Shown here piece after piece: positions 1 to 55,392 of a DNA stretch of 55,392 nt. The position numbers and the translations under genes are program-made. The DNA is from Candidatus Aenigmatarchaeota archaeon (GTDB taxonomy: Archaea; Aenigmatarchaeota; Aenigmatarchaeia; QMZP01). The stretch covers positions 1-55,392 of the forward strand of contig JAWCLA010000002.1 of the NCBI GenBank assembly GCA_039091855.1. Reading direction: 5' to 3'. The notes under the pieces are model-generated. The model ran no database searches, was not told the origin of the DNA, and saw only the letters and a program-made list of their open reading frames with translations. How positions within the stretch are numbered: the first letter of the stretch is position 1; every line of letters begins with the position of its first letter.

Positions 1-58
1 TTGTTTTTATCAAAATATTTCAAAAAATTTACCTTATATTTTTGAATTTTTTTATCAT

Positions 59-3000
59 ATGAAAGGTAGTTGTGCTGGTACTAGAGTTAAATTAAAGTAC
101 AATTTATCTGAAATTTTTATTTATGCTTTTCATAGTAATGGTAATATTGTAGCAGTAAGTTCAAAATATTTAGATGAGTTGCATTTTTATCCATTTGGGA
201 TTATGTATTCTTGGTCTGGAAAAGTAAAATTAGAATTTGATTATGAAAAAAATAAAATATCTGTTTATTTTAATAATACAAAAATTGATGAGTTTAATTT
301 AAAATCTGTTTATATAGATCAAATTGAATTGTGGGGTGGTAATGGTTGTTGCGACGGCCGCAATGATGCATATTTTTATTTTGATAACATTACGCTTATT
401 CCTTATGGTTTTGCTTATGAGGAAATTCCTTATCCAACAAATAAATCGTTATTGATAACAAATTCTGAATGGAGGAACGTTGTTGCCGCTTCTCCCTTGG
501 AAATTCCAGTTTTGGTTTCGGAATCTGGAAGTATTACTCCTGAAATTGAGAGGTTTATTCATGATTACAAACCTGACCTTATTTACACGGTTGGTTTTTC
601 AATAGGATTGAATAATTCATTTGAGATAACAAAGGGGCAAATAGATGATTTTTTCTTTCCGAATGCAACAATGGCTGTTTATGTAAACAATATGGAAAAG
701 GGGATTTTTGCGGGAATGATTGGAAAATATCTTGGTATTCCTGTGGTTTTTGATAAAATAAATAACTATACAGATGTTATTGATTTGGAGAATATGAACT
801 TGCAAGAAATTCAGGATTTCTATCTGGAAAAAGTAAAGGAAAATGGTGGAAATATTGACTATTTAGTTCTGGTTGATTTAAATTCTCCAGAAGGTTTGCT
901 TGCAGGAAGGCTTGCTGGAATGAGAAACGGGTATGTTGTTCCTATTGAAAACAAGAGTTTTGAAAACATAACTGATGTCATAAAGGAAGTCATAAAAGAA
1001 TTGGGAACAAAGAAATTTTATCATAAACATGTGAAATACAAGGCAGGAAAGCCGCTTTATCTCGCTATTCTCGGAGAGGATGAAAGCGTGCCTTATGCAA
1101 GATTCTTTGATCCAGGATTGGAGATTTTGGACAATAAGGACGGATGGTGGCTGTATTCAGATTTAGGATATGCGGATTCAAACGAGAACGGGTTTTTTGA
1201 CTTAGCTGTTGGTAGGATGAAAGGTGGAATTGAAACGGTTTCTTTGCATCTGGCAAGGAATTCACTTCCCAGAAACCAAAGCGCGATTTTTATAGGAGAA
1301 TACAGGCACCCAAGAATTGCTGACCTGAAATTTTTGGGAGGAGGGATGACTCAGGCTTTCGTAGCAGATATGCTTCTTGATATGGCAAATATTTCTACGA
1401 AAAGGGTTGTTGAAAAAAGGCTTGAGATTCTTGGAAATGATAACAGCACCATATTTGAATTATACCAGAAATACAGGGAATGGTATGAAAGGACAGCATA
1501 TAAGGTTATGCTAAAGCTGATTGGCAAAATATGGGGAATTTTTGACTATTCGGATATGATAATGTATGCTGTTCTTGAATTTGACTGGAGCGATTGGGAA
1601 AAAAGGTTTGGATTGTTGCCTGTTCCAGAGCACCTTGAAGTCATTGATGAAAATGTAGGAAAAACTATTAATTCTACCGGTATTGTAGGTTATTTTGGCT
1701 TGGGGGATGATGGATGGACGATACCAAAGAAGGAAAGGTCATACTGGGATAATCTCCTATATCCATATTTGGGTTCAACAGAATTCAAAAACATTACCTT
1801 CTCCGGATTCCTTTACAATGATTATGATATTTCTGCAAATTCCACAATAACGAAAAATGTTATCAGGGAAGGTGGAAGTGTTCTTGGTTCTTCTGGAATA
1901 ATTCATGATCCATATACCATAAGAACATCAACTGCTTTCTTCTTTTGCATAGCGCTCAGGGGGTCTGTGGGACAATGCTTGATAGAATCTGTTAATATAG
2001 ATCCTGTTCAGGAAATTGGTGGGTTTGTTTTTCTTAATTACATTTACAAATTAGGTGGTGAAGCTTCAATTCTCACCCATCATCTTCTTTCCCAAAAGGA
2101 CTCTCTTGAGAGGATTCTTTTTGGTGATCCTGCTGTTGTTCCTTTGGAAAGGAAAATTGTAGCTCCTGTAACATCTTATTCTATCAAACCATCTGGCTCC
2201 TTTGTAGCAGAATCCTTTATTGAAACTAATTACACAATAAACGATGGTTTTGTTTTTTTGAATGCGGAAAATTACTTGATAGAGAATGAAAGGCCAATAA
2301 TTCCTGTTTTTGTCAGGAAATTTGTTCTACCAGAAGGTGCTGTTGTTAACTGGATTAATTTGAGCGGGAATTATTCAGGTAAAGAAATTTCTTCCGTTTT
2401 TGTTTATAACGACTCTCATTATACAAACTGGACAGAAATTACAATTCAATGTATAGAATTTCTTGGTTTTGAGGGGCTTGAGGAACTTGATGAAAGTCAG
2501 GAAAAACGGCTTTCAGAATGTATTAAAAATATATTAAAACCAAATGTGAGCTATCCTTATCCGAATGAAACGTTGTGGTGGAAGGAAGATATGTTATTGG
2601 ACAACAGGACTGCTATTTATGTATTTGTTCCTGCGGTAATTTTCCAGAATGAAAGTTATGGCTTAGTTTTAGAGAAAGCAAAAGTTGAGGTTGACTATGA
2701 GTCATGGATTGAAATGGGTGTATTTGCAGAAGATGTTTTCCTTGGAGAGAATGAAACTTTAAAGGTTGGGTTGATGAATGCCGGTAGTGATGTTTCCGGA
2801 AGGCTTTGGATTTTTGTGGAAGGTGAGGAAAACTTTGAGTTTTCAGAAGAAGTATTTATACCAGAAAACTCAAGCCTTATAAGAGAATTTTCCTTTGCTC
2901 CTGGAATTGGGAATTATGAGGTTATATCTGTTTTTGAATATAATAATGGTAGTGTTGGTCCCAGGTATTCATATTTCTCAGTTGAATCTCCGCCAAACCT

Positions 3001-4423
3001 TTTGGTTGATGATATTCCTGATGTTTTTGTGAATGAAGGCGAATCAGGATGCTTCCAAACAAATTTGAAGAATAATGGCTCATTTATACTGGAAAATATA
3101 AGCATAAACTATTCTGGAGTTTTTGTGATTGGTTTTGACATCAATGAATTAGACCTTTATGAAGATGAAAGCGCTATTGTTGAAGGGTGTTTGGATGTTC
3201 CTGATATGATTCCGCCCGGGAACTATACAGGATTTTTGTCTTTTGTTCCTGAAAACGACAAGCCTGTTTACAAAAATTTTACAATTATTGTTCCTCCGAG
3301 AGCTGTTCCAGAAATTAATGAGAGCATTTGGGAAATTATCGTAAAGCCTACAAAATATGTTGAAAAATCATTCATTATTAGCAACTCAGGCAATGTTCCA
3401 CTGGAGGCTGATATTTACTGCAACATTATATCAGGAATTTCTTGTGAAATTATGCCTGAAAGGATTAATATTTTGCCTGGAGAAGAAAGCCGTTTTTCAG
3501 CAAAGATAAGCGTTCCTGGAGGATATGAAAGCGGGGAATACTATGGAAATATAACTGTAGATAGCAATGGTCCAGAGAAGAATATATCTTTGAAAATAAA
3601 AGTACTTAATGTTTCATACTGGTTATTAAATCCGCTGGAATTGTTTTGTAAGCTGCCTGAATGTTTTAGGAATTTATCTATTGAAAATCTTCCTGAATCC
3701 AATGCTGTTTTTGAAGCAAACATATCTGTTGAAAATTTAAGCATGGTTTTTGCTGATTCTATTGTTTCTGTTGAGCCTGGCAAAACCAAAAATTTCAGTT
3801 TTCGGGTAGAAACGCCATCTGAAGGCATTTATTCAGGTGAATACAAAGGCAATATTGTTGTTATTGGAAATGAATATTCAGAACCTAAAAACAAAACTAT
3901 AAACATAACTGTTTTGGCAGAAGGTCCTGAGTTTGATATAGCGAAGAATTTTATTCCTGAGAAAATAATACTTTTCTGGGATCAGTTTGTTATTCCGAAA
4001 ATAAACCATGTGGAGATATATTTGAATAATACCGGAGAAGTCCTGATTGAGAAGATAGCTATATCGGACGAAATCCCTGATGGGTGGAAAGGCAAAAAGC
4101 CTGTAATTTCCTTTGTAAAGAGAAACAGGAAGTTTCCCTTAAAGGATTTCTTATTTTCGTCAGAAGGTGGTTACGCAAACTTTTCTTTTGATTTCTCTGA
4201 AAGTCCCCTTGGCAAAGGTGAGGTTTTGGAAATACATTATATGATTTATGCTGAGCCGGGGTCTGTTCCCATAAAAAACATAAAAACAAATACGATAGCG
4301 GAAGCGAGAAGCAGTGAAAATATTTATTCTGAAAATAGTATAACTACAACTTTATATGTGGAGTATTTTAATCCACCACAATGGCTTAGGTGGTTTTTTG
4401 TTCTTTTATTCAGGTTGTGGTAA
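59..4423 (+). CDS. Giant (1454 aa) sequon-rich cell-surface protein. Central region resembles peptidase family C25. Has CARDB-like beta-sandwich repeats and a C-terminal hydrophobic tail.
   Basis: Single uninterrupted 4.4-kb ORF behind an AT-rich leader. About 45 N-x-S/T sequons by manual count. LAILGEDESVPYARFFDPG...YSDLGYADSNENGFFDLAVGRM resembles the conserved C25 (gingipain-like) core. Where C25 has GHG and the catalytic Cys, I read YFGLGDDGW and VLGSSGII. Repeated x-I-x-N-x-G segments occur. The protein ends in WLRWFFVLLFRLW. No obvious N-terminal signal peptide. Confidence 0.8.
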   Translation: MKGSCAGTRVKLKYNLSEIFIYAFHSNGNIVAVSSKYLDELHFYPFGIMYSWSGKVKLEFDYEKNKISVYFNNTKIDEFNLKSVYIDQIELWGGNGCCDGRNDAYFYFDNITLIPYGFAYEEIPYPTNKSLLITNSEWRNVVAASPLEIPVLVSESGSITPEIERFIHDYKPDLIYTVGFSIGLNNSFEITKGQIDDFFFPNATMAVYVNNMEKGIFAGMIGKYLGIPVVFDKINNYTDVIDLENMNLQEIQDFYLEKVKENGGNIDYLVLVDLNSPEGLLAGRLAGMRNGYVVPIENKSFENITDVIKEVIKELGTKKFYHKHVKYKAGKPLYLAILGEDESVPYARFFDPGLEILDNKDGWWLYSDLGYADSNENGFFDLAVGRMKGGIETVSLHLARNSLPRNQSAIFIGEYRHPRIADLKFLGGGMTQAFVADMLLDMANISTKRVVEKRLEILGNDNSTIFELYQKYREWYERTAYKVMLKLIGKIWGIFDYSDMIMYAVLEFDWSDWEKRFGLLPVPEHLEVIDENVGKTINSTGIVGYFGLGDDGWTIPKKERSYWDNLLYPYLGSTEFKNITFSGFLYNDYDISANSTITKNVIREGGSVLGSSGIIHDPYTIRTSTAFFFCIALRGSVGQCLIESVNIDPVQEIGGFVFLNYIYKLGGEASILTHHLLSQKDSLERILFGDPAVVPLERKIVAPVTSYSIKPSGSFVAESFIETNYTINDGFVFLNAENYLIENERPIIPVFVRKFVLPEGAVVNWINLSGNYSGKEISSVFVYNDSHYTNWTEITIQCIEFLGFEGLEELDESQEKRLSECIKNILKPNVSYPYPNETLWWKEDMLLDNRTAIYVFVPAVIFQNESYGLVLEKAKVEVDYESWIEMGVFAEDVFLGENETLKVGLMNAGSDVSGRLWIFVEGEENFEFSEEVFIPENSSLIREFSFAPGIGNYEVISVFEYNNGSVGPRYSYFSVESPPNLLVDDIPDVFVNEGESGCFQTNLKNNGSFILENISINYSGVFVIGFDINELDLYEDESAIVEGCLDVPDMIPPGNYTGFLSFVPENDKPVYKNFTIIVPPRAVPEINESIWEIIVKPTKYVEKSFIISNSGNVPLEADIYCNIISGISCEIMPERINILPGEESRFSAKISVPGGYESGEYYGNITVDSNGPEKNISLKIKVLNVSYWLLNPLELFCKLPECFRNLSIENLPESNAVFEANISVENLSMVFADSIVSVEPGKTKNFSFRVETPSEGIYSGEYKGNIVVIGNEYSEPKNKTINITVLAEGPEFDIAKNFIPEKIILFWDQFVIPKINHVEIYLNNTGEVLIEKIAISDEIPDGWKGKKPVISFVKRNRKFPLKDFLFSSEGGYANFSFDFSESPLGKGEVLEIHYMIYAEPGSVPIKNIKTNTIAEARSSENIYSENSITTTLYVEYFNPPQWLRWFFVLLFRLW

Positions 4424-4476
4424 CTACTTATTTTAAAAAACCTTTAATCTTCATTACTTACAAAATAGATTAATAT

Positions 4477-4612
4477 GCCTCAGTAGCTCAGCAGGTTCCA
4501 GAGCGGCGTCTTATAGAGAGTGACAAGGCGCCTTTTGGTTGTAGAGAGCACTCGGCTGTTAGCTTTAATGGCTGATACCGAGTGGTCGAAGGTTCGAGTC
4601 CTTCCTGAGGCG
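4477..4612 (+). tRNA. tRNA-Asn (anticodon GTT) with two introns
   Basis: Hand-built cloverleaf. Acceptor GCCTCAG (4477-4483) pairs with CTGAGGC (4605-4611); discriminator G4612. D arm GCTC...GAGC. Anticodon stem CTCGG (4551-4555) / CCGAG (4578-4582). Loop is CTGTTA plus A4577, with GTT at 4558-4560. A 15-nt intron (4562-4576) sits at the canonical 37/38 site. Variable region TGGTC. T arm GAAGG TTCGAGT CCTTC (4588-4604). A further ~45 nt (about 4505-4549) interrupts the D-arm/position-26 region. Its exact boundaries are ambiguous because a GGTT..AGAGC segment is duplicated. The mature length comes to 76 nt. Confidence 0.75.
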
Positions 4613-4858
4613 TTTTTATAGCTTGTGTAGAAATCAAAGATAAATGTAAATAGCCGGATTCACACATAAGGTGGAAAAGAATGAAGACTTTGGCCAACAT
4701 AACCAAGTCGTTCTTCCAGAAACTTTTGACGACATTAACTAATATCATAAGTAGTATTCCTGGACTATCACAAGCGAAGGTTAAGTGAAAGATGCGAAAT
4801 ATGTTCTCCATCAAGTTGCAAAGTTATTGATGGGGTAAACTTTCAAAAGGCGAAGTTT

Positions 4859-5131
4859 ATGGATGCCAGAATGGAGCTTATATCAAACTGCTTTGACATA
4901 AGGGGTTTCAACAAGAAATGTAACTTTCATAACTGTATGAAAGTGCCTGAAAAGGAGGCTCTTATAATGGAGCTTGATTCGAAGAAGCAGCAGAGAAAGG
5001 AGCTTGTTTCGCTTTATTTTTGCAACAAGCATTTTGACATCTGCATAAAGGATTTATTAAACCAGCTTAACAAACTATGTGAAAGTGGAAAGAGTGTATA
5101 TATGGAAATGTATGAAATTGGTTCAAGATGA
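4859..5131 (+). CDS. Small Cys/His-rich hypothetical protein (90 aa), possible zinc-binding
   Basis: ORF lying between the two intron-bearing tRNA genes; it stops 9 nt before tRNA-Phe. Cys/His spacing: C11, C21, H24, C26, then C55, H58, C62, C74. I recognise no family. Confidence 0.4.
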   Translation: MDARMELISNCFDIRGFNKKCNFHNCMKVPEKEALIMELDSKKQQRKELVSLYFCNKHFDICIKDLLNQLNKLCESGKSVYMEMYEIGSR

Positions 5132-5140
5132 TGTTAGGTT

Positions 5141-5285
5141 GGGGTGATAGCTCAGTCCGGGAGAGCACATGGCTGAAGTTTAACTGTGGTATTTGATTTC
5201 AAAACCGCTTTACAGAAGTTACCATGGTGTCGTGGGTTCAAAATAAGCCATATTTGAAGTTTATATGAAAATCCCACTCACCCCA
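5141..5285 (+). tRNA. tRNA-Phe (anticodon GAA) with two introns (anticodon loop 37/38 and T-loop)
   Basis: Acceptor GGGGTGA (5141-5147) pairs with TCACCCC (5278-5284); discriminator A5285. D arm GCTC AGTCCGGGA GAGC. Anticodon stem CATGG (5168-5172) / CCATG (5222-5226). Loop CTGAAG (GAA at 5175-5177) plus A5221, split by a 42-nt intron (5179-5220). Variable region GTGTC. T stem GTGGG (5232-5236) / CCCAC (5273-5277) encloses 36 nt instead of 7. Read as TTCAAA...T, this implies a ~29-nt intron in the T-loop. The exon segment TTCAAA can pair with intron segment TTTGAA. Confidence 0.8.
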
Positions 5286-5286
5286 T

Positions 5287-5883
5287 ATGAAAAAGGCTTC
5301 AAAGGAAAATGAAAGGGGAACCAAGAAGACTGGAAAGGTTTTGGAATGCAGGCTCCTGGAAAACAAGCTTGTGATAGCAAAGGGGTTTGAAGAACTGATG
5401 CAAAAATCTTACGGAAAATACATAGGCGATGAAAATGACATTAGTAAAGGCAGGCTTGAGATTTCTTTTGTGGAGGCGCTTTATCTATTAGAAAAAGGAA
5501 AGATTAATATAAAGAAGGGTACAAAAAAGCTAAGTTTTAAGGAACTTATGGAATTTGGCATTCAGAGAGATAAAAGACTTCATGAGAAGTATATGGTATA
5601 CAGGGACATAAGGGAAAGGGGTCTTGTTGCTAAAACAGGGTTCAAGTTCGGCTGTGATTTCAGGGTTTACCAGAGGGGCGTAGGTGTAAAGAAGGGCCCT
5701 AAAACAGCATCAGAGCACACAAAATGGATTGTTTATACCGTTCCTGAGGATTATACGTGCTCATTTGCAGAGCTTTCAAGGGCTGTCAGGCTTGCTCATT
5801 CAATAAGGGCAAGGATGCTTTGGGCGATAGTTGACAATGAGGATAATGTCACATATTTCGAGGTTGTAAGGATAAAGCCGTAA
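5287..5883 (+). CDS. endA: tRNA-splicing (tRNA-intron) endonuclease EndA, homotetramer-like size class
   Basis: The C-terminal half aligns colinearly with my recollection of M. jannaschii EndA. Matching segments: VEALYLLEKG, LSFKEL, KYMVYRDIRERG, KTGFKFGCDFRVYQRG, EHTKWIV, VRLAHSIRARMLWAIVD, ending ...IKP. The ATG begins 2 nt after the tRNA-Phe discriminator base. Confidence 0.9.
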   Translation: MKKASKENERGTKKTGKVLECRLLENKLVIAKGFEELMQKSYGKYIGDENDISKGRLEISFVEALYLLEKGKINIKKGTKKLSFKELMEFGIQRDKRLHEKYMVYRDIRERGLVAKTGFKFGCDFRVYQRGVGVKKGPKTASEHTKWIVYTVPEDYTCSFAELSRAVRLAHSIRARMLWAIVDNEDNVTYFEVVRIKP

Positions 5884-5939
5884 CCGGTTAAAATATTAAA
5901 AACTGCGTTTCTCTTATAAACACAATATGGGAGAAGATT

Positions 5940-6140
5940 ATGGGAAGAATAAAAAGCATTGCAGTGAAAAACCTTGGGGATGAGTTAATAAGGCTTCACG
6001 GAAATAAGTTCACTGAGGATTTTGAAAGGAATAAGAAGGTTCTGGATGAGATAAAAAAGATAAAATCCAAAAGGACAAGGAACATCCTTGCAGGATATAT
6101 AACAAAGCAGATGAAAAAGATAAAGAAAACCGGCATTTGA
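5940..6140 (+). CDS. rps17e: 30S ribosomal protein S17e (eS17)
   Basis: MGRIKSIAVKNLGDELIRLHGNKFTEDFERNKKVL matches the conserved eS17 N-terminus. Size of 66 aa is typical for archaea. Confidence 0.85.
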   Translation: MGRIKSIAVKNLGDELIRLHGNKFTEDFERNKKVLDEIKKIKSKRTRNILAGYITKQMKKIKKTGI

Positions 6141-6156
6141 GTTCTCTGGTGGTACT

Positions 6157-7242
6157 ATGAGAGTAGAGGATTTTTTAGAAAAGCCGCTTGTTGTAAGCCC
6201 AGAAGACTCTATTAGCCGTGCAGCTTCCCTTATGTTTTCTAACAGGAAACATGAAGCTGTTGTAATGAAGAATGGCAAGTTTGTTGGAATTTTATTGGCA
6301 AGGGACCTAGTAAAAAGAAAGGTAAGCGACCCGCACAAAACGAAAATAAGTGGTTTTGTTGTTGACATAAACCCGTTTCTTCCAGGAACAGGAATAGAGG
6401 AGATAATAAATGGTTTTCTGGTTAACGATTACAGGGCAGTGCCTTTCAAAAACAACGGTAAAATAATGGTTCTTACCAAAACAGGTCTTTTGGGCATTGT
6501 TAAGGACAGCCCTGTTTTAAAAGACAAGTTTGCCGAGGATGTTATGAATTTCCCTTATTGTATAACAACAGAAGATTCGCTTTCAACCGCAAGGGCTGTT
6601 CTGAGGGATATGAACATATCAAGGGTTCCTGTTGTTAAAGAAGGAAAGGTTGAGGGTATTATTGATTATGTCGACCTTCTCGGGCCTGTGTTTAAAGGAG
6701 AGGTCAATAAGAGGGGCGAACCCGGAGAGGAGAGGACTCATATTGACAGCATACCCGCATCTTCCTTTATGAGAAAGGAGTTTCCTGTGGCAGAGCCTGA
6801 TGCGAGACTGTCATCTGTTATTGATTTGATTGTAAAAAACAATTCTGCTGTCATAGTGGAAAGAAATGGCAAGCTTTCTGGAATTGTGACGCCGGGGGAT
6901 ATTCTAAAGTTGTTCGGTAAGGAGGTAAGGGGAGCATACGTTACAATAAGCGGAATGCAGGAAGAGGATGATTTCATAAAGTCAGTCATATACAAGGAAA
7001 TAGAGAATTCTTTGAAAAAAATAAACAAAATCTATCCTGTTAACTATTTCGTTGCTCATGTTGACAAGTATAATGTAACCGGCAGGAGAGCAAAGTATTC
7101 GATAAGGGCAAGGGTTGCAACTCAAAAAGGATTCTTTTTTTCACACGATCACGGTTGGGATATAACAAAAGCGATAAAGGGCGTGTTGGAAAAGCTTGAG
7201 AAGGAGGTTATAAAAAGAAAGGAGAGGGAAAGGGGGATATGA
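6157..7242 (+). CDS. Protein with four CBS domains and a C-terminal HPF/RaiA (S30AE)-like domain
   Basis: Four successive segments of ~55 aa with CBS-like patterns (for example VGILLARDLVK, GIIDYVDLLG, SGIVTPGDILKLF). The last ~100 aa, VTISGMQEEDDFIKSVIYKEIENSLKKINKIYP..FVAHVDKYN..AKYSIRARVATQKGFFFSHDHGWDITKAIKGVLEKLEKEVIKRKE, follow the beta-alpha-beta-beta-beta-alpha pattern of ribosome hibernation factors. The stop overlaps the next gene (ATGA). Confidence 0.6.
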   Translation: MRVEDFLEKPLVVSPEDSISRAASLMFSNRKHEAVVMKNGKFVGILLARDLVKRKVSDPHKTKISGFVVDINPFLPGTGIEEIINGFLVNDYRAVPFKNNGKIMVLTKTGLLGIVKDSPVLKDKFAEDVMNFPYCITTEDSLSTARAVLRDMNISRVPVVKEGKVEGIIDYVDLLGPVFKGEVNKRGEPGEERTHIDSIPASSFMRKEFPVAEPDARLSSVIDLIVKNNSAVIVERNGKLSGIVTPGDILKLFGKEVRGAYVTISGMQEEDDFIKSVIYKEIENSLKKINKIYPVNYFVAHVDKYNVTGRRAKYSIRARVATQKGFFFSHDHGWDITKAIKGVLEKLEKEVIKRKERERGI

Positions 7243-7769
7243 AAAAGGCCAAAAGGTTGAAAGAGAGGTTTAAGGCTCTGGACAACAGCTTTGTTTACAT
7301 AATATTGGGAATTGTGATGGCTTTCGGGATAAACTGGACACTGGCTCTTGCTCTGAACACAGATATGCCTGTGGTTGCAGTAGAGTCAAATTCGATGGTG
7401 CCTACATTTTCAAAGGGGGACATACTAGTCTTACAGGGCGTCCCTGCAGAAAAGCTTAAGGTTGGGGATATAATCGTTTTTTCGCCATCACCTGAACAAA
7501 CGCCTGTTGTTCACAGAATAGTGGAAATAAATCCTGATGGAACTTTCCAGACGAAGGGAGACAACAATCCAGGACAACTACCATTTGAAAAGAGGATAGA
7601 GGCTTCACAAATACATGGCAAGACCATTCTCATAATCCCGTATCTTGGGTGGTTAAAAGTGGGTTTGACACAATATGTTTTGCCTAATCTTGTGTTTTTT
7701 GTCTTCTTTGGGGCAATTATAGTATTTATATACCTTGGGGTTAAATTTTATAGGGGCTCGGTTTTTTGA
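7239..7769 (+). CDS. Signal peptidase I, archaeal/ER (Sec11) type
   Basis: N-terminal TM segment, followed by ESNSMVPTFSKGD (catalytic Ser box), VVHRIVEI (His box) and GDNN. Confidence 0.85.
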   Translation: MKKAKRLKERFKALDNSFVYIILGIVMAFGINWTLALALNTDMPVVAVESNSMVPTFSKGDILVLQGVPAEKLKVGDIIVFSPSPEQTPVVHRIVEINPDGTFQTKGDNNPGQLPFEKRIEASQIHGKTILIIPYLGWLKVGLTQYVLPNLVFFVFFGAIIVFIYLGVKFYRGSVF

Positions 7770-7785
7770 GGTTAGTGGTGATTAG

Positions 7786-8109
7786 ATGAATTTCTGTGAC
7801 AAGTGCGGCTCGGTTTTGGTAGTGCAAAAGGAAAAGGACAAGCTTATACTAATATGCAGGAAGTGCGGGTATAAGCTTAAGGATTACAAACCGCTCGAGA
7901 TAGCAGAGAAGGTTGAGAAAGACCCGTTGGATGATGTTATAATTATCGAGAAGAGTGCGGAAACCTTGCCAACCACAAAAACTGTTTGCCCTAAGTGTGG
8001 AAACAAGGAAGCTGTGTGGTGGATACAGCAGACCCGCTCAAATGACGAGGCTCCTACCTTGTTTTTGAGATGCACTCAGTGCAAGCATTCCTGGAGAGAG
8101 TATGGATGA
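7786..8109 (+). CDS. tfs: Transcription factor S (TFS) / RNA polymerase subunit M-like
   Basis: N-terminal zinc ribbon CDKCGS...CRKCG. C-terminal TFIIS-type ribbon CPKCGNKEAVWWIQQTRSNDEAPTLFLRCTQCKHSW, containing the acidic DE hairpin. Confidence 0.9.
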   Translation: MNFCDKCGSVLVVQKEKDKLILICRKCGYKLKDYKPLEIAEKVEKDPLDDVIIIEKSAETLPTTKTVCPKCGNKEAVWWIQQTRSNDEAPTLFLRCTQCKHSWREYG

Positions 8110-8362
8110 TCATCCATATTTGATTTTTAGCGCAAGTATCAATAAGGCAAAAACAGCTGTTATTGCATTTGCAATTATTATAGGCAGTTGTTTAATAAGA
8201 TTCCGTAGGCAAGCCAGAGAAGCAATCCTGTTACCATAATAACATACGTTGGAATAGATATGTCTTTGGTGTGTCTTGTTTTTATTGATTTGATTGCTGA
8301 GGGAGAAAAGATATCGTTGTGAATATTGCTGCTATTATGCCAAGCATAAATATCCAGTCCAT
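8110..8362 (-). pseudogene. SemiSWEET (PQ-loop) transporter homolog disrupted by two frameshifts
   Basis: My manual reverse-complement translation gives three segments, each in a different frame. Segment 1: MDWIFMLGIIAAIFTTISFLPQ, then a stop four codons later. Segment 2: IKSIKTRHTKDISIPTYVIMVTGLLLWLAYGILLNN. Segment 3: LPIIIANAITAVFALLILALKIKYG*. Joined, they are colinear with bacterial SemiSWEETs (PQ motif, W..YG, PII.AN). The locus is absent from the ORF track because no single frame reaches 60 aa. Confidence 0.7.
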
Positions 8363-8371
8363 AGATTTTCC

Positions 8372-8926
8372 TTAACCTATGTTCCAGCCGTTTCCTGTTA
8401 TCTTTGTAACATTTCCATCAAAAATCAGTGAAGAATTTCTGAGAGAAAGCGTTCCTGAAAACCCCTTTATTTCCATTGAGCCGTTTTCATTGTTTATAGT
8501 TGACTGCTCGCTTACAACCGTGAATTTCCCATTGAATGAGAGTTTTGAAATTTTGAATTCAGGGATCTCAAAATGCTGAAGTGGTGAATAAAGTTTAAAA
8601 GAAGAGCTCTTATCCTGAAAATATATTTTGCCTTCCGCAAAATCAAAAAAAATCTCGCCATTGAAGTTTTCAAAATAGGATTCTCCTAGTGAGAAGTTTA
8701 TCTTGGTTTCCGGCTTGAGGGTAAAGTTGTTCGGATAAAGAGTTACTGTTACCCTGTTATTGCCTGATTTTCCTCCCGGAAGGTAGATTGGGGTTTCTCC
8801 CATCCAGTCTGTTATTTTTCCAACTATTCCGCCAAAAAGGTCTTTTATCCCCGTGTTTCCCACAAGGAGTATTGAAATAACAAGAAGGGCTGAAAAAGCG
8901 GCCGCAAGAATCTTCCACTCCAACAT
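8372..8926 (-). CDS. Membrane-anchored hypothetical protein
   Basis: 184-aa ORF with one N-terminal TM helix (ILAAAFSALLVISILLV) and a beta-rich, Asn/Phe-rich ectodomain. No family recognised. Confidence 0.55.
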   Translation of the reverse strand: MLEWKILAAAFSALLVISILLVGNTGIKDLFGGIVGKITDWMGETPIYLPGGKSGNNRVTVTLYPNNFTLKPETKINFSLGESYFENFNGEIFFDFAEGKIYFQDKSSSFKLYSPLQHFEIPEFKISKLSFNGKFTVVSEQSTINNENGSMEIKGFSGTLSLRNSSLIFDGNVTKITGNGWNIG

Positions 8927-8987
8927 AATTACTGATTGGGCAAACTTTTATAAATAGCAAACCTATTTTAATGTAATCCTTTTTAAT

Positions 8988-10193
8988 GTGAGTGGTTTTA
9001 TGGATTATGTGTCTTTCCAGTTTGGGGGAGGAGACTGGGTTTCCACGCTTATGTTTATGCTTTTCTGGATAGTTTTCCTGTTCTTTTACCCAAGGCTTAT
9101 GGTCTCGCAGATAATGTGGAAACTGGAAAAAAGCGCACAACAGCTTGAGTCAATGTCTGAGAAATCAAAGAAGTTTATTATAAAGGAGATAGCAAAGGAA
9201 GGCAAGGCCACAAAAGAGCTCAAGGAATCGATAAACAGGTTTTACGAGTTTTTTGTAATCCCGCCCGTGTCCTTGGATCCTTATGGGATTATCCAGAGGC
9301 TTGACCATATGATAAAGGGGGAGAAGGACAGGTTCTCTTATTTTGTTAACCAGATTGCCCCACATCTCGATTCAGAGAAGAAAGCAAACATAGAAATGGG
9401 TCTTGCTGGTGGAATAACCGTCCATGAGATCTCAAAGATAGTCAGGCACTATGTTGAGCTCGTGAGAAAGACTAAGAACATACAGATAGCGATGGTTTTG
9501 CAGATGCAGTTGCCTATGGTTGAGAGAATTGCCAAGGCAATGTTCAAGGGGACAGAATCCCTCGCGAAGGGGGAGCCAATAGGCGATGGGCTTGGTCCTC
9601 TTGTGGTTGCTGATATGGCCGAAAAGGCGAAGTGGAAGGAAATAGAAGAGGATATAATAATGGCAGAAACCAAGATGGATGGAAGGAATATCATACTTAT
9701 TAAGGCAAAGGGCCCGGGTGGCAGGATAGGCTATCCTGGAAAGGCTGTTGCAAGACTTGTGAAGGAGAGAAACATAGCGCGAATTGTTACTATTGATGCC
9801 GCGGCAAAGCTTGAGGGTGAAAAAACTGGTTCTATGGCAGAGGGCGTTGGTGTAGCTATGGGCGGGCCCGGAACAGAAAGGTTTTACATAGAGGATATAA
9901 TAGTGAAGAAAAACATTCCTGTTGATTCAATAGTGGTAAAGATGAGTCAGGAGGAAGCAATAACATTCATGAGGAAAACTATAAAGGATGCGTTGCCTCA
10001 GGTAAGAGATTCTATAAAAAGGAGCATAGAGAGGACAAAACCTGGGGAAACTGTGATAGTTGTGGGTGTTGGTAACACATCTGGCATTGGGAATTCATCT
10101 CAGGATGCTGAAAATGTAAAGAAATGGGTTGAAAGGCACGAGAAGGAACTCAAAGAGAAAGAAAGGGAAGGAAAAAAGGACGAGTTTGAGTAA
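8988..10193 (+). CDS. Conserved archaeal protein with N-terminal TM segment (possibly DUF1512-like)
   Basis: 401-aa ORF. The track starts it at GTG 8988; an in-frame ATG lies at 9000. It has an N-terminal hydrophobic segment (LMFMLFWIVFLFFYP) and a Lys/Glu-rich tail. The DUF1512 assignment is from memory only. Confidence 0.6.
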   Translation: MSGFMDYVSFQFGGGDWVSTLMFMLFWIVFLFFYPRLMVSQIMWKLEKSAQQLESMSEKSKKFIIKEIAKEGKATKELKESINRFYEFFVIPPVSLDPYGIIQRLDHMIKGEKDRFSYFVNQIAPHLDSEKKANIEMGLAGGITVHEISKIVRHYVELVRKTKNIQIAMVLQMQLPMVERIAKAMFKGTESLAKGEPIGDGLGPLVVADMAEKAKWKEIEEDIIMAETKMDGRNIILIKAKGPGGRIGYPGKAVARLVKERNIARIVTIDAAAKLEGEKTGSMAEGVGVAMGGPGTERFYIEDIIVKKNIPVDSIVVKMSQEEAITFMRKTIKDALPQVRDSIKRSIERTKPGETVIVVGVGNTSGIGNSSQDAENVKKWVERHEKELKEKEREGKKDEFE

Positions 10194-10238
10194 TAAATCC
10201 ATTTGTTCTATTATTTATAGTTGTTTGCAGGCGAATTT

Positions 10239-11549
10239 ATGAAAGTGTTTGCCGACCTCCATCTTCATTCAAAATATTCTAGGGCCACAAGTACGCAATT
10301 AAACATACCAAATCTTGTAAAATATGCCAGGATAAAGGGCCTTAACCTTTTGGGTACAGGTGATTTCACACATCCTTTGTGGCTGAATGAGCTAAAGGAG
10401 AATTTGAAAGAGGACGGGACAGGTGTTCTCAGGGATAAAGACGGCTTTGGTTTCATTCTGTCAGGAGAGATATCAAGCATATACTCTCAGGGCGGGAAGG
10501 TAAGAAGGGTACATAATGTTATTCTGGCGAAAAGTTTTGAGATCGTTGAGCAAATAAATGAGATGCTTGTTAGAAAAAAGGTCAACCTTGAGGCTGACGG
10601 CAGGCCTGTGTGTGGAATACCCTGTCCTGAATTGGTAGAATTGATATTGGAAATAGACAAGGGTTGTGAGATTATACCGGCCCATGCCTGGACTCCCTGG
10701 TTCAGCGTTTTCGGGTCAGAGTCTGGGTTTGATAGCATAGAGGAATGCTTCAAGGATCAGGCAAAAAAAATCCATGCCTTGGAAACGGGCTTGTCCAGCG
10801 ACCCAGCAATGAACTGGAGGCTGTCCTCTCTCGACAGATTTGCACTGGTTTCAAATTCTGACAGCCATTCCTATTGGCCCTGGAGAATAGGCAGGGAAGC
10901 TAATGTGTTTGAGCTAAAGGAGATTACGTATGATGGGATAGTGTCTGCAATAAGGGAGAAAGACCCGAAAAGGTTTCTGTACACCATAGAGGTTGACCCT
11001 TCTTACGGGAAGTATCATTTTGACGGTCACAGGACGTGCAATGTCTGCCTTAATCCAAAGGAGGCTTTAAGGTTTGGGAACTGGTGTCCTGTGTGTAAGA
11101 GGCAACTGACAATAGGTGTGTTGCACAGGGTTGAACAGCTGGCTGACAGGCCTGAGGGATATGTTCCGAAGGGGGCAATACCTTTCAAGTCACTAATACC
11201 CTTAACTGAGATTATAGGGGGTGTTTTAGGCATAGAACAGCTTTACTCCAAAAGGATATGGGAAATATACAATAAGCTGATAGAAAGATTTGGCTCAGAG
11301 TTCTTTGTTCTGCTTGAGGCTGAAAAGAGTGAAATGAGAAAAGTGGTGGATGAGAAGATTGCAAAGGCAATAATTGACGTGAGGGAGGGAAAGGTGGAAA
11401 TAAGACCGGGATATGATGGGGTTTACGGATACCCTGTTTTTGAAGGCGTGGAAAGGGTTAGGAAAAGGGTAAATGGGTCAAAATCTAAGAAACCCAAAGG
11501 CAAAAACAAATCAGAAAAAGGTGGGCAAAAAAGTTTGATGGAGTTTTAA
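10239..11549 (+). CDS. Endonuclease Q-like PHP-domain nuclease with C-terminal zinc finger
   Basis: MKVFADLHLHSKYSRATS...GLNLLGTGDFTHPLW is a PHP-type N-terminus like EndoQ / the TIGR00375 family. A CNVC...CPVCKR zinc cluster is followed by LTIGVLHRVEQLAD. I chose ATG 10239 over the track's TTG 10221. Confidence 0.7.
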   Translation: MKVFADLHLHSKYSRATSTQLNIPNLVKYARIKGLNLLGTGDFTHPLWLNELKENLKEDGTGVLRDKDGFGFILSGEISSIYSQGGKVRRVHNVILAKSFEIVEQINEMLVRKKVNLEADGRPVCGIPCPELVELILEIDKGCEIIPAHAWTPWFSVFGSESGFDSIEECFKDQAKKIHALETGLSSDPAMNWRLSSLDRFALVSNSDSHSYWPWRIGREANVFELKEITYDGIVSAIREKDPKRFLYTIEVDPSYGKYHFDGHRTCNVCLNPKEALRFGNWCPVCKRQLTIGVLHRVEQLADRPEGYVPKGAIPFKSLIPLTEIIGGVLGIEQLYSKRIWEIYNKLIERFGSEFFVLLEAEKSEMRKVVDEKIAKAIIDVREGKVEIRPGYDGVYGYPVFEGVERVRKRVNGSKSKKPKGKNKSEKGGQKSLMEF

Positions 11550-11557
11550 GTTTGTAG

Positions 11558-12550
11558 CTATTCTCTTCCGATAACTGTTATTGAGGACGTTGCATCAAAG
11601 AAGTATTCATACAGGGCTTCTGCCTTTATGGTTTTCTGGACAGTTCCCTCAAAATTCAGTCCTGATGCTTCCATATCGCAGACAAACGAGTTTTGGCCTT
11701 TATATAATGGCAGCGTTACCCCTGCTTCAAATCCTGCGCATTCCCCAAGAAGCTTCATGTTTCTGTCCATTGTGATTTTTATCCTTGCCTTGTTTTTCGC
11801 CTCATCTCCTGCTACCGTTGCCTTGCAGGCCTTCTTGGTGTCATCTGAACTGTCTCTTGCGCAAGGGGCGCCATTGCCGACATTTTTGATTGTGATTTCA
11901 ACCGGGAAAACGACTTTTTGCTCCCAGAACCTTATTGGTCCCTTGGTTTCTATTGAGATTTGTACAGGGCCTTCTGTTGAGCTTGTTGTCTCTGAAGGAA
12001 GGCTTCCTCCGGAATCTCTTATCCTTCTTATTTCAGAGCTTGAGCCGAATGTTATTAGCTTTGTAACAGCGCTTTTGTATGAATAGAAAACCCTCACAAC
12101 AGGGGTATATGTTATCTTGAAGCCTTTGTCGAGAGGCGGGGCATTATATGTCCATGTGCATATCTGCTCCTGCCCGTGTGTTCCTGCCTGCCTGTCCGCT
12201 GGGAGCAGGTTGAAGCCGTTGCCCGTATACCTGCATAGATCTTCGTTGGGCAGCATCTCGAGCCTTTTTCCCTGGCTGGGTGTGCACTTGTTTCCTGACT
12301 GGATGCTGCACCAGTCCTCGTCAATTCCCAAAAGCTCTGCATGGGCGTTCTTGGCTTCCACATAGCCTTCATTCCTTATTAGAAGGCGAAAGGTAACTGG
12401 CTCTCTGGAATATACTTCCGGGTGATCAGGACCAAAATCTATTAAAGAAACCCCCTTTCCGGAAGCTGGTGGTTGCGTGCACCCGGAAACAATAAGGACG
12501 GCTAAAAAAATATGGGCTGGAATAAGCCTTAATGGAATCGGGGTATGCAT
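11558..12550 (-). CDS. Secreted lipobox (SGC) surface protein, paralog 1 of 3
   Basis: Signal peptide ending LIVSGC. Colinear similarity to 13016..13966, for example APPLDKGFKITYTPVVRVFYSYKSAVTKLITFGSSSEIRRIRDSGGSLPSETT against APSLPKGTTQTFTPQVRVYYDYRTTASKLITIVNEQELRRLQDQGKTLPTKET. Two x-I-x-N-x-G beta-sandwich-like segments. Visibly more GC-rich than its paralogs. Confidence 0.75.
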   Translation of the reverse strand: MHTPIPLRLIPAHIFLAVLIVSGCTQPPASGKGVSLIDFGPDHPEVYSREPVTFRLLIRNEGYVEAKNAHAELLGIDEDWCSIQSGNKCTPSQGKRLEMLPNEDLCRYTGNGFNLLPADRQAGTHGQEQICTWTYNAPPLDKGFKITYTPVVRVFYSYKSAVTKLITFGSSSEIRRIRDSGGSLPSETTSSTEGPVQISIETKGPIRFWEQKVVFPVEITIKNVGNGAPCARDSSDDTKKACKATVAGDEAKNKARIKITMDRNMKLLGECAGFEAGVTLPLYKGQNSFVCDMEASGLNFEGTVQKTIKAEALYEYFFDATSSITVIGRE

Positions 12551-12589
12551 TATATTATGTTGGTTGTGCAGTCTTAAATCGGTTTTAAG

Positions 12590-12937
12590 TTATTTGTAAT
12601 ATCTGCCTCTGCTGACAGGGCCGTTTGCGCATCCAACATCTGAATGAGGCATACCAGGATCTATGATTATAGTTCTCCAGTAATATGTAGGTCCGTACCA
12701 ATATGGATAACCATAATAAAAAGGTATCATAACGGGTCTGTTGTATTTTGTAGATGCCTTCCCTGTCTGTGGATCTACACTGACATCTGATGCATCCGGT
12801 CCTATACTGACTGCCAGATTTGGTTTTGCTACATTTATGGCTCCGCATGCTGTTAGTGCTAATATGCTTGCACCTGCTGCAAACATTTTTGCGGATTTTT
12901 TCAATTTCTTATATCCTGTTTCTAGATTATCTTGCAT
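12590..12937 (-). CDS. Small lipobox protein with aromatic-rich C-terminus
   Basis: Internal Met followed by MFAAGASILALTACG (signal peptide plus lipobox-like Cys). If that Met is the real start, the gene begins at about 12886. Contains a Tyr/Trp/Pro-rich segment FYYGYPYWYGPTYYW. Confidence 0.5.
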   Translation of the reverse strand: MQDNLETGYKKLKKSAKMFAAGASILALTACGAINVAKPNLAVSIGPDASDVSVDPQTGKASTKYNRPVMIPFYYGYPYWYGPTYYWRTIIIDPGMPHSDVGCANGPVSRGRYYK

Positions 12938-13015
12938 AAAATCACCACTATTTAGTTATTACTAATATTAAATATTTAAAGCTTTCGTTGAGTTCTGAGA
13001 ATAAGTTGTAAAGAT

Positions 13016-13966
13016 TTACCATCTGCCATAAAGTCCCGTTTCTTCAGAGCCTGTAACTGAAATTGTTGTGCTTTCATCAATATAGTATGGGTATTCAAGA
13101 ACTACTTTTATGTTTGCTTCCTCGCTTGACACTGGTGACTGAAGTATTCTCACATTACAGGTTAGGGATGCGCTTTCTCCCTTCCATAGCGTTATTGTGT
13201 CTGAACCTAATCCTCCTGAATTTGGACATTCTATACTGAGTCTGTTTGTTGGATATTCAATTCTGTATTTAACTTTGTAATCTTGTGATGGTGTTCCTTG
13301 TGCGCTTACTGTTCCTCCACCAATGTTTTTTATGTCTATGGTTATGGGAAATGTTTTTGTGAACGAATAAAATCCTGATGTTTCGTCCCTTGCTTTCAGG
13401 AACTTGCCTGCATTGATCGTAACCTTCAACGGGCCTGCGCTTGTTACTGTCTCTTTGGTTGGAAGGGTTTTTCCCTGATCCTGGAGCCTTCTTAATTCCT
13501 GCTCGTTAACTATTGTTATAAGCTTGCTTGCAGTTGTTCTATAATCATAATAAACTCTTACCTGCGGCGTAAATGTTTGTGTCGTTCCTTTTGGAAGACT
13601 AGGTGCAACCAGGTCAAATGTTTCCTGTTTTATCTCTCCCTCTGTATTTTGTAGTCTGTCTGGAGGTGCCATATCATAGAAATTAGCCTCATTTCTTGAA
13701 AGTCTCCACTCATCAATATTTATTCCTGTGATCACTGCACGGACATTTCTTGCAGTAACTTCGCCCTGATTTTGTAATCTTATCCTCAACTGGAGCTGGT
13801 CTCCTGAATATACTGAAGAGAAATCCGGTTGCCAGTTTAAAATTTTGACACCATTTCCTAGGGTTACTCCTCCTTGGTTAGTGCATCCTGAAATCATTAA
13901 AATTGCAAAAACAGGAACGATAACCAAAAACTTCATTTTTTGGAAGTTTGAAGCCTTCATTATCAT
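13016..13966 (-). CDS. Secreted lipobox (SGC) surface protein, paralog 2 of 3
   Basis: Signal peptide ending LMISGC. Colinear with paralog 1 (see the motifs listed there). Confidence 0.75.
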   Translation of the reverse strand: MIMKASNFQKMKFLVIVPVFAILMISGCTNQGGVTLGNGVKILNWQPDFSSVYSGDQLQLRIRLQNQGEVTARNVRAVITGINIDEWRLSRNEANFYDMAPPDRLQNTEGEIKQETFDLVAPSLPKGTTQTFTPQVRVYYDYRTTASKLITIVNEQELRRLQDQGKTLPTKETVTSAGPLKVTINAGKFLKARDETSGFYSFTKTFPITIDIKNIGGGTVSAQGTPSQDYKVKYRIEYPTNRLSIECPNSGGLGSDTITLWKGESASLTCNVRILQSPVSSEEANIKVVLEYPYYIDESTTISVTGSEETGLYGRW

Positions 13967-14014
13967 CTCTTTAATATATGGTGGATTTAATTTATAAGCC
14001 TTGATTCAGCAAAA

Positions 14015-15031
14015 TCATGTGATTTTTGGCGGCTTGATTTTTACCTCTATCTCTTTCCTGAACTCATAAATGTATTCTATGCTTGTAGTTACGAAATATG
14101 TGGCAATTTTTTCTATTTTGTTTTGGTATGGAGTTTCTATTGTGAAATGCTGTTTTGGCGATTCCTTTCCAATTAATTGGAACGCATCCATTTTATTTAT
14201 TGCACTTGAGATATAGGTTCCTATTTTATAGTCTGCTTTTTGCGTGCCCACATTAGTTATTATTTTTATTGATGAAGCTGAGATTTCCGGTGTTGTTGTA
14301 TCTTCTAAAGATCCTACAAGAAATCCGCTGCCCTTGTTCTTTATCTGGAAGGCCATTATTGTGTTTGATGGTTGTCCATTCTTAACTGGTATTGGTTGCT
14401 GGTCTTCAACAGTTAGATATGGTTTTATTGGCCCATAGCCTTCTGTTATGTAGGATGTTATTGGCTTGAATTTTCCTTCATCAAGCATTCTTTGGTATTC
14501 TACATAGTCAACAAAACTTATGCTTGTTATGCTCTTTGTTCTGTATGGATATTGCACGTAAACTTTCAGTTTGCAAGACGTTTCAAGTGGTATTTGTTTG
14601 CTATCATAAGCTGTAAGCGTCCAAAAAACAGGTATTTTCTGTTTAGGAAGTATTCCTGTTATTGAACATTCTATTCCTGTTTTTTCGCTTTGTTGCGGGC
14701 CCGGGCATAATACTTTTATTTCTTTGAAAAGACCTTCACATGTGTCATAAAGTTTGATTTTAACAGGTATTTCAATCTCTTTTTGTGGGACAGTCTCTCC
14801 TCCTCTGTTCTCAATCCAGGCAGAAAGGCGGAACTGCTGTCCTGTTGAGACAGTTGAGGGGATTGCGTCAAGATTGCTTATAACAAGAACGTCGTTTTCG
14901 TACTCTATTGTTTGCTGGCAGGTAAGCCCTGGTATGCAGAAATTTTCAAAACCGGGTATTGTGCAGCCTGATGCAAAAATAACTAATATCAGGGTTGCTG
15001 GTATCAGAAGAATATGTGCGTTTTTCATCAA
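14015..15031 (-). CDS. Secreted lipobox (SGC) surface protein, paralog 3 of 3 (more divergent)
   Basis: Signal peptide ending IFASGC. Same architecture as paralogs 1 and 2: VSTGQQFRLSAWIENRGGETV, KLKVYVQYPYRTKSITSISF, AFQIKNKGSGFL. Confidence 0.7.
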   Translation of the reverse strand: MMKNAHILLIPATLILVIFASGCTIPGFENFCIPGLTCQQTIEYENDVLVISNLDAIPSTVSTGQQFRLSAWIENRGGETVPQKEIEIPVKIKLYDTCEGLFKEIKVLCPGPQQSEKTGIECSITGILPKQKIPVFWTLTAYDSKQIPLETSCKLKVYVQYPYRTKSITSISFVDYVEYQRMLDEGKFKPITSYITEGYGPIKPYLTVEDQQPIPVKNGQPSNTIMAFQIKNKGSGFLVGSLEDTTTPEISASSIKIITNVGTQKADYKIGTYISSAINKMDAFQLIGKESPKQHFTIETPYQNKIEKIATYFVTTSIEYIYEFRKEIEVKIKPPKIT

Positions 15032-15098
15032 ATAATATTATGCGTTCAAACTATTTATTACTATGAACGGTTTAAACTCGTTTTGTTTTGATTGCCAT

Positions 15099-15320
15099 AA
15101 GGCGAAGGCTAATTGGAAGGCGCGAAGCGCCTTCTCCGTCAAGTCGCAAGGGTTGAATTGTGGCAAGGCGAAGGCTAATGGAAGCTGGCGGAGCCAGCTT
15201 CTCCGTCAAGTCGCAAGGTTAGACAAAAATAATGTGAATTGTAATAAGGCGAAGGCTAATTGGAAGGCGCGAAGCGCCTTCTCCGTCAAGTCGCAGGGGT
15301 TGAATTGTGGCAAGGCGAAG
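15099..15320 (+). repeat. Tandem repeat of about 3.3 copies (units of 66, 81 and 66 nt plus a 9-nt partial unit), each with a GC hairpin closed by a GNA triloop
   Basis: Copy A is 15099-15164. Copy C (15246-15311) matches it except for one substitution (15149 A versus 15296 G). Copy B (15165-15245) shares the flanks but has a different inner stem. The partial fourth copy AAGGCGAAG (15312-15320) runs into the pilin signal peptide. Hairpins: GAAGGCGC-GAA-GCGCCTTC (15116-15134 and 15263-15281), and GAAGCTGGC-GGA-GCCAGCTTC (15181-15201). Confidence 0.9.
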
Positions 15321-15812
15321 CTTAAGGGCCAGCTCGTTTTTGAGTTTATTGTTGCTGTGATTGTTTTTTTAGGGATAATGTTTTACATACTGAACTATGT
15401 TAATGCAACATTTAATGGTTACAGGGAGGGTTTTTTCTCTGAGGATATGGAAAACAAGGCAATGCAAATAGCCGAACTGCTGTTGATAAACAGGGGAAAC
15501 TGGACTGGTTCAGGAAGTATGATAAGTCCTGGTTTGGCAGAAGACTGGCCTCTTTTGAACTCGACTAAAATCTCGTGGTTCAACACGACCTGCAATTCTG
15601 ACTATGAGGGTGTTATGAAAAATCTCGGCGTGCATCCAAGATACAGGGTAAAGATAGTTGTAAAAAATGAGAGTTCAGAACTTGCAAAGTGCACTATGGG
15701 TGAGCCCTCAGGCAGGACTACGGAGGTAAGGAGGTTTGGGGTTTCGGATAAGGGATTTATAACGGTTTCTATTTGGGTGTGGGAAAAGGCAAGATATGCA
15801 TATGAGTATTAG
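15300..15812 (+). CDS. Type IV pilin-like protein with class III (prepilin-type) signal peptide
   Basis: KAKLKGQLVFEFIVAVIVFLGIMFYIL shows a basic stretch, Gly at -1, Gln at +1 and Glu at +5, followed by a hydrophobic helix. This matches archaeal class III signal peptides. I propose the TTG at 15300 as the start (MNCGKAKLKGQ). The track's ATG at 15063 would add about 80 aa encoded by the tandem repeat. Confidence 0.6.
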   Translation: MNCGKAKLKGQLVFEFIVAVIVFLGIMFYILNYVNATFNGYREGFFSEDMENKAMQIAELLLINRGNWTGSGSMISPGLAEDWPLLNSTKISWFNTTCNSDYEGVMKNLGVHPRYRVKIVVKNESSELAKCTMGEPSGRTTEVRRFGVSDKGFITVSIWVWEKARYAYEY

Positions 15813-15842
15813 GATTTAAGTGAAAGTATAGAGGATATTTAT

Positions 15843-16238
15843 ATGAGATTGGTTATAGCAGGTGGTGGGGGGTTTGGAGAAAGACTGGCAGAAGAGTTTT
15901 CAAAGTCAGATGATGTCATTGTAATAGAGAAGGATGAGTCAAGGGCGGATTTTCTTGGAGAAAGGCTTCAAGCGCTTGTGCTTCTTGGGGATGCCTCAGA
16001 CAAGATAATTTTAAGGCACGCGGGTGTGGAAAGGTGTGATGTGTTTGTTGCTGCAACAGGTGATGACAACACAAACTCATCCCTATGCGAGCTTGCAAAG
16101 TCTTTTGGTGTGAAAAAAATAATCTCAAGGTTGAACAATCCTGAAAATGAGGGTCTTTTCAGTGGGTCAGGGGCTGTTACAATAAACATTATGGATTGCG
16201 CGATAAAGGAGTTCAAGAGGGTATGTGGAATCAAGTAG
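15843..16238 (+). CDS. TrkA-N (NAD-binding) domain protein
   Basis: MRLVIAGGGGFGERLAEEF...VIVIEKD...VFVAATGDDNTN is a Rossmann-type TrkA N-terminal domain. It stands alone at 131 aa. Confidence 0.75.
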   Translation: MRLVIAGGGGFGERLAEEFSKSDDVIVIEKDESRADFLGERLQALVLLGDASDKIILRHAGVERCDVFVAATGDDNTNSSLCELAKSFGVKKIISRLNNPENEGLFSGSGAVTINIMDCAIKEFKRVCGIK

Positions 16239-17553
16239 TTTTGTAGAATCTTTCCCTGAGTATCTGCTCTATTTTTGGTTTTCCCATTTCCCTTATTTCA
16301 TAGGTAACTCTTGCGTATGGCTTGTTTATTTTCAGGTATCTCCCAAGGTCTATGGGTGTTCCTATAAGGACGGTGTCGCACTTTGCCCTGTTTATTGTTT
16401 CCTCAAGCTCCTTGAGCTGTTTCTTACCGTAGCCCATAGCAGGTAGGATTTTTGATAAATGCGGGTATTTTTCATAAACCTCTCTTATTGAGCCTGTTGC
16501 ATAAGGTCTTGGGTCAACTATTTTTGCCTTCAGCCTTTTGGCTTCAAGCGTTGCTGCTCCAAAAGAAAGGCCTCCGTGAGTGAGCGTTGGACCATCTCCT
16601 ACTATGAGGACCTTTTTGTTTTTCACGAGCTCTGGCTTGTCCGTTTTCTTTGGCATGTCTGCCTTTATAATTACTGCCCTTGGGTTCAGTTTTTTTGTGT
16701 TTGATATGATGGTTTGTATGTCCTTCTTCTTGGCTGTCTTTGCTTTGTTGATTATAACAACATCCGCCATCCTGAGATTGACTTCTCCGGGATAGTATGA
16801 AATTTCGTGTCCGGGTCTTCTGGCGTCAGCAATTGTTATGAGAAGGGATGGTTTAAAAAACGGGGTGTCGTTGTTCCCACCGTCCCAAACTATTATATCA
16901 GCCTCTTTCTCCGCTTCTTTGAGTATTTTGGCATAATCGACCCCTGAATAAACTATCGTTCCTTCCCTTATGTGCGGCTCGTATTCCTCTATTTCCTCGA
17001 TGGTGCAGTTCTGTGACTCCAAATCATCGAGGGATGAAAATCTCTGGAAGACCTGATTTCTGAGGTCTCCGTATGGCATAGGGTGTCGGACCACAGCAAC
17101 CTTGTATCCGAGCTTTTTCAGTATTCTGCAAACCTTTCTTGAGAGTGGGCTTTTTCCTGCTCCTGTGCGCACTGCGCATATGGCAACCACTGGTTTTTTT
17201 GTTTTCAGCATGGTGGCTTTTGGTCCCATAAGCCTGAAGTCTGCTCCCAATGAAAGGGCAAGGCTTGCCTTTTCCATAACCTCCTGGTGAGAGAGGTCGC
17301 TGTATGCGAGAACCGCCTCGTCTATATGCCCCTTTTTTATGATATCAGGCAGTTTTTCCTCAGGATGGATAGGTATTCCTCTCGGATAAAGTTTTCCAGC
17401 AAGCTCCTTTGGATATCTTCTTCTGGATATGTTGGGTATCTGGGAAGCAGTAAAGGCAATCACCTGATAGTGCGGATTGTTGCGAAAGAAAACGTTGAAA
17501 TTGTGAAAGTCCCTTCCAGCGGCTCCCATTATGACTACTTTCCTTCTTTTCAT
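16231..17553 (-). CDS. COG2403-type P-loop protein (predicted GTPase family)
   Basis: VVIMGAAGRDFHNFNVFFRNNPHYQVIAFTASQIP is the N-terminus I associate with the archaeal 'predicted GTPase' COG2403 family. Contains a P-loop-like RTGAGKSP. The function is not established. Confidence 0.55.
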   Translation of the reverse strand: MKRRKVVIMGAAGRDFHNFNVFFRNNPHYQVIAFTASQIPNISRRRYPKELAGKLYPRGIPIHPEEKLPDIIKKGHIDEAVLAYSDLSHQEVMEKASLALSLGADFRLMGPKATMLKTKKPVVAICAVRTGAGKSPLSRKVCRILKKLGYKVAVVRHPMPYGDLRNQVFQRFSSLDDLESQNCTIEEIEEYEPHIREGTIVYSGVDYAKILKEAEKEADIIVWDGGNNDTPFFKPSLLITIADARRPGHEISYYPGEVNLRMADVVIINKAKTAKKKDIQTIISNTKKLNPRAVIIKADMPKKTDKPELVKNKKVLIVGDGPTLTHGGLSFGAATLEAKRLKAKIVDPRPYATGSIREVYEKYPHLSKILPAMGYGKKQLKELEETINRAKCDTVLIGTPIDLGRYLKINKPYARVTYEIREMGKPKIEQILRERFYKTT

Positions 17554-17556
17554 ATT

Positions 17557-18411
17557 CTAAATATTTTTTATTACGAGAGGTATTTTTCCAACAAGCTCTG
17601 AGGCTAACAGGCCAGGACCTTTTTCTTTTGATAAAAGGTCTCCTGCTGCGCCGTTTATGTAGGCGGATGCGCAGGCTGCTGTAAAAGGATCGAATTTCAT
17701 TCCCAAGAGGGCACCGCATATTCCTGCAAGCGTGTCTCCTGTTCCGCCTTTTGTCATGTTTGGGTTTCCTGTCTTGTTGTGCATAACCCTTTCGCCATCG
17801 GATATTATGTCTGTATGTCCCTTGAGAAGAATTGTGGTTTTTAGCTTTTGCGCAAAAACCCTGACCATTTCTGTCCTGCTGCTCAATTCCTGTCCGGGCT
17901 CCTGCCTTGTGAGAGCAAAAAATTCCCTTTGGTGCGGGGTTAAAACAAAAGGCTTTCCTGCAATAATTTTCGGGCTTGAAGCCACTGCGTGAATAGCGTC
18001 AGCGTCTATCACACAGGGAATTTTTATTGATTTCAGGAAGGAGTGGATAAAAGAGAATGTCTCATTTCTCCTTTCAATGCCTCCCCCTATAACAACAGAG
18101 TCTGTGATTTTTGCTATTTCAAGAACTTGCTTCAGATGGGACGGGTTTATGTATTCGCCATAAAGAGGCTCTGTTATGATATCAGGCGAGAAGGAAGCTA
18201 TTATGTTGGCAGCTCTTTCTGGAGCTGCAACTGTGACAAGGTCGCTTCCGGAGCGGTATGCAGCAAGAGCGGCAAGGGCAGGGGAGCCGGAATACTTTCT
18301 GGAGCCACCTATCACAAGCACGTGACCGAAATTTCCCTTGTGGCTCCATTCAGGCCTTCGGACATAGATTTTTTTTAGAATTTCTCTTGAAACCGTCTGG
18401 AAAGATTTCAT
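17557..18411 (-). CDS. nnrD: ADP/ATP-dependent NAD(P)H-hydrate dehydratase (YjeF C-terminal / carbohydrate kinase family)
   Basis: GHVLVIGGSRKYSGSPALAALAAYRSGSDLVTVAAP and GGTGDTLAGI motifs. Confidence 0.8.
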   Translation of the reverse strand: MKSFQTVSREILKKIYVRRPEWSHKGNFGHVLVIGGSRKYSGSPALAALAAYRSGSDLVTVAAPERAANIIASFSPDIITEPLYGEYINPSHLKQVLEIAKITDSVVIGGGIERRNETFSFIHSFLKSIKIPCVIDADAIHAVASSPKIIAGKPFVLTPHQREFFALTRQEPGQELSSRTEMVRVFAQKLKTTILLKGHTDIISDGERVMHNKTGNPNMTKGGTGDTLAGICGALLGMKFDPFTAACASAYINGAAGDLLSKEKGPGLLASELVGKIPLVIKNI

Positions 18412-19097
18412 TCTATCACTGTTCCCTTGAATTTCTTTCCTGAAAGGAAGTTCTCAATGTTTTTGAAATCCCTTCCGTTCATTATCACGACCTTTAATCC
18501 AAGTTTCTGCGCCTCTCTTGAGGCAACAGGATCGAAAGGGGCATTAAGTCCTGGTTCCCATTTGTTTCCAACAATCTTTCTGAACTCCTTCCAGGAAATT
18601 TTTTCAATAGGTTCTGCGGAATTGTCTTTTTTCGGATCAGATGTGTAAACATAGTCTATGTTAGATAAGTTTAGTATTGTCTTTGCTTTAAACCTTCCTG
18701 CCAGCAGGACTGCATCATAGTCCGTGCTGCAACCGGGCTTCCATCCCGCTGCTATTATTACAGGTTTTTTTGTCCTTACAGGTTTAGTTGGGTTTTTTAT
18801 TACAGCAGGATGCGAGACGTTCCTGAATATAGTCCTGAGCAGGTGGGCATTAAGCCTTGTTGAGTGAATCCCAAGCCAGTCAAGGTCTTCCCTATGCAAA
18901 TATGCTATTTCTGATGCTGCGTTTTGATAGTTTCTTGCTGTTTTGCCCCCTCCTGTTATTATTATGAACCTTCTGCCTTTTTTTATTTGATTTAATATCA
19001 GTGAACGGAGCTGTTTTAGGAAATCTGTGTCTATCCCTTCAGGCACTATCAAAGAGCCTCCAAGCGAGATTACAAAAAATTCCCTTTTGGTTTTCAT
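18408..19097 (-). CDS. pyrH: Uridylate (UMP) kinase, archaeal type
   Basis: FVISLGGSLIVPEG, IIITGGGKTARNY, AAGWKPGCSTDYDAVLLA, YTSDPKKD, and a tail ending GTVIE. Colinear with archaeal PyrH. 4-nt overlaps with both neighbours suggest an operon. Confidence 0.8.
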   Translation of the reverse strand: MKTKREFFVISLGGSLIVPEGIDTDFLKQLRSLILNQIKKGRRFIIITGGGKTARNYQNAASEIAYLHREDLDWLGIHSTRLNAHLLRTIFRNVSHPAVIKNPTKPVRTKKPVIIAAGWKPGCSTDYDAVLLAGRFKAKTILNLSNIDYVYTSDPKKDNSAEPIEKISWKEFRKIVGNKWEPGLNAPFDPVASREAQKLGLKVVIMNGRDFKNIENFLSGKKFKGTVIE

Positions 19098-20023
19098 ATC
19101 CAGCGCTTCCTCCTGAAGTATAAAACCATAATGAAGGTTATTATTCCCATAAGCAGAAGAACTATGTAGTACATAAAGTCAAAGTGGGATTCCGGGATGT
19201 TAAGGTTCATTCCATAGATTCCTGTAAGAACAGTAAGAGGCATCATTATTGTAGCCACTATTGTGAGGGCCTTCATAACCTCGTTCATTCGATTTGAAAC
19301 AAGAGATAGATGGACTTCAAGAGTGTTTGAGAGGATTTCCCTGTAGTCATCTATTGACTCGTTTATCCTGATTGTGTGGTCATAGATGTCTCTGAAATAT
19401 GCAGAAGCTGATTCAGTTATGAATGGAAAGTTTTTCTGTGTAAGTATAAGCACAACTTCTTTCTGTGGAGCAACCCTCTTTTTTATGAGAAGTAACTGTC
19501 GTTTAAGACGGAAAAGCCTTCCTAATACCTTGTGGTCTATGTTCCTGTAAACCTCCTCCTCAAGCTCGTCTATCTGCTCCTCTATCTCCTCAAGAACAGG
19601 AAAGTAAAGGTCTACCTCAACATCCATAAGGTGATGAAGTAGAAAGTCTGGGCCTTTTGAAAGAAGGAAGTGTAGTTTTTTCTTGTCTGATTTTAACGAA
19701 TCAAAGCTTGGAATTTTTTCCTTGTGGATTGTCAAAAGGAAGTTCTTTCCTATGATAAAGTTCATCTGAAAGTCTATAGGTCCTTTTTTTCCAGAAACAA
19801 TACCGTATGTTATAATAAAGACATACTCTGGAAACTGCTCTATCTTAACCCTGTTTCCTGTTTTTGAGCAGTCCTCCAAAGTCAAGCTATGAAGAGGGAA
19901 TGATTCAGCGAGTTTTTCGAGGTCCTCCTTTGATGGGTTTGTGACGTCAACCCATATTCTATTGCTTGTTTTGAGGTTTTTTGATGGCTTCACTTCCCTG
20001 TTAAGAACAAACGCTTCTATCAT
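19094..20023 (-). CDS. corA: Magnesium/cobalt transporter CorA
   Basis: GIYGMNL (the GMN motif) between two C-terminal TM helices. Size of 309 aa is typical. Confidence 0.85.
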   Translation of the reverse strand: MIEAFVLNREVKPSKNLKTSNRIWVDVTNPSKEDLEKLAESFPLHSLTLEDCSKTGNRVKIEQFPEYVFIITYGIVSGKKGPIDFQMNFIIGKNFLLTIHKEKIPSFDSLKSDKKKLHFLLSKGPDFLLHHLMDVEVDLYFPVLEEIEEQIDELEEEVYRNIDHKVLGRLFRLKRQLLLIKKRVAPQKEVVLILTQKNFPFITESASAYFRDIYDHTIRINESIDDYREILSNTLEVHLSLVSNRMNEVMKALTIVATIMMPLTVLTGIYGMNLNIPESHFDFMYYIVLLLMGIITFIMVLYFRRKRWI

Positions 20024-20037
20024 AATGCTCCTGTGTG

Positions 20038-21501
20038 CTATTCCGTGTCTATCTGGGCTTTTTGAAGACGTCCTGAATAGTCAAAATAAACTGTTTTTAC
20101 TTCTGAAAATTCGTCTATTCCCAATATACCCGCCTCCCGGCAGTTTCCTGTCTGCTTTATACCACCAAAAGGCAGATGGACTTCTGCCCCTATTGTGCTG
20201 GAATTTACATAAGTTATTCCTGCCTCTATTCCTTCTATTGCCTTGAATGCGGAGCGAATGGATGATGTGTAAATTGAAGAGCTCAGTCCATAGGAGACGG
20301 AGTTCATAACCTCTATGGCTTCTGAAAGGTCTTTTACAGGAATTATGCAGACTGTTGGCCCGAAGATTTCCTCCTGGCATATTCTCATATTGTAAGTGCA
20401 GTCTGTGAAAAGTGTTGGCTGATAGAAAAATCCCTTTCCCTTCACAGGGCTTCCACCAAAGAGAAGTTTTGCGCCTTCTTTTAGCCCTATTTCCGTGTAT
20501 TTATGGACTTTTTCCACTGCTGCTTTGTTTATTAAAGGTCCAACATCTGTTTTTGGGTCAAGCCCGCTGCCGAGGCGAAGCTTGGAAACCCTTTCCAAAA
20601 GCGCCTTCTCGAGCCTTTCTTTTATTGATTGCTGGACTATAACTCGTGAAGCGGCAGTGCATCTCTGTCCTGTTGTTCCATAGCCGCCCCATATAATTCC
20701 ATCAACTGCAAGGTTAAGATCTGCATCTTCCAAAACTATTACGCCGTTCTTTCCGCCTAGTTCAAGTCCTACTTTCTTTATTCCTGCCTCTTTAGTGATT
20801 TGGAGTCCTGTTTCTCTGGAGCCCGTAAAGGAAATGCAGCGGACTGAGTTGTGGCGTACCAAAGGAAGCCCTGCGTGTTCCCCAGAGCCTGTTACAAGGT
20901 TAATAACCCCTGGTGGAATTCCTGCCTTCTGGAGAATTTCAACCAGTTTTATTGCACAAAGCGGCGTGTCCGATGCTGGCTTGAATACAACTGTGTTGCC
21001 ACATATAAGGGCGGGCATAAGCTTCCAGGCAGGTATTGCTATCGGGAAGTTCCAAGGGGTTATAAGGCCGCAAACTCCTATCGGCCTGCGGACTGTCATG
21101 CAGAACTTGTCCCTAAGCTCTGATGGTGTTGTGTGACCAAAAAGGCGCCTTCCCTCTCCTGCCATGTATTCTGTAATATCTATGGCTTCCTGAACATCTC
21201 CTCTTGCCTCTGATATCACTTTGCCCATTTCTGTTGAGACGAGTTTTGCGAGACATTCCTTGTTCTGGCGAAGCAGTGATGCTGCTCTTAACAAAATTTC
21301 TCCCCTTTTTGGAGCCGGCGTAGAGCTCCATCCTTCAAAAGCCCGCTCTGCGGCGTCAACAGCAAGATTTATGTCACTCTCGTTTCCTGACTGGAAATAA
21401 CCAATAACCTGCCCTGTTGCGGGGTTCAGGCTTGGGAATGTTTCGCCTGAATTTGATTTTACCCACTTTCCATCTATCAGGATTTTATATGTTTTTGCCA
21501 T
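20038..21501 (-). CDS. NAD(P)+-dependent aldehyde dehydrogenase family protein
   Basis: FTGSRETG, ELGGKNG, GQRCTAASR and EEIFGP motifs. The substrate cannot be assigned. Confidence 0.85.
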   Translation of the reverse strand: MAKTYKILIDGKWVKSNSGETFPSLNPATGQVIGYFQSGNESDINLAVDAAERAFEGWSSTPAPKRGEILLRAASLLRQNKECLAKLVSTEMGKVISEARGDVQEAIDITEYMAGEGRRLFGHTTPSELRDKFCMTVRRPIGVCGLITPWNFPIAIPAWKLMPALICGNTVVFKPASDTPLCAIKLVEILQKAGIPPGVINLVTGSGEHAGLPLVRHNSVRCISFTGSRETGLQITKEAGIKKVGLELGGKNGVIVLEDADLNLAVDGIIWGGYGTTGQRCTAASRVIVQQSIKERLEKALLERVSKLRLGSGLDPKTDVGPLINKAAVEKVHKYTEIGLKEGAKLLFGGSPVKGKGFFYQPTLFTDCTYNMRICQEEIFGPTVCIIPVKDLSEAIEVMNSVSYGLSSSIYTSSIRSAFKAIEGIEAGITYVNSSTIGAEVHLPFGGIKQTGNCREAGILGIDEFSEVKTVYFDYSGRLQKAQIDTE

Positions 21502-22881
21502 TCATTTCCTCTTTTTGTTCACACGGGTTCCCTGCTCGTAAAGTGCCCTCAGTGATTCTGCTGCCCTTTCAGGATAGGAAAAGCAGGGAACTCCAAAGTC
21601 TTCAAGGGATTTTTTAAGGACCTCTGTGTATCTGCCTCCTGCTGCTATAACGATAAGTGGCTTCTGCTTTCTTTCCGAGATTGCAGAAACCACATCAACT
21701 ATGTCAGGAGTGAGAGTTGGTATCTGGAAAAGTATTATAACAGCTACCATATCAACATTCGGGTCTTCCATTGCAGTTTCTATTGCTATTTTGTATCTAT
21801 CCGTGCTGGCGTCTCCTGTGAGGTCTATTGGATTCTTTATTATAGCATGGGGTGGACATGCATTTTTTATCTTGTTTATGTTCTCCTGCTTCATCTTTGC
21901 AAGTTTTAGGTTGTTTTTTATGAGCCAGTCTGTTGTCATAACACCATAGCCACCACCGTCAGTTATTATCTGTACCCTGTCGCCTTTTGGAACTGGCTGT
22001 GTTGACAAAACCCTTGCGAAATCAAAAACCTGCTCAAGGTCTGTTGCCTGTATCAGTCCTGCCTGCCTGAATGCAGTTGAATAAATCTCTGATGTGCCTG
22101 CAAGTGAACCTGTGTGAGAGGCAACAGCCTCCGTTCCTTCCTCTGTCGTGCCTCCTTTAAGGACTATGATGGGTTTTTTGTGCGAGACCTTTCGCGCTAT
22201 TTCATAGAACTTTCTTCCTTCCTTTACTCCCTCAAAATATGCGCATATGACCTCTGTTTCCCTGTCTTGGGCAAGATATTCTATAAGGTCTGCCTCGTCA
22301 ACGTCTGTTGCGTTTCCATAGGAGATGAATTTTGATATCTTGTATCCCTTCATTGCCATCCAGTCGAGGATGACAGATCCTAATGCCCCTGATTGCGAGA
22401 TAAAGGCTATCTTTCCGCAGCCCGGTCTTTCAAGCTTGTATCTTGGGAGGAAAAAAGTGTCCACATTGGAATATGGGTCGTAAACGCCTATGCAGTTCGG
22501 TCCTATTGCCCTCATCCTGTATTTTTTCAATATTCTTGAAACCTCGTTTTCAAGCTCTGTGTTTCCTATTTCCTTGAAGCCACCTGAAATTATTATCGCT
22601 GCCGGGATTTTCTTTTTTCCACACTCTTCAAGGACGTTTGGGACTATTGGTGCAGGAACTGTTATAACAGCAAGGTCAATTTTTTCACCCACCTCAAGAA
22701 CAGTTGGGTGGCATTTGTGCCCAAAGAGCTCCTCTGCGTTTGGGTTTATTGGGAAAATCTTTCCAGAAAACTTTCCTTCTACAAAGTTTCGGAAAATAAC
22801 GTGGCCTATTTTTTTCGGGTCTCTGGAAGCTCCTATTATGGCAACTGACTTTGGGTTGAAGAAATAATCAAGCTGGTTCAT
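21502..22881 (-). CDS. acdA: Acetate--CoA ligase (ADP-forming), alpha subunit
   Basis: FFNPKSVAIIGASRDPKKIGHVIFRN, ISQSGALG, ASHTGSLAG. Colinear with Pyrococcus ACS alpha (about 460 aa). Confidence 0.8.
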   Translation of the reverse strand: MNQLDYFFNPKSVAIIGASRDPKKIGHVIFRNFVEGKFSGKIFPINPNAEELFGHKCHPTVLEVGEKIDLAVITVPAPIVPNVLEECGKKKIPAAIIISGGFKEIGNTELENEVSRILKKYRMRAIGPNCIGVYDPYSNVDTFFLPRYKLERPGCGKIAFISQSGALGSVILDWMAMKGYKISKFISYGNATDVDEADLIEYLAQDRETEVICAYFEGVKEGRKFYEIARKVSHKKPIIVLKGGTTEEGTEAVASHTGSLAGTSEIYSTAFRQAGLIQATDLEQVFDFARVLSTQPVPKGDRVQIITDGGGYGVMTTDWLIKNNLKLAKMKQENINKIKNACPPHAIIKNPIDLTGDASTDRYKIAIETAMEDPNVDMVAVIILFQIPTLTPDIVDVVSAISERKQKPLIVIAAGGRYTEVLKKSLEDFGVPCFSYPERAAESLRALYEQGTRVNKKRK

Positions 22882-22940
22882 AATATTTAGTGGGTTTGTC
22901 TTTTATTAAAGGATTTTATAAAAGAAAACAAAAATTGGAT

Positions 22941-24107
22941 ATGCGAAGAATAATGTCTGAGAGGGAAGAGGAGCTTCCTGTCCTCACGATAGGTAAATTA
23001 CTCAAGATTGCCGAGGAGGATGAAAGGATTATTTCTTTGGGTCCTGGTGAGCCTGATTTTACTGCACCTAAAAACATAATTAAGGCAGCAAAAAGGGCTC
23101 TTGACAAGGGATTTACTCATTACTCTCCTGCTGGCGGAAGGTCTGACTTAAAGGAGGCTATAATAAGAAAGCTGAGAAGGGAAAACAAGATTAATGCAGG
23201 ACCAGAGAACATTGTTGTGACAACAGGCTCAACAGAGGCAATAATGCTTGCTCTTATGTGCACAATTGACCCGGGGGAAGGGGTGATGTATCCTGACCCT
23301 GGGTTTTTGGCTTACAAACCGAGTATAGAGGTGTTGAGTGGCATGCCAATTCCTGTTCCTCTTTACGAGGAGGACGGCTTTCAGATTGATGTGGAAAGGA
23401 TGGAGAAGGCGATAATACCTGAAAAAACAAACGCTATGATAATAAACACGCCATCAAATCCGACAGGAGCGGTTTACAATAAAAAAACGCTGGAAGAGGT
23501 TGCTGGCTTTGCTATAGAGTATGACCTTCTTATAATATCTGACGAGGCTTACGAGAAGCTGGTTTATGGAGATGCGAGGCATGTTTCTATCGGCTCTCTA
23601 AACGGCATGGAGGACAGGGTTCTTACTCTTCACTCTTTCTCGAAAACTTACGCTATGCCTGGATTCAGGCTTGGATATGCCGTGGGGAATGAGAAGCTTA
23701 TATCCGCAATGACAAAGCTTCATATTTTCACTTCGCTTTGCGCGCCCACTGTTTCTCAGGTTGCTGGAATAGAGGCTTTGAACAACTCTCAATATTCGGT
23801 TAAAATAATGGTAAAGGAGTATGACAGAAGGAGGAGGATGATAGTAAAAAGGCTCAATGAGATTCCTGGTTTCAGGTGCGTTGAGCCAAAAGGGGCTTTT
23901 TATGCATTCCCCAACATTTCATACTATAAAATGAAGTCTTACAGGTTTGCAGAGTGGCTTCTGAAAAATGCAAAGGTTGCTGTTGCTCCTGGAACAGAAT
24001 TTGGGAGGATGGGTGAAGGTTTCATAAGATGTTCGTATGCAACCGGATATGAAAAAATAGAGAAGGCTATGGATAAAATAGAAAGGGCTGTGAAAAAACT
24101 GCACTAG
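22941..24107 (+). CDS. Class I/II pyridoxal-phosphate aminotransferase (aspartate aminotransferase-like)
   Basis: GEPDF, NPTGAVY, and SFSKTYAMPGFRLGY (the PLP lysine box). I chose ATG 22941; the track's GTG 22890 would begin only 9 nt from the divergently transcribed acdA start at 22881. Confidence 0.8.
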   Translation: MRRIMSEREEELPVLTIGKLLKIAEEDERIISLGPGEPDFTAPKNIIKAAKRALDKGFTHYSPAGGRSDLKEAIIRKLRRENKINAGPENIVVTTGSTEAIMLALMCTIDPGEGVMYPDPGFLAYKPSIEVLSGMPIPVPLYEEDGFQIDVERMEKAIIPEKTNAMIINTPSNPTGAVYNKKTLEEVAGFAIEYDLLIISDEAYEKLVYGDARHVSIGSLNGMEDRVLTLHSFSKTYAMPGFRLGYAVGNEKLISAMTKLHIFTSLCAPTVSQVAGIEALNNSQYSVKIMVKEYDRRRRMIVKRLNEIPGFRCVEPKGAFYAFPNISYYKMKSYRFAEWLLKNAKVAVAPGTEFGRMGEGFIRCSYATGYEKIEKAMDKIERAVKKLH

Positions 24108-24535
24108 ATTTTTGGGTATTTTGTGATTATTTTTGTAAGCTCCTTTATCCTTTCTTCCGGTATTGCTGGTTTTATTGTGATGTTGAGGCGCTCTTTTCCT
24201 GGTTTTTTTATGAGATATGGCTCTATCTCATCATCGGATTTTCCTGTTTTTTCCTTGAATTCCTTTATACCAACCTTAATTAATCCCATCTTGTAAAGCT
24301 CTTCAAGCGTGAATTCTTCCAGAACTTTTTCCAGATTTAGATCGCTAATCTCTGGTAAAAGCAGCTCAGCGTCAACTGTCTTGCTTTTGTATTTATTTAT
24401 TCCTCTGGCTTTGAACTCATTTTTAACATCTTCCGTAAGCGTTTCGTCTTCCCTTTCAAGATAATTTTTTATCTGCCTGACATATTTGATGTACTTAAGA
24501 CTTTCCCTTAGTTTCCTGTCACTCATTCCTTTCAT
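24104..24535 (-). CDS. Hypothetical charged (Lys/Glu-rich) protein
   Basis: 143-aa ORF with no recognisable motif. Its stop overlaps the aminotransferase stop region. Confidence 0.45.
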   Translation of the reverse strand: MKGMSDRKLRESLKYIKYVRQIKNYLEREDETLTEDVKNEFKARGINKYKSKTVDAELLLPEISDLNLEKVLEEFTLEELYKMGLIKVGIKEFKEKTGKSDDEIEPYLIKKPGKERLNITIKPAIPEERIKELTKIITKYPKI

Positions 24536-24565
24536 ATTTTTCTCTTTTTTTGAATCTATTTAAGC

Positions 24566-24898
24566 GTGACCCTATCAAATATCATCTGTCAGAAAGGCGG
24601 GAGTATGGCAAAACGATTTTACAGGAACACAAGAATAAATGCAGTTAAGATTTTCAGGGTTTTAAAGCAGGCATACATGGAGGACAGGGGACCCATAACA
24701 GTTAGTGAGATCGCGAGGCTTACAGGACTGCACAAATGGTCTGTTTCCAGGACTATAGATGTTTGGCTTCATCCCTTCGTGGAAAGTGTTGTTGTGGAAG
24801 AGTTGGAACAGGTTGGGTTGAGGATAAAGCTGGTGAGATTAAAGAATCCGGATATGACGGAGGAGCAGCTTCTAAAGGGATTGAATGTAAGGCTGTGA
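24566..24898 (+). CDS. Small winged-helix DNA-binding protein
   Basis: GPITVSEIARLTGLHKWSVSRTID is an HTH-like segment. The more likely start is ATG 24605 (MAKRFYRN). Confidence 0.5.
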   Translation: MTLSNIICQKGGSMAKRFYRNTRINAVKIFRVLKQAYMEDRGPITVSEIARLTGLHKWSVSRTIDVWLHPFVESVVVEELEQVGLRIKLVRLKNPDMTEEQLLKGLNVRL

Positions 24899-24900
24899 GA

Positions 24901-25275
24901 TTATTTGAAGTCCAGCGCATTCAGGACATTCTCCATTGGTAGCCAGTTCTCCTCTTCATAGTGGTTTTTTTCCGCATCTTCAAGACGTAGGAAGAGCCAC
25001 TTCCCACCAGGCTTTTTCCAGGCTATGAAGCCGATTGCCTGAGCCTTGTCAACCCATTCTCGGAAATGGGCAAGTTGTTTTTTGCTTGGTTTCGGGAGTT
25101 TGTCCCAAGCCTTGCATTCTATCGCAATAACAAGCCCTTTTTTTATTGCTATTATATCAAGTGGGGAAAGGAAGCCTCCACTGGACGGGACCCTAGCAAC
25201 CGCGAATCCCTTATAGTTAAGAAAATGAATCAACTCTCTTTCAAATCTGGAACCTTTCGCATAGGTTTTGATCAT
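24901..25275 (-). CDS. hjc: Holliday junction resolvase Hjc
   Basis: KGSRFERELIHFLNYKGFAVARVPSSGG...LDIIAIKKGLVIAIECK matches the Hjc catalytic core (E..., D, E-x-K). Confidence 0.8.
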   Translation of the reverse strand: MIKTYAKGSRFERELIHFLNYKGFAVARVPSSGGFLSPLDIIAIKKGLVIAIECKAWDKLPKPSKKQLAHFREWVDKAQAIGFIAWKKPGGKWLFLRLEDAEKNHYEEENWLPMENVLNALDFK

Positions 25276-25371
25276 AATTTGTTTTTGGTTGGGGGGTTTA
25301 TATTGAAGTTTAATAACAGCGTTATAATGGCAAAAGGTAAATTTATAAATATTAAAAGTTAATTATCGAAT

Positions 25372-26097
25372 ATGGATAATTTAACTGACGAATTTGCAAT
25401 CGCAAAAAAGGAACTGGCAAAGGATATAGTTGGTGAGATTGTTCTATCTGAAAACTCGGACAAAGTGATCAGAAAGTGGAGAACTATTTTCAAAATATCG
25501 CAAAAAAGGCTTGCAAAAGAGCTTGGAATAACTTCTTCTGTAATCTCTGATTACGAATCAGGGAGAAGAAAGTCTCCTGGAATAAAAATGATAAAAAGGT
25601 ACGTTGAGGCGCTTTTAAATATAGACGCCGCAAGGGGTGGAAATATCATAAGGAGCTTTGTAAAGTCAAATAAGGAACAGCCTCTTTCAAGTGCGATAAT
25701 GGACATAAAGGAGTTTTCTGGGGGATTAAGCATACAGGATTTCTGCAAGAAGATAGATGCTGAAGTTATCACTAAAAGTGCCACATTAGATAAAGAGATA
25801 TATGGCTATACTATAATAGACTCATTAAAGGCGATAACAGAGCTTTCCTATTCAGAGCTTGTTAAACTTTACGGAATGACTACCCAAAGGGCTTTGATTT
25901 TTACAAAAGTAACGACCGGGAAAACACCTATGGTTGCAATAAAACTTACTAACCTTCATCCGGCCCTTGTGGTGCTTCACAGCCCTGAAACAGTTGATGA
26001 TGTTGCAAAAAGGATAGCAGAGGTTGAGAACATACCGTTAGCGGTTTCTAGGGTTGAAAATGTTGAAAAAATAATGGAAAGGTTGAAGGAGATTTGA
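25372..26097 (+). CDS. XRE-type HTH transcriptional regulator, archaeal (COG1395-like)
   Basis: ISQKRLAKELGITSSVISDYESGRRKSPG is an HTH_3-type motif. It is followed by a domain of about 150 aa of unknown function. Confidence 0.6.
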   Translation: MDNLTDEFAIAKKELAKDIVGEIVLSENSDKVIRKWRTIFKISQKRLAKELGITSSVISDYESGRRKSPGIKMIKRYVEALLNIDAARGGNIIRSFVKSNKEQPLSSAIMDIKEFSGGLSIQDFCKKIDAEVITKSATLDKEIYGYTIIDSLKAITELSYSELVKLYGMTTQRALIFTKVTTGKTPMVAIKLTNLHPALVVLHSPETVDDVAKRIAEVENIPLAVSRVENVEKIMERLKEI

Positions 26098-26104
26098 TTT
26101 CCAA

Positions 26105-26797
26105 TTATATCTTTATCCTTCTCATCTCGCATTTTATTTCTGTTGGGTTTTTCTCGTTTATTTCAACAATTCCATAATATCCCTCAAATAAAGCGCCTGG
26201 ATAAAAGAGATTTGTTTTTCCTATTTTGTCTGTTCCTCTTGCCTCGTGAATGTGTGCAGATATAGCAAGAACTGGCTGCCTTTTTTCTATGAATTTCCTT
26301 ATTGCCTCTGAGCCAACGTGTTTTTTTGTGAATGTTGTGTCAAGTTTCGTGTTTTTTGGTGGGTTGTGAACAATAAGCACAAAATCTTTGTTTTTTATTT
26401 TCTCATAAGTCTTTTCAAGGTATTCTGCCGTTTCCTCCTCGCTTGGTTCAAATATTGTATTAAAAGGCGTGAGCGCACCACCCCAGCCCATAAATGTTAT
26501 GCCTTTAACTGTTCTTGTTTTTTCATGCAAGTTAACTTTGTATTCATTAAAAAGTTCTAATACCTCGTAAGGGTCGTGGTTTCCTGGAACGCAAAGAACA
26601 GGCACTTTTAATGCCATAATCTCCTGAAGTACCATATCTGCTATGTCCATCTGTGAAAAACCATCAGGAACAGTAAACATGTCTGTGAAGTCTCCTGGGC
26701 ATATTATCAAATCTATGCCTTCTGTCTTGACTTTGTTAAGGACGGCGGATGCCTTTTTGAATTCCCCATGAATGTCTGCGAAAATCAATATTTTCAA
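26105..26797 (-). CDS. Calcineurin-like metallophosphoesterase
   Basis: ADIHG, GDFTD, GNHD, HNPP and AHIHE motifs appear in the canonical order. Confidence 0.8.
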   Translation of the reverse strand: MKILIFADIHGEFKKASAVLNKVKTEGIDLIICPGDFTDMFTVPDGFSQMDIADMVLQEIMALKVPVLCVPGNHDPYEVLELFNEYKVNLHEKTRTVKGITFMGWGGALTPFNTIFEPSEEETAEYLEKTYEKIKNKDFVLIVHNPPKNTKLDTTFTKKHVGSEAIRKFIEKRQPVLAISAHIHEARGTDKIGKTNLFYPGALFEGYYGIVEINEKNPTEIKCEMRRIKI

Positions 26798-26827
26798 ACA
26801 ATCACCTTTTAGAGTATGGTTTTGTAT

Positions 26828-27011
26828 AGCTCATTTATATTTTTAATGAGCTCATTTTGAGAGATTTTATATTTGTGAAAGGGAATATGCCCTTTGTTTC
26901 CTGTGGAAAAGGTTTTATGATTAAAAACAAAAAATTAAATATAACAGTGTTATATTTAATTCCATAAGAAACAAGCCTTTTAAACCCCTATTTCCAATAG
27001 AAATCAAGGGG
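26828..27011. other. Putative replication origin (oriC) with ORB-type Orc1/Cdc6 boxes flanking an AT-rich stretch
   Basis: ORB-like elements: 26889-26910 (minus; reverse complement TTTTCCACAGGAAACAAAGGGC), 26960-26977 (plus, weak; TTCCATAAGAAACAAGCC), and 26991-27011 (plus; TTTCCAATAGAAATCAAGGGG, ending 3 nt before the cdc6 ATG). They flank the AT-rich run 26911-26959. An 8-bp inverted repeat, AGCTCATT (26828-26835) / AATGAGCT (26845-26852), surrounds TATATTTTT. Confidence 0.65.
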
Positions 27012-27013
27012 AT

Positions 27014-28216
27014 ATGATGGTACAGGTTTCACTTAAAGACATATTTTCAAATTATGTTTCAAGAAACCCGATATTCAAAAACAAGGACATACTTTCAATA
27101 AAATTCACTCCTGATAACATTCCACACAGGAACGAGCAGATAAATCAGTTGGCCCACATACTCGCTCCTGCACTGAGAAATGAAAAACCATCAAATGTTT
27201 TTATTTATGGTAAGACTGGTGTCGGAAAGACACTTGTCACGGAAAAGGTAATAAAGGATTTGGAAGAGGCGGCTGGGCAAACAGGAAACCTTAAAATAAT
27301 CTATCTTAACTGCAAAATGAGAAAGGTAACAGACACAGAATACAGGCTTTTAGCCCAACTTATTGAGTTTTTTGGCGAAAAGGTTCCATATACAGGCCTG
27401 CCAACAAGCGAGCTTTACAACAGGTTTTTCAAAATATTGGACTCGTCACAGAAAAACCTGATTCTTGTACTTGATGAAATAGATTTCCTTGTTGACAAGA
27501 TAGGCAGCGAATTCCTTTATAATCTGACAAGAATAAACCAGAACCTCGAAAAAACAAAAGTAAGTATTGTTGGCATATCCAACAACCTTTCTTTTATGGA
27601 AATGCTTGACCCAAGGGTTAAGTCCTCGTTATCCGAGGAAGAACTTATTTTTCCTCCCTATAATGCCACGGAACTAAAAGACATTTTAACAGAAAGGGCA
27701 AAGCTTGCTTTTTATGAAAACACCATAACACAGGCGGCAATAGCAAAGTGTGCAGCACTTGCTGCACAGGAACACGGTGACGCCAGAAAGGCAATAGATA
27801 TGTTGAGGGTCGCTGGTGAGATGGCAGAAAGGCTAGGTTCGTCACAAGTAAGGGAAGAGCACGTTGACATAGCTCAAAACAAGGTTGAAACAGACAGGCA
27901 CATAGAAACGATAAAAAGCCAGCCAAAACACTCAAAAATCGTGTTGAAGGCAATATTGGACCTTTACAAAAAGGACGCAAAAGCCGTGCAAACAGGGGAT
28001 GTTTACGATCTCTATTCAAAAATATGCCAGAAGAACAGCATAAAACCACTTACACAAAGACGGGTTTCTGACTTGATATCAGAACTTGATACGCTAGGCA
28101 TAGTGAATACATTAAACATATCAAAAGGCAGATATGGAAGGACAAGAAAGATAAACGTGAACCTTTCAGGAACTCTCATAACAAAAATAAACGACCTGCT
28201 TTCTGCAGAACTTTAA
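27014..28216 (+). CDS. cdc6: Orc1/Cdc6 replication initiator
   Basis: PHRNEQINQL, Walker A GKTGVGKT, Walker B LVLDEID, GDARKAIDMLR, and a C-terminal winged helix. Confidence 0.9.
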   Translation: MMVQVSLKDIFSNYVSRNPIFKNKDILSIKFTPDNIPHRNEQINQLAHILAPALRNEKPSNVFIYGKTGVGKTLVTEKVIKDLEEAAGQTGNLKIIYLNCKMRKVTDTEYRLLAQLIEFFGEKVPYTGLPTSELYNRFFKILDSSQKNLILVLDEIDFLVDKIGSEFLYNLTRINQNLEKTKVSIVGISNNLSFMEMLDPRVKSSLSEEELIFPPYNATELKDILTERAKLAFYENTITQAAIAKCAALAAQEHGDARKAIDMLRVAGEMAERLGSSQVREEHVDIAQNKVETDRHIETIKSQPKHSKIVLKAILDLYKKDAKAVQTGDVYDLYSKICQKNSIKPLTQRRVSDLISELDTLGIVNTLNISKGRYGRTRKINVNLSGTLITKINDLLSAEL

Positions 28217-28223
28217 TGTTTTT

Positions 28224-29144
28224 ATGAACGAGGAAATAGTTAGAAGGTTTTTGAAGGAGGGCATTCTTATCTCACCTCAATCTCTTCAAAAAATCGACGA
28301 AAGTAACATAAATGAGATTCTCGAAAAGGCTAAAAGCGAAGGCGTGTTGGTTTTTTCACTACAGGAGGAAACATCAGTTGAGGTTAGGAAATTTCAGAAA
28401 AAACAAAAGCTTTCACCAAAGGATTTTGCAAAATACTATAATGCTCGCTTTGATGGTATAAAAAACATTTTGCTTAAAAAAGTTGAACATACCGTTTCTG
28501 TTTCAAATGCGAAAAGATCTGCAAGCGAATTTATAACAATAGGTATGGTAAGGGAAAAAACACCAAAAGGATTTATAATAGAGGACATAACAGGAGAGGC
28601 AGAGGTTATATCAAAAGAGGAGGATATATCACAGGACGATGTTGTAGCAATAAGAGGCATTTCGAAGGAAGGTATAATTTTTGCAAAAGAGATTATATTG
28701 CCTGACATACCATTGAGTTCTATTCGTCAAAAACCAAACATAAAATTAACATTAAGCGAAAATCAAGTTACGAAAGAGTTTAATTTGACACCAGAAGCTG
28801 TTTATTGGTCAGATAAAAAGAAAAACATCACAAACCCAGGATGGATAACTATAAAAAAAGACGACAAAACAGCAACAATCCTTGTTTACAAACCTGCTAA
28901 TGAGATAAAGGCAAAGGACATTATTTCCTTGTTAAAAAAAAGGCACCTCTACCCTTTAATTACACAGATAGAAGGTATAGAGGACAATTTTCTTATAGAA
29001 CCTGTTCCAAACCTTATATGGTTGATACAAAAGGAAAAATTTAGGGAAAATTATAAAGGAATAATGATTGTTTCTGGAGATGGGAAAGAACCAATAAAAG
29101 TCGATATGGCAAAAGACGAAATAGAATTTTGTGAGAAAATATAA
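28224..29144 (+). CDS. DNA polymerase D small-subunit (DP1)-like protein; short, with phosphoesterase motifs not evident
   Basis: The N-terminus MNEEIVRRFLKEGILISPQSLQKI resembles the DP1 N-terminal domain. The OB-fold-like segment ITIGMVREKTPKGFIIEDITGEAEVISKEE..VVAIRGISKEGIIFAKEIILPDIP follows. The remnant LLKKRHLYP....DNFLIEPVPNLI resembles the DP1 RHLAP...vPD region. I see no DxH, GNHD or GH.H metal-binding boxes. Length is 306 aa, against roughly 500-620 aa for typical DP1. Confidence 0.45.
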   Translation: MNEEIVRRFLKEGILISPQSLQKIDESNINEILEKAKSEGVLVFSLQEETSVEVRKFQKKQKLSPKDFAKYYNARFDGIKNILLKKVEHTVSVSNAKRSASEFITIGMVREKTPKGFIIEDITGEAEVISKEEDISQDDVVAIRGISKEGIIFAKEIILPDIPLSSIRQKPNIKLTLSENQVTKEFNLTPEAVYWSDKKKNITNPGWITIKKDDKTATILVYKPANEIKAKDIISLLKKRHLYPLITQIEGIEDNFLIEPVPNLIWLIQKEKFRENYKGIMIVSGDGKEPIKVDMAKDEIEFCEKI

Positions 29145-29189
29145 CATTGTTATGTTTTAAAACTTTTTATCCAAAACCAATTTAATTAA

Positions 29190-30410
29190 ATGCCACTCGA
29201 AATACTGGCTTTTATGTTTTTAGGAATTTTATTTGGTATAGTAACAGGACTTATTCCAGGACTGCACCCAAACACGGTTTTTGCCATAATACTTTCTCTT
29301 TCATATCTGTTTTTACAGTTTCCTTTGGTTTACACTTTGACATTCATAATATCTTTGGCAGTCACGAATGTTTTCATTGACTTCATACCATCTATAATAT
29401 TTGGCGCACCAGATCCTGACAACTGTATGTCTGTCCTCCCAGGCCATCAGCTCCTTATGGAAGGCAGGGGATATGAGGCAGTCTTCCTTTCTGTCACAGG
29501 AGGGGTAGCTGCCGTGCTCATAACAACACTTACCTTACCAGTCCTACTGTTCACAACACCATTTCTATATTCACACATTCACAAAATAATTCACATACTT
29601 CTTTCAATAGTTGTTATGTGGATGGTATGGAGTGAAAAAAACAAAACACACGCTTTACTAATATTTATATTAACAGGAACACTTGGTTTGCTTTCGCTTA
29701 ATGCATATCCTTCTGGTTTGGTGTTGTTTCCTGCCCTTACAGGACTTTTTGGAATAAGCGGTCTTGTTATTAGTTTTTATGGAAATCAAAACCTTCCCGA
29801 ACAAAAAAAGACGCACAAACCAAAAACAGAAGGAATAAAAGGAAGCATAACAGGATGGTTTGCAGGTATGTTGGCTGGCATACTACCCGGCATAGGGTCC
29901 TCACAAGCAGCCACAATAGTTTCACAAATATTCAAATCAAAGGCAAAAGGATTTCTCACAGCGCTTGGTAGCATAAACGCGGCAAACATAATATTCACGC
30001 TTATAGCCTTTTACACGCTTGGAAAAACGCGTTCAGGAGCGACAGCTACCATAAGCCAACTTACACCAACACTGTCAATAAACGAGCTGATCCTTCTTAT
30101 GATGGTTGCACTTACCACGACATTAGTTTCAGCTGTTATTACACTTAAGATAGCACACAGAATTTTATCTAAACTGTCTTCAATAAATTATCGAAAACTA
30201 AACCTCTTCGTAATTTTATTTTTGATAGCAAGCATTATTGCACTTACAGGAGTGATAGGATTAGTTATAGCCTTTACAGGAACCATGATAGGAATACTGA
30301 CAATAAAAACAGGGGTCAAAAGGTCTAATATGATGGGATTTTTGGTTTTTCCAACAATTCTTTATTTTTCAGGTCTTTTGCCATTGTTCTCATTTGTACT
30401 TAAAATATAA
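29190..30410 (+). CDS. Polytopic membrane protein, TctA/DUF112-like
   Basis: About 10 or more hydrophobic helices. Two G-x-I/L-P-G motifs (GLIPGLHPN, GILPGIGSSQAA), as in the TctA family. Assigned from memory. Confidence 0.5.
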   Translation: MPLEILAFMFLGILFGIVTGLIPGLHPNTVFAIILSLSYLFLQFPLVYTLTFIISLAVTNVFIDFIPSIIFGAPDPDNCMSVLPGHQLLMEGRGYEAVFLSVTGGVAAVLITTLTLPVLLFTTPFLYSHIHKIIHILLSIVVMWMVWSEKNKTHALLIFILTGTLGLLSLNAYPSGLVLFPALTGLFGISGLVISFYGNQNLPEQKKTHKPKTEGIKGSITGWFAGMLAGILPGIGSSQAATIVSQIFKSKAKGFLTALGSINAANIIFTLIAFYTLGKTRSGATATISQLTPTLSINELILLMMVALTTTLVSAVITLKIAHRILSKLSSINYRKLNLFVILFLIASIIALTGVIGLVIAFTGTMIGILTIKTGVKRSNMMGFLVFPTILYFSGLLPLFSFVLKI

Positions 30411-30436
30411 TGTGAAATTTTGTTAAGTAACATGAA

Positions 30437-30530
30437 GTTCCATAGGAAACAATGGGGTTAAATGAAGCCTATAGATATTGAAATTAACAAAAATTAAGTT
30501 AACGTGAAAACCTTTATTTCCTATGGAAAA
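30437..30530. other. Second pair of ORB-like boxes flanking an AT-rich spacer
   Basis: 30437-30457 (plus) reads GTTCCATAGGAAACAATGGGG. 30509-30530 (minus; reverse complement TTTTCCATAGGAAATAAAGGTT) has a weaker G-string. The spacer is about 50 nt and AT-rich. ACGTGAAAAC occurs at 30503-30512 and 30587-30596. Confidence 0.55.
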
Positions 30531-30601
30531 CCCCATAATTTCTTTTGGAAATTCACGTTTTCTTCACAAAAATAAGAAGAAAAGAACGTGAAAACAAAAA
30601 T

Positions 30602-33253
30602 CTAATTTACGACAACATTTTCAACATTTCCGTTTTTTGTCGAAAAAACAATTTCACCACCACATTCACAAAAACCAACAAGCGGTATTCTTGGATAATA
30701 TCTGCTACATTTAAGACACGTAAACCCTGTCACATCCGATACAGGAACTTCATTTGTTTTCTCTTGGGTGGATATTTTTTTGATTGCGTCAAAAATGAAC
30801 ATCTGTTTACCATTTCCTAAAAGCTCTGACTTTGAATAACCGAGCACCCCGAAAATCCTCTCAAGAGGCGGAAGAAGCTGGTTCTCTATGTAATATTGGG
30901 CATCAGGCTCAAGTCCCTTTTCCATAACGTAAAGAGGGTCTTCTGCCCTCTTTGATAGAAGTCCTGTACCTTTTACTATCACATACCCAATCCTGTCACC
31001 TATGCCCGGGACTTCTGCCGGGCTCCTTGACTGCAATTTTTTAACAAGTTCTATATGTGGTTGCATTCCAAGATAAGTCTTAGGCTGTTTTGTCATAGTT
31101 TTCGTAATAATAAGCTTTTGAACAGGAATCTTTCTGTTTAACAAGTCGTTTATCACACTTCTGAAATATTTAACAGCAGCCTTTGTATCATCTTTCTTCA
31201 ATATTATCTCTATTACGTTTTTTGTCGTTTCAGAAACAAGACCACACCAATCCCTCCTTACGGTTTCTATTCCCTTCATCTCTATCTTTTCTTCCCACCC
31301 ATCAGCAACAGGTTCAAAACACCATGCCATATATCTTTTCTTTGTCAAAGGCAGAAACCTCTTGAAAACCTTCTCAAATTGAAGCTCCATAACACCAGGC
31401 AGATTTTTCGTTACATACTTTGCTATATTTTCACCAATCTTTCTTATCTCTTCCATATCCTCCTCTTTAACCTTAACAAAAACAGAATCAGTGTCCCCAT
31501 AAACAACATCATACCTAAACTCACTTTCTATTATCCTTTTCGTCTTTTGTATTATGTATCTGCCGGAGTATGTTATTGTGTTTGCTATATCCAAATCGTA
31601 AATCCTTGCCCGGGCATAGCCCATATGCCCGTAAAAAGCGTTAGCCATTATCTTTAAAGCCCACTGCTCTGCATTGAGAAGCCTCTTCCTTTCAGCATCC
31701 TTTATGCCCTTAAGTTTTTTCTTTACACTTTGCCTCCTCTCCATAAGCTCTTCAAGTATCGCTGGTATTATGCCACTCCTCACTTCCTTTGGGGCAAACT
31801 TTGTTCCGAAAGGGCTTTCTATAGAATTTTCCATTTCCACGCCTTTTAGTATTGTGGTTGGGCAGATGTTGTAGGTTCTTATTATTGATGGGTACATTGA
31901 CTTGAAGTCAAAAACAGCCACATAAGAGTGAAGCTTTTTGTCAGGTTCAAGAACATACCCACCCTTAAGCTCCTTACCCATTGCCGCTTCTCTTTTGCCA
32001 ACATCTGAAGGCTCGGGTTTACAGGGAAGTATGAACCCCTTTTTGTTAAACTCTCTTATAAGGAAGTTCTCTATCCTTGTTGTTTCCCCACTGTCAAGCG
32101 TGTCCTGTAGCAACGTGCCTGAAACCTTCGAAAGGGCCACATACTTGTCAATAAGATTCAGTTTTATTACAAGCTCCATCGCAAGGCGAGCATCATTTTT
32201 TGCGTAAAAAACCAGCCTTTTGAAATCATCATGGTTCCCTCCCCAAAGCTTCTCTATTTCAGAGTGTCTTACATCCTCCTTTTTCTGGTTAAGGAGGGTT
32301 TCTGCTACATAGTCAAGCCCATACCTTACAAGAGAGAAGTCCTTTTTTACTATTTCATAACTGTCCAAAACAATCCTTCCTGTGATGTATATTTTTTGCC
32401 TTGCCATTATCTTTTTTGCAGACACATGTTTCTGGTTACATCTTCCTAAAATTGTAGGTATTTTGTTCCTTCTCATCCTTTCAAGAAGGTAAGGTATGTC
32501 GAAATTGTTTATATTATAACCGGTTATAATATCAGGGTCGTATTCATAAACTATTTTTACAAATTCGTTCAACATTTCACTTTCAGAGTCAAAACTAAGA
32601 ACATCGCCATCAGGCCTTGTCGTAAGAACAAGGCTTTCTTTACCCTTTAACTCAGGATTGAAATATAATGCTATTATGACAACAGGATCTGTGCTAGGAT
32701 CAGGAACATTACCCCTTTTAAGAGGCACGCATTCTATATCTATTGCCATATACCTCAATGGGGCGTCACCATCAATCTTAACCTGCCTCATTTCGGTTAT
32801 TTTAATACAAGAATCAGCTATAACAGTGTTTGTTTTTGTTGGTTCACCAACCACAGTTATCCATCCAAGACCATTTAAACCAAAATCGTTCATAAACCTG
32901 TACTTGAAAAGAATGTCCGCTTCATAAGTTTTTATTCCAGCTTCCTTCAGCTTTTCCCTGAGCTCGGGCGTCTTTGATGGATTGTGAAGCGTTATTTTGT
33001 AGAAGCTTTTTGGTTGTTGGTATCCCATTACAAAAGTCCTCTCAACCCTTTCTATGCCTATTACTTGGCTCTCCTTTTCAGGGTCAATTATTTTCAAAAC
33101 CTTTGGGTCAAAGTCAGAATAAAAGTAAGGCCTGTATCCTTCATAAAAACCGCACACAGTCTTTCCATCATTAGTCTTTCCAAATATCCTTACAACAGGA
33201 TCCTCATTTACAGTTATGTAATCAACATCCAGTATCTGTATGTTTATTTCCAT
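30602..33253 (-). CDS. polB: Family B DNA polymerase
   Basis: Exo I AIDIECV, Exo II YNINNFDIPYL, Exo III YAKNDARL. Motif A DFKSMYPSII, motif B KIMANAFYGHMGY, motif C YGDTDS. C-terminal CxxC...CxC zinc module. No intein-sized insertion. Confidence 0.95.
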   Translation of the reverse strand: MEINIQILDVDYITVNEDPVVRIFGKTNDGKTVCGFYEGYRPYFYSDFDPKVLKIIDPEKESQVIGIERVERTFVMGYQQPKSFYKITLHNPSKTPELREKLKEAGIKTYEADILFKYRFMNDFGLNGLGWITVVGEPTKTNTVIADSCIKITEMRQVKIDGDAPLRYMAIDIECVPLKRGNVPDPSTDPVVIIALYFNPELKGKESLVLTTRPDGDVLSFDSESEMLNEFVKIVYEYDPDIITGYNINNFDIPYLLERMRRNKIPTILGRCNQKHVSAKKIMARQKIYITGRIVLDSYEIVKKDFSLVRYGLDYVAETLLNQKKEDVRHSEIEKLWGGNHDDFKRLVFYAKNDARLAMELVIKLNLIDKYVALSKVSGTLLQDTLDSGETTRIENFLIREFNKKGFILPCKPEPSDVGKREAAMGKELKGGYVLEPDKKLHSYVAVFDFKSMYPSIIRTYNICPTTILKGVEMENSIESPFGTKFAPKEVRSGIIPAILEELMERRQSVKKKLKGIKDAERKRLLNAEQWALKIMANAFYGHMGYARARIYDLDIANTITYSGRYIIQKTKRIIESEFRYDVVYGDTDSVFVKVKEEDMEEIRKIGENIAKYVTKNLPGVMELQFEKVFKRFLPLTKKRYMAWCFEPVADGWEEKIEMKGIETVRRDWCGLVSETTKNVIEIILKKDDTKAAVKYFRSVINDLLNRKIPVQKLIITKTMTKQPKTYLGMQPHIELVKKLQSRSPAEVPGIGDRIGYVIVKGTGLLSKRAEDPLYVMEKGLEPDAQYYIENQLLPPLERIFGVLGYSKSELLGNGKQMFIFDAIKKISTQEKTNEVPVSDVTGFTCLKCSRYYPRIPLVGFCECGGEIVFSTKNGNVENVVVN

Positions 33254-33394
33254 TTACACACCTGCATTAGACTTTTTGCATCCAAAAAATAAAAACACAA
33301 CCCAACAGAAAGAATATATTTTGTAAAACACATTTTTTACAAAACAAATACACGCTTTTAAAACAACATAATAATTTAAAAGAAAGGTGTAGGA

Positions 33395-33727
33395 ATGAAA
33401 ATAAATCCAAAGCAAATGGAAAGGATGGCAAAGCAACTAGGAATGAAAACAGAAGAGATAGATGCCGAGCAGGTCATAATAAAGCTTCATGACGGGGAAA
33501 TAATCATAAACAACCCGCAGGTTTACAAAATAAACATTATGGGACAGAACACTTTTCAAATAACAGGCGATGTCATCGAAAAATCCGCTGAGGAATTCTC
33601 CGAAGACGACATTGACATGGTTGCAGAGCAGGCAGGAGTCTCTCACGACGAGGCAAGAAGGGTTTTGGACGAAACGAGGGACATAGCAGAGGCAATTCTC
33701 AGGCTGAAAGAAGACCACAAAAGATGA
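33395..33727 (+). CDS. nac: Nascent polypeptide-associated complex protein (aNAC)
   Basis: NPKQMERMAKQLGM, a NAC beta-barrel segment, and the C-terminal UBA-like DIDMVAEQAGVSHDEARRVLDETRDIAEAILRL. Confidence 0.85.
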   Translation: MKINPKQMERMAKQLGMKTEEIDAEQVIIKLHDGEIIINNPQVYKINIMGQNTFQITGDVIEKSAEEFSEDDIDMVAEQAGVSHDEARRVLDETRDIAEAILRLKEDHKR

Positions 33728-33758
33728 TTGTTAATATAGGACGCCACAATAAATTAAT

Positions 33759-36425
33759 ATGGAATTTCTATGGAATGAGCTAAGCACAAAACAAGTTCTG
33801 GAAAAACTTAATTCAGATGAGAAAGGAATTTCTGAAGAGGAATCACTAATAAGACTTCAAAAATACGGCCCAAACGAAATCAGGGAAGAGAAGAAAATAA
33901 GCAAGACTGAAATTTTTATTAACCAGTTCAGAAGCACGCTTGTTATAATACTTATTGCAGCAACTATATTTTCAGCAGCCATAGGCGAAATTTTTGATGC
34001 AGCCGCAATCATAGCAATAGTTATATTAAATGCAATTTTCGGGTTTGTCCAGGAATACAAGGCAGAAAAGGCAATAGAGGCGTTGAAAAGGCTTTCTTCT
34101 CCGGAAAGCATTGTCATAAGGGATGGCAAAAAAAGGACAATACCAAGCAGAAACCTTGTCCCCGGAGACATAGTTGTCCTTGAACAGGGAACAAAGGTGC
34201 CTGCTGACATAAGGCTCATTGAGGTTTCTGAGCTTAGGATAGATGAATCACCTATCACGGGCGAGTCCTCTCCTGTTACAAAGAAAACACAACCCATAAA
34301 GGCGTCTGTGCTTGCAGAAAGAAAGAACATCGCCTGGATGGGAACAATAGTCACGTATGGAAGGGGGAAGGGTGTTGTCGTAGAAACAGGGATGAGAACT
34401 GAGATAGGAAGGATTGCAAGTTCTGTTCAAGAAGCAGGCGAAGAAGAAACCCCGCTACAAAAAAAGCTCGCTGTCTTTGGAAAGAAGCTTGGAATAATGA
34501 TTCTTGCAATATGCGGCATAGTCGCTCTCACAGGAATACTAAGGGGGAATCCCGTTGTTGACATGATAATAACAGGCATAGCGCTTGCTGTTGCGGCAAT
34601 ACCTGAAGGACTGCCTGCCGTTGTGACAATAACGCTCGCATTAGGCGTTCACAAGCTGTCAAAAAACAACGCGATAATAAGAAAGCTTCCTGCAGTGGAA
34701 GCGCTTGGTTCAACAACAGTTATATGCGCTGACAAGACAGGAACGCTAACAAAGAACGAGATGACCGTGCGCAGGATATGGTATCCTGACAAAACAGTAT
34801 CAGTGACTGGTGAAGGGTATGAACCATCAGGAAAATTCCTAGTTTCCGGTAAGGAGATCGATCCGCGAAAGGACAAAAGCATAGAGCTCATTCTTACAGC
34901 AGGCACGCTATGTAATAATGCCGAACTAGATAAGAACAACGGGAAATTAAAGATAGTTGGAGACCCAACAGAAGGCGCCTTGATAGTTGCGGCAATGAAG
35001 GCAGGGCTTTCGAATATAGAATCTTTATATCCAAGGAAGCAGGAGATACCGTTTACGTCAGAAAGAAAGATGATGACAACAATACACTCATACCATAACA
35101 AGACCGTGGTTTTTTCAAAGGGAGCGCCAGAAAGAATTCTTTCTATCTGCGATTATATCTATTGCTCAGGAAAAACAAGAAAGCTTCTTCCATCAGACAG
35201 GAAGAAAATACTCGAAACCAATAACAAGTTTACAGATGAAGCGCTCAGGGTTTTGGCTATAGCCTACAAGGAAGCAAATGCAAGGGAAAGGGAATTTGAG
35301 AAAGGGATGGTTTTTCTTGGGCTTGTTGGAATGATAGATCCACCAAGGGATGGTGTAAAGGATGACATAGCAACCTGTAAAAAAGCAGGAATAAAGGTTG
35401 TGATGATAACAGGAGACCATGTCAACACAGCGGTTGCGGTAGCAAAGGAAATAGGGATAATAGAAAAAGCAGAAGAAAAGGCACTCACAGGAGAGGAACT
35501 CGACAGGCTTTCTGACAGCCAACTTGAAGAGATTGTCGAGCAGGTAAGGGTATATGCGAGAGTAAATCCAGAACACAAGGTAAGGATAGTTGATGCCCTG
35601 AAGAAAAAGGGCCACATAATCGCAATGACAGGAGATGGCGTTAACGACGCGCCCGCACTCAAAAAAGCCGACATAGGAGTTGCAATGGGAATAAATGGCA
35701 CTGACGTGGCAAAGGAAGCCTCTGATATGGTTCTGGCAGACGACAACTTCTCAACAATAGTTGCTGCTGTAAAGGGAGGCAGGCAGATTTACGACAACAT
35801 AAAGAAGTTCATCCAATACCTACTATCCAGCAATTTAGGAGAGGTTCTTATAGTTTTCACAGCCATGCTCATAGGATTCATAGACCCGCACACAGGAAAA
35901 ACCATAATACCGCTTACAGCAATCCAGCTGCTTTGGATAAACCTTCTTACAGACGGCCTTCCTGCACTTGCACTTGGAGCCGACCCGCCATCCAAAAACA
36001 TAATGGAAAGACCGCCACGCAACCCCAAGGAAAACATACTTTCAAAGGGTATGTTTACAGATATGATAATAGTAGGAATTGTAATGCTTGTTGGAACGCT
36101 TTCGCTTTTTGCCTATAACCTTCCCTCAGGAGGACAGAAGGCAATCACAGTGGCGTTCACAACGATTGTTGTTTTTGAAATGGTGAGGGTGCAGTCCGTC
36201 CGTGCAAAATACAAGGTCGGTTTCTTTTCAAACAAAAAACTACTGCTCGCAATCTCATCAACAATACTGCTTCAAATAATAGTTATCTATTTGCCATTCC
36301 TTCAGCCCATTTTTGAAACCACACCACTTGATCTTGCTGACTGGATAGAAATAACAGCAGTCGCAAGTTCTGTAATGTTAGTTATGTTAATAAAGGACAA
36401 AATATTTAACAGGATTTATGATTAA
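33759..36425 (+). CDS. P-type cation-transporting ATPase, type II (Ca2+-ATPase-like)
   Basis: TGES, PEGLPAVVT, ICADKTGTLT, MITGD and TGDGVNDAPALKKADIGVAMG motifs. Ten predicted TM segments. Confidence 0.9.
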   Translation: MEFLWNELSTKQVLEKLNSDEKGISEEESLIRLQKYGPNEIREEKKISKTEIFINQFRSTLVIILIAATIFSAAIGEIFDAAAIIAIVILNAIFGFVQEYKAEKAIEALKRLSSPESIVIRDGKKRTIPSRNLVPGDIVVLEQGTKVPADIRLIEVSELRIDESPITGESSPVTKKTQPIKASVLAERKNIAWMGTIVTYGRGKGVVVETGMRTEIGRIASSVQEAGEEETPLQKKLAVFGKKLGIMILAICGIVALTGILRGNPVVDMIITGIALAVAAIPEGLPAVVTITLALGVHKLSKNNAIIRKLPAVEALGSTTVICADKTGTLTKNEMTVRRIWYPDKTVSVTGEGYEPSGKFLVSGKEIDPRKDKSIELILTAGTLCNNAELDKNNGKLKIVGDPTEGALIVAAMKAGLSNIESLYPRKQEIPFTSERKMMTTIHSYHNKTVVFSKGAPERILSICDYIYCSGKTRKLLPSDRKKILETNNKFTDEALRVLAIAYKEANAREREFEKGMVFLGLVGMIDPPRDGVKDDIATCKKAGIKVVMITGDHVNTAVAVAKEIGIIEKAEEKALTGEELDRLSDSQLEEIVEQVRVYARVNPEHKVRIVDALKKKGHIIAMTGDGVNDAPALKKADIGVAMGINGTDVAKEASDMVLADDNFSTIVAAVKGGRQIYDNIKKFIQYLLSSNLGEVLIVFTAMLIGFIDPHTGKTIIPLTAIQLLWINLLTDGLPALALGADPPSKNIMERPPRNPKENILSKGMFTDMIIVGIVMLVGTLSLFAYNLPSGGQKAITVAFTTIVVFEMVRVQSVRAKYKVGFFSNKKLLLAISSTILLQIIVIYLPFLQPIFETTPLDLADWIEITAVASSVMLVMLIKDKIFNRIYD

Positions 36426-36436
36426 GCAGTGCTTAA

Positions 36437-37969
36437 TCAGTGTTTAAGCGCTCCAAGCCTTTCCAACTCCTCCCCGTTTAGAAACCTCTTAAGCGCATCA
36501 GGAAGCTCAGATATTTTTATCCTTACCTGCTTCATAGAATCCCTGTCCCTGAGCGTGACATCATCATTCTTAAGCGTGTCATAATCTATCGTTATCCCTG
36601 CCGCAACTCCTATCTCGTCTATCCGACGATAGCGTCGGCCTATGCTTCCTGACTCATCATAAAAAACCTGAAACCCCTTATCCTTTAACAGATTATAAAC
36701 CTCCCTTGCCTTTTCCTGCAAGCCATCCCTATTAACCAATGGAAATATGCCTGCATCAAATGGTGATACAATCCTTGGAAACTTCATAACCATTCTTTTT
36801 TCCTTTCCGGCAAGCTCCTCATCTAAAGCAATCTCGAACAAAGCATATATGTTCCTGTCAACACCGAAGCTTAGCTCAAGAACGTGTGGGATGAATTTTT
36901 TCCCATTTATATTTACCTCTTGGCTCTCTCCAGATACCTTCTGATGTCCCAGCAAATCATGGTCAGTTCTGTAGTGAATTCCCGCAACCTCTTTAAAGCC
37001 GCCGATACTCTCCAGCTTTAATTCTACATCCCAGTGGTATTTGTTATAAAAAGCCTTCTCCTCATCTGTCAACTGCCTGAACCTGAAAGCATCCTTAGGA
37101 AGCTTTAGCAAATCCAAATAAAACTGCTGGATTTTTGCCATATAATACACATAAAATTTCGGCAAGCCAACAACCTTCACAACGTCATCTGCACTAATTT
37201 CGTCTATTTTCCCAGAATTCCTGTTCTTTACAGGAAAGACCCTTATCTTGTATTCTTTAACCTCTTCAAACCTTGGGTGCTCTTTTATAGCATCAGGATC
37301 AAAGAAAATCTGCAGCTCTGCCTGCGTAAACTCCCTCATTCTTATAAGCACGTTTCTCGGAGAAATCTCGTTCCTGTAAGCCCTTCCTATTATAGCCAAA
37401 CCCAAAGGCAGCCTTCTCCTCAGGCACTCAAACTCCTGCCTGAAATTTACATAAGCTCCCTGCGCCGTTTCGGGGCTCAAATAACCCCTCCTTGTTTCCG
37501 CTCCTGTACCAACATTCAACGGAAACATCATATTAAGGGTTCCTGTTTCCTCAAAAACACCATTGCATTTCGGGCATCTTATGTTATGCGCCTTTATTAT
37601 CTCATTCATTTTTTCCAAAGAGGCTCCTTCAAAATTTTCTTTTAGGCTTTCCTCTATTATATGGTCAGCCCTTTCGGTATTTCCACACTTTCTGCATCTT
37701 ACGACAGGGTCTACAAAAGAAGCCAAATGACCCGATGCCTTGAAAACATGCTCGGGCATTATAGTGCATACAGATATCTCATAAAAGTTGTCATCAAGAC
37801 CGAGAAAAAAAGACCTCCAAACATTTTCCCACTTCCTTTTAAGAAGGGTTCCAAGATGGGCATAGTCATAAAAGCCTGCCATTGCCCCGTGAATAAGCGA
37901 GTTCTGCCAGAAAAACCCCCTTCTTTTCGCTATGTCAAGAATTTTTTCAACCTTCGAGTCCATAATCAC
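36437..37969 (-). CDS. glyS: Glycine--tRNA ligase (archaeal/eukaryal type)
   Basis: RRGFFWQNSLIHGAMAGFYDYAHLG, the FVDPVVRCRKCG..RADH zinc-like insertion, and GRAYRNEISPRNVLIRMREFTQAE. Confidence 0.9.
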   Translation of the reverse strand: MIMDSKVEKILDIAKRRGFFWQNSLIHGAMAGFYDYAHLGTLLKRKWENVWRSFFLGLDDNFYEISVCTIMPEHVFKASGHLASFVDPVVRCRKCGNTERADHIIEESLKENFEGASLEKMNEIIKAHNIRCPKCNGVFEETGTLNMMFPLNVGTGAETRRGYLSPETAQGAYVNFRQEFECLRRRLPLGLAIIGRAYRNEISPRNVLIRMREFTQAELQIFFDPDAIKEHPRFEEVKEYKIRVFPVKNRNSGKIDEISADDVVKVVGLPKFYVYYMAKIQQFYLDLLKLPKDAFRFRQLTDEEKAFYNKYHWDVELKLESIGGFKEVAGIHYRTDHDLLGHQKVSGESQEVNINGKKFIPHVLELSFGVDRNIYALFEIALDEELAGKEKRMVMKFPRIVSPFDAGIFPLVNRDGLQEKAREVYNLLKDKGFQVFYDESGSIGRRYRRIDEIGVAAGITIDYDTLKNDDVTLRDRDSMKQVRIKISELPDALKRFLNGEELERLGALKH

Positions 37970-38027
37970 TTAATACAACAGAAACTTAAATAAGATTTCG
38001 ATAATTGGAGTTATACAAGGTATAGTT

Positions 38028-39227
38028 ATGTTTGAGTCCATTCTTTCAGCTATTATAATTGCCTTTATAATAATAGCTCTATCTTTCTGGTTTATGGGTT
38101 GGAGATGGGAATCCAGATTAGTAAGACCAAAAGCCAAAGGATTCAGGCCTTTGGTATCAATAATAATCCCTGCTTATAAATCAGAAAAAACCATAGAGGA
38201 TACAATAAAATCAGCAAAAAAGGTTTCATATAAACCAAAGGAAATAATAGTTGTAAATGATTCCAAAGACAGAACGCCTGAAATATGCAAAAAACTAGGC
38301 GTTAAGCTGATACAAAACAAAAGAAGAGTTGGAAAGGCAGCCGCCCTGAACAATGCCGTAAAAAAGTCAAGAGGTGAGATACTTTTTTTCCTTGACGCCG
38401 ACACGACCATAGAGAGTGACGCTTTAAAAAAAATAGTTCCTTGGTTCACCATAAAAGACATAGGAGCAGTCTCCCCAAAATATATTGCAAAGAAAAGCAA
38501 AAGCATAATATCAAGGCTTGCTTCCATTGAAAACAACTTCAACTCTTCATTATTTAAGGCACATATGTTTTTTGGTTCTATGATTACAATAAGGGGATGT
38601 GGTGTTGCCATTCGAAGATCTGTTTTTAATGATGTTGGCGGATGGTCAAAAACACTTATAGAAGATGTTGATATGGCCGCAAAAATCCTTAAGGCAGGAT
38701 ACAAAATCCAATACGAGCCTTATGCTATTGTAAAAACCAAAGAGCCAGAAACCATAGCAGAACTAAAGAACCAGAGAACAAGATGGGGAAAGGGAACTGC
38801 ATATTCCCTAATCAATCATCACTCAATGTACTCAAAAAACAAGCAGCTACTTATACATTTTGTTCCATACATTTTTCTCACATTTGCAATAATAGGGACT
38901 TTTTTGTGGCAAATCTATATTTTCATACCCATCATTCTTATTTACTTGCTTTTTTCGTACTCTCTTACAACACTAGAAATACTGATGATTTTCATCATTC
39001 AGATTATTTACTGGATTTTTATGGCAGTAATAACAGGCGCAATAAGTCACCTTACAATAATTACTTGGAAGGAAAGGGAAAGCCGCTCAGAGAGTATTTT
39101 GCTAATACCATATGTCCTTTTTTATTCCCCTTTGGTGCTTTTTTTGTATATAAAGGGTATGATATCAGGATTTTCTTATAGGAGATACAGCAAAAAAGAG
39201 CTTGACCTCAGGGATTGGAAATGCTGA
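38028..39227 (+). CDS. Membrane-integrated family 2 glycosyltransferase (processive type, Q-x-x-RW)
   Basis: SIIIPAYK, FLDADT, EDVDMA and QRTRWGKG motifs. TM helices flank the catalytic domain. Confidence 0.85.
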   Translation: MFESILSAIIIAFIIIALSFWFMGWRWESRLVRPKAKGFRPLVSIIIPAYKSEKTIEDTIKSAKKVSYKPKEIIVVNDSKDRTPEICKKLGVKLIQNKRRVGKAAALNNAVKKSRGEILFFLDADTTIESDALKKIVPWFTIKDIGAVSPKYIAKKSKSIISRLASIENNFNSSLFKAHMFFGSMITIRGCGVAIRRSVFNDVGGWSKTLIEDVDMAAKILKAGYKIQYEPYAIVKTKEPETIAELKNQRTRWGKGTAYSLINHHSMYSKNKQLLIHFVPYIFLTFAIIGTFLWQIYIFIPIILIYLLFSYSLTTLEILMIFIIQIIYWIFMAVITGAISHLTIITWKERESRSESILLIPYVLFYSPLVLFLYIKGMISGFSYRRYSKKELDLRDWKC

Positions 39228-39861
39228 ATCCCTTTTCGAGCAAAACAAACCTTACACACCACATCGAATTAACTATCCTTAAATAGTTAGGATATATCCA
39301 TGAATCTATTATTTTTAACCCGTTTCTGCAAAAAACATCTCTCCATCCCGAAAAATCCATATGCCATATGTGTGTTTTATCACTATCCTTTTCCTTTGGA
39401 AACAAGTCCTTGTCAGGAATTATTACAAGGAGCACACCATCATCCTTTAAAATCCTTTTTATTTCCTGCAACACAAAACCAAGGTTTTTACAGTGCTCGA
39501 TAACATCAAAAGCTGTTATTGCGTCAAATTCTCTATCAGCAAAAGAAGTCGGTTTTTCTATGTCCATTTCCAAAAAATCAATATCAGGAAACAAATTTTT
39601 TGCCCTTTTTATAGCGAAGCTGGACACATCACAACCAACCACATCAAAACCATTTTTATTTAAGAACCCGGCCCAAAAACCATAAGCACATCCTACATCC
39701 AGAAGCCTGCCGCAGCTCTTGTATTTTTTTATTATCGAAAGAGCCTTCCTGTATATGAAAAATCTGCAAAAACCCATTCTCAAAGACGAATATCCTCCCA
39801 AAAAAGAATAGTTTGAGCCGTTACCTTCGTAATAATCATACCCATATTCCATCTTCACCAT
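39208..39861 (-). CDS. Class I SAM-dependent methyltransferase
   Basis: RLLDVGCAYGFW (motif I) and FDAITAFDVIEH. The 3' end overlaps the GT2 gene convergently by 20 nt. Confidence 0.8.
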   Translation of the reverse strand: MVKMEYGYDYYEGNGSNYSFLGGYSSLRMGFCRFFIYRKALSIIKKYKSCGRLLDVGCAYGFWAGFLNKNGFDVVGCDVSSFAIKRAKNLFPDIDFLEMDIEKPTSFADREFDAITAFDVIEHCKNLGFVLQEIKRILKDDGVLLVIIPDKDLFPKEKDSDKTHIWHMDFSGWRDVFCRNGLKIIDSWIYPNYLRIVNSMWCVRFVLLEKGFSISNP

Positions 39862-39925
39862 AATAATTTTATATATTAAAAATGCTTTTATGTTGCAAAT
39901 AAAATAAATAAAAACCCGTGAGATT

Positions 39926-41389
39926 ATGCCTTTATATTCAAGAACGCTTCATCCACAAGAAAAGGCAATACTTCTTGTACTGGAAAAAAGAACAGAGAGC
40001 ACAGTTGATAGCATATCCAAGGAAACAGGACTTTCTGAGGCAGCTGTAAACAAGGCAGGGCTTTGGCTAAAGCTCAAGGGACTGATTGACTACAAGGACA
40101 AAAAGGAAACAAAAATATCTCTCACCCCTGAAGGAAAACTTTATGCAAAAAAAGGCCTGCCAGAAAAAAACCTTTTGAAACTGGCAGTTAAAAATCCCAC
40201 AATAAGGGAGCTTGAAGACAGCATCCCCCAATTAACAATAGCCCTTGCTTGGGCAAAAAGAAAAGGATGGATAGAAATTGAAAAAGGAACTATAAAGATA
40301 ACAAAGGAAGGCTTAAAAGCCATTTCAAAAGAAAGTGAAATTGAAAAAAGCCTTAAGAGCGGGGAAGTTTCTGATGAAGCAGTTCTCAACGAACTAAAAA
40401 GCAGGAAGCTTGTTTCTGTAAAGGAGAAGACAACAAAGATATTTTTACTAACAGAGGATGGCAAAAAATTAATACCAAAGCTTTTTTCTAAAATTGAAGA
40501 GCTGGGGCAGCTTACTCCAGAAGACATAAAGACAGGCGCATGGAGAAAAAAGAAATTCAGGCCCTATGACATAACAACTCCTGTTCCGGTAACAGTTCCT
40601 GCAAAAATCCACCCATACGTTCAGTTTATGAACCTTACAAGGCAGAAACTCATAGCGCTCGGATTCAAGGAGATGAAGGGACCGTTTGTCGAGCTTGAGT
40701 TCTGGAACTCTGACGCGCTTTTTATGCCACAGGATCATCCTGCAAGAGGAATACATGACGTCTTCCATCTTAAAAACCCAAGAAAGGGCATAGTTAAAGA
40801 CAAGTTAATTATGAAAAGGGTTTCAGAAACTCACAAAAACGGCTGGATAACAGGCTCAACGGGTTGGGGATTCTGGAATCCTATGCAAACACTTAGACTT
40901 GTTCTTCGTTCCCAGACAACAGCAGTCTCAGTAAGGACTCTTGCTTCTGGAAACCATTACGGAAAGTTTTTCACAATAGACAGGAATTTCAGGCCTGATG
41001 TCGTGGATGCCACACATTCCTTCGAATTCCATCAGTGTGAGGGAATTGTTGTCGGTGAAGGCATGAATCTTAGAAACCTTTTGGGATACCTCAAGGTTTT
41101 CGGAAAGGAAATAGCAGGAGCAGAAGATATTAGATTCAGACCGGGTTATTTTCCATTCACAGAGCCTTCTGTTGAAATGGACTGCCTTGTAAATGGAAAA
41201 TGGGTTGAGATAGCAGGCTCAGGAATATTCAGGCCTGAAGTAACCCAGCCGCTTGGAGTAAATGTCCCTGTTCTAGCTTGGGGAATAGGATTTGCAAGAC
41301 TTGCAATGATAAAACTCGGAATAAACGACATAAGAGAGCTTTTCAGTCACGACATAGAATGGCTTAAAAATAAGGGAATTGTTTATTGA
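39926..41389 (+). CDS. pheS: Phenylalanine--tRNA ligase alpha subunit
   Basis: PQDHPARG, FRPDVVDATHSFEFHQCEG, and GYFPFTEPSVE (class II motifs 2 and 3). Confidence 0.9.
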   Translation: MPLYSRTLHPQEKAILLVLEKRTESTVDSISKETGLSEAAVNKAGLWLKLKGLIDYKDKKETKISLTPEGKLYAKKGLPEKNLLKLAVKNPTIRELEDSIPQLTIALAWAKRKGWIEIEKGTIKITKEGLKAISKESEIEKSLKSGEVSDEAVLNELKSRKLVSVKEKTTKIFLLTEDGKKLIPKLFSKIEELGQLTPEDIKTGAWRKKKFRPYDITTPVPVTVPAKIHPYVQFMNLTRQKLIALGFKEMKGPFVELEFWNSDALFMPQDHPARGIHDVFHLKNPRKGIVKDKLIMKRVSETHKNGWITGSTGWGFWNPMQTLRLVLRSQTTAVSVRTLASGNHYGKFFTIDRNFRPDVVDATHSFEFHQCEGIVVGEGMNLRNLLGYLKVFGKEIAGAEDIRFRPGYFPFTEPSVEMDCLVNGKWVEIAGSGIFRPEVTQPLGVNVPVLAWGIGFARLAMIKLGINDIRELFSHDIEWLKNKGIVY

Positions 41390-41399
41390 GAGTGGTAGT

Positions 41400-43049
41400 A
41401 TGCCAATAATATCAGTCAATGTAGAGGACCTTAAAAGAATGGTAGGAAGAAGCATACCTGACAAGGAGCTCGAATCAATAATGCCTGTGATGAAAATGAA
41501 CATAGAGGAATGGGGAGAAGAAGCAAAAATAGAAGTCACTCCTGACAGGCCAGACCTTTTCTCAGCAGAAGGTATGGCAAGACAGATAAGCAGCTGGCTA
41601 GGAATAACACCCGGGCTACAAAAATTTGATGTTTCAAAGCCAAGGGTTGAAATGAAAACAACAAAGGTTTCACTTAGACCTTTTATAACTTGTGGAATAG
41701 TAAGAAACCTGAAGATGAGCGACAGTATGGTAAAGTCAGTAATGCAGCTTCAGGAAACCCTTGACCTAACTCTAGGAAGGGACAGAAAAAAGGTTGCCAT
41801 AGGAATTCACGATGTTTCAAAGGTTGTGCCGCCATTTTTTTACAAGGAAGTTCTTCCTGAAGAAATAAGTTTTATACCTCTGAATTCAAACAAAAGGATG
41901 AACCTTAAAGAGATAATAGAAACCCACCCAAAGGGAATACAGTATTCCCATCTTGTATTAGGCGCAAAAAAATGGCCTATAATAGTTGATTCAAAAAACC
42001 AGGTTTTGTCATTTCCCCCAATAATAAATGGCGAATTGACAAGGGTCACAGAAGATACTACAGACCTTTTTATTGACATAACAGGCCCTGAGGAAAGGAC
42101 AATAAACTATTGCTTAAATATTTTGGTTACTGCCCTTGAAAAAAGGGGAGGAAAAATAGAGGCAGTAAGCATTGATGGAAAACTTAGACCAGACCTTTCA
42201 CCAAGACTGATAAAGATAGAAACAAGCAACGTGAGAAAGCTTCTTGGAATTGAAATAAGCAACAAGGAAATACAAAACCTTATTGAAAGAATGGGTTATG
42301 GTGTTACATTGAAATCAAACACAGCAGATATTCTGATACCACCTTTCAGGGCAGACATAATGCACCCTGTTGACATAACAGAAGACATAGCCATAGCATA
42401 CGGATTAAACGATTTCATACCAGAAATCCCAAAACTGCCCTTTACAGGAGGCTCGGATGAAATTGAGGATTTCTCTCAAAAAATCAGGGAGCTTATGATA
42501 GGGCTTGGATTTCAGGAGGTATTAAACTTTACGCTTACTTCAAAGGAAAAGCAGTTTGAAAAAATGTGTATAAAATATGAAGATGTTGTAGAAATCGAAA
42601 ACCCTGTTTCAAAAGAGTATTCAATATGCAGGAAGTGGCTTCTACCATCGCTTCTTGAAAACTGCCGATCCAACAAGCACAGGAGGTTTCCGCAAAGGAT
42701 TTTTGAGATTTCGGATTGTGTAATTCCTGACAGGAAATCAGAAGTGATGGCTTCAAATGTAAGGAAATTATGCTGCCTTATAACACATTCCAAGGCAAAC
42801 CTCTCTGAAATATTGTCCATACTTAATGCAATACAAGAAAATCTAAAAGCAAAATGGAATGTAACAACATCAAAACACAAAAGCTTTACAGCAGGAAGAT
42901 GCGGTTCTATTATTCTTTCTGGAAGGGAAATAGGAGTGTTTGGCGAAATACACCCAAGCGTGATAGTAAACTTCGAGCTTAACAACCCTGTTGCAGCACT
43001 TGAGATTAATGTTCAGCAGATTTTTGAGAACTTAAAGACGCTATCTTAA
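41400..43049 (+). CDS. pheT: Phenylalanine--tRNA ligase beta subunit
   Basis: MPIISVNVEDLKRMVG is an archaeal PheT N-terminus, with B3/4 and B5 domain patterns. I chose ATG 41400 over the track's TTG 41379. Confidence 0.85.
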   Translation: MPIISVNVEDLKRMVGRSIPDKELESIMPVMKMNIEEWGEEAKIEVTPDRPDLFSAEGMARQISSWLGITPGLQKFDVSKPRVEMKTTKVSLRPFITCGIVRNLKMSDSMVKSVMQLQETLDLTLGRDRKKVAIGIHDVSKVVPPFFYKEVLPEEISFIPLNSNKRMNLKEIIETHPKGIQYSHLVLGAKKWPIIVDSKNQVLSFPPIINGELTRVTEDTTDLFIDITGPEERTINYCLNILVTALEKRGGKIEAVSIDGKLRPDLSPRLIKIETSNVRKLLGIEISNKEIQNLIERMGYGVTLKSNTADILIPPFRADIMHPVDITEDIAIAYGLNDFIPEIPKLPFTGGSDEIEDFSQKIRELMIGLGFQEVLNFTLTSKEKQFEKMCIKYEDVVEIENPVSKEYSICRKWLLPSLLENCRSNKHRRFPQRIFEISDCVIPDRKSEVMASNVRKLCCLITHSKANLSEILSILNAIQENLKAKWNVTTSKHKSFTAGRCGSIILSGREIGVFGEIHPSVIVNFELNNPVAALEINVQQIFENLKTLS

Positions 43050-43802
43050 CCAACCAAAAAACCTGTGCGTTAAAGGCCTTTTAATTACATACTGTTCTCC
43101 AATAAGCGTTGCTGCTATTGCCTTTATTTGTTGCGCAGCCAAAGATCTCGGATTATAAATCACAACAGGCTGCCTGTTTGATATGGACTTACCAACATTA
43201 TGGTCTTCGTGTATTTTTCCTATTATCGGTATTCCGAGGAATTCCTCTATTCTATGAAGCGGAACCTCATATGAGGCATTTTTAATTCTGTTTACAATAA
43301 CACCTGTGTTGTCCGTTTCGAAGTCTCTCGCAACCTTTGAAAGCTTCAATGCATCTGTGAGTGCAGGCATCTCAGGATTTGTTACAGTTATAACCTCATC
43401 AGCTGCCTTTATTGCTGATTGTGCTTCCTTTCCAAGCCCCGCGGCAGTGTCTATAAGAACAAAATCGGCATCACCAGCAAGCTTATAGAAAATATCAATA
43501 AGCTTGTTAGATTGTGGAACCATAAGCTTTGAAAGAGAAATATCAGCAGGTATAACCCTAAAACCAGATTGATGATAATAAACAGCATCCTTCAATTTTG
43601 CCTTTCCACTCAAAACATCATTAAGGGTTATAGGATAAAGCGGAATTCCCAAGTGCAAGCCAAGGTTCGATGTTGTAAGATTTGCATCTATTGCAACAAC
43701 TGATTTTTTGAAATGCGAGAGAGCAGCAGCAAGATTGGAAACGATTGTTGTCTTACCTACTCCTCCCTTACCACTGGCAATAGCAATTATTCTGGTCATC
43801 AT
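43041..43802 (-). CDS. minD: MinD/ParA-family P-loop ATPase
   Basis: Deviant Walker A IASGKGGVGKTT, DANLTTSNLGLHLG, and LIDTAAG. Confidence 0.8.
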   Translation of the reverse strand: MMTRIIAIASGKGGVGKTTIVSNLAAALSHFKKSVVAIDANLTTSNLGLHLGIPLYPITLNDVLSGKAKLKDAVYYHQSGFRVIPADISLSKLMVPQSNKLIDIFYKLAGDADFVLIDTAAGLGKEAQSAIKAADEVITVTNPEMPALTDALKLSKVARDFETDNTGVIVNRIKNASYEVPLHRIEEFLGIPIIGKIHEDHNVGKSISNRQPVVIYNPRSLAAQQIKAIAATLIGEQYVIKRPLTHRFFGWLR

Positions 43803-43860
43803 TTATATCTTGTACAACAGGGATAAATATATATCATCTATTGAATATGGCTTTACAGAC

Positions 43861-43893
43861 AGACGACTTATGATAATTATATAAAAGTCGTCT
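43861..43893 (+). promoter_or_regulatory. tRNA-Arg promoter: TATA-like box lying inside a 9-bp inverted repeat
   Basis: AGACGACTT (43861-43869) and AAGTCGTCT (43885-43893) flank ATGATAATTATATAA. The TTATATAA centre lies about 25 nt upstream of tRNA position 1. Confidence 0.5.
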
Positions 43894-43904
43894 TTCTGAG
43901 TGTT

Positions 43905-44066
43905 GGGCCCGTAGCTCAGTAGGATAGAGCGGCAGCCTCCTATCAGGCCTTTTTCAAAAAAACCTGAACGGTCAAACCTTTACATTAACAAGGCAATCAG
44001 GACATACAAAAATGTCCTAAAATAGGAGGTAGCTGTAGGTCGTGGGTTCGATTCCCACCGGGCTCG
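43905..44066 (+). tRNA. tRNA-Arg (anticodon CCT) with an 88-nt intron at 37/38
   Basis: Acceptor GGGCCCG pairs with CGGGCTC (G2-U71 wobble); discriminator G44066. D arm GCTC AGTAGGATA GAGC. Anticodon stem GCAGC (43932-43936) / GCTGT (44032-44036). Loop CTCCTA (CCT at 43939-43941) plus A44031. Intron at 43943-44030. Variable region AGGTC. T arm GTGGG TTCGATT CCCAC. The intron 3' end, ATAGGAGG, can pair with the exon segment CCTCCTAT. Confidence 0.8.
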
Positions 44067-44111
44067 CTAAAATCTATCATACTAATAAAAAATCAAAAAC
44101 CAAGTATTATT

Positions 44112-45281
44112 ATGAAGGGTTTGGTTTTAATTGCGGTCTTTTTGCTTTTGGTTTTTGTTTCTGGCTGTACAACAGAAACAGCAGACATCATAGAAGAAAA
44201 CAAGATGACAATTTCAGAAAAACCAAAAGAGCAATCTTTAATCCAAGAAGAAAACGCAAGAGACGAATTCATAGAATTTATAAGCAACACATCAAACCAA
44301 ACTTTTGAGGAGAAAAAAAAGCAGCAAGAGGAGCAGAAATGCCCGCAAACATGTAGCGACAGCAACCCATGCACGAGGGATTTTTGCTCAAAAGACACAA
44401 ATTACGAATGTTCTCACGAAAAAATTATTCCTTGTTGTGGAAACAATGAATGCGAGGAAGAAGAGGATTACAAAAACTGCCCAAATGACTGCCAAAAGCC
44501 ACCCTGTACTCTTAAATGCGATAGATGCGAAATTCTAGACACAGATTCTTGTATATGCCTTCCAAATGGCTGTGTCTCTGGAGATGGATGTTGCCCTGAT
44601 AAATGCAGCCATTCTTCTGACTCAGACTGCCCTAACATGGATAAATGTGAACACGATTCAGAATGTGATGATAATAATCAATGCACATCGGATATTTGTG
44701 CAGGCACACCAAAAGAATGCACACATCTGAACATAATCGAATGCCTGAATAATGACAGCTGCTGCCCAGAAAATTGCACATATTTGGACGATTCGGATTG
44801 TCCAAGACCGTCATTGGTGTTTTCCGAAATATACTACAACTCGCCAGGAAGCGACGAAAAGCACGAATGGATAGAGATTTACAACAACGGAACAATTGCT
44901 GTTGATGTCACAAAACTGCGGCTTGAGGAAAGCGGAACACAACACACAATAAAAAACTCAACAAACTTAACCTATATAAAAGCAGGAGAATATGCTGTAA
45001 TAGCTGAAAATTCGGACCAATTTCTCATTGATTACCCCGAATGCTCCTGCCTGATTTTTGATTCCTCCTTTTCACTAAGTAATACAGGAGAAGAGCTATT
45101 GCTTAGATTAGGAAAAAACGGTGAAATTATCGATTCAGTTTTTTATAATAGCACATGGGGCGGAAATGGAAACGGATTCTCTATTGAAAAAATAAAACTC
45201 AACAACCCAAACACACAGGACAATTGGAAACAGAGTATAAAGGAAAAGGGAACCCCCGGACAGAAAAACAGCGTATCTTAA
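44112..45281 (+). CDS. Cys-rich lipobox protein with C-terminal lamin tail domain (LTD)
   Basis: Signal peptide ending VFVSGC. The middle ~190 aa hold more than 40 Cys, with repeated CCP..C......DSDCP modules. The C-terminus LVFSEIYYNSPGSDEKHEWIEIYNNGTIAVDVTKLRL matches the LTD signature. Confidence 0.75.
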   Translation: MKGLVLIAVFLLLVFVSGCTTETADIIEENKMTISEKPKEQSLIQEENARDEFIEFISNTSNQTFEEKKKQQEEQKCPQTCSDSNPCTRDFCSKDTNYECSHEKIIPCCGNNECEEEEDYKNCPNDCQKPPCTLKCDRCEILDTDSCICLPNGCVSGDGCCPDKCSHSSDSDCPNMDKCEHDSECDDNNQCTSDICAGTPKECTHLNIIECLNNDSCCPENCTYLDDSDCPRPSLVFSEIYYNSPGSDEKHEWIEIYNNGTIAVDVTKLRLEESGTQHTIKNSTNLTYIKAGEYAVIAENSDQFLIDYPECSCLIFDSSFSLSNTGEELLLRLGKNGEIIDSVFYNSTWGGNGNGFSIEKIKLNNPNTQDNWKQSIKEKGTPGQKNSVS

Positions 45282-45811
45282 TCCTCTTCCCTACAATCCT
45301 CGCAAAGCCAGCTGCCTCCGATGTTCTTAAGTGAATCTGAAAACTCGCCACATTCCTCGCATATTCCTGATATTTCGTGTTCAGGGTTGGCTACTGATTC
45401 CACCCTCATCTTCAGCTTCTCTGAAAGAATATCCAAAAGCTCAGGGGAAACAAGAAGTATCTCCTTGTCAGAAACAATACCAAGAAGCTTCCCGTTCTGT
45501 ACAATAGGAACTCTCTTGATGCCATTCTTTATCATCTTCTTTGTTACCTCTGTTATTGTTTCCTCCGGGCTTGCTGTTATGAACCTCTTCTTTACCATAA
45601 GTTCTTCTATCTTAACAAGCTTAGGGTTTTTCCCTTTTGCAATCACACCAACAATGTCATCATCGGTTATTATGCCAACAGGCCTCCTTTTTTTCATAAC
45701 AATAAGCGACCCAACCCTGTTGTTTGTCATTATCCTTGCGGCATCCGAAACGCTGACATTAGGATCAACTGTTATTACCCTTGTTTTCATTATGCTTTTT
45801 ACCTTTATCAT
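45278..45811 (-). CDS. CBS-pair protein with C-terminal zinc ribbon
   Basis: I take the start as the internal Met (MIKVKSIMKTRVITV) at 45811, which avoids overlap with the divergent UbiA gene. Two CBS motifs. The C-terminus reads CEECGEFSD...WLCEDC. Confidence 0.7.
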   Translation of the reverse strand: MIKVKSIMKTRVITVDPNVSVSDAARIMTNNRVGSLIVMKKRRPVGIITDDDIVGVIAKGKNPKLVKIEELMVKKRFITASPEETITEVTKKMIKNGIKRVPIVQNGKLLGIVSDKEILLVSPELLDILSEKLKMRVESVANPEHEISGICEECGEFSDSLKNIGGSWLCEDCREED

Positions 45812-45866
45812 ACAATCACATATTATTTTCACTATTCTTAAAGATTCCAAATATATAAATATTTTT

Positions 45867-46775
45867 ATGGAAAGGCAGTTTTCAGAAATGCTGAAAGGAA
45901 AGGGCAAAATCGCAGCCTATTTAGAGCTTGGCAGGTTCTGGAATGGTATAATAGCAGGCCTTCTTGGTATATTAGCGGCGCTTTTTTCAGGGATTTCAAG
46001 CCCCATAACAGCCATCATAATTTTTTTGGCAATACTCTTTACATATTTTACAGGAGCGACTATAAATGACATAAAAGACAGAGACTGCGACAGCATAAAT
46101 ATGCCATTTCGCCCCCTACAAAAAAGCATAACTATAAAAGAGTCTTATATGTTTATAGCATTTTCTGCGTTAATAGCTTTCTCTTTCTCTCTCTTACTAT
46201 CCATTAATTTCACAATTACTATAGTTCTTATTTTCCTTTCTGGTTTATGTTATTCCCTGAAACCATTTAACTTCAAAAACAGGGGATATATTGGAAATAT
46301 ATGGCTTAGCATATCAACAGTTTTTCTTACTATGTATAGTGGTTGGGTAGGAACGACAAACAATCTTGAAATACAAAGCAACATACTTGCCATTATGATA
46401 TCACTTACAGCAACCTTTGTTTTCGTCAACATACTAAAAGATTTCAAAGACTACATAGGGGATGTTGCTGCAAAAAAGGGAACAGCAGGCGCAAGGCACG
46501 GCCTGATTCCGCTCAGCAGGCTGTCTTTGCTCTCTATACCATTTTTTATTCTTACAACCTTGATTATGAATTTCTATTTCTTTAATTCCTACATCTTTTT
46601 GATAATAGCTTTTTTAGGAATTTTTTATTATTCAAAAATAGTTTTCGGCTTATGTAAAAATCCCTCAATAGAAAATGGAGAAAAGGTATGGTCGGATGCA
46701 AGGTTTTTCATTCTTTACTTTCTTTTGTTTTCAAATTGTTTCTTAATTATTAAAAATCTTATTCCAATTTTTTAA
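45867..46775 (+). CDS. UbiA-family prenyltransferase (DGGGP synthase-like)
   Basis: From MERQFSEML onward the protein is polytopic, with NDIKDRDCD (N/DDxxDxxxD) and KDFKDYIGD boxes. The upstream ~180 codons of the track ORF (45321..) are antisense to the CBS gene. Confidence 0.75.
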   Translation: MERQFSEMLKGKGKIAAYLELGRFWNGIIAGLLGILAALFSGISSPITAIIIFLAILFTYFTGATINDIKDRDCDSINMPFRPLQKSITIKESYMFIAFSALIAFSFSLLLSINFTITIVLIFLSGLCYSLKPFNFKNRGYIGNIWLSISTVFLTMYSGWVGTTNNLEIQSNILAIMISLTATFVFVNILKDFKDYIGDVAAKKGTAGARHGLIPLSRLSLLSIPFFILTTLIMNFYFFNSYIFLIIAFLGIFYYSKIVFGLCKNPSIENGEKVWSDARFFILYFLLFSNCFLIIKNLIPIF

Positions 46776-47758
46776 TCATTTCTGTATTTTTCCCTCTTTT
46801 CTAAATAAGAATCTAGAGAAACTTCTTTGCCAAGCCCCTTCACCATTCTATCATAATCATCATTTGTTGCCCTGTTAGCAAACATCCTGAACTTTTTGTT
46901 CTCTTTAAATTCCTTTCTCAAAAATTCACATAATCTAGAAAAATCCTTACCTTCTATTATAGACTTTGCTGCCAGACAGCCAGATATTATTGCATATCTT
47001 ATACCAAAACCCTTGGAAGCGTCCTGAAACCCACCCGCCTCGCCTATACATATGGTTTTTTTCCTGTTTGAATTAAGACTTGAATAACAAGAAAAAACAT
47101 TCAACCTTTCCGCCCCATCAGTCATTCCTGAAAGAACACGGTTTTCAAGAATTGCACTATTTAGCAATGATTTTGCCCTTTTAAAATATTCCTTTTTGAA
47201 TATCACGGAAAGAACGAAACCTTCTTTACCTGAAGGAAGAACGCAAACATATCCTCCGGGAGCGTACCTGTTGTCATAAAAAATATAAACAGCATTTTCC
47301 ATATTAAGTCCTTTAAAAACATATCCGAAGCCAAAAACATCAGCCCTCTTTGCACCACTGGCTATTACATCAGGGCTTAACTTTCCATTAAAGCCAAGAT
47401 AAACTTCTGTATTTTTGGTAAGCTGTGAAAAAAGCTGGCTTTCAATAGAATCTCTTGCAGAACCCCTTTTAAACAGGTAAAAAACAGGCTTTTCTGAATA
47501 AAGAACTGAGCAAAAATTTGGCGAAAGCCTGTAAACCTTTTTGACACTATTGCTTGGCTTTAAACTAACTCCAAAATCTCTTAACTCCTCAATTGCATCT
47601 TTTTTCAGATCGTAATTCCTGATTGCTGATATATGATAATCGTGCTTACTACCTATTGCCTTTTCCTTTTCATAAACAACATTTCTTATTCCTGCCTTGC
47701 CCAAATTTATAGCACAGGAAAGCCCTGATATGCCGCCTCCCAAAATGGTTACCGTCAT
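46772..47758 (-). CDS. FAD-dependent oxidoreductase, geranylgeranyl reductase-like
   Basis: VTILGGGISGLSCA...VYEKE is a dinucleotide-binding fold. GEAGGFQDASKGFGIRYAIISG resembles the GDAAG..P..G.GI box of the GGR family. At 328 aa it is shorter than typical GGR. Confidence 0.55.
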   Translation of the reverse strand: MTVTILGGGISGLSCAINLGKAGIRNVVYEKEKAIGSKHDYHISAIRNYDLKKDAIEELRDFGVSLKPSNSVKKVYRLSPNFCSVLYSEKPVFYLFKRGSARDSIESQLFSQLTKNTEVYLGFNGKLSPDVIASGAKRADVFGFGYVFKGLNMENAVYIFYDNRYAPGGYVCVLPSGKEGFVLSVIFKKEYFKRAKSLLNSAILENRVLSGMTDGAERLNVFSCYSSLNSNRKKTICIGEAGGFQDASKGFGIRYAIISGCLAAKSIIEGKDFSRLCEFLRKEFKENKKFRMFANRATNDDYDRMVKGLGKEVSLDSYLEKREKYRND

Positions 47759-47759
47759 A

Positions 47760-48380
47760 TTATAATTTTACCCAGTCCTTATATTTGCTGTTTTTTATAA
47801 CATCAATCTGCCTTTGGGTAAGATATTTAAGATCGAGCTGGCTTTCTGCAAATTTCTTGTACTTGTCAAAAAGCAAATCATTCGTTGAATTTATGAAGAG
47901 GCAGGAATTCCCGTTTATTGCAGCGCAGTCAATCTCAACACAGTTTATCAACATCTCATGAACAAGAGTTCCACCTCCCGCGTTTGCCCCCCTTAAAAAA
48001 TGATCAATAGGAACCTTTCCAGGATAAAACTTCAGGGAAAGCGGGTTTTTAATAACAGCGAATTTTGCAAATCCCTGATAAAATTCAAGTGTTTTGTAAT
48101 CCCCGAAACCCATCATACTTACAGTATCCATCGCAAGCCTGTACCTTTCTTCGAATTTTTTCAATCCATAACCTTCTATCATTTTACCCATTATGAAAAA
48201 TCCAGCCACCCAAGATTCAAAGTAAAGGTCATTTATCTCCTTTTTTGAAAGATCATCCCTTGTGAGCTGGTAAATGAAGCTTATTGGAACGAGGCATATA
48301 TCTTCTCCGAGAAGCGAAATTCTACCCTCCTCGAAATTAAGCTTTCTTGAAACCAATAGCTTGCTTATGAACGTATACAT
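47760..48380 (-). CDS. V4R-domain (hydrocarbon-binding-type) protein
   Basis: The C-terminus DHFLRGANAGGGTLVHEMLINCVEIDCAAINGNSCLF resembles the V4R signature (C.f..G...G ... E..C.a.G...C.F). It lies 1 nt from the downstream flavoprotein gene. Confidence 0.5.
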   Translation of the reverse strand: MYTFISKLLVSRKLNFEEGRISLLGEDICLVPISFIYQLTRDDLSKKEINDLYFESWVAGFFIMGKMIEGYGLKKFEERYRLAMDTVSMMGFGDYKTLEFYQGFAKFAVIKNPLSLKFYPGKVPIDHFLRGANAGGGTLVHEMLINCVEIDCAAINGNSCLFINSTNDLLFDKYKKFAESQLDLKYLTQRQIDVIKNSKYKDWVKL

Positions 48381-48384
48381 AAGC

Positions 48385-49074
48385 TCACTTCATAAGAACT
48401 GAGGACTCATCCTTTCTTACAACAATGCCTTTTGAAGTGAATGAAAATGGGAAGAAACCTTTTGGATGCCTTGTTCTCCTCATCTTTCTTACCTGCAACC
48501 TGTTTTCCTCTTCACCACCGACTCCGGTGAAACACAATCTTATAACACCATCTACAACAAACTCCTCAACCCCTGACCTGCTGAGTTGCTGGCTACCATC
48601 AACTATTTCAGATGTTAATAGAACAGTGCATTCAGTTTTCTTTATCGTGCTTATTAAATTGTAAAGATTTTTCCTTGTCTGCGACGGGTTTTCAATTATT
48701 AAACCAACGATCGAAATCGAGTCTATAACAAGCCTTTTAACTCCCATCCTCCTTATCTCGTCCATTATCATAGAACCCATGTTGCTCATCTGAGCAGGGT
48801 CATAATATGAAATCTTGAACATACCCTTCTTTATGAACTTGTTGAAATCCCATCCAAACTGAAGCGCGTCCTCTAGTATGTCATTTGGTTCTTCCTCAAG
48901 GGTTATATAAAGGCAGTTCTCCCCCTTCTGTAAACCGTGCCATAAGAACTGAAGACAGAATATCGTTTTTCCAGTTCCTGTTTCTCCAGATATAAGGTTA
49001 ACAGAATTAGACAAAAAACCGCCCTGAATAAGAGGATCAAGACCCGGAATACCAGATTCTACCCTCGAAATCAT
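48385..49074 (-). CDS. KaiC/RecA-superfamily ATPase (single KaiC-like domain, COG0467 type)
   Basis: SGIPGLDPLIQGGF, Walker A GETGTGKT, LVIDSIS (Walker B), and RLQVRKMRRTRH..FFPFSFTSKGIVV. Confidence 0.75.
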   Translation of the reverse strand: MISRVESGIPGLDPLIQGGFLSNSVNLISGETGTGKTIFCLQFLWHGLQKGENCLYITLEEEPNDILEDALQFGWDFNKFIKKGMFKISYYDPAQMSNMGSMIMDEIRRMGVKRLVIDSISIVGLIIENPSQTRKNLYNLISTIKKTECTVLLTSEIVDGSQQLSRSGVEEFVVDGVIRLCFTGVGGEEENRLQVRKMRRTRHPKGFFPFSFTSKGIVVRKDESSVLMK

Positions 49075-49122
49075 ACTATCACTATTTAATTTAATTTAAA
49101 CACTATCTTTAAATACTAATAT

Positions 49123-50199
49123 ATGAAAACAAATGAAACTGAAAAGATACTCGAACACTTTAAGAAAATTATAGACAGAGAAATAGAGAAAATTCTTCCA
49201 AAAAAACCAGATAAAATCTCAATGGAAAAAATATTTGGTAAGCCAAAATATTCATATGACATTTCTGCAATATTCAAAACATTGAACATACCTGTTTGGG
49301 ATTCAATATCAAGAGGCGGAAAAAGATGGAGGCCAACGCTTTTTTTGCTTATAGCCAATGCAATGGGAGGAGATATAAAAAAGCTCAAGAAATTCGCAAC
49401 AATAACAGAACTTATACATACAGGATCTATAATAGTTGATGACATTGAAGACAACGGTGAACTTAGGAGAGGAAAGCCCTGTCTTCACAAGATTTTTGGC
49501 ACGGATGTAGCGATAAACGCTGGAAACTTTTTGTATTTTTTTCCACTATACATTCTCATAAAAAACAGCAAAGATTTTGATGAAAAAACTTTGCTAAGGG
49601 TTTACGAAATTTATGCTCAGGAAATGATAAATATACATGCAGGGCAGGCGATGGACATATGGTGGCACAAGGGAAATGAAAATCCAACAGAAAGCCAGTA
49701 TATGCAAATGTGCGCCTATAAAACAGGAACTCTCGCAAGAATGGCTGCAAGAATGGCTGTTGCACTTTCAGGAGGAACAAAAGAGCAGGAAGACGTTTTG
49801 GGAGAATTTGCAGAGTCTATAGGTATAGCATTTCAGATACAGGATGACATTCTAGATATTGTTTCCTCAGGAAAGGAAAGGGAAAAATTTGGAAAATCAT
49901 TTGGAAACGATATAAAAGAAGGCAAGAGAACGCTTATGGTCATACATACACTAGAAAAGGCATCAGAAAAAGACAGGGAAAGACTTATTATGATCTTAAA
50001 CTCTCACACAAGTGATATAAATGAGATAGAAGAGGCAATATCAATAATAAAAAAATATGGTTCAGTTGATTATGCCAAAATGAAGGCAAAAGCAATAGTT
50101 ATTAGTGCATGGAAAAGAGCAGAACCGTTACTTAAAGATTCCGAAGCCAAAACTAAACTTAGGAGTTTTGCATACTTTCTTATAGAAAGAAACTTCTGA
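49123..50199 (+). CDS. idsA: Polyprenyl (geranylgeranyl) diphosphate synthase
   Basis: First DDxxD box in IHTGSIIVDDIEDNGELRRGKP. Second in FQIQDDILD. Confidence 0.85.
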   Translation: MKTNETEKILEHFKKIIDREIEKILPKKPDKISMEKIFGKPKYSYDISAIFKTLNIPVWDSISRGGKRWRPTLFLLIANAMGGDIKKLKKFATITELIHTGSIIVDDIEDNGELRRGKPCLHKIFGTDVAINAGNFLYFFPLYILIKNSKDFDEKTLLRVYEIYAQEMINIHAGQAMDIWWHKGNENPTESQYMQMCAYKTGTLARMAARMAVALSGGTKEQEDVLGEFAESIGIAFQIQDDILDIVSSGKEREKFGKSFGNDIKEGKRTLMVIHTLEKASEKDRERLIMILNSHTSDINEIEEAISIIKKYGSVDYAKMKAKAIVISAWKRAEPLLKDSEAKTKLRSFAYFLIERNF

Positions 50200-50243
50200 A
50201 AATTAGCTGCTTAATGTGATTAATCGCTACATATAACCTCTAT

Positions 50244-50403
50244 TGCTTAATGCTGCTTAACCTGCTTAAGCACTGCTTAAGCAGTGCTTAATCGCTATAT
50301 ATAGCCAACATTTAATTCCAAAAAACCTTAACCTGCTTAAGCACTGCTTAATCACCATACGTCGCCACTATAAAAAATAAAAAGCACAAAGAGACATCAA
50401 AAA
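50244..50403 (+). repeat. Direct repeat copy 1 (160 nt), rich in TGCTTAA heptamers, with a 26-bp perfect palindrome and a palindromic TATA-like box
   Basis: Identical to 51048-51209 except for an A-run length (6 versus 8 A). The palindrome TTAAGCACTGCTTAAGCAGTGCTTAA lies at 50266-50291. CTATATATAG lies at 50295-50304. Confidence 0.9.
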
Positions 50404-50435
50404 GTGCTTAAGCGGCATATATAGACGCTGTCTTT

Positions 50436-51014
50436 TTATGAAGCATTCAGTTTAAGTGCATGATAGCCCAAAGCAAGCCTTTTGATTGTATCAGGATCAA
50501 GCCTTATATAAGTCTTTCCACCTCTTGTTGAAGTTTCTATGGGTATATCATATACACGTTTTAAGTCAGAAATATACCCTCTCATACACGATTTTGATAA
50601 ACCGCATAAACTTGAAAGATAACCATAATCAATCCACTCACCTTTCATCTGCGAAAGACACCTTATAACTCTTATATGTCTTTCAGAAAGCAGCTCAACC
50701 TTTCTTTTCATATCCTCTGCTATTTTTCCTATTGAATGAGTTTTTTCAGGGTTTTTTATAGCTTTTTCTATTGCTTCTTGCAAAGGCGATATAATCTGAT
50801 TTACAACCATTTTTGAAACGGCGTCAGCAATTTTTTGGTTATCAAGATTTTTTAGCATCTCTTTTATTTCAGCACATTCATTTCTTATAACTGATTCCAA
50901 ATATTCAATCCTCCTTTGCCTTGAAGCCCTCAGCTTTTCTTCCTTTACAATTACATCAATGTCAGAAGAAATCTCCTCAAGAAGCCTTTCCATCTCTCTT
51001 AGTTCTTTAAGCAT
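50436..51014 (-). CDS. Coiled-coil protein with C-terminal winged-helix-like domain (hypothetical)
   Basis: 192-aa ORF. The N-terminal two thirds are heptad-like and charged. The C-terminus reads RVIRCLSQMKGEWIDYGYLSSLCGLSKSCMRGYISDLKRVYDIPIETSTRGGKTYIRL. It is the only gene between the two 160-nt direct repeats. Confidence 0.6.
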   Translation of the reverse strand: MLKELREMERLLEEISSDIDVIVKEEKLRASRQRRIEYLESVIRNECAEIKEMLKNLDNQKIADAVSKMVVNQIISPLQEAIEKAIKNPEKTHSIGKIAEDMKRKVELLSERHIRVIRCLSQMKGEWIDYGYLSSLCGLSKSCMRGYISDLKRVYDIPIETSTRGGKTYIRLDPDTIKRLALGYHALKLNAS

Positions 51015-51047
51015 AAAATAATTATAGTCATGGACATTTTTATATCC

Positions 51048-51209
51048 TGCTTAATGCTGCTTAACCTGCTTAAGCACTGCTTAAGCAGTGCTTAATCGCT
51101 ATATATAGCCAACATTTAATTCCAAAAAAAACCTTAACCTGCTTAAGCACTGCTTAATCACCATACGTCGCCACTATAAAAAATAAAAAGCACAAAGAGA
51201 CATCAAAAA
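51048..51209 (+). repeat. Direct repeat copy 2 (162 nt)
   Basis: Base-by-base comparison with 50244-50403 shows a single difference, the A-run length (8 versus 6). Confidence 0.9.
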
Positions 51210-51340
51210 TTTCCCAACAATTTGACAAAAAATTTAAACCATATACTTCAATCAACACCACTAATACCTATAGGAATAAATAGCAAATAATTTAAATCAG
51301 CAACATCAAACGTGTTATTAAATCCAATTAAGTGAATCGT

Positions 51341-51508
51341 ATGGGCCTAAAAGCAATAGTTAGGAAATATGTCAGGGTAATGCAAATAGCAAGAAAGCCT
51401 GGAAAGGACGAGTTCGTAAGCTCAAGCAAGATATGCGCATTGGGTATAGCTATAATAGGGTTTGTAGGATTCATCATCTTTCTCGTTTTCATATTGGCAG
51501 GAATATAA
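51341..51508 (+). CDS. secE: Protein translocase subunit SecE (Sec61 gamma)
   Basis: 55-aa ORF missing from the track because it is under 60 aa: MGLKAIVRKYVRVMQIARKPGKDEFVSSSKICALGIAIIGFVGFIIFLVFILAGI. It has the conserved KP..EF motif plus a single TM helix, and the expected position just upstream of spt5. Confidence 0.8.
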   Translation: MGLKAIVRKYVRVMQIARKPGKDEFVSSSKICALGIAIIGFVGFIIFLVFILAGI

Positions 51509-51523
51509 AATGAGAGGTGAACA

Positions 51524-52042
51524 ATGATTTATACAATAAGAACAACTTCAGGAAGGGAGGAAATAGTTATAGATATACTTACAACGAGATTAAAAAGCGA
51601 AGGCTATAACATAAAGGCAATATTTCACCCTGCTGAAATAAAGGGATACATATTTGTCGAAGGCAGCTCTGCAGACATACATAAAGCAGTTCATGGGATG
51701 ATGCATGTAAAGGGAATAATAGACAAACCTGTAAATCTTTCTGAAATCCAGCATTTTCTTGAAATAAAGAAAGACAGGATAAAGGTTGACAAAGGAGACA
51801 TAGTTGAAATAATAGGAGGCCCATTCAAGGGAGAAAGGGGAAAAATAGAAAGGATAGACAAGGTAAAGGAAGAGGTTACGATTGAGCTTCTTGATGCGTC
51901 AATACCAATACCAGTCACGATATCAACAGAATTCGTTAAGATAATCAAAAAAGAGAAAAAGGAGGAAGAGGCAAAAACAGAAGAAAAGGAGCCACAAGAA
52001 AAAAGCGTATTCGAGGAAATAAAAAAGGAGAAAGGAGAGTGA
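51524..52042 (+). CDS. spt5: Transcription elongation factor Spt5 (NusG)
   Basis: NGN domain (IYTIRTTSGREE...KGYIFVE) and KOW motif (KGDIVEIIGGPFKGERGKIERID). Carries a Lys/Glu-rich C-terminal extension. Confidence 0.9.
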   Translation: MIYTIRTTSGREEIVIDILTTRLKSEGYNIKAIFHPAEIKGYIFVEGSSADIHKAVHGMMHVKGIIDKPVNLSEIQHFLEIKKDRIKVDKGDIVEIIGGPFKGERGKIERIDKVKEEVTIELLDASIPIPVTISTEFVKIIKKEKKEEEAKTEEKEPQEKSVFEEIKKEKGE

Positions 52043-52043
52043 T

Positions 52044-52553
52044 ATGGGAAAGGTAACAGTAGAGGCGCTGGTTGACGGAGGAAAGGCAACAGCAGGACCA
52101 CCACTTGGGAACCAACTCGGGCCACTTAAGGTAAATGTTATGCAGATAGTTAAGGAAATAAACGACAAAACAAAGGAGCTGTCTGGAATGAAGGTTCCTG
52201 TAAAAATTGTTGTCAACACAGAAACAAAAAAATACGAAATTACAATAGGAACTCCTCCAATATCTGCACTTATAAAAAGAGAACTTGGCATTGAAAAGGG
52301 TTCCGGAGAGGCAGGAAAAATAAGGGCAGGGGACCTCTCAATGGAGCAGGTAAAAAGGATAGCAAAGGCAAAGTTCGGTTCTGATGAAACGGTATATATC
52401 AACCAAGTCATAGGTTCTGCAAGAAGCATGGGCGTGACTGTAGGTAAGGGAGCAATAACAGACGAGGAACGAAAGGCAGCAGAAGCAGAAAGGCAAAGGC
52501 TTAAGGCAGAGGCAGAGAAAAAGGCAGAGTCAAGGGGGAAGACAGCAAAATAA
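52044..52553 (+). CDS. rpl11: 50S ribosomal protein L11 (uL11)
   Basis: VEALVDGGKATAGPPLGNQLGPLKVNVMQIVKEINDKT. The C-terminus carries an extra charged tail (ERKAAEAERQRLKAEAEKKAE). Confidence 0.9.
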   Translation: MGKVTVEALVDGGKATAGPPLGNQLGPLKVNVMQIVKEINDKTKELSGMKVPVKIVVNTETKKYEITIGTPPISALIKRELGIEKGSGEAGKIRAGDLSMEQVKRIAKAKFGSDETVYINQVIGSARSMGVTVGKGAITDEERKAAEAERQRLKAEAEKKAESRGKTAK

Positions 52554-52620
52554 AAAACATTAATTACTTCTAAGTTGTGAATAATGATAGTTTTAAATAG
52601 TTAACATCAAAATATAGTTC

Positions 52621-53244
52621 ATGTTTCAAATAACAAGGAAAAGGCTTAACATTGCATTCTGGGCATTTTTCATACTGTCTGCGGCAGTTCTGATAGCAGG
52701 CTTCGCCGCAAACACGGTTTATATAGATGTGATACTGTCGTTTTTGCTTATAGGAGTAGGATTTCATGGCATCTTGGAGGAATTTGAGTCGAGAAGCAAC
52801 AGAAGAATGTTCAGAAAGCTGGATGATTCCCTTCAGCAGCTCTCAGAACTTATGCAGGGAAGCCATTTTTTAATAAAGAACATAAAAGAAAGCCAAGAAC
52901 TAAGGTTTCACAGGCTTGACTTGAAGTATTCAAGTCTTGAACAAAGGCTTGATAGGAGGAACAACGAATTCTCAAAGAGATTTCTCGATATTGAAAACAA
53001 GATAAAGACAATCAACAAAAAAATTGCCGGGGAGAAGCCAAAACCGATGACAAAAATTGAAAAAAGGATAGGAAAGGCAATAGCCATTCTAAGAAAGGAG
53101 GGAATGATAAATATTTCATCTTATTCGAGAAGGCTCCGAGTGAGCAGGGCCATCGCAAGAAATGACCTTAAAAAAATGACAGCAATGAACATAGTTAAGA
53201 AAAGAGGAAAGGGAAGAAAAACATATTTCGTTCTGGCCGTATAA
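52621..53244 (+). CDS. Membrane-anchored coiled-coil protein with C-terminal winged-helix-like domain (hypothetical)
   Basis: Two N-terminal TM helices, a central coiled-coil-like region, and a C-terminus KAIAILRKEGMINISSYSRRLRVSRAIARNDLKKMTAMNIVKKRGKGRKTYFVL. Lies between rpl11 and rpl1. Confidence 0.6.
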   Translation: MFQITRKRLNIAFWAFFILSAAVLIAGFAANTVYIDVILSFLLIGVGFHGILEEFESRSNRRMFRKLDDSLQQLSELMQGSHFLIKNIKESQELRFHRLDLKYSSLEQRLDRRNNEFSKRFLDIENKIKTINKKIAGEKPKPMTKIEKRIGKAIAILRKEGMINISSYSRRLRVSRAIARNDLKKMTAMNIVKKRGKGRKTYFVLAV

Positions 53245-53364
53245 AGCTTATAAAGGCAACACTTCTATAATGTAAATACTTTCAATCCGTGGCGATTTGA
53301 TAGGGAAGGTGTCTGCACACACCTTACAGCAAAAAGTGCCGCACTGCTTCGGCAGGAGGATAAG

Positions 53365-54000
53365 ATGAACGAATTTTTGGAAAGGGTAAGGGAAGCAAGG
53401 GAAAAGGCAAAACCCAGAAGGTTCAAACAAAGCTGGGATTTTTCTGTCAACCTTAAGGGGCTTGACCTGAAGAAACCTGAAAACAGGATAAATGCTGAAA
53501 TTATACTTCCAGAAGGTCTCGGAAGGGAGCTTAAAGTGGCTGTAATAGCAGACTCTCTCGTAAATGAGGCAAAAAAATCAGCCGACCTTGTTATCACAAA
53601 GGAAGAGATAGAGGAAATAGCTAAAAACAGGAAACGGCTTAAAAAAATAGCCAGAGAATATGACAGGTTTCTCGGAGAGGCCAGCCTTATGCCTACTATA
53701 GGAAAATATTTTGGGATTGTTTTGGGCCAAAGGGGAAAGATGCCAAAGCCAATACCACCAAAGGTTAAGATAGAGCCTTTCATTGAAGCGGCAAAAAAAA
53801 CTGTTAAGATATCACTAAAAGAAAGCCCTGTGGTCCATGTTTCTGTCGGGACAGAGGACATGCCTGACGAAAAAATTGTAGCCAACATGGAGGCAGTCTT
53901 GAATTTTCTCAAGGAAAAGCTGCCAAAAGGAAAGACCAACATAAAATCAGCACACATAAAGCTTACAATGGGACCTCCTGTTAAAGTAAAGATAGATTGA
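53365..54000 (+). CDS. rpl1: 50S ribosomal protein L1 (uL1)
   Basis: KPRRFKQSWDFSVNLKGLDLKKPENRI, with the GGAGG Shine-Dalgarno motif (53355-53359) 5 nt upstream of the ATG. Confidence 0.9.
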   Translation: MNEFLERVREAREKAKPRRFKQSWDFSVNLKGLDLKKPENRINAEIILPEGLGRELKVAVIADSLVNEAKKSADLVITKEEIEEIAKNRKRLKKIAREYDRFLGEASLMPTIGKYFGIVLGQRGKMPKPIPPKVKIEPFIEAAKKTVKISLKESPVVHVSVGTEDMPDEKIVANMEAVLNFLKEKLPKGKTNIKSAHIKLTMGPPVKVKID

Positions 54001-54001
54001 T

Positions 54002-54880
54002 ATGGTCTCAGAAAAAAAGAAAAGGGTTGCAAGAGAACTAACGGAGCTTGTAAGGTCAAACAAAGTAGTAGGCATAGTTGACATGCACAAGCTCCCTGCA
54101 AAGCAGCTTTTTGAAATAAGAAAGAAGCTGAAGGGAAAGGCAAGGATAGTAGTCGCAAAGAAGAGGGTAATACAAATAGCATTAAAAAGCTCTGGCTTGG
54201 AGGGAATAGAAAAGCTTTCGGAAGCAGTCAGGGGAGAGCCTGCACTGCTTTTCAGCAATGAAAACCCATTCAAACTTTCTGTAATGATTAACGAGTCAAA
54301 GTCCACAGCATTTGCAAAGCCGGGCGAAATCGCGCCTCATGACATAGAGGTTAAGGCAGGGCCCACGAGCCTTCCACCAGGACCTGCCATAGGTGAATTG
54401 CAAAGGATAAAAATCCCGGCAGGGGTTGAAGGAGACAAGATTGTTATAAGAAAGGATACCGTTGTTGCAAAGGCAGGAGAGGTTATACAAAAGCCTGTTG
54501 CGGACGTGCTTGCAAAACTTGGAATAGAGCCGATGGAAATCGGGCTGAACCTTGTTGCTGTATGGGAAAATGGTATAATATACTCAAAAGAAATACTTTC
54601 AATCCCGCCATCAAAATATCTTGATGATGTAAAACAGGCATTCTCATTTGCCTTTAACTTGGCATTCAACATAAATTACTACACAAGCCATAACATTCAA
54701 TTGTTCCTTTCAAAGGCTTACAAAGAAGCACTTGCTCTCGCTGAAAACTCAGGGATAGTTCTCCCGGAAACAATACCATCCCTTTTTGCAAGGGCAAAGG
54801 CGCAACACGACTTTCTGGAGAAAAAATTAGGAACGATGCAATCAAAGGAGGAAAAACAAATTAATATTTTGGAGGTGTGA
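54002..54880 (+). CDS. rpl10: 50S ribosomal protein L10 / acidic stalk protein P0 (uL10), short form
   Basis: KKRVARELTELVRSNKVVGIVDMHKLPAKQLFEIRKKLKGKARIVVAKK. 292 aa. Ends ...KEEKQINILEV, without the acidic GL..LFG tail. Confidence 0.85.
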   Translation: MVSEKKKRVARELTELVRSNKVVGIVDMHKLPAKQLFEIRKKLKGKARIVVAKKRVIQIALKSSGLEGIEKLSEAVRGEPALLFSNENPFKLSVMINESKSTAFAKPGEIAPHDIEVKAGPTSLPPGPAIGELQRIKIPAGVEGDKIVIRKDTVVAKAGEVIQKPVADVLAKLGIEPMEIGLNLVAVWENGIIYSKEILSIPPSKYLDDVKQAFSFAFNLAFNINYYTSHNIQLFLSKAYKEALALAENSGIVLPETIPSLFARAKAQHDFLEKKLGTMQSKEEKQINILEV

Positions 54881-54882
54881 AT

Positions 54883-55188
54883 ATGGAAATGATATACGCG
54901 GCGCTTCTGCTTCACAGCGCAGGAAAGAAGATAGATGAGCAGTCACTCACAAAGGTTTTGGAGGCAGCAGGCAAGAAGCCAGAGCCAGCGATGGTGAAGG
55001 CTGTTGTTTCCAGCCTTGAGGGAGTGAACATAGACGATGCAATAAGGCAGGCTGCTTTCGTAGCAGCGGCCCCATCAGGTGTTGGAGCAGAACAAGCGAA
55101 AGAAGAGAAAAAGGAAGAGAAGAAAGAGGAAGACGCAGCCAAGAAGGCTGAGGAGGCAGCGGCTGGTTTGTCGAGTTTGTTCGGTTAA
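54883..55188 (+). CDS. rpl12: 50S ribosomal stalk protein P1 (L12)
   Basis: MEMIYAALLLHSAGKKIDEQSLTKVLEAAG, an Ala/Glu/Lys hinge, and the C-terminal tail AAAGLSSLFG. I chose ATG 54883 over the track's GTG 54877. Confidence 0.9.
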   Translation: MEMIYAALLLHSAGKKIDEQSLTKVLEAAGKKPEPAMVKAVVSSLEGVNIDDAIRQAAFVAAAPSGVGAEQAKEEKKEEKKEEDAAKKAEEAAAGLSSLFG

Positions 55189-55392
55189 ATGTCTGTAGTT
55201 ACAGGTGTATTAAATCTCCATGCATTTCCTGGAGTAGCATAATCGCTCATCCATGAAGGTTGACTTACTCCTCCCACAACATTTCCACCAGTCGAAGTTG
55301 TTCCACCCCAACTCAATCCCCCCACAGCCCCCATTACACCCATCATGCATGTTATGCCTCCATACAGCTCACCGATTGTGTAAATCCATGTT
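55185..55392 (-). CDS. 3' fragment of a Gly-rich hypothetical protein (gene continues beyond the window)
   Basis: My manual reverse-strand translation is open to the window edge: ...TWIYTIGELYGGITCMMGVMGAVGGLSWGGTTSTGGNVVGGVSQPSWMSDYATPGNAWRFNTPVTTDI*. Its stop overlaps the rpl12 stop. No family recognised. Confidence 0.3.
   Translation of the reverse strand, partial: TWIYTIGELYGGITCMMGVMGAVGGLSWGGTTSTGGNVVGGVSQPSWMSDYATPGNAWRFNTPVTTDI

Follow-up and report, generated by a model that had tools for sequence, protein, structure and literature searches.

Background

Archaeal tRNA-intron endonucleases (EndA) cleave bulge-helix-bulge (BHB) motifs in pre-tRNA and leave 2',3'-cyclic phosphate and 5'-OH ends. 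The Tyr/His/Lys triad is, to our knowledge, called invariant in every catalytic EndA subunit, archaeal or eukaryotic; its Lys stabilises the pentavalent phosphate. Structural beta subunits (NEQ261, the crenarchaeal beta subunit, Sen15/Sen54) have no catalytic Lys; beyond this they have lost Tyr, His or both and show little conservation near the active site. The catalytic Lys (M. jannaschii K156, AFU K287) is conserved in all four EndA types (PMC6379350), and its replacement by Ala kills cleavage in both MKA (K334A, PMC5829648) and ARMAN-2 (K282A, PMC3488258).

Lineage-specific loops have been described close to this centre. The L3 loop was named and reported in alpha4-type EndAs of DPANN archaea, where it was linked to disrupted tRNA genes (Kaneta et al. 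2018, PMC5829648), and crystal structures place it near the catalytic triad (PMC3488258). In the ARMAN-2 enzyme, which keeps the canonical Lys, mutation of the L3 lysines (K241A and K244A) was without effect on cleavage (PMC3488258). The ASL and CSL loops are linked to the cutting of relaxed or non-canonical BHB motifs; their recognition Lys (CSL K44, ASL K161) lies near the catalytic centre and is essential, and it belongs to the N-terminal L1/L2 loop, not to the loop between Tyr and His (PMC3488258, PMC12397907).

The endA gene and its product

The window (the whole stretch of DNA analysed, 55,392 nucleotides from an Aenigmatarchaeota archaeon) contains an open reading frame for a protein of 198 aa with an N-terminal and a catalytic domain, whose main features are as follows.

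5287..5883, + strand: endA, tRNA-intron endonuclease of alpha4 size with L3 loop (ORF listing, Pfam, TIGR00324, phmmer, AF2/Foldseek)
5287..5340, + strand: Lys-rich N-terminal tail, residues 1-18, low confidence (pLDDT <50 at residues 7-12; gappy columns)
5353..5550, + strand: N-terminal EndA domain, residues 23-88 (PF02778, 1.4e-12)
5425..5445, + strand: private 7-residue insertion GDENDIS, residues 47-53, right behind Lys44 (homolog alignment)

Both Pfam domains were matched above cutoff (tRNA_int_endo_N, as listed; tRNA_int_endo, PF01974, at residues 100-190 with 9.7e-27), and the NCBIfam model TIGR00324 (endA) was matched with 108 bits against a cutoff of 59.6. A phmmer search of the PDB matched 1a79, the M. 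jannaschii EndA, at 3.8e-32. The AF2 model has an overall pLDDT of 84.9, falling to about 67 (moderate) in the L3 block, and its top Foldseek match is 1a79_A with a TM of 0.86. The product is an archaeal tRNA-intron endonuclease EndA (EC 4.6.1.16) by fold and homology, and the alpha4 size class to which it was assigned in the preliminary description agrees with its size and its fold. The N-terminal tail varies in length between homologs, and the GDENDIS insertion is missing from 115-117 of the 120 closest ones.

Among alpha4 enzymes, the M. jannaschii EndA is the best match in both sequence and structure. Two-domain architecture and size class are common to both proteins, as are Tyr, His, the RLAHS.R motif, the acidic L10 loop and the C-terminal strand. 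They differ in that K156 of M. jannaschii is Ala175 here, a basic L3 insertion adds 6 residues to the Tyr-His spacer here, and Asn37 is replaced by Lys44.

The active site

Active-site positions were assigned by HMMER alignment to five solved EndAs (M. jannaschii 1a79, M. kandleri 5x89, N. equitans 3iey_A, ARMAN-2 4fz2 and A. fulgidus 3p1y).

5668..5670, + strand: Tyr128, catalytic Tyr (general base), equivalent to MJ Y115 (alignments)
5716..5718, + strand: His144, catalytic His (general acid), equivalent to MJ H125 (alignments)
5788..5790, + strand: Arg168, bulge-base recognition Arg, equivalent to AFU R280 (hand count back from AFU K287 in the AFU alignment)
5809..5811, + strand: Ala175 (codon GCA), catalytic-Lys column, equivalent to MJ K156, AFU K287, MKA K334, ARMAN K282 and NEQ K133 (five alignments)

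The motif RLAHS[IV]R[K/A] is gap-free in all five alignments, each of which sets Ala175 opposite the catalytic Lys. The preliminary description, in a comparison with M. jannaschii EndA, had read Ala at this position, had found the Tyr and His equivalents present and had quoted three pairs of matching residues; all of this recurs in the alignment to 1a79, and the proper alignment that might have restored a Lys gives Ala in every case. An alignment artefact was discarded on the same grounds, a MAFFT alignment being likewise gap-free over the motif. The protein belongs to the EndA family by fold and homology and departs in its active site from the family definition, since it lacks the required catalytic Lys.

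The remainder of the site is kept. Tyr128 and His144 are invariant in the close homologs (Tyr128 in 120/120), as are Arg168 and Arg195 (120/120). Arg195 probably corresponds to AFU R302, judging from its spacing, the AFU alignment stopping at query residue 183. The two bulge-recognition residues that are required (Arg+Arg or Arg+Trp) thus appear to be present as Arg168 and Arg195. The absence of the catalytic Lys is shared with the beta structural subunits; unlike them, the product of ORF 5287-5883 keeps Tyr, His, the substrate-binding Args and L3. Compensation for the lost Lys is expected, because the Lys-to-Ala mutants of MKA and ARMAN-2 are dead.

The L3 loop and Lys139

5671..5715, + strand: L3 loop, residues 129-143, QRGVGVKKGPKTASE, homologous to NEQ205 loop 90-98 (3iey_A alignment)
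5701..5703, + strand: Lys139 (G-P-K), proposed stand-in for the missing triad Lys (conservation counts)

The spacer between Tyr and His comprises 15 residues here and 9 in M. jannaschii, which agrees with the basic, 6-residue longer loop noticed at the outset. Within it, GVGVKKGPKTASEH aligns residue for residue with GVIPKKGKRSEREH of N. equitans NEQ205, and the loop shares a basic-basic-G-x-basic motif with the L3 enzymes that keep Lys. By this alignment the inserted loop corresponds to the published L3 (Nanoarchaea/ARMAN-2-specific) loop, and it is already known rather than a novelty of this protein.

NEQ205 and the present enzyme are both DPANN enzymes with a homologous L3, and each is linked to disrupted tRNA genes and to broad specificity. 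NEQ205, however, keeps its triad Lys (K133) and has Arg (R97) at the loop position, whereas Ala175 and Lys139 are found here; NEQ205 is also without L10 and depends on NEQ261 as its beta subunit, whereas L10 is kept here and the protein apparently self-assembles. The ARMAN-2 epsilon2 enzyme (4fz2, 9w2k) and the crenarchaeal (alpha-beta)2 enzymes with ASL/CSL likewise place a Lys of a lineage-specific loop beside the catalytic centre. That Lys (ARMAN-2 K161, crenarchaeal K44) is located in the N-terminal L1/L2 loop and is extra to an intact Tyr/His/Lys triad; Lys139 is located in the Tyr-His loop and the triad Lys is missing, and the L3 lysines of ARMAN-2 itself are dispensable. The earlier appeal to lineage-specific loops that contribute a Lys calls for correction in so far as the published recognition Lys lies in L1/L2.

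Covariation of the Lys column and the loop residue

Ala occupies the Lys column in all of the 120 closest database homologs (62-100% identity), among which G137-P138-K139 is invariant. In a broader set, Ala (rarely Ser or Thr) fills the column in 237 distinct domains having Tyr, His and L3, and a Lys is found at His-5 in 236 of these. Scans of GTDB species genomes (Aenigmatarchaeota and Nanohaloarchaea) gave Ala in 72/80 and Thr in 2 more, with Lys139 at 74/74 of these Ala/Thr loci; among metagenome alphas, 52/78 have Ala, Ser or Thr at the Lys column and every one of these (52/52) has the loop Lys. Homologous L3 enzymes that keep Lys175 instead have Arg at the loop position in 29/29 cases (P0161, P0181, P0222 and 26 further proteins), and short-loop EndAs all keep the canonical Lys in the GTDB and metagenome scans.

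The loss of the Lys is clade-wide, covering Aenigmatarchaeota, Nanohaloarchaea and relatives, and a pseudogene or a sequencing error was discarded for this reason. Over 236 distinct domains with pairwise identity down to 36%, conservation is 97-100% at Y128, H144, R168, R174 and T145 and in the motifs around them, which points to strong selection on the EndA of this Ala-type clade as a catalyst. As judged from the alignments, Lys139 alone combines invariance with a change of state that goes along with column 175. The loop/Lys pattern is essentially one evolutionary transition and is to be read as a phylogenetic correlation, not as a statistical proof. A full-text literature search returned no report of a natural EndA without the triad Lys, and such a loss appears to be previously unreported.

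The most likely reading, to which we give an even chance, is an active homotetrameric EndA that would draw its transition-state cation from the loop residue Lys139. The suggestion made at first sight, that a loop Lys compensates for the lost one, has in Lys139 its best available candidate, as invariant as Tyr128 and His144 and replaced by Arg in the L3 enzymes that keep Lys.

Other candidate cations

5416..5418, + strand: Lys44 (Y-G-K motif), at the CSL/ASL (L1/L2) insertion site of other EndAs; secondary candidate cation (homolog alignment)

An active alpha4 homotetramer might also owe its compensation to Arg174 or Lys44, or might go uncompensated, Tyr and His sustaining a lower but sufficient rate, with L3 serving only RNA binding or broad specificity. 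Arg174 is Arg in 100% of the Ala-type clade against 48% of Lys-type enzymes; a basic residue (Arg or Lys) is nevertheless already usual at column 174 in canonical enzymes that need the Lys, and the MKA and ARMAN-2 Lys-to-Ala mutants are dead though the neighbouring Arg is kept (PMC5829648, PMC3488258). Position 44 is Lys in 115/120 close homologs, and in the HMMER alignment residues 41-55 fall on the part of ARMAN-2 that holds ASL residues 158-168; at this CSL/ASL site other EndAs have a Lys near the active site, the essential CSL K44 and ASL K161. It does not, however, track Ala175: the column is Glu or Asp in the large Ala-type family P0369-P0416, and Lys44 is also found in the canonical-Lys enzymes L074 and L076. 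It was demoted as a substitute for these reasons, its coupling to Ala175 being inconsistent. In the comparison with CSL/ASL (APE K44, ARMAN Y160-K161), the clade has no insertion of L1/L2 length, the 7-aa insertion being private to the product of ORF 5287-5883. Arg176 was rejected as a substitute cation on account of its variable column (R/Q/K/T/E/S in homologs).

For a role of L3 apart from Lys replacement speak the basic residue (Arg) kept in the loop even where Lys175 is present and the activity of the ARMAN-2 mutants K241A and K244A (PMC3488258). Three small families (P0137, P0184, P0195) keep Tyr and His, carry Thr in place of the Lys and have no L3, so that loss of the Lys is possible without a loop Lys. 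Invariance together with switching at column 175 is nevertheless a property of Lys139 only, and we consider compensation by Arg174 or Lys44, or its absence, possible but rather unlikely.

Subunit assembly

5833..5847, + strand: acidic L10 loop D183-N-E-D-N187, tetramer-assembly element (homolog alignment)

The L10 sequence VDNEDN resembles the VDADGD of M. jannaschii, and D183 and E185 are kept in 120/120 and 113/120 close homologs, respectively. This intact acidic loop suggests assembly as a homotetramer (alpha4). A size in the ~170-200 aa class and the presence of both domains likewise fit an alpha4 enzyme, and no paralog lies within the window. The features of an (alpha-beta)2 catalytic subunit are not seen: L10 is intact and no beta-like gene is adjacent.

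The preliminary description had also envisaged that the enzyme needs a partner subunit with its gene elsewhere; the result would be an (alpha-beta)2-type enzyme whose partner supplies structure or the missing cation. The visible part of the genome is 55 kb, N. equitans, an L3-bearing DPANN archaeon, has an (alpha-beta)2 enzyme (PMC2761253), and in related lineages there is indeed a beta-like EndA paralog, which has no His, no L3 and a Lys in place of Arg168. In these sister lineages, however, the beta-like gene adjoins alpha or lies at most 1.5 kb away in all 9 checkable contigs and in L001, L084 and L088; the second EndA that was called for was searched in six frames with HMMs and is not found in the 55-kb window (nothing below E = 0.8). 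A scan by alpha-specific patterns likewise found no second EndA within 4 kb of the locus in 80 related genomes, and a single EndA occupies the conserved locus in 74 genomes. The partnered alphas of the sister lineages have a degenerate or basic L10 (VVSKDEKVKYF, IVNEECRVGYY, VVDKKGEVSYY and others), whereas L10 is still acidic in the present protein and in every solo alpha. The beta-like paralogs of the clade could not donate the canonical Lys, since their own Lys column holds Ala, Thr or Ser, the partnered alphas being likewise without it. Neither of two complete Aenigmatarchaeota chromosomes contributed a match to the best 120 beta-like matches, which is a weak test. A partner subunit thus appears improbable.

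tRNA genes in the window

5141..5285, + strand: tRNA-Phe(GAA) with a 42-nt canonical intron and a ~29-nt T-loop intron; likely substrate (ARAGORN after excision, fold)
4477..4613, + strand: tRNA-Asn(GUU) with a ~45-nt D-arm intron and a 15-nt canonical intron; likely substrate (sequence; ARAGORN after in-silico splicing)
43905..44067, + strand: tRNA-Arg(CCU) with an 88-nt canonical intron; likely substrate (Rfam RF00005, 52.5 bits; ARAGORN -i)

Three tRNA genes were detected in the window; each is intron-bearing, and 2/3 have introns at non-canonical positions, which bears out the D-arm and T-loop introns first noticed beside endA (in tRNA-Asn(GUU) and tRNA-Phe(GAA), respectively). The tRNA-Phe gene ends 1 nt ahead of the endA ATG. 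Default ARAGORN and Rfam searches miss doubly interrupted tRNAs, which were recovered by in-silico splicing: ARAGORN calls tRNA-Phe only once ~28-29 nt are taken out of the T-loop, and the corresponding test of the D-arm intron is a permissive one with many alternative calls.

According to the literature, an M. jannaschii-type EndA is not expected to cut non-canonical introns such as these. The general statement that homotetrameric EndAs are strict for canonical motifs, from which the preliminary description had started, is outdated, because L3 has been reported in alpha4 DPANN EndAs linked to disrupted tRNA genes (PMC5829648).

That the protein is dead or repurposed (e.g. for RNA binding or structure) and leaves the introns to a canonical EndA or another nuclease elsewhere is most improbable: every EndA so far tested loses its activity when this Lys is changed to Ala (PMC5829648, PMC3488258), but Tyr, His, both bulge-recognition Args and the flanking motifs are invariant over a clade of phylum scale, His, L3 and Arg168 are gone from the truly non-catalytic beta-like paralogs of this clade, this is the sole EndA found at the locus in the 74 genomes, heavily interrupted tRNA genes need an active endonuclease of broad specificity, and in lineages with tandem beta-alpha genes the only candidate catalytic subunit likewise has Ala.

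Proposed mechanism and history

Under the preferred reading, with Lys139 as the source of the cation, endA would encode the functional tRNA-splicing endonuclease of this Aenigmatarchaeota (DPANN) archaeon. Its single subunit would form an alpha4 homotetramer through the C-terminal strand and the acidic L10, and would cleave BHB-type motifs in pre-tRNAs, including the D-arm and T-loop introns of the upstream tRNA genes. Tyr128 would act as general base and His144 as general acid, as in all EndAs, while Arg168 and Arg195 would hold the bulge base in its flipped state. Throughout the clade Ala175 stands in the place of the Lys that elsewhere stabilises the pentavalent phosphate, and the cation would most likely come from the invariant Lys139 in the G-P-K of L3, located beside the active site and predicted to contact the scissile phosphate.

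As to its history, L3 may first have provided a redundant basic residue (the Arg of Lys-keeping enzymes). The canonical Lys would then have become dispensable and been lost, with the loop Arg changing to Lys and with co-changes at Thr145, Ile173 and Trp179. For the clade as a whole (of phylum scale, with Aenigmatarchaeota, Nanohaloarchaea and relatives), we propose tentatively, at somewhat less than an even chance, that the catalytic Lys migrated from column 175 to Lys139 of L3, that an alpha4 enzyme can accept relaxed D-arm and T-loop BHB motifs because its cation sits on a flexible loop, and that the rewired site was inherited by an independently evolved beta-alpha heterotetramer.

Significance

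A large natural Ala-type clade that depends heavily on tRNA splicing breaks a textbook invariant and indicates that the EndA active site can be rewired. Annotation rules demanding the full triad would miscall its EndAs as inactive. The Lys139/Ala175 pattern offers a testable handle on the function of the L3 loop. If the proposal is true, it would represent a natural relocation of a catalytic residue, and L3 would gain a function as a flexible, cation-bearing loop. The pattern also touches on the joint evolution of substrate breadth and fragmented tRNA genes in DPANN archaea.

The endA gene and its active site

The enzyme examined is encoded by a single open reading frame:

5287..5883, + strand: endA, tRNA-splicing endonuclease of 198 aa

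Pfam recognised both domains of the family in the predicted protein, at residues 23-88 for the N-terminal EndA domain (1.4e-12) and at residues 100-190 for the catalytic one (9.7e-27), and the protein's score exceeds the cutoff of the NCBIfam model TIGR00324 endA. Its best PDB sequence matches were M. kandleri EndA (5x89), the homotetrameric (alpha4) M. jannaschii enzyme (1a79, 3.8e-32), the N. equitans catalytic subunit (3iey_A) and the ARMAN-2 enzyme (4fz2). 1a79_A was the top structural match (TM 0.86, target-normalised) to the AlphaFold2 model (mean pLDDT 84.9, pTM 0.80). A 7-residue insertion private to this EndA (GDENDIS, residues 47-53; window 5425-5445) directly follows Lys44, at the site that in other EndAs receives the N-terminal specificity loops CSL and ASL; 115-117 of 120 close homologs lack it.

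In each of the HMMER alignments to five solved enzymes, Ala175 (GCA, 5809-5811) lies opposite the catalytic Lys, the RLAHS(I/V)R(K/A) stretch is free of gaps, and the catalytic Tyr and His are matched by Tyr128 and His144. The preliminary description, which had read an Ala in place of the catalytic Lys beside an intact Tyr and His, was thus confirmed, and the three M. jannaschii segments that it quoted were all reproduced. Cleavage is lost when the equivalent Lys is changed to Ala in the M. kandleri enzyme (K334A; PMC5829648) or the ARMAN-2 enzyme (K282A; PMC3488258), and all four EndA types are reviewed as keeping the three catalytic residues (PMC6379350). A literature search for a natural EndA exception lacking the triad Lys found none.

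The L3 loop

The spacer between the catalytic Tyr and His comprises 15 residues (QRGVGVKKGPKTASE) versus 9 in M. jannaschii, in agreement with the longer loop originally described, and in the same HMMER output it matches the N. equitans NEQ205 loop residue for residue (GVGVKKGPKTASEH versus GVIPKKGKRSEREH). Residues 90-98 of NEQ and 240-247 of ARMAN-2 are described as loops near the catalytic triad, and cleavage is unaffected in ARMAN-2 K241A and K244A (Hirata et al. 2012, PMC3488258). This insertion was named L3 by Kaneta et al. (2018), who found it across diverse DPANN lineages, alpha4-type enzymes included, and associated with disrupted tRNA genes (PMC5829648), so that the initial premise of strict alpha4 EndAs is outdated; the loop and the alpha4-with-L3 class are already known. 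The published recognition lysines (CSL K44 and ASL K161) are, unlike L3, on another, N-terminal loop.

Distribution of the Lys loss and its coupling to the loop

Ala occupies the catalytic-Lys column (column 175) in all of the 120 closest database proteins (62-100% identical to the window EndA, several labelled Aenigmarchaeota), in which G137-P138-K139 is invariant. A GTDB scan using one genome per species yielded 80 loci, with Tyr/His/Ala in 72 and Tyr/His/Thr in 2; these 74 loci (Aenigmatarchaeota, Nanohaloarchaea and one labelled Micrarchaeota) all carry L3 with a Lys five residues before the catalytic His (His-5). The remaining 6, among them Pyrohabitans, Parvarchaeota, Hydrothermarchaeota and Undinarchaeota, have the canonical Lys and none has L3.

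Loop and column-175 residue in every distinct Tyr+His catalytic domain collected before the later Lys175-L3 and metagenome searches
L3 loop, Ala/Ser/Thr: 237 domains (Lys at His-5 in 236)
Short loop, Lys: 112 domains
Short loop, Thr: 7 domains
Long loop (13 residues or more), Lys: 11 domains, heterogeneous

The true L3 homologs among the 11 long-loop Lys domains (proteins P0161, P0181 and P0222) each have Arg at His-5, and a search seeded by them returned 26 more Lys175 L3 enzymes, all with G-x-R. In the metagenome scan, Ala/Ser/Thr was found in 52 L3 domains, every one with the loop Lys, and Lys in 26 short-loop domains. As judged from these sequences, there are two states, (G-x-R + Lys175) versus (G-P-K + Ala175), a pattern which looks like essentially one evolutionary transition and is therefore a correlation, not an independent-events statistic. 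Columns fixed differently in Ala-type and Lys-type enzymes (named for column 175) group around the active site: V132, G137, K139, A175, T145 (Ser in Lys-type), I173 (Val in Lys-type), W179 (Phe in Lys-type) and R174 (100% Arg in Ala-type).

Candidate residues for the replacement cation

Only Lys139 combines invariance with a change of state that follows column 175, and of the possible mechanisms relocation of the triad Lys to L3 has the best support, with a likelihood a little under even. Arg174 might provide the cation instead, as its complete conservation in Ala-type enzymes would allow, but canonical enzymes already carry a basic residue there and still need the Lys. Lys44 (Y-G-K) is a weaker candidate, common but replaced by Glu/Asp in a large Ala-type family and also present in enzymes with the canonical Lys; Arg176, a variable position, was rejected.

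Any claim that a Lys in the loop is necessary is weakened by three small families of alpha4-size EndAs (P0137, P0184 and P0195, one labelled Diapherotrites) with Tyr, His and Thr at the Lys column and without L3, which look like independent triad-Lys losses with no obvious compensating residue. P0121 (360 aa) is a fused two-unit EndA. Each unit keeps Tyr and His but has Ser at the Lys column, and an L3-like loop (G-Q-K) is present in the C-terminal one; the architecture is homodimer-style, made from the Lys-less type.

Subunit composition

No second EndA-like ORF was found in the 55-kb window, nor within 4 kb of endA in the 80 related genomes. Sister lineages have a beta-like family (about 170 aa, without His or L3, with Lys replacing Arg168, Ala/Thr/Ser at the Lys column and an acidic L10, the assembly loop), whose gene is directly upstream of, or at most 1.5 kb from, the gene of the catalytic (alpha) subunit in every context checkable on contig (loci L001, L084/85 and L088/89, and 9 metagenome loci). 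The partnered alphas have Tyr/His/Ala and L3 (G-P-K or G-K-K), and their L10 is degenerate or basic (e.g. VVSKDEKVKYF, IVNEECRVGYY, VVDKKGEVSYY), whereas solo alphas, the window EndA included (IVDNEDNVTYF), keep the acidic L10. This contrast, the classical subfunctionalisation signature, argues that the window EndA self-assembles as alpha4; a partner encoded elsewhere, as had been proposed, was not borne out, the acidic L10 being intact and the window devoid of another EndA-like ORF. The contrast shows too that no paralog, where one is present, supplies a canonical Lys.

In a rough NJ tree, whose deeper nodes are without support, the beta-like family (bootstrap 94) was placed beside the partnered alphas and nearest solo alphas (bootstrap 92), within the Ala-type group. 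Tandem beta-like and alpha genes occur in one sub-lineage of the same clade (L001 331-1396; L084 5001-6061; L088 5001-6061; L091-L094, L099, L103, L114); Ala stands at the Lys column in the two copies alike, which indicates that the duplication is later than the Lys loss, and the pair looks like an independent origin of heterotetramer architecture.

Probable tRNA substrates and gene neighbourhood

Default ARAGORN found no tRNA in the window and Rfam one, the tRNA-Arg; three genes emerged once introns were permitted or spliced out in silico. The tRNA genes and the genes following endA are:

4477-4613, + strand: tRNA-Asn(GUU), D-arm intron of about 45 nt and 15-nt canonical intron (permissive test)
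5141-5285, + strand: tRNA-Phe(GAA), 42-nt canonical intron and T-loop intron of about 29 nt
5940-6140: ribosomal protein S17e
6157-7242: CBS + S30AE-domain protein
43905-44067, + strand: tRNA-Arg(CCU), 88-nt canonical intron

All three tRNA genes detectable in the 55 kb are interrupted, by five introns in total, two of them at non-canonical positions, in agreement with the D-arm and T-loop introns reported for the neighbouring tRNAs. It follows that this organism requires an endonuclease that is active and broad in its positional specificity.

The doubly interrupted tRNA-Phe gene stops 1 nt short of the endA start codon (window 5141-5289). At least 25 related loci have a similar tRNA 5' half 60-280 nt upstream of EndA, and in several of them (L012, L037, L055, L062, L016, L019 and L022) the distance between the end of an intronless tRNA and the EndA start is 2-22 nt. 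Conserved co-transcription of a substrate tRNA gene with its processing enzyme is suggested, and the endA mRNA might be leaderless, produced by tRNA 3' processing. The conserved neighbourhood in relatives is Peptidase_M54 - (beta) - EndA - CBS-domain protein (L084, L086).

What appears to be new is that the triad Lys is replaced throughout the clade, that this replacement is coupled to an invariant Lys in the loop, and that a secondary beta-alpha system has inherited it.

What the first reader, a model, noticed from the sequence alone, without database searches (positions are those of the whole stretch)
15099..15320. Tandem 66-81-nt repeats carrying a GC hairpin whose stem is swapped wholesale between copies, lying over the 5' end of a pilin-like gene
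**Seen in the sequence**
- There are three full units and one partial unit in direct tandem.
- Copies A and C match except for one substitution (15149 A versus 15296 G).
- Copy B keeps both flanks (AAGGCGAAGGCTAAT and CTTCTCCGTCAAGTCGCAAGG). Its inner stem is CTGGC-GGA-GCCAG where A and C have GCGC-GAA-GCGC. One palindrome is therefore replaced by a different palindrome.
- Both hairpins have a G-N-A triloop closed by C-G. A and C contain the exact heptamer GCGAAGC.
- Copy B's hairpin is 1 nt longer, so the conserved downstream flank is read in a different frame (SVKSQG versus RQVAR). This argues for selection on nucleic-acid structure rather than on the peptide.
- Each unit also repeats the first seven codons of the pilin ORF (TTGAATTGTGGCAAGGCGAAG).

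**Counter-evidence, also seen**
- The unit lengths (66 and 81 nt) are multiples of 3.
- The frame stays open from ATG 15063 through every copy. A repeat-encoded basic N-terminal extension therefore cannot be excluded.

**Established knowledge**
- d(GCGAAGC)-type GNA mini-hairpins are unusually stable.

**Inference**
- This could be a structured 5' leader or a set of small RNAs.
- It could be a ssDNA-level recombination or replication signal.
- It could be a rapidly evolving in-frame repeat that remodels the pilin signal peptide.
Basis: partly seen in the sequence, partly recalled or inferred. Interest (0 to 1): 0.7.

Follow-up and report, generated by a model that had tools for sequence, protein, structure and literature searches.

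The report
Hairpin repeat inserted in pilin leader
A young tandem array of a GC-rich hairpin element sits in frame right after the start codon of an archaeal pilin-like gene, apparently stretching its cleavable leader peptide from 3 to 89 residues, and similar hairpins occur in tRNA introns, gene ends and one coding sequence of related archaea.

Summary
In detail: three full units (66, 81 and 66 nt) and one partial unit, identical flanks, and two different perfect GC hairpins.

The window is a Candidatus Aenigmatarchaeota MAG contig. Orthologous pilin-like genes in four more distant relatives start directly with MKG|QLVFEF and have no repeats. The divergent promoter region and the ATG at 15063 are conserved. 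The array is therefore a lineage-specific insertion inside the class III signal-peptide leader.

It is in frame, stop-free only in that frame, and strongly basic. A 99%-identical sister MAG carries one 66-nt unit fewer, also in frame. The best reading is translation into an 89-residue leader that the prepilin peptidase removes.

The hairpin is not a conserved pilin regulator. It has the layout of a GAAG-core-loop-core'-CTTC hairpin family with covarying cores. In relatives this family occurs in tRNA introns, after stop codons (once with a 7-bp target duplication) and in frame inside the EndA gene. A decayed fourth unit lies at 4760-4855.

No Rfam family, splicing (BHB) motif or transposase was found. 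How the element spreads, and how its core is exchanged, remains open.

The parts
15029..15062 (.). Divergent intergenic promoter region with two TATA-like boxes: TAATATTAT at 15033-15041 and TATTTATTA at 15052-15060. Each lies about 26-28 nt from one of the two divergent start codons.
   Evidence: It is conserved base for base with the relatives L007, L008 and L009, including the distance to the ATG. The leaderless reading is an inference; no transcription start data exist.
15063..15065 (+). Ancestral ATG start codon of the pilin-like gene.
   Evidence: It aligns with the ATG of MKGQ... in the relatives.
15066..15098 (+). First 11 codons of the extended leader. They may be a degenerate duplicate of the gene's own 5' end.
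   Evidence: Local alignment of CTCGTTTT-GTTTTGATTG to CTCGTTTTTGAGTTTATTG gives p of about 0.07 by shuffling, so this is only suggestive.
15099..15164 (+). Repeat unit A (66 nt). Hairpin at 15116-15134, with a G.U extension at 15115/15135.
   Evidence: Covariance model R1, built from relatives only, hits 15106-15146.
15165..15245 (+). Repeat unit B (81 nt). Hairpin at 15181-15201 with a different core (CTGGC/GCCAG). The net +1 nt around the hairpin (one T fewer before it, a 2-nt longer core) plus +14 nt in the tail keeps the frame.
   Evidence: R1 hits 15171-15213.
15246..15311 (+). Repeat unit C (66 nt), equal to A apart from one synonymous change. It is absent from the sister MAG L006.
15312..15323 (+). 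Partial fourth unit, AAGGCGAAGCTT, which forms the right junction of the insertion.
   Evidence: L006 has AAGGCGAAGTTT here. The same right end, AAGGCGAAGTTT, precedes ATG 4859.
15324..15812 (+). Conserved pilin-like protein proper: K-G|Q cleavage motif (15324-15332), a hydrophobic helix with Glu at mature position 5, and a globular part.
   Evidence: It is 51-54% identical to P0003-P0005 from this point onward. DUF7287 matches are below threshold.
4760..4858 (+). Fourth, diverged paralogous unit (X). The flanks are kept and the hairpin has decayed, mostly through GC-to-AT transitions. It ends 3 nt before ATG 4859 of a 90-aa gene.
   Evidence: nhmmer E = 4.6e-8. It aligns with unit A without gaps over 48 nt. 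It does not fold. In L011 and L012-L017 the spacer is only 21-28 nt with no hairpin; L018 has a 74-nt spacer with its own hairpin.
53294..53339 (+). Another hairpin of the same layout in the window (AAGGTGT/ACACCTT, with a mismatch at the stem base).
   Evidence: It is the fourth-best hit of model R1 in the window, at 14.8 bits.

Best explanation
**What it is.** The repeats are a recent, lineage-specific tandem amplification of a roughly 46-nt palindromic hairpin element plus about 20 nt of spacer. The element has the layout TTG-GAAG-core-loop-core'-CTTC-N4-TCAAGT. The array is lodged immediately after the start codon of a type IV pilin-like gene.

**How it is tolerated.** The promoter and the ATG are unchanged and the mRNA is probably leaderless. 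Ribosomes would therefore start at 15063 and read through the array. This would turn the ancestral 3-residue leader (MKG) into an 89-residue, strongly basic leader (67 residues in the sister strain). The leader stays cytoplasmic and is expected to be cut off at KG|Q by the prepilin peptidase. The insertion costs little as long as it stays in frame and free of stops, which it does.

**What the hairpin belongs to.** The hairpin is a property of the element, not of the pilin gene. Hairpins of the same layout, with different fully compensated cores, occur in related Aenigmarchaeota. They sit where insertions are tolerated: tRNA introns, spacers, just after stop codons, and in frame in the EndA gene. 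They decay towards AT-rich sequence once fixed.

**Shown versus inferred.**
- Shown: the insertion is lineage-specific; the frame is open; copy number differs between strains; the hairpin family exists and its cores covary.
- Inferred: translation from 15063; removal of the leader; mobility of the element and its mechanism.
For: **The array is a lineage-specific insertion**
- Orthologous syntenic genes in L007, L008, L009 and L010 begin ATG-AAR-GGN-CAR with no repeat. Nucleotide homology to the window resumes at 15324.
- The promoter boxes and the ATG are conserved.

**The reading frame is maintained**
- Only frame +0 is stop-free. The first 87 leader residues hold 18 K+R against 2 D+E.
- Unit B's net +1 nt around the hairpin is offset by +14 nt in its tail, giving 81 nt.
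- The only A/C difference is synonymous.

**Copy number varies between strains**
- The sister MAG L006 is 99.1-99.3% identical and has units A and B only. Its ORF is 227 aa, in frame.

**The candidate internal starts are poor**
- TTG 15300 in the window and the GTG at the equivalent place in L006 differ between the strains and lack a Shine-Dalgarno sequence.

**The hairpin family is real**
- There are 20 strand-counts of GAAG-anchored hairpins with stems of at least 8 bp in 116 kb, against 0.87 in dinucleotide shuffles.
- Ten of the 13 GC-rich perfect hairpins found are GAAG...CTTC.
- The 9-bp helix is 100% paired, with 3 pairs changed on both sides.
- Model R1, built without the window, ranks the three units as its top three window hits, E = 0.05-0.09.
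- The L009 element AGACCTTGGAAAGAAGGTGTCaagaGACACCTTCTAACTCAAGTGC has the same layout and spacing as the unit A core.

**There are signs of insertion events**
- A filled/empty pair at the pilin stop codon (L009 versus L007) shows a 56-nt insertion flanked by GGAAAAT / GGAAA-T.
- L012 EndA carries the hairpin in frame as 12 extra residues relative to L011. The window's EndA keeps a decayed 7-residue remnant.
Against: **Translation and processing are untested**
- There is no transcript, ribosome or peptide evidence.
- An 89-residue class III leader is far outside the 6-26 residue range described for pilins (PMC4471445). Processing of such a leader has never been tested.

**Family membership is supported only moderately**
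- The R1 scores are borderline (15-16 bits).
- The unit profile does not find the relatives' hairpins.
- The window spacer holding unit X and the L018 spacer are not significantly similar.

**Mobility lacks a mechanism**
- No transposase, HUH nuclease or integrase is present in any fetched locus.
- Only one clean target-duplication case was found.

**The core swap is unexplained**
- Identical flanks around two different cores are not explained by simple tandem duplication.

**The rest of both genomes was not searchable**
- The exact 20-mer scans of the genome and metagenome collections gave only chance hits.
Confidence: 0.6

Rival explanations
1. The array is a cis-acting structured RNA, either a 5' leader or a set of small RNAs. 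The hairpins would control stability, translation or processing of the pilin transcript.
For: - The hairpins are stable and strongly non-random.
- The stem is swapped with full compensation.
- The wobble pairs in family members fall on the transcribed strand as G.U: L012 at 9903, L018 at 2545, and the basal G.U of units A and B.
- The high GC content of the stems in an AT-rich genome is typical of functional RNA stems.
Against: - The array is absent from all orthologous pilin genes.
- It lies downstream of the conserved, probably leaderless start codon.
- The open frame and the frame-restoring indels point to constraint on coding.
- No Rfam match was found.
- The paralogous unit X has lost the hairpin.
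- Whole-region folds are only modestly better than shuffles, z = -3.4 on one strand and -2.8 on the other.
Confidence: 0.12
2. The array is a contingency locus. Recombination or slippage among the units in the signal-peptide coding region would switch or tune expression of a surface pilin. The analogy is with repeat tracts in bacterial surface-protein leaders; that comparison rests on my own knowledge.
For: - The repeats lie in the 5' coding part of a surface protein.
- Copy number differs between two 99%-identical strains.
- The 3' flank copies are spaced 67 and 80 nt apart, so crossovers there would shift the frame. Crossovers in the 5' flank (66 and 81 nt apart) would not.
Against: - Both observed alleles are in frame, and every unit length is a multiple of three.
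- Only two genomes are available and there are no read-level data.
- Relatives manage without any repeat.
Confidence: 0.1
3. The units are archaeal endonuclease-spliced (bulge-helix-bulge) introns. They would be removed from the mRNA to restore the short MKGQ leader.
For: - Hairpins of the same layout sit inside tRNA introns in relatives.
- An EndA gene and tRNA genes with multiple introns lie in the window.
- Each unit can form a 4-bp helix, GCGA/UCGC, next to a 3-nt bulge.
Against: - Two scans, in both bulge geometries, found no convincing bulge-helix-bulge motif at junctions that would restore MKGQ.
- The relaxed reading would excise 42, 43 and 42 nt. Excision from unit B shifts the frame into a TAA codon. 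The unspliced sequence, by contrast, is in frame.
- The EndA-gene copy in L012 also lacks such a motif.
Confidence: 0.04
4. The array is neutral junk in a gene that is dead or dying, or in one that now starts internally (TTG 15300). On this view the open frame is a coincidence.
For: - Homologues start only 2 codons before Q90.
- There is no expression evidence.
- Other family copies in this genome are decaying.
Against: - An insertion that is in frame (chance 1 in 3) and has no stop in 87 codons, when the other five frames have 1-8 stops, is unlikely by chance. My rough estimate is a few percent.
- The second allele is also in frame.
- The downstream ORF is intact and identical in both strains.
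- The putative internal start is not conserved between the strains and has no ribosome-binding site.
Confidence: 0.1

Closest known systems
Rickettsia palindromic elements (RPEs)
   Same: They are short palindromic repeats that insert in frame into protein-coding genes and are carried as extra peptide segments. They also occur outside genes (reviewed in PMC10969869). Here the hairpin is in frame in the pilin leader and in L012 EndA.
   Different: - This is an archaeal (DPANN) case, and the element core is shorter (about 46 nt against about 150 bp).
- There is no sequence relationship to RPEs.
- This array is tandem and lies in a cleavable leader.
- Copies also lie inside tRNA introns.
- Translation has not been shown.
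REP / BIME elements and MITEs of prokaryotes
   Same: They are dispersed imperfect palindromes with a conserved stem base and variable inner stems. They are often found just after genes. Presence or absence varies between relatives, and one case here shows a 7-bp target duplication.
   Different: - There is no GTAG motif, and no RAYT or IS200/605 transposase was seen.
- The terminal inverted repeats are only about 4-5 bp.
- Copy number per genome is unknown.
- The tandem head-to-tail arrangement with identical flanks is unusual.
Transposed archaeal tRNA introns (Thermoproteales)
   Same: Related sequences turn up at different positions in different tRNA genes, by an unknown mechanism thought to act at the DNA level (PMC4090602). 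Here the same hairpin layout is found in D-loop, anticodon-loop and T-loop introns.
   Different: The pilin-leader copies have no usable bulge-helix-bulge motif and appear to be translated rather than spliced.
Class III (prepilin) signal peptides
   Same: The leader ends in K-G, followed by a hydrophobic helix of about 21 residues with Glu at position 5 (PMC4471445).
   Different: The leader is 89 residues (67 in the sister strain), against the described 6-26 residues and against 3 residues in the orthologues.

Membership tests
Type IV pilin-like protein (class III signal peptide) | A hydrophilic leader ending in Gly, followed by about 21 hydrophobic residues with Glu at mature position 5. | tested here: met
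   The motif KG|QLVFEFIVAVIVFLGIMFYIL is invariant in all five family members. The leader length is abnormal in the window.
Type IV pilin-like protein (class III signal peptide) | Pilin fold (long N-terminal helix packed on a beta-sheet) or a curated family match. | tested here: inconclusive
   - The AlphaFold model has mean pLDDT 57, with helix 2-32 and a C-terminal 4-strand sheet.
- Foldseek found nothing with E below 0.09.
- DUF7287 scores 15-18 bits against a cutoff of 27.
Type IV pilin-like protein (class III signal peptide) | A cognate prepilin peptidase and assembly ATPase in the genome. | not tested
   Only part of the window's ORFs were scanned. The rest of the genome was not available.
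Bulge-helix-bulge (endonuclease-spliced) intron | Two 3-nt bulges flanking a 4-bp helix at the two junctions, with excision that restores a functional product. | tested here: not met
   Scans in both geometries found nothing convincing. The relaxed reading removes 42, 43 and 42 nt and creates a frameshift into TAA.
REP elements mobilised by RAYT | A conserved GTAG 5' of the palindrome, and a RAYT (IS200/605-like TnpA) gene. | tested here: not met
   The 5' flank is TTG/ATT-GAAG, not GTAG. No such gene was seen in the window ORFs scanned against Pfam or in the precomputed Pfam labels of the relatives' loci. Genome-wide absence cannot be tested here.
MITE | Terminal inverted repeats, target-site duplication, several dispersed copies, and a parent insertion sequence. 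| tested here: inconclusive
   - Dispersed copies: yes.
- Target-site duplication: one case, GGAAAAT / GGAAA-T.
- Terminal repeats: only about 4-5 bp.
- Parent element: none found.
Rickettsia palindromic elements | A palindromic repeat inserted in frame in coding sequences and translated. | tested here: inconclusive
   The in-frame condition is met twice, in the pilin leader and in L012 EndA. Translation cannot be tested here. This is an analogy in behaviour, not homology.
Any described RNA family (Rfam 15) | A covariance-model match at or near the gathering score. | tested here: not met
   Nothing matched at gathering score. At E up to 10, nothing overlapped the repeats.
Phase-variable contingency repeat | Changes in copy number switch the reading frame on and off. 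| tested here: not met
   The units are 66, 81 and 66 nt, and both alleles are in frame. The 67- and 80-nt spacing of the 3' flanks would allow frameshifts, but none was observed.

The most novel reading that the evidence does not exclude
Aenigmarchaeota may carry a previously undescribed mobile hairpin element with a GAAG...CTTC stem base and an exchangeable core. It would insert with short target duplications and survive wherever the cell can neutralise it. Inside tRNA genes it would become, or extend, non-canonical introns. After stop codons it would be harmless. In proteins it would survive as in-frame loops or as a cleavable leader extension. If so, it would be a concrete DNA-level source of archaeal tRNA intron gain and of peptide insertions. 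One such insertion lies in the splicing endonuclease itself, near the position of the crenarchaeal specificity loop.
Probability: 0.3. Interest if true: 0.75.

Novelty: new variant of a known kind. Interest (0 to 1): 0.55.

Why it matters
**For pilin biology.** If the leader is translated, this would be by far the longest class III signal-peptide leader known. It would be a natural test of how much cargo a prepilin peptidase tolerates.

**For genome evolution.**
- The element family links three things that are usually treated separately: palindromic repeats, in-frame peptide insertions, and the content of non-canonical tRNA introns.
- It does so in a DPANN lineage where the origin of such introns is an open question.

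**For annotation.** It explains why the gene is annotated with an 87-residue N-terminal extension that has no homologue in any database searched.

Tried and rejected
**Searches that found nothing useful**
- Rfam at gathering score and at a permissive threshold: no family.
- ARAGORN: no tRNA in the window. It missed the tRNA genes that contain introns.
- Exact 20-mer scans of genome, metagenome and viral collections: only chance single hits in bacteria. A gapped two-anchor pattern in viral contigs gave no hit.
- Exact look-up of two window proteins: not on record.
- The 35-aa ORF at 4681-4788 searched against 1.8 billion representatives: only weak matches, best E 3.6e-5, which I judged uninformative.
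- HUH nuclease, transposase or integrase near the loci: none among 25 window ORFs scanned.

**Hypotheses rejected or left unsupported**
- Bulge-helix-bulge intron: my first scan used the wrong (mirror) geometry. I redid it after checking the geometry on the L012 tRNA-Asn intron. Neither scan gave a usable motif.
- Derivation of the unit from the neighbouring tRNA-Asn, tRNA-Phe or the third tRNA: alignments were no better than shuffles, with 14-98% of shuffles scoring as well.
- Sequence orthology of unit X with the L018 spacer: not significant.
- A duplicated gene 5' end at 15066-15098: p of about 0.07.
- Derivation of the unit's 5' part from the start region of the 90-aa gene: B5 matched in 4 of 5000 shuffles and A5 in 19 of 5000. 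This is suggestive, but it is confounded by the shared AAGGCGAAG.

**Inconclusive**
- Pilin fold: the model has low confidence and the fold search returned only weak, unrelated (ribosomal-protein) matches.

Full report
**1. The observation**

The sequence at 15099-15320 is as described.
- Units A (15099-15164) and C (15246-15311) are 66 nt and differ at one base. Unit B (15165-15245) is 81 nt. A partial fourth unit, AAGGCGAAGCTT, runs into the gene.
- The repeat finder recovers the 91-nt A/C pair and three copies of the 3' flank, spaced 67 and 80 nt apart.
- The 21-nt flank occurs three times, against none in 100 shuffles.
- The hairpins are GAAGGCGC-gaa-GCGCCTTC (A and C) and GAAGCTGGC-gga-GCCAGCTTC (B). 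They are perfect, stable as DNA or RNA, and far better than shuffles.
- The 5' flank (15 nt) and the 3' flank (21 nt) of A and B are identical. The centre differs by three pairs changed on both sides plus one extra pair.
- Only the frame that starts at ATG 15063 is stop-free over 15063-15329. The other five frames have 1-8 stops.

**2. Organism and gene**

The 249-aa ORF is identical to a hypothetical protein of a Candidatus Aenigmatarchaeota MAG whose contig length equals the window. The surroundings are ordinary archaeal chromosome:
- EndA, TFS, a signal peptidase, Cdc6, ribosomal protein L10 and Spt5;
- tRNA genes that contain introns.

Four more distant homologues (about 51% identity, same synteny) are 164-172 aa. 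The shortest begins MKGQLVFEFIVAV. K-G|Q followed by a hydrophobic stretch with Glu at position 5 is the class III signal-peptide motif (PMC4471445). Family and fold evidence beyond that motif is weak.

**3. The array is an insertion into the leader**

In the relatives the two divergent genes are separated by 35 nt that carry two TATA-like boxes, each about 26-28 nt from its start codon. The pilin gene begins ATG-AAR-GGN-CAR.

The window has the same boxes and the same ATG at the same distance. After ATG-AA the sequence departs, and homology resumes only at 15324 (AAG GGC CAG). So 258 nt (86 codons) have been added between Met1 and Lys-Gly-Gln.

With the box at about -26 and no Shine-Dalgarno sequence, the mRNA is most simply leaderless. 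I infer that translation starts at 15063 and runs through the array.

**4. Evidence that the frame matters**
- The whole insertion is a multiple of three and is stop-free in one frame only.
- Unit B differs from A by -1, +2 and +14 nt, which sum to +15.
- The single A/C difference is synonymous.
- The first 87 residues encoded before the K-G cleavage motif hold 18 K+R against 2 D+E. That suits the cytoplasmic N-region of a signal peptide.
- A sister MAG contig (L006, 99.1-99.3% identical over 14.7 kb) carries A and B but not C, giving a 227-aa ORF. This is consistent with a 66-nt deletion or duplication across the AAGGCGAAG repeats, plus one C/T change next to it.
- The candidate internal starts differ between the two strains and have no ribosome-binding site.

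**5. A fourth unit elsewhere in the window**

A profile of the units finds 4760-4855 (E = 4.6e-8).
- It aligns with unit A without gaps over 48 nt.
- Its central palindrome has been eroded, mostly by GC-to-AT transitions, and it no longer folds.
- It lies in a 245-nt spacer between tRNA-Asn and a conserved 90-aa gene. In L011 and L012-L017 that spacer is only 21-28 nt with no hairpin.
- It ends AAGGCGAAGTTT|ATG. The pilin junction in L006 reads AAGGCGAAGTTT|AAG.

**6. A hairpin family in relatives**

The closest relative at that second locus (L018) has a 74-nt spacer there. It contains GGAAGGTGTC-atcg-GACACCTTC.

A scan of all fetched loci for GAAG-anchored perfect hairpins found the following members:

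| Locus and position | Context |
|---|---|
| L007 4870 | 3' of the neighbouring secreted-protein gene |
| L009 1762 | directly after the pilin stop codon |
| L009, about 84-150 | two tandem copies with the same flank, CTTCTTTCCA, and different cores |
| L012 9903 | tRNA-Asn intron at position 37/38 |
| L012 10321 | upstream of tRNA-Phe, nested inside an outer inverted repeat |
| L012 10509 | tRNA-Phe T-loop intron |
| L012 10672 | inside the EndA coding sequence |
| L012 11139 | after the EndA stop codon |
| L018 2449 and 2545 | tRNA-Asn introns |
| L011 9862 and 10320 | tRNA-Asn D-loop intron, and upstream of tRNA-Phe |

Statistics:
- There are 20 strand-counts against 0.87 in dinucleotide shuffles.
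- Ten of the 13 GC-rich perfect hairpins found in 116 kb have this GAAG...CTTC base.
- On eight relatives' copies the 9-bp helix is 100% paired, and three pairs are changed on both sides.
- A covariance model built from those eight, without the window, ranks the three pilin units first in a full scan of the window (E = 0.05-0.09) and 53294-53339 fourth. These scores are borderline.

The layout also matches: TTGG, then the stem, then CCTTC, then 4 nt, then TCAAGT. I therefore rate family membership as likely, not proven.

**7. Signs of insertion, tolerance and decay**
- L009 against L007 at the pilin stop codon is a clean filled/empty pair. It shows 56 extra nt flanked by GGAAAAT / GGAAA-T.
- In L012 the hairpin adds 12 in-frame residues to EndA relative to L011. 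The window's EndA keeps a decayed 7-residue remnant at the same place.
- Presence or absence differs between relatives at nearly every site.
- This pattern resembles REP or MITE elements. For the coding copies it resembles Rickettsia palindromic elements (PMC10969869).

**8. Alternatives tested**
- Splicing: no bulge-helix-bulge motif restores MKGQ. The relaxed helix-bulge reading removes 42, 43 and 42 nt and runs into TAA after unit B. The unspliced RNA is in frame.
- Known RNA families: none.
- Origin from a tRNA: not supported.
- Phase variation: possible in principle, because the 3' flanks are 67 and 80 nt apart. The two known alleles are both in frame.

**9. What remains open**
- How the element moves. 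No nuclease gene was seen in any fetched locus.
- Why A and B have identical flanks but cores of two sub-types that resemble different relatives' copies.
- Whether an 89-residue leader is really made and removed.

The rest of both genomes could therefore not be examined.

Noticed in passing
window 4477-4612 and 5141-5285: Two tRNA genes, each read by eye as having two introns. One is tRNA-Asn(GTT), with a D-loop intron and a 37/38 intron. The other is tRNA-Phe(GAA), with a 37/38 intron and a T-loop intron. ARAGORN found neither. Rfam scored only part of the first, below the gathering score (20.8 bits).
   Followed up: partly
window 4614-4858: In the window, a 245-nt spacer separates tRNA-Asn from the 90-aa Cys-rich gene. 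In L011 and L012-L017 the spacer is only 21-28 nt with no hairpin; L018 has 74 nt with its own hairpin. A Shine-Dalgarno-like AAGGTGG plus ATG, resembling the ribosome-binding region of L011, now heads a 35-aa ORF (4681-4788) that stops inside repeat unit X. The real gene starts at 4859, in another frame.
   Followed up: partly
window 5287-5883 (EndA), residues about 45-53; L012 10662-10705: The splicing endonuclease gene carries an in-frame insertion derived from the hairpin. It is intact in L012-L017 (12 extra residues, ELDGRRQESPSLKG), decayed in the window (IGDENDIS) and absent in L011. From the alignment offsets to the A. pernix alpha subunit, it maps close to where the crenarchaeal specificity loop (K44) lies. 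The enzyme also has the GVKKGPKTAS loop seen in the Nanoarchaeum enzyme.
   Followed up: partly
window 50240-50380 and 51046-51190: A direct duplication of about 140 nt flanks a 192-aa ORF (50436-51014, minus strand, no Pfam match). Each copy is packed with the palindromic motif CTGCTTAAGCAG. This could be an array of binding sites or the ends of an inserted segment.
   Followed up: no
window 26933-26961: A perfect 13-bp AT-rich palindrome, AATTAAATATAAC-agt-GTTATATTTAATT, lies in the spacer just upstream of the Cdc6/Orc1 gene (27014-28216). It is a candidate feature of a replication origin.
   Followed up: no
L012 10303-10370: One hairpin (GAAGGCGAC/GTCGCCTTC) sits inside the loop of an outer inverted repeat, GAAGGCGT...ACGCCTTC. 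It looks like one element nested within another.
   Followed up: no
L009 80-150: Two adjacent hairpin units share the 3' flank CTTCTTTCCA but have different cores. One core is decayed. This is the same pattern of conserved flanks with a swapped core as in the pilin array, seen in another genome at another locus.
   Followed up: partly
window 43905-44066: A third tRNA gene with a long intron. It is the only Rfam hit at gathering score (52.5 bits), and ARAGORN did not call it.
   Followed up: no

Follow-up and report, generated by a model that had tools for sequence, protein, structure and literature searches.

Polar heptamer arrays on both flanks of a predicted winged-helix protein gene in an Aenigmatarchaeota archaeon: a probable self-flanking regulator

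Where do two nearly identical stretches of DNA that enclose a single small gene come from, and what might they do for that gene? The question is raised by a locus of an Aenigmatarchaeota (DPANN) archaeon, in which the gene of a 192-aa protein lies between direct repeats. A first-pass annotation had offered four explanations for the repeats, namely, a recent duplication, gene conversion, the att-like ends of a small integrated cassette, and an assembly collapse or expansion. We analyzed the locus within a window of 55,392 nucleotides, the whole stretch of DNA studied.

Two near-identical repeats around one gene

The features of the locus are as follows, with positions counted in the window.

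48385-49074: KaiC-like ATPase gene, beyond idsA
49123-50199: polyprenyl synthetase gene (idsA)
50206-50238, no strand: outermost 3'-flank module GCTGCTTAATGTGATTAATCGCTACATATAACC, adjoining the idsA stop codon; repeat families D1 and D4
50244-50403, no strand: copy 1 of the repeat, on the 3' side of the gene; the native copy, colinear with the 3' flanks of relatives and present in an independent assembly
50244, 50254, 50263, 50274, and 50285, plus strand: five phased TGCTTAA heptamers of copy 1
50266-50291: 26-bp palindrome of copy 1, within the five-heptamer region, so that some sites are palindromic
50294-50305, plus strand: TATA-like palindrome of copy 1, GCTATATATAGC
50334-50351: second site pair of copy 1
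50367-50403: A-rich tail of copy 1; on the gene's strand, a T-rich terminator-like element
50403-50428, no strand: innermost 3'-flank module AGTGCTTAAGCGGCATATATAGACGC, one site and a TATA-like element; repeat family D1
50436-51014, minus strand: 192-aa gene, the sole credible ORF between the repeats
51035-51047, minus strand: TATA box of the gene, GGATATAAAAATG on the gene's strand, as read from the sequence; centered ~28 nt upstream of the ATG
51048-51209, no strand: copy 2 of the repeat, on the 5' side of the gene; the derived copy, with the content of copy 1 except for A8
51341-51508: SecE gene
51524-52042: Spt5 gene
52044-52553: L11 gene
36419-36452, no strand: the only other motif cluster in the window, GATTAAGCAGTGCTTAATCAGTGTTTAAGCGC, between convergent genes

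The single minus-strand ORF between the repeats, reported by the first-pass annotation, was confirmed by an ORF check, and idsA and the secE-spt5-L11 cluster were confirmed as its neighbors in the window annotation. A 60-aa plus-strand ORF inside the gene is the usual shadow ORF. Sequence comparison also confirmed that copy 1 (160 bp) and copy 2 (162 bp) are identical except for one A-run (self-BLAST E = 9e-76), which is A6 at 50320-50325 in copy 1 and A8 at 51124-51131 in copy 2. The period of 804 bp given for the repeats holds 5' of the A-run and becomes 806 bp past it. No further copy of the 160-bp unit was found in the 55-kb window; a MITE-like dispersed repeat was rejected on the basis of this confinement to the idsA-secE locus.

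Both copies are present in a second MAG assembly, GCA_038999105.1, which is 99.4 to 99.7% identical to the window. Its contig JAWABP010000052.1 corresponds to window positions 46814-50799 and contains copy 1, and its contig JAWABP010000070.1 corresponds to 50794-53975 and contains copy 2, with A7. The MAG breaks mid-gene, between these two contigs, and each copy has unique sequence at either side. A Logan contig (SRR27730043) begins within copy 2, at window position 51180, as contig breaks are expected at repeats. Since the independent MAG has both copies with unique flanks, the repeats are not an assembly artifact, and a collapse or expansion was rejected.

Conservation of the locus and origin of the repeats

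At least 10 Aenigmatarchaeota relatives carry the gene between idsA and secE, with 55 to 63% amino acid identity, and the order of idsA, the gene, secE, spt5, and L11 is kept. Every locus long enough for its position to be judged (L002 to L007, L008, L009, L012, and L013) is of the idsA-secE type. The insertion that had been thought plausible between idsA and the secE cluster is contradicted by the same position of the gene in all relatives examined, and no empty-site (deletion) variant of the idsA-secE gap was found in a small sampling. The locus is chromosomal and vertically inherited.

TTAAGC arrays are found on both flanks of the gene in every relative, with 5 to 15 hexamers upstream and 6 to 20 downstream, compared with 0.3 to 0.5 per kb elsewhere. 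The presence in relatives of a conserved but diverged two-repeat arrangement points to an old regulatory architecture rather than a cassette, and arrays on both flanks are, as judged from these flanks, ancestral to the family. Flank-to-flank similarity amounts to 30 to 59 nt at 80 to 88% in relatives versus 162 nt at 98.8% here. The repeat unit of the window aligns colinearly with the 3' flank in seven relatives, and the 5' arrays of relatives consist of only 5 to 7 TTAAGC sites without the T-rich element. This colinearity with the 3' flank marks copy 1 as native and copy 2 as recently derived, by duplication or gene conversion from the 3' side to the 5' side, the explanation among the four that is favored by the data. 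The near-identity of the repeats is thus due to the recent copying of 160 bp of 3'-flank sequence into the 5' flank. The copied piece, which includes two site clusters, one TATA-like element, and the T-rich terminator-like element, took the place of an older 5' array. In a second lineage, one assembly has a perfect 75-bp module duplication that another assembly lacks; such rearrangements therefore recur at the locus of this gene.

A small integrated cassette with the repeats as att-like ends, or else an assembly artifact, would be a natural reading of perfect direct repeats that enclose a single gene beside a conserved operon, and the break of the independent MAG within the gene and that of the Logan contig within copy 2 could be taken in the same sense. 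However, the position of the gene is identical in all relatives examined, and the repeats enclose one 192-aa ORF, flanked by idsA and secE, and no recombinase or integrase. An IMG/VR search returned no relative, and the repeat unit is orthologous to a native flank rather than to a junction between element and target. An artifact is opposed by the unique flanks of both copies in the independent assembly and by the A-run lengths of 6, 7, and 8 across the assemblies. The cassette or artifact reading is thus extremely improbable and effectively refuted.

The predicted protein and its candidate sites

In the AlphaFold2 model, a long N-terminal helix (residues 2 to 87) and a linker helix precede an ArsR/MarR-like winged helix-turn-helix (residues 111 to 172) and a C-terminal helix. 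The mean pLDDT is 75, with 83 to 88 over the winged-helix part and 55 to 65 at residues 51 to 100. The winged-helix part comprises helices at 111 to 121, 130 to 137, and 141 to 153 and strands at 159 to 164 and 167 to 172, followed by a helix at 174 to 191. The model shows a winged-helix fold and flanking helices of the ArsR/SmtB-MarR type, and its best Foldseek matches were SmtB, CzrA, HlyU, NolR, and MarR (E about 1e-3; TM 0.55 to 0.66, normalized to the target). The sequence models of these families (Pfam HTH_5, HTH_20, and MarR; NCBIfam HTH_metalloreg) gave no match above threshold. Pfam yielded no match except a sub-threshold one to RE_MjaI, searches of NCBIfam and PHROGs found no family for the protein and nothing relevant in NCBIfam, and a PDB profile search returned no HTH protein. 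Of the two parts first ascribed to the protein, the winged-helix C terminus is supported by AlphaFold2 and Foldseek; the coiled coil is reduced to a long predicted helix with a nonsignificant heptad signal, a score at least as high being obtained with 58 of 500 shuffles. Residues H113, C119, C137, and C143 are invariant in the close family. Another ORF of the window with coiled-coil and HTH features (52621-53244) bears no relation to the 192-aa protein.

The candidate site is a TTAAGC(A/G) heptamer (TTAAGCR), repeated at a spacing of 8 to 12 bp with a mode of 10 to 11 bp, or about one helical turn. Sites are strongly polar, with 98 occurring forward only (in the direction of the gene) and 7 reverse only, and 22 of the 29 TGCTTAA heptamers in the window fall within 50208-51157. 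Several sites stand at a fixed distance from a TATA-like palindrome (GGCTATATATAGCG). Six modules of ~22 nt, 60 to 68 bp apart and 73 to 100% alike, each contain a TATATATA core resembling the TATA boxes of this genome; T-runs follow some of them, and their "spacers" are repeated too. A CRISPR array was rejected, as the core repeats are 7-mers at 8 to 12 bp and the module spacers are themselves repeated. The innermost module of the 3' flank lies outside the repeat and reaches to within 8 nt of the stop codon, and the outermost is a degenerate version of the module of site and TATA-like element and matches the repeat unit at 75%. The cluster at 36419-36452 is located in the 11-bp gap between the genes of a P-type ATPase and glycyl-tRNA synthetase and overlaps both gene ends.

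The TATA box of the gene matches other genes of the window in position and spacing and is conserved in relatives as CTATAAAAGCGTGCT; given the distance of its center from the ATG, the mRNA should have no leader or a very short one. The gene-proximal end of copy 2 (TGCTTAA, 51048-51054) touches this TATA box directly. A last site adjoining the gene's own TATA box was seen in the window genome only; most relatives have the 5' array 30 to 60 bp farther upstream rather than on the TATA box. With Rfam, the whole window yielded only a tRNA at gathering thresholds, and positions 50150-51350 yielded only sub-threshold chance matches (mir-15 and twister-P3) at E up to 1. A sigma-70 promoter scan (3 promoter-like sites versus 6.3 expected) and an intrinsic-terminator scan (0 terminators) are uninformative for an archaeon.

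A search of 1.84 billion representative proteins returned only about 10 matches. Exact-protein look-ups gave nothing for the winged-helix protein or Spt5 and, for idsA, the already known contig only. Distant homologs P0045, P0046, and P0048 (profile E of 1e-18 to 1e-20) are encoded in unrelated contexts and yet have TTAAGC arrays directly 3' of the gene. The arrays of the distant homologs are on the 3' side only, in one case (L023) within the 53 bp that separate two convergent genes. These three homologs share the recognition-helix motif SC(I/L/M)RGY. P0051 (SRVRAY) and P0050 (DGVRGY) lack TTAAGC arrays and are accompanied by other repeats, CGAGCAGTGCTCG or TGCTCA in the case of P0051 and TAATCAATCA in that of P0050; the motifs of L091 and L092 were assigned by eye, with only modest enrichment. 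Pfam annotation of the neighbors of the distant homologs in L020 and L090 is almost empty. A phased-motif scan of IMG/VR produced 65 loci, apparently unrelated tandem repeats or chance matches.

Recognition of the sites by the 192-aa protein is suggested by their co-occurrence. The first-pass proposal that the protein reads the palindromes in the repeats thus stands in part: the accompanying arrays and the co-variation of motif and recognition helix speak well for a site-reading protein, but the sites are mainly head-to-tail rather than palindromic. The protein family and its site system are previously undescribed.

Possible roles of the arrays

We consider it probable, on sequence grounds, that this lineage-specific protein binds DNA by assembling head-to-tail on the arrays around its own gene and that its role is most likely autoregulatory. 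The gene sits between two arrays of what are presumably the protein's own binding sites. Protein units would bind head-to-tail along one face of the DNA, joined to one another by the long helix. The 5' array ends with a site at the expected BRE position of the gene's promoter, so that protein bound there would keep TFB/TBP away and the gene would be repressed (negative autoregulation). With the same protein bound, the 3' array could bridge to the 5' array or, alternatively, could halt idsA read-through that would run antisense into the gene. Binding may be controlled by a redox or metal signal, as suggested by the three invariant Cys residues and one His in and beside the HTH.

Several observations argue against parts of this model. 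The 3'-only arrays of the distant homologs and the extra cluster of the window between convergent genes are not where a promoter operator is expected, and 13 to 20 sites exceed the need of autoregulation alone. Also unfavorable are the 30- to 60-bp distance of the 5' array from the TATA box in most relatives, the weak coiled-coil evidence, and the low model confidence at residues 51 to 100.

The arrays could instead form a centromere-like or chromosome-organizing site, with the protein as a centromere-binding-type adaptor and autoregulation as a by-product, a role that we regard as possible but rather unlikely. The unit conserved in distant homologs is the gene with an array directly 3' of it, whatever the neighbors, and motif clusters are very rare away from the locus. 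Many head-to-tail repeats at ~11 bp recall the iterons of R1 parC (PMC2241845), and precedents are provided by the winged-helix filament of TubR on tubC repeats and by sopC downstream of sopAB (PMC9178275). The layout of a partition cassette, in which a direct-repeat array adjoins the gene of its putative binder, is present. An Orc1/Cdc6 gene, preceded by an ORB-like sequence (TTTCCTGTGGAAA) and a 29-bp palindrome, is located 23 kb off in the window, and the L090 homolog is 2.2 kb from a Cdc6 gene. A replication origin was rejected because the locus is not beside Orc1/Cdc6 (27014-28216) or a Rep gene; GC skew tracks gene strand, without any sign of an origin at the locus. The centromere reading is opposed by the absence of a partner NTPase of the ParA, ParM, or TubZ type in or beside the locus, in the window or in any relative; the neighbors are idsA and secE, and the nearest ParA/MinD-type (CbiA/ParA/MinD-type) gene, at 43041-43802, is 7 kb off and unlinked. 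The fixed coupling of sites and TATA-like elements and the 5' array beside the promoter fit transcription control better. An unlikely broader version is a self-contained module of a protein and a polar cis-array, a new chromosomal cis-acting element (centromere, topological boundary, or roadblock) rather than a promoter operator, in archaea without recognizable SegAB or ParABS loci at the site; the unit is kept across divergent DPANN lineages with any neighbors, and its motif shifts with the recognition helix.

Bound arrays may also act as a transcriptional roadblock or insulator that stops polymerase coming from the convergent idsA and shields the gene from antisense transcription. This is improbable, although the strict polarity of the sites would reflect a directional block and convergent genes are separated by arrays or clusters both in the window (50200-50435 and 36419-36452) and in L023. 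In the direction of idsA, the 3' flank has no oligo-T run before the gene; on the strand of the gene itself, the stop codon is directly followed by a strong and conserved T-rich element. Left unexplained are the 5' arrays, the TATA-like elements within the arrays, and the small number of loci with sites (one or two per ~55 kb). We know of no archaeal case of roadblock termination by a bound protein. Still more doubtful is the idea that the TATA-like and TTAAGCA modules are promoters of short noncoding or antisense RNAs, for which the repeats are kept. The regular modules with TATA-like cores and the T-runs after some of them would fit, as would a hairpin with co-varying stems after the last array on both flanks in relatives. 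That hairpin is absent from the window's locus, however, and Rfam has no family match there (best score of 22.8 bits versus a gathering score of 57.3). The L023 distant homolog has sites without a TATA-like element, and what is conserved is the heptamers and their phasing, not a foldable unit.

The favored self-flanking regulator resembles several known systems in part. In R1 parC, two sets of five 11-bp iterons serve as operator and centromere, and the protein encoded next to them binds them cooperatively and so represses its own gene (PMC2241845). The likeness lies in two head-to-tail arrays of about five repeats, at roughly 11 bp, that flank a promoter. ParR, however, is a ribbon-helix-helix protein, whereas the window protein is a predicted winged helix, and parC lies wholly upstream of an operon whose products include the ParM motor; the arrays of the window are chromosomal, stand on both sides of the gene, and have no linked NTPase. 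In the cases of TubR-tubC and of AspA from Sulfolobus pNOB8, small winged-helix proteins coat arrays or centromeres adjacent to their own genes in a superhelical nucleoprotein filament (PMC9178275). Their fold class agrees with the Foldseek result, but their genes are part of plasmid or phage operons in which TubZ or ParA/ParB act as partners, none of them present at the window locus, and their sequence similarity to the window protein is undetectable. To our knowledge, neither TubR nor AspA has a long N-terminal helix.

ArsR/SmtB- and MarR-type repressors are typically autoregulatory. This group, to which the redox-switched RexT and archaeal SurR belong, contains the best structural matches of the predicted protein, whose conserved Cys and His residues in and around the HTH are reminiscent of the thiol or metal switches of the class (PMC8960804, PMC12162507). 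The window protein differs from them in falling below Pfam and NCBIfam thresholds, in an extra N-terminal helical half of ~100 residues, and in long polar heptamer arrays in place of one or two palindromic operators. In SopB-sopC and P1 ParB-parS, a binding-site array stands directly 3' of the gene of the binding protein (PMC9178275), the placement conserved in the distant homologs here. These systems differ from the window family, which has no partner, in that sopC consists of 43-bp repeats with a ParB-family binder and a ParA partner.

Almost no regulators have been experimentally characterized in the reduced genomes of DPANN archaea. The analysis provides a new family, its probable motif TTAAGCR, a polar geometry phased at ~10.5 bp, and a natural co-variation series, and the family is directly testable without culturing the organism. 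As to repeat evolution, site arrays that flank a gene can homogenize or duplicate and give rise to long perfect repeats that mimic the ends of mobile elements. If the arrays are in fact a cis-acting chromosomal site, they would represent a new kind of archaeal chromosome element.

The repeat copies and their chromosomal setting

The two copies of the direct repeat around the winged-helix (wHTH) gene share the same sequence except for one A-run (6 vs 8 A; self-BLAST E = 9e-76), as described in the first-pass annotation, and the 55-kb window contains no further copy. The 804-bp period given there holds ahead of the A-run, while past it the spacing is 806 bp. The repeat is dominated by a single heptamer, TGCTTAA, with 29 occurrences in the window where 15.9 would be expected; 22 of the 29 fall in 50208-51157, and each copy has five consecutive heptamers at steps of 10, 9, 11, and 11 bp.

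Features of the window relevant to the locus
27014-28216: Orc1/Cdc6 gene; an ORB-like box and a palindrome lie upstream of it
49123-50199: idsA (polyprenyl synthetase), neighbor of the wHTH locus
50244-50403: repeat copy 1, 3' flank of the wHTH gene
50436..51014, minus strand: wHTH gene (192 aa), the sole credible gene between the copies
51048-51209: repeat copy 2, 5' flank of the wHTH gene
51341 onward: SecE, Spt5, and L11 genes, neighbors of the wHTH locus

The repeat of this Aenigmatarchaeota (DPANN) archaeon is real and biological. In an independent NCBI MAG (GCA_038999105.1) with 99.4-99.7% identity to the window, contig JAWABP010000052.1 (window 46814-50799) carries copy 1 and JAWABP010000070.1 (window 50794-53975) carries copy 2, each with unique sequence on either side, which rules out the collapse or expansion during assembly that had been considered initially. 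The copy 2 A-run is 7 in this MAG, and the A-run is therefore polymorphic at 6, 7, and 8. A third assembly (Logan, SRR27730043) is interrupted within copy 2, the kind of break that repeats cause in de Bruijn assemblers.

We found 44 close homologues of the 192-aa protein (55-63% identity, about 195-215 aa), all derived from metagenomes or MAGs. The setting noted at first, a single ORF between the repeats with idsA on one side and secE-spt5-L11 on the other, was confirmed, and in all contigs long enough to judge the order is idsA, the wHTH gene, secE, spt5, L11, a 204-207-aa TM/HTH ORF, L1, L10, and L12. This constant idsA-secE position, the lack of a recombinase at the locus, and the lack of a relative in IMG/VR rule out a mobile cassette; the idea of att-like cassette ends is wrong, and relatives keep the two-flank arrangement in diverged form, the result that the first-pass annotation had set as its refutation of a cassette.

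The ORF separating L11 from L1 (52621-53244, 207 aa in the window) occupies this position in all relatives. Its N-terminus is a membrane segment, its middle is coiled-coil-like, and its C-terminus has a DeoR/HTH_11-like HTH; it has no relationship to the 192-aa protein. A KaiC-like ATPase gene (48385-49074), also kept in all relatives, lies two genes from the wHTH gene, past idsA, and a CbiA/ParA/MinD-type ATPase gene (43041-43802) lies 7 kb away; neither has a demonstrable link to the arrays.

The 192-aa protein and its presumed sites

The 192-aa winged-helix protein is undescribed and narrowly distributed. It has no sequence match in Pfam, NCBIfam, PHROG, or PDB, and a profile search run exhaustively over 1.84 billion representative proteins returned only 10 hits. 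In the AlphaFold2 model (mean pLDDT 75), a long helix (2-87) and a short one precede the winged helix-turn-helix (111-172, pLDDT 83-88), a further helix forms the C-terminus, and Foldseek groups the C-terminal half with the SmtB, CzrA, HlyU, NolR, and MarR repressors. The winged helix proposed from the sequence was thus supported, while the long helix, whose heptad pattern is not significant, is at most a possible coiled coil. All members of the close family have H113, C119, C137, and C143; C137 and C143 bracket the HTH turn, and there are hints of a redox or metal switch such as those present in some ArsR-type regulators (PMC8960804, PMC12162507).

Judged from sequence, the presumed binding-site array around the gene is well defined, phased, and polar. 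Over ten loci, 98 sites are gene-oriented, 56 are palindromic (GCTTAAGC), and 7 are reversed, at start-to-start distances of 8-12 bp (mode 10-11); the base following TTAAGC is A in 116 and G in 33 of 151 sites. In front of many clusters, at a constant distance of 4 nt, lies a TATA-like palindrome (GGCTATATATAGCG), which gives modules spaced 60-68 bp. The TATA box of the wHTH gene (GGATATAAAAATG here, CTATAAAAGCGTGCT in relatives) precedes the ATG by ~28 nt, the usual geometry for this genome. The final copy 2 heptamer abuts this box at the expected BRE position, while the arrays of relatives stop 30-60 bp farther upstream, often with a hairpin between. Straight after the stop codon, the gene strand has a conserved T-rich element, plausibly an archaeal terminator; the opposite strand, that of idsA, lacks any T-run over the wHTH 3' flank.

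Away from the locus, the 55 kb contain just one motif cluster (TTAAGCAGTGCTTAA-type, 36419-36452), which bridges the 11 bp separating the convergently oriented genes for a P-type ATPase (33759-36425) and glycyl-tRNA synthetase (36437-37969). In relatives (loci L006, L008, L012, L013, and L016), the final TTAAGC array on each wHTH flank is followed by a hairpin type with co-varying stems, GAAGGnnnC...GnnnCCTTC, which is not at the window's wHTH locus. A hairpin of the same type, GAAGGCGC-GAA-GCGCCTTC, occurs in a 91-nt direct repeat (15091-15328, 93% identical, period 147) within a 249-aa ORF with no Pfam match. This type may be a lineage-wide structured element.

The replication origin is probably the region upstream of Orc1/Cdc6 (26798-27013), away from the wHTH locus; it has a 29-bp palindrome without mismatches (AATTAAATATAACAgTGTTATATTTAATT, 26933-26961), and at about 26898-26910 lies TTTCCTGTGGAAA, which resembles a mini-ORB. 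Copies of the core ATAACAsTGTTAT with a single mismatch are present at 25313-25325 and 29141-29153 (3 matches vs 0.07 expected), and the core is also seen in loci L020-L022 and beside a Cdc6 gene in L090. The window also contains a 162-nt tRNA (43905-44066; Rfam, 52.5 bits; missed by ARAGORN), presumably with a long archaeal intron, and a tRNA-intron endonuclease gene (5287-5883).

Origin of the repeat and arrays in distant homologues

All relatives have TTAAGC/GCTTAA hexamer clusters on both gene flanks (5-15 upstream, 6-20 downstream; background, 0.3-0.5 per kb over the surrounding 5-13 kb), while flank-to-flank likeness is 30-59 nt at 80-88% in relatives vs 162 nt at 98.8% in the window. 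On this comparison, having arrays on either flank is ancestral, and the perfect repeat is recent. Read along the gene, the unit opens with ~90 nt (a T-rich element, then a degenerate TATA-like element and TTAAGCA sites) that are colinear with 3'-flank sequence in seven relatives, starting 2-66 nt past the stop codon, and absent from their 5' flanks. Copy 1 is therefore native and copy 2 derived, in line with the recent duplication or gene conversion among the options listed initially. The gene-proximal junction of copy 2 falls within array homology (…TTAAGCA|GGATATAAAA) and the distal junction outside it. A similar event is seen in a second lineage (homologue P0036, 3' flank merely 86 bp), in whose 5' flank a perfect 75-bp module (TTAAGCA sites plus GGCTATATATAGCG) is repeated at 141 bp in one metagenome assembly (L004, 3943-4158) and single-copy in another (L003) encoding an identical protein, reflecting either population-level copy-number variation or assembly collapse.

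Three distant homologues (P0045, P0046, and P0048; profile E 1e-18 to 1e-20), in unrelated and mostly unannotated contexts, each have TTAAGC arrays directly 3' of the gene. The recognition helix of these proteins has the close-family motif SC(I/L/M)RGY, while P0051 and P0050, with altered motifs, have other repeats at the same position and no TTAAGC arrays.

Arrays of distant homologues
P0045 (L020): >10 sites, 11-bp period, 3' of gene
P0048 (L023): four sites in the 53-bp gap separating convergent genes
P0046 (L090): TTAAGCGC x3.5, straight after the stop codon
P0051: SRVRAY; repeats CGAGCAGTGCTCG, CGAGCGCTCG, and TGCTCA at 11 bp
P0050: DGVRGY; repeat TAATCAATCA

This co-variation, read by eye, is suggestive and is the best available evidence that the 192-aa protein reads the arrays. 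It shows, too, that the system has the gene plus a 3' array as its conserved core.

Possible roles of the arrays

With moderate confidence, we favor a site-specific DNA-binding protein that would assemble head-to-tail on one face of the arrays and control its own gene. In the window genome, control would be exerted by occlusion of the BRE/TATA region, and the 3' array could be a second anchor via looping or could stop antisense transcription running in from idsA. Within this reading, we are far more certain of the duplication history than of the regulation. The main rival takes the arrays for a cis-acting chromosomal site of the centromere type, with a layout that parallels ParR-parC, in which two sets of five 11-bp iterons serve as operator and centromere (PMC2241845), as well as TubR-tubC, AspA, and sopB-sopC (PMC9178275); however, the defining partner NTPase of such systems is absent from the wHTH locus. 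A transcriptional roadblock and a small RNA are both of low probability.

The system would belong to the known kind of autoregulated DNA-binding proteins with iteron-like sites. There is a minority chance that the module is a cis-acting element of archaeal chromosomes of a type not seen before.
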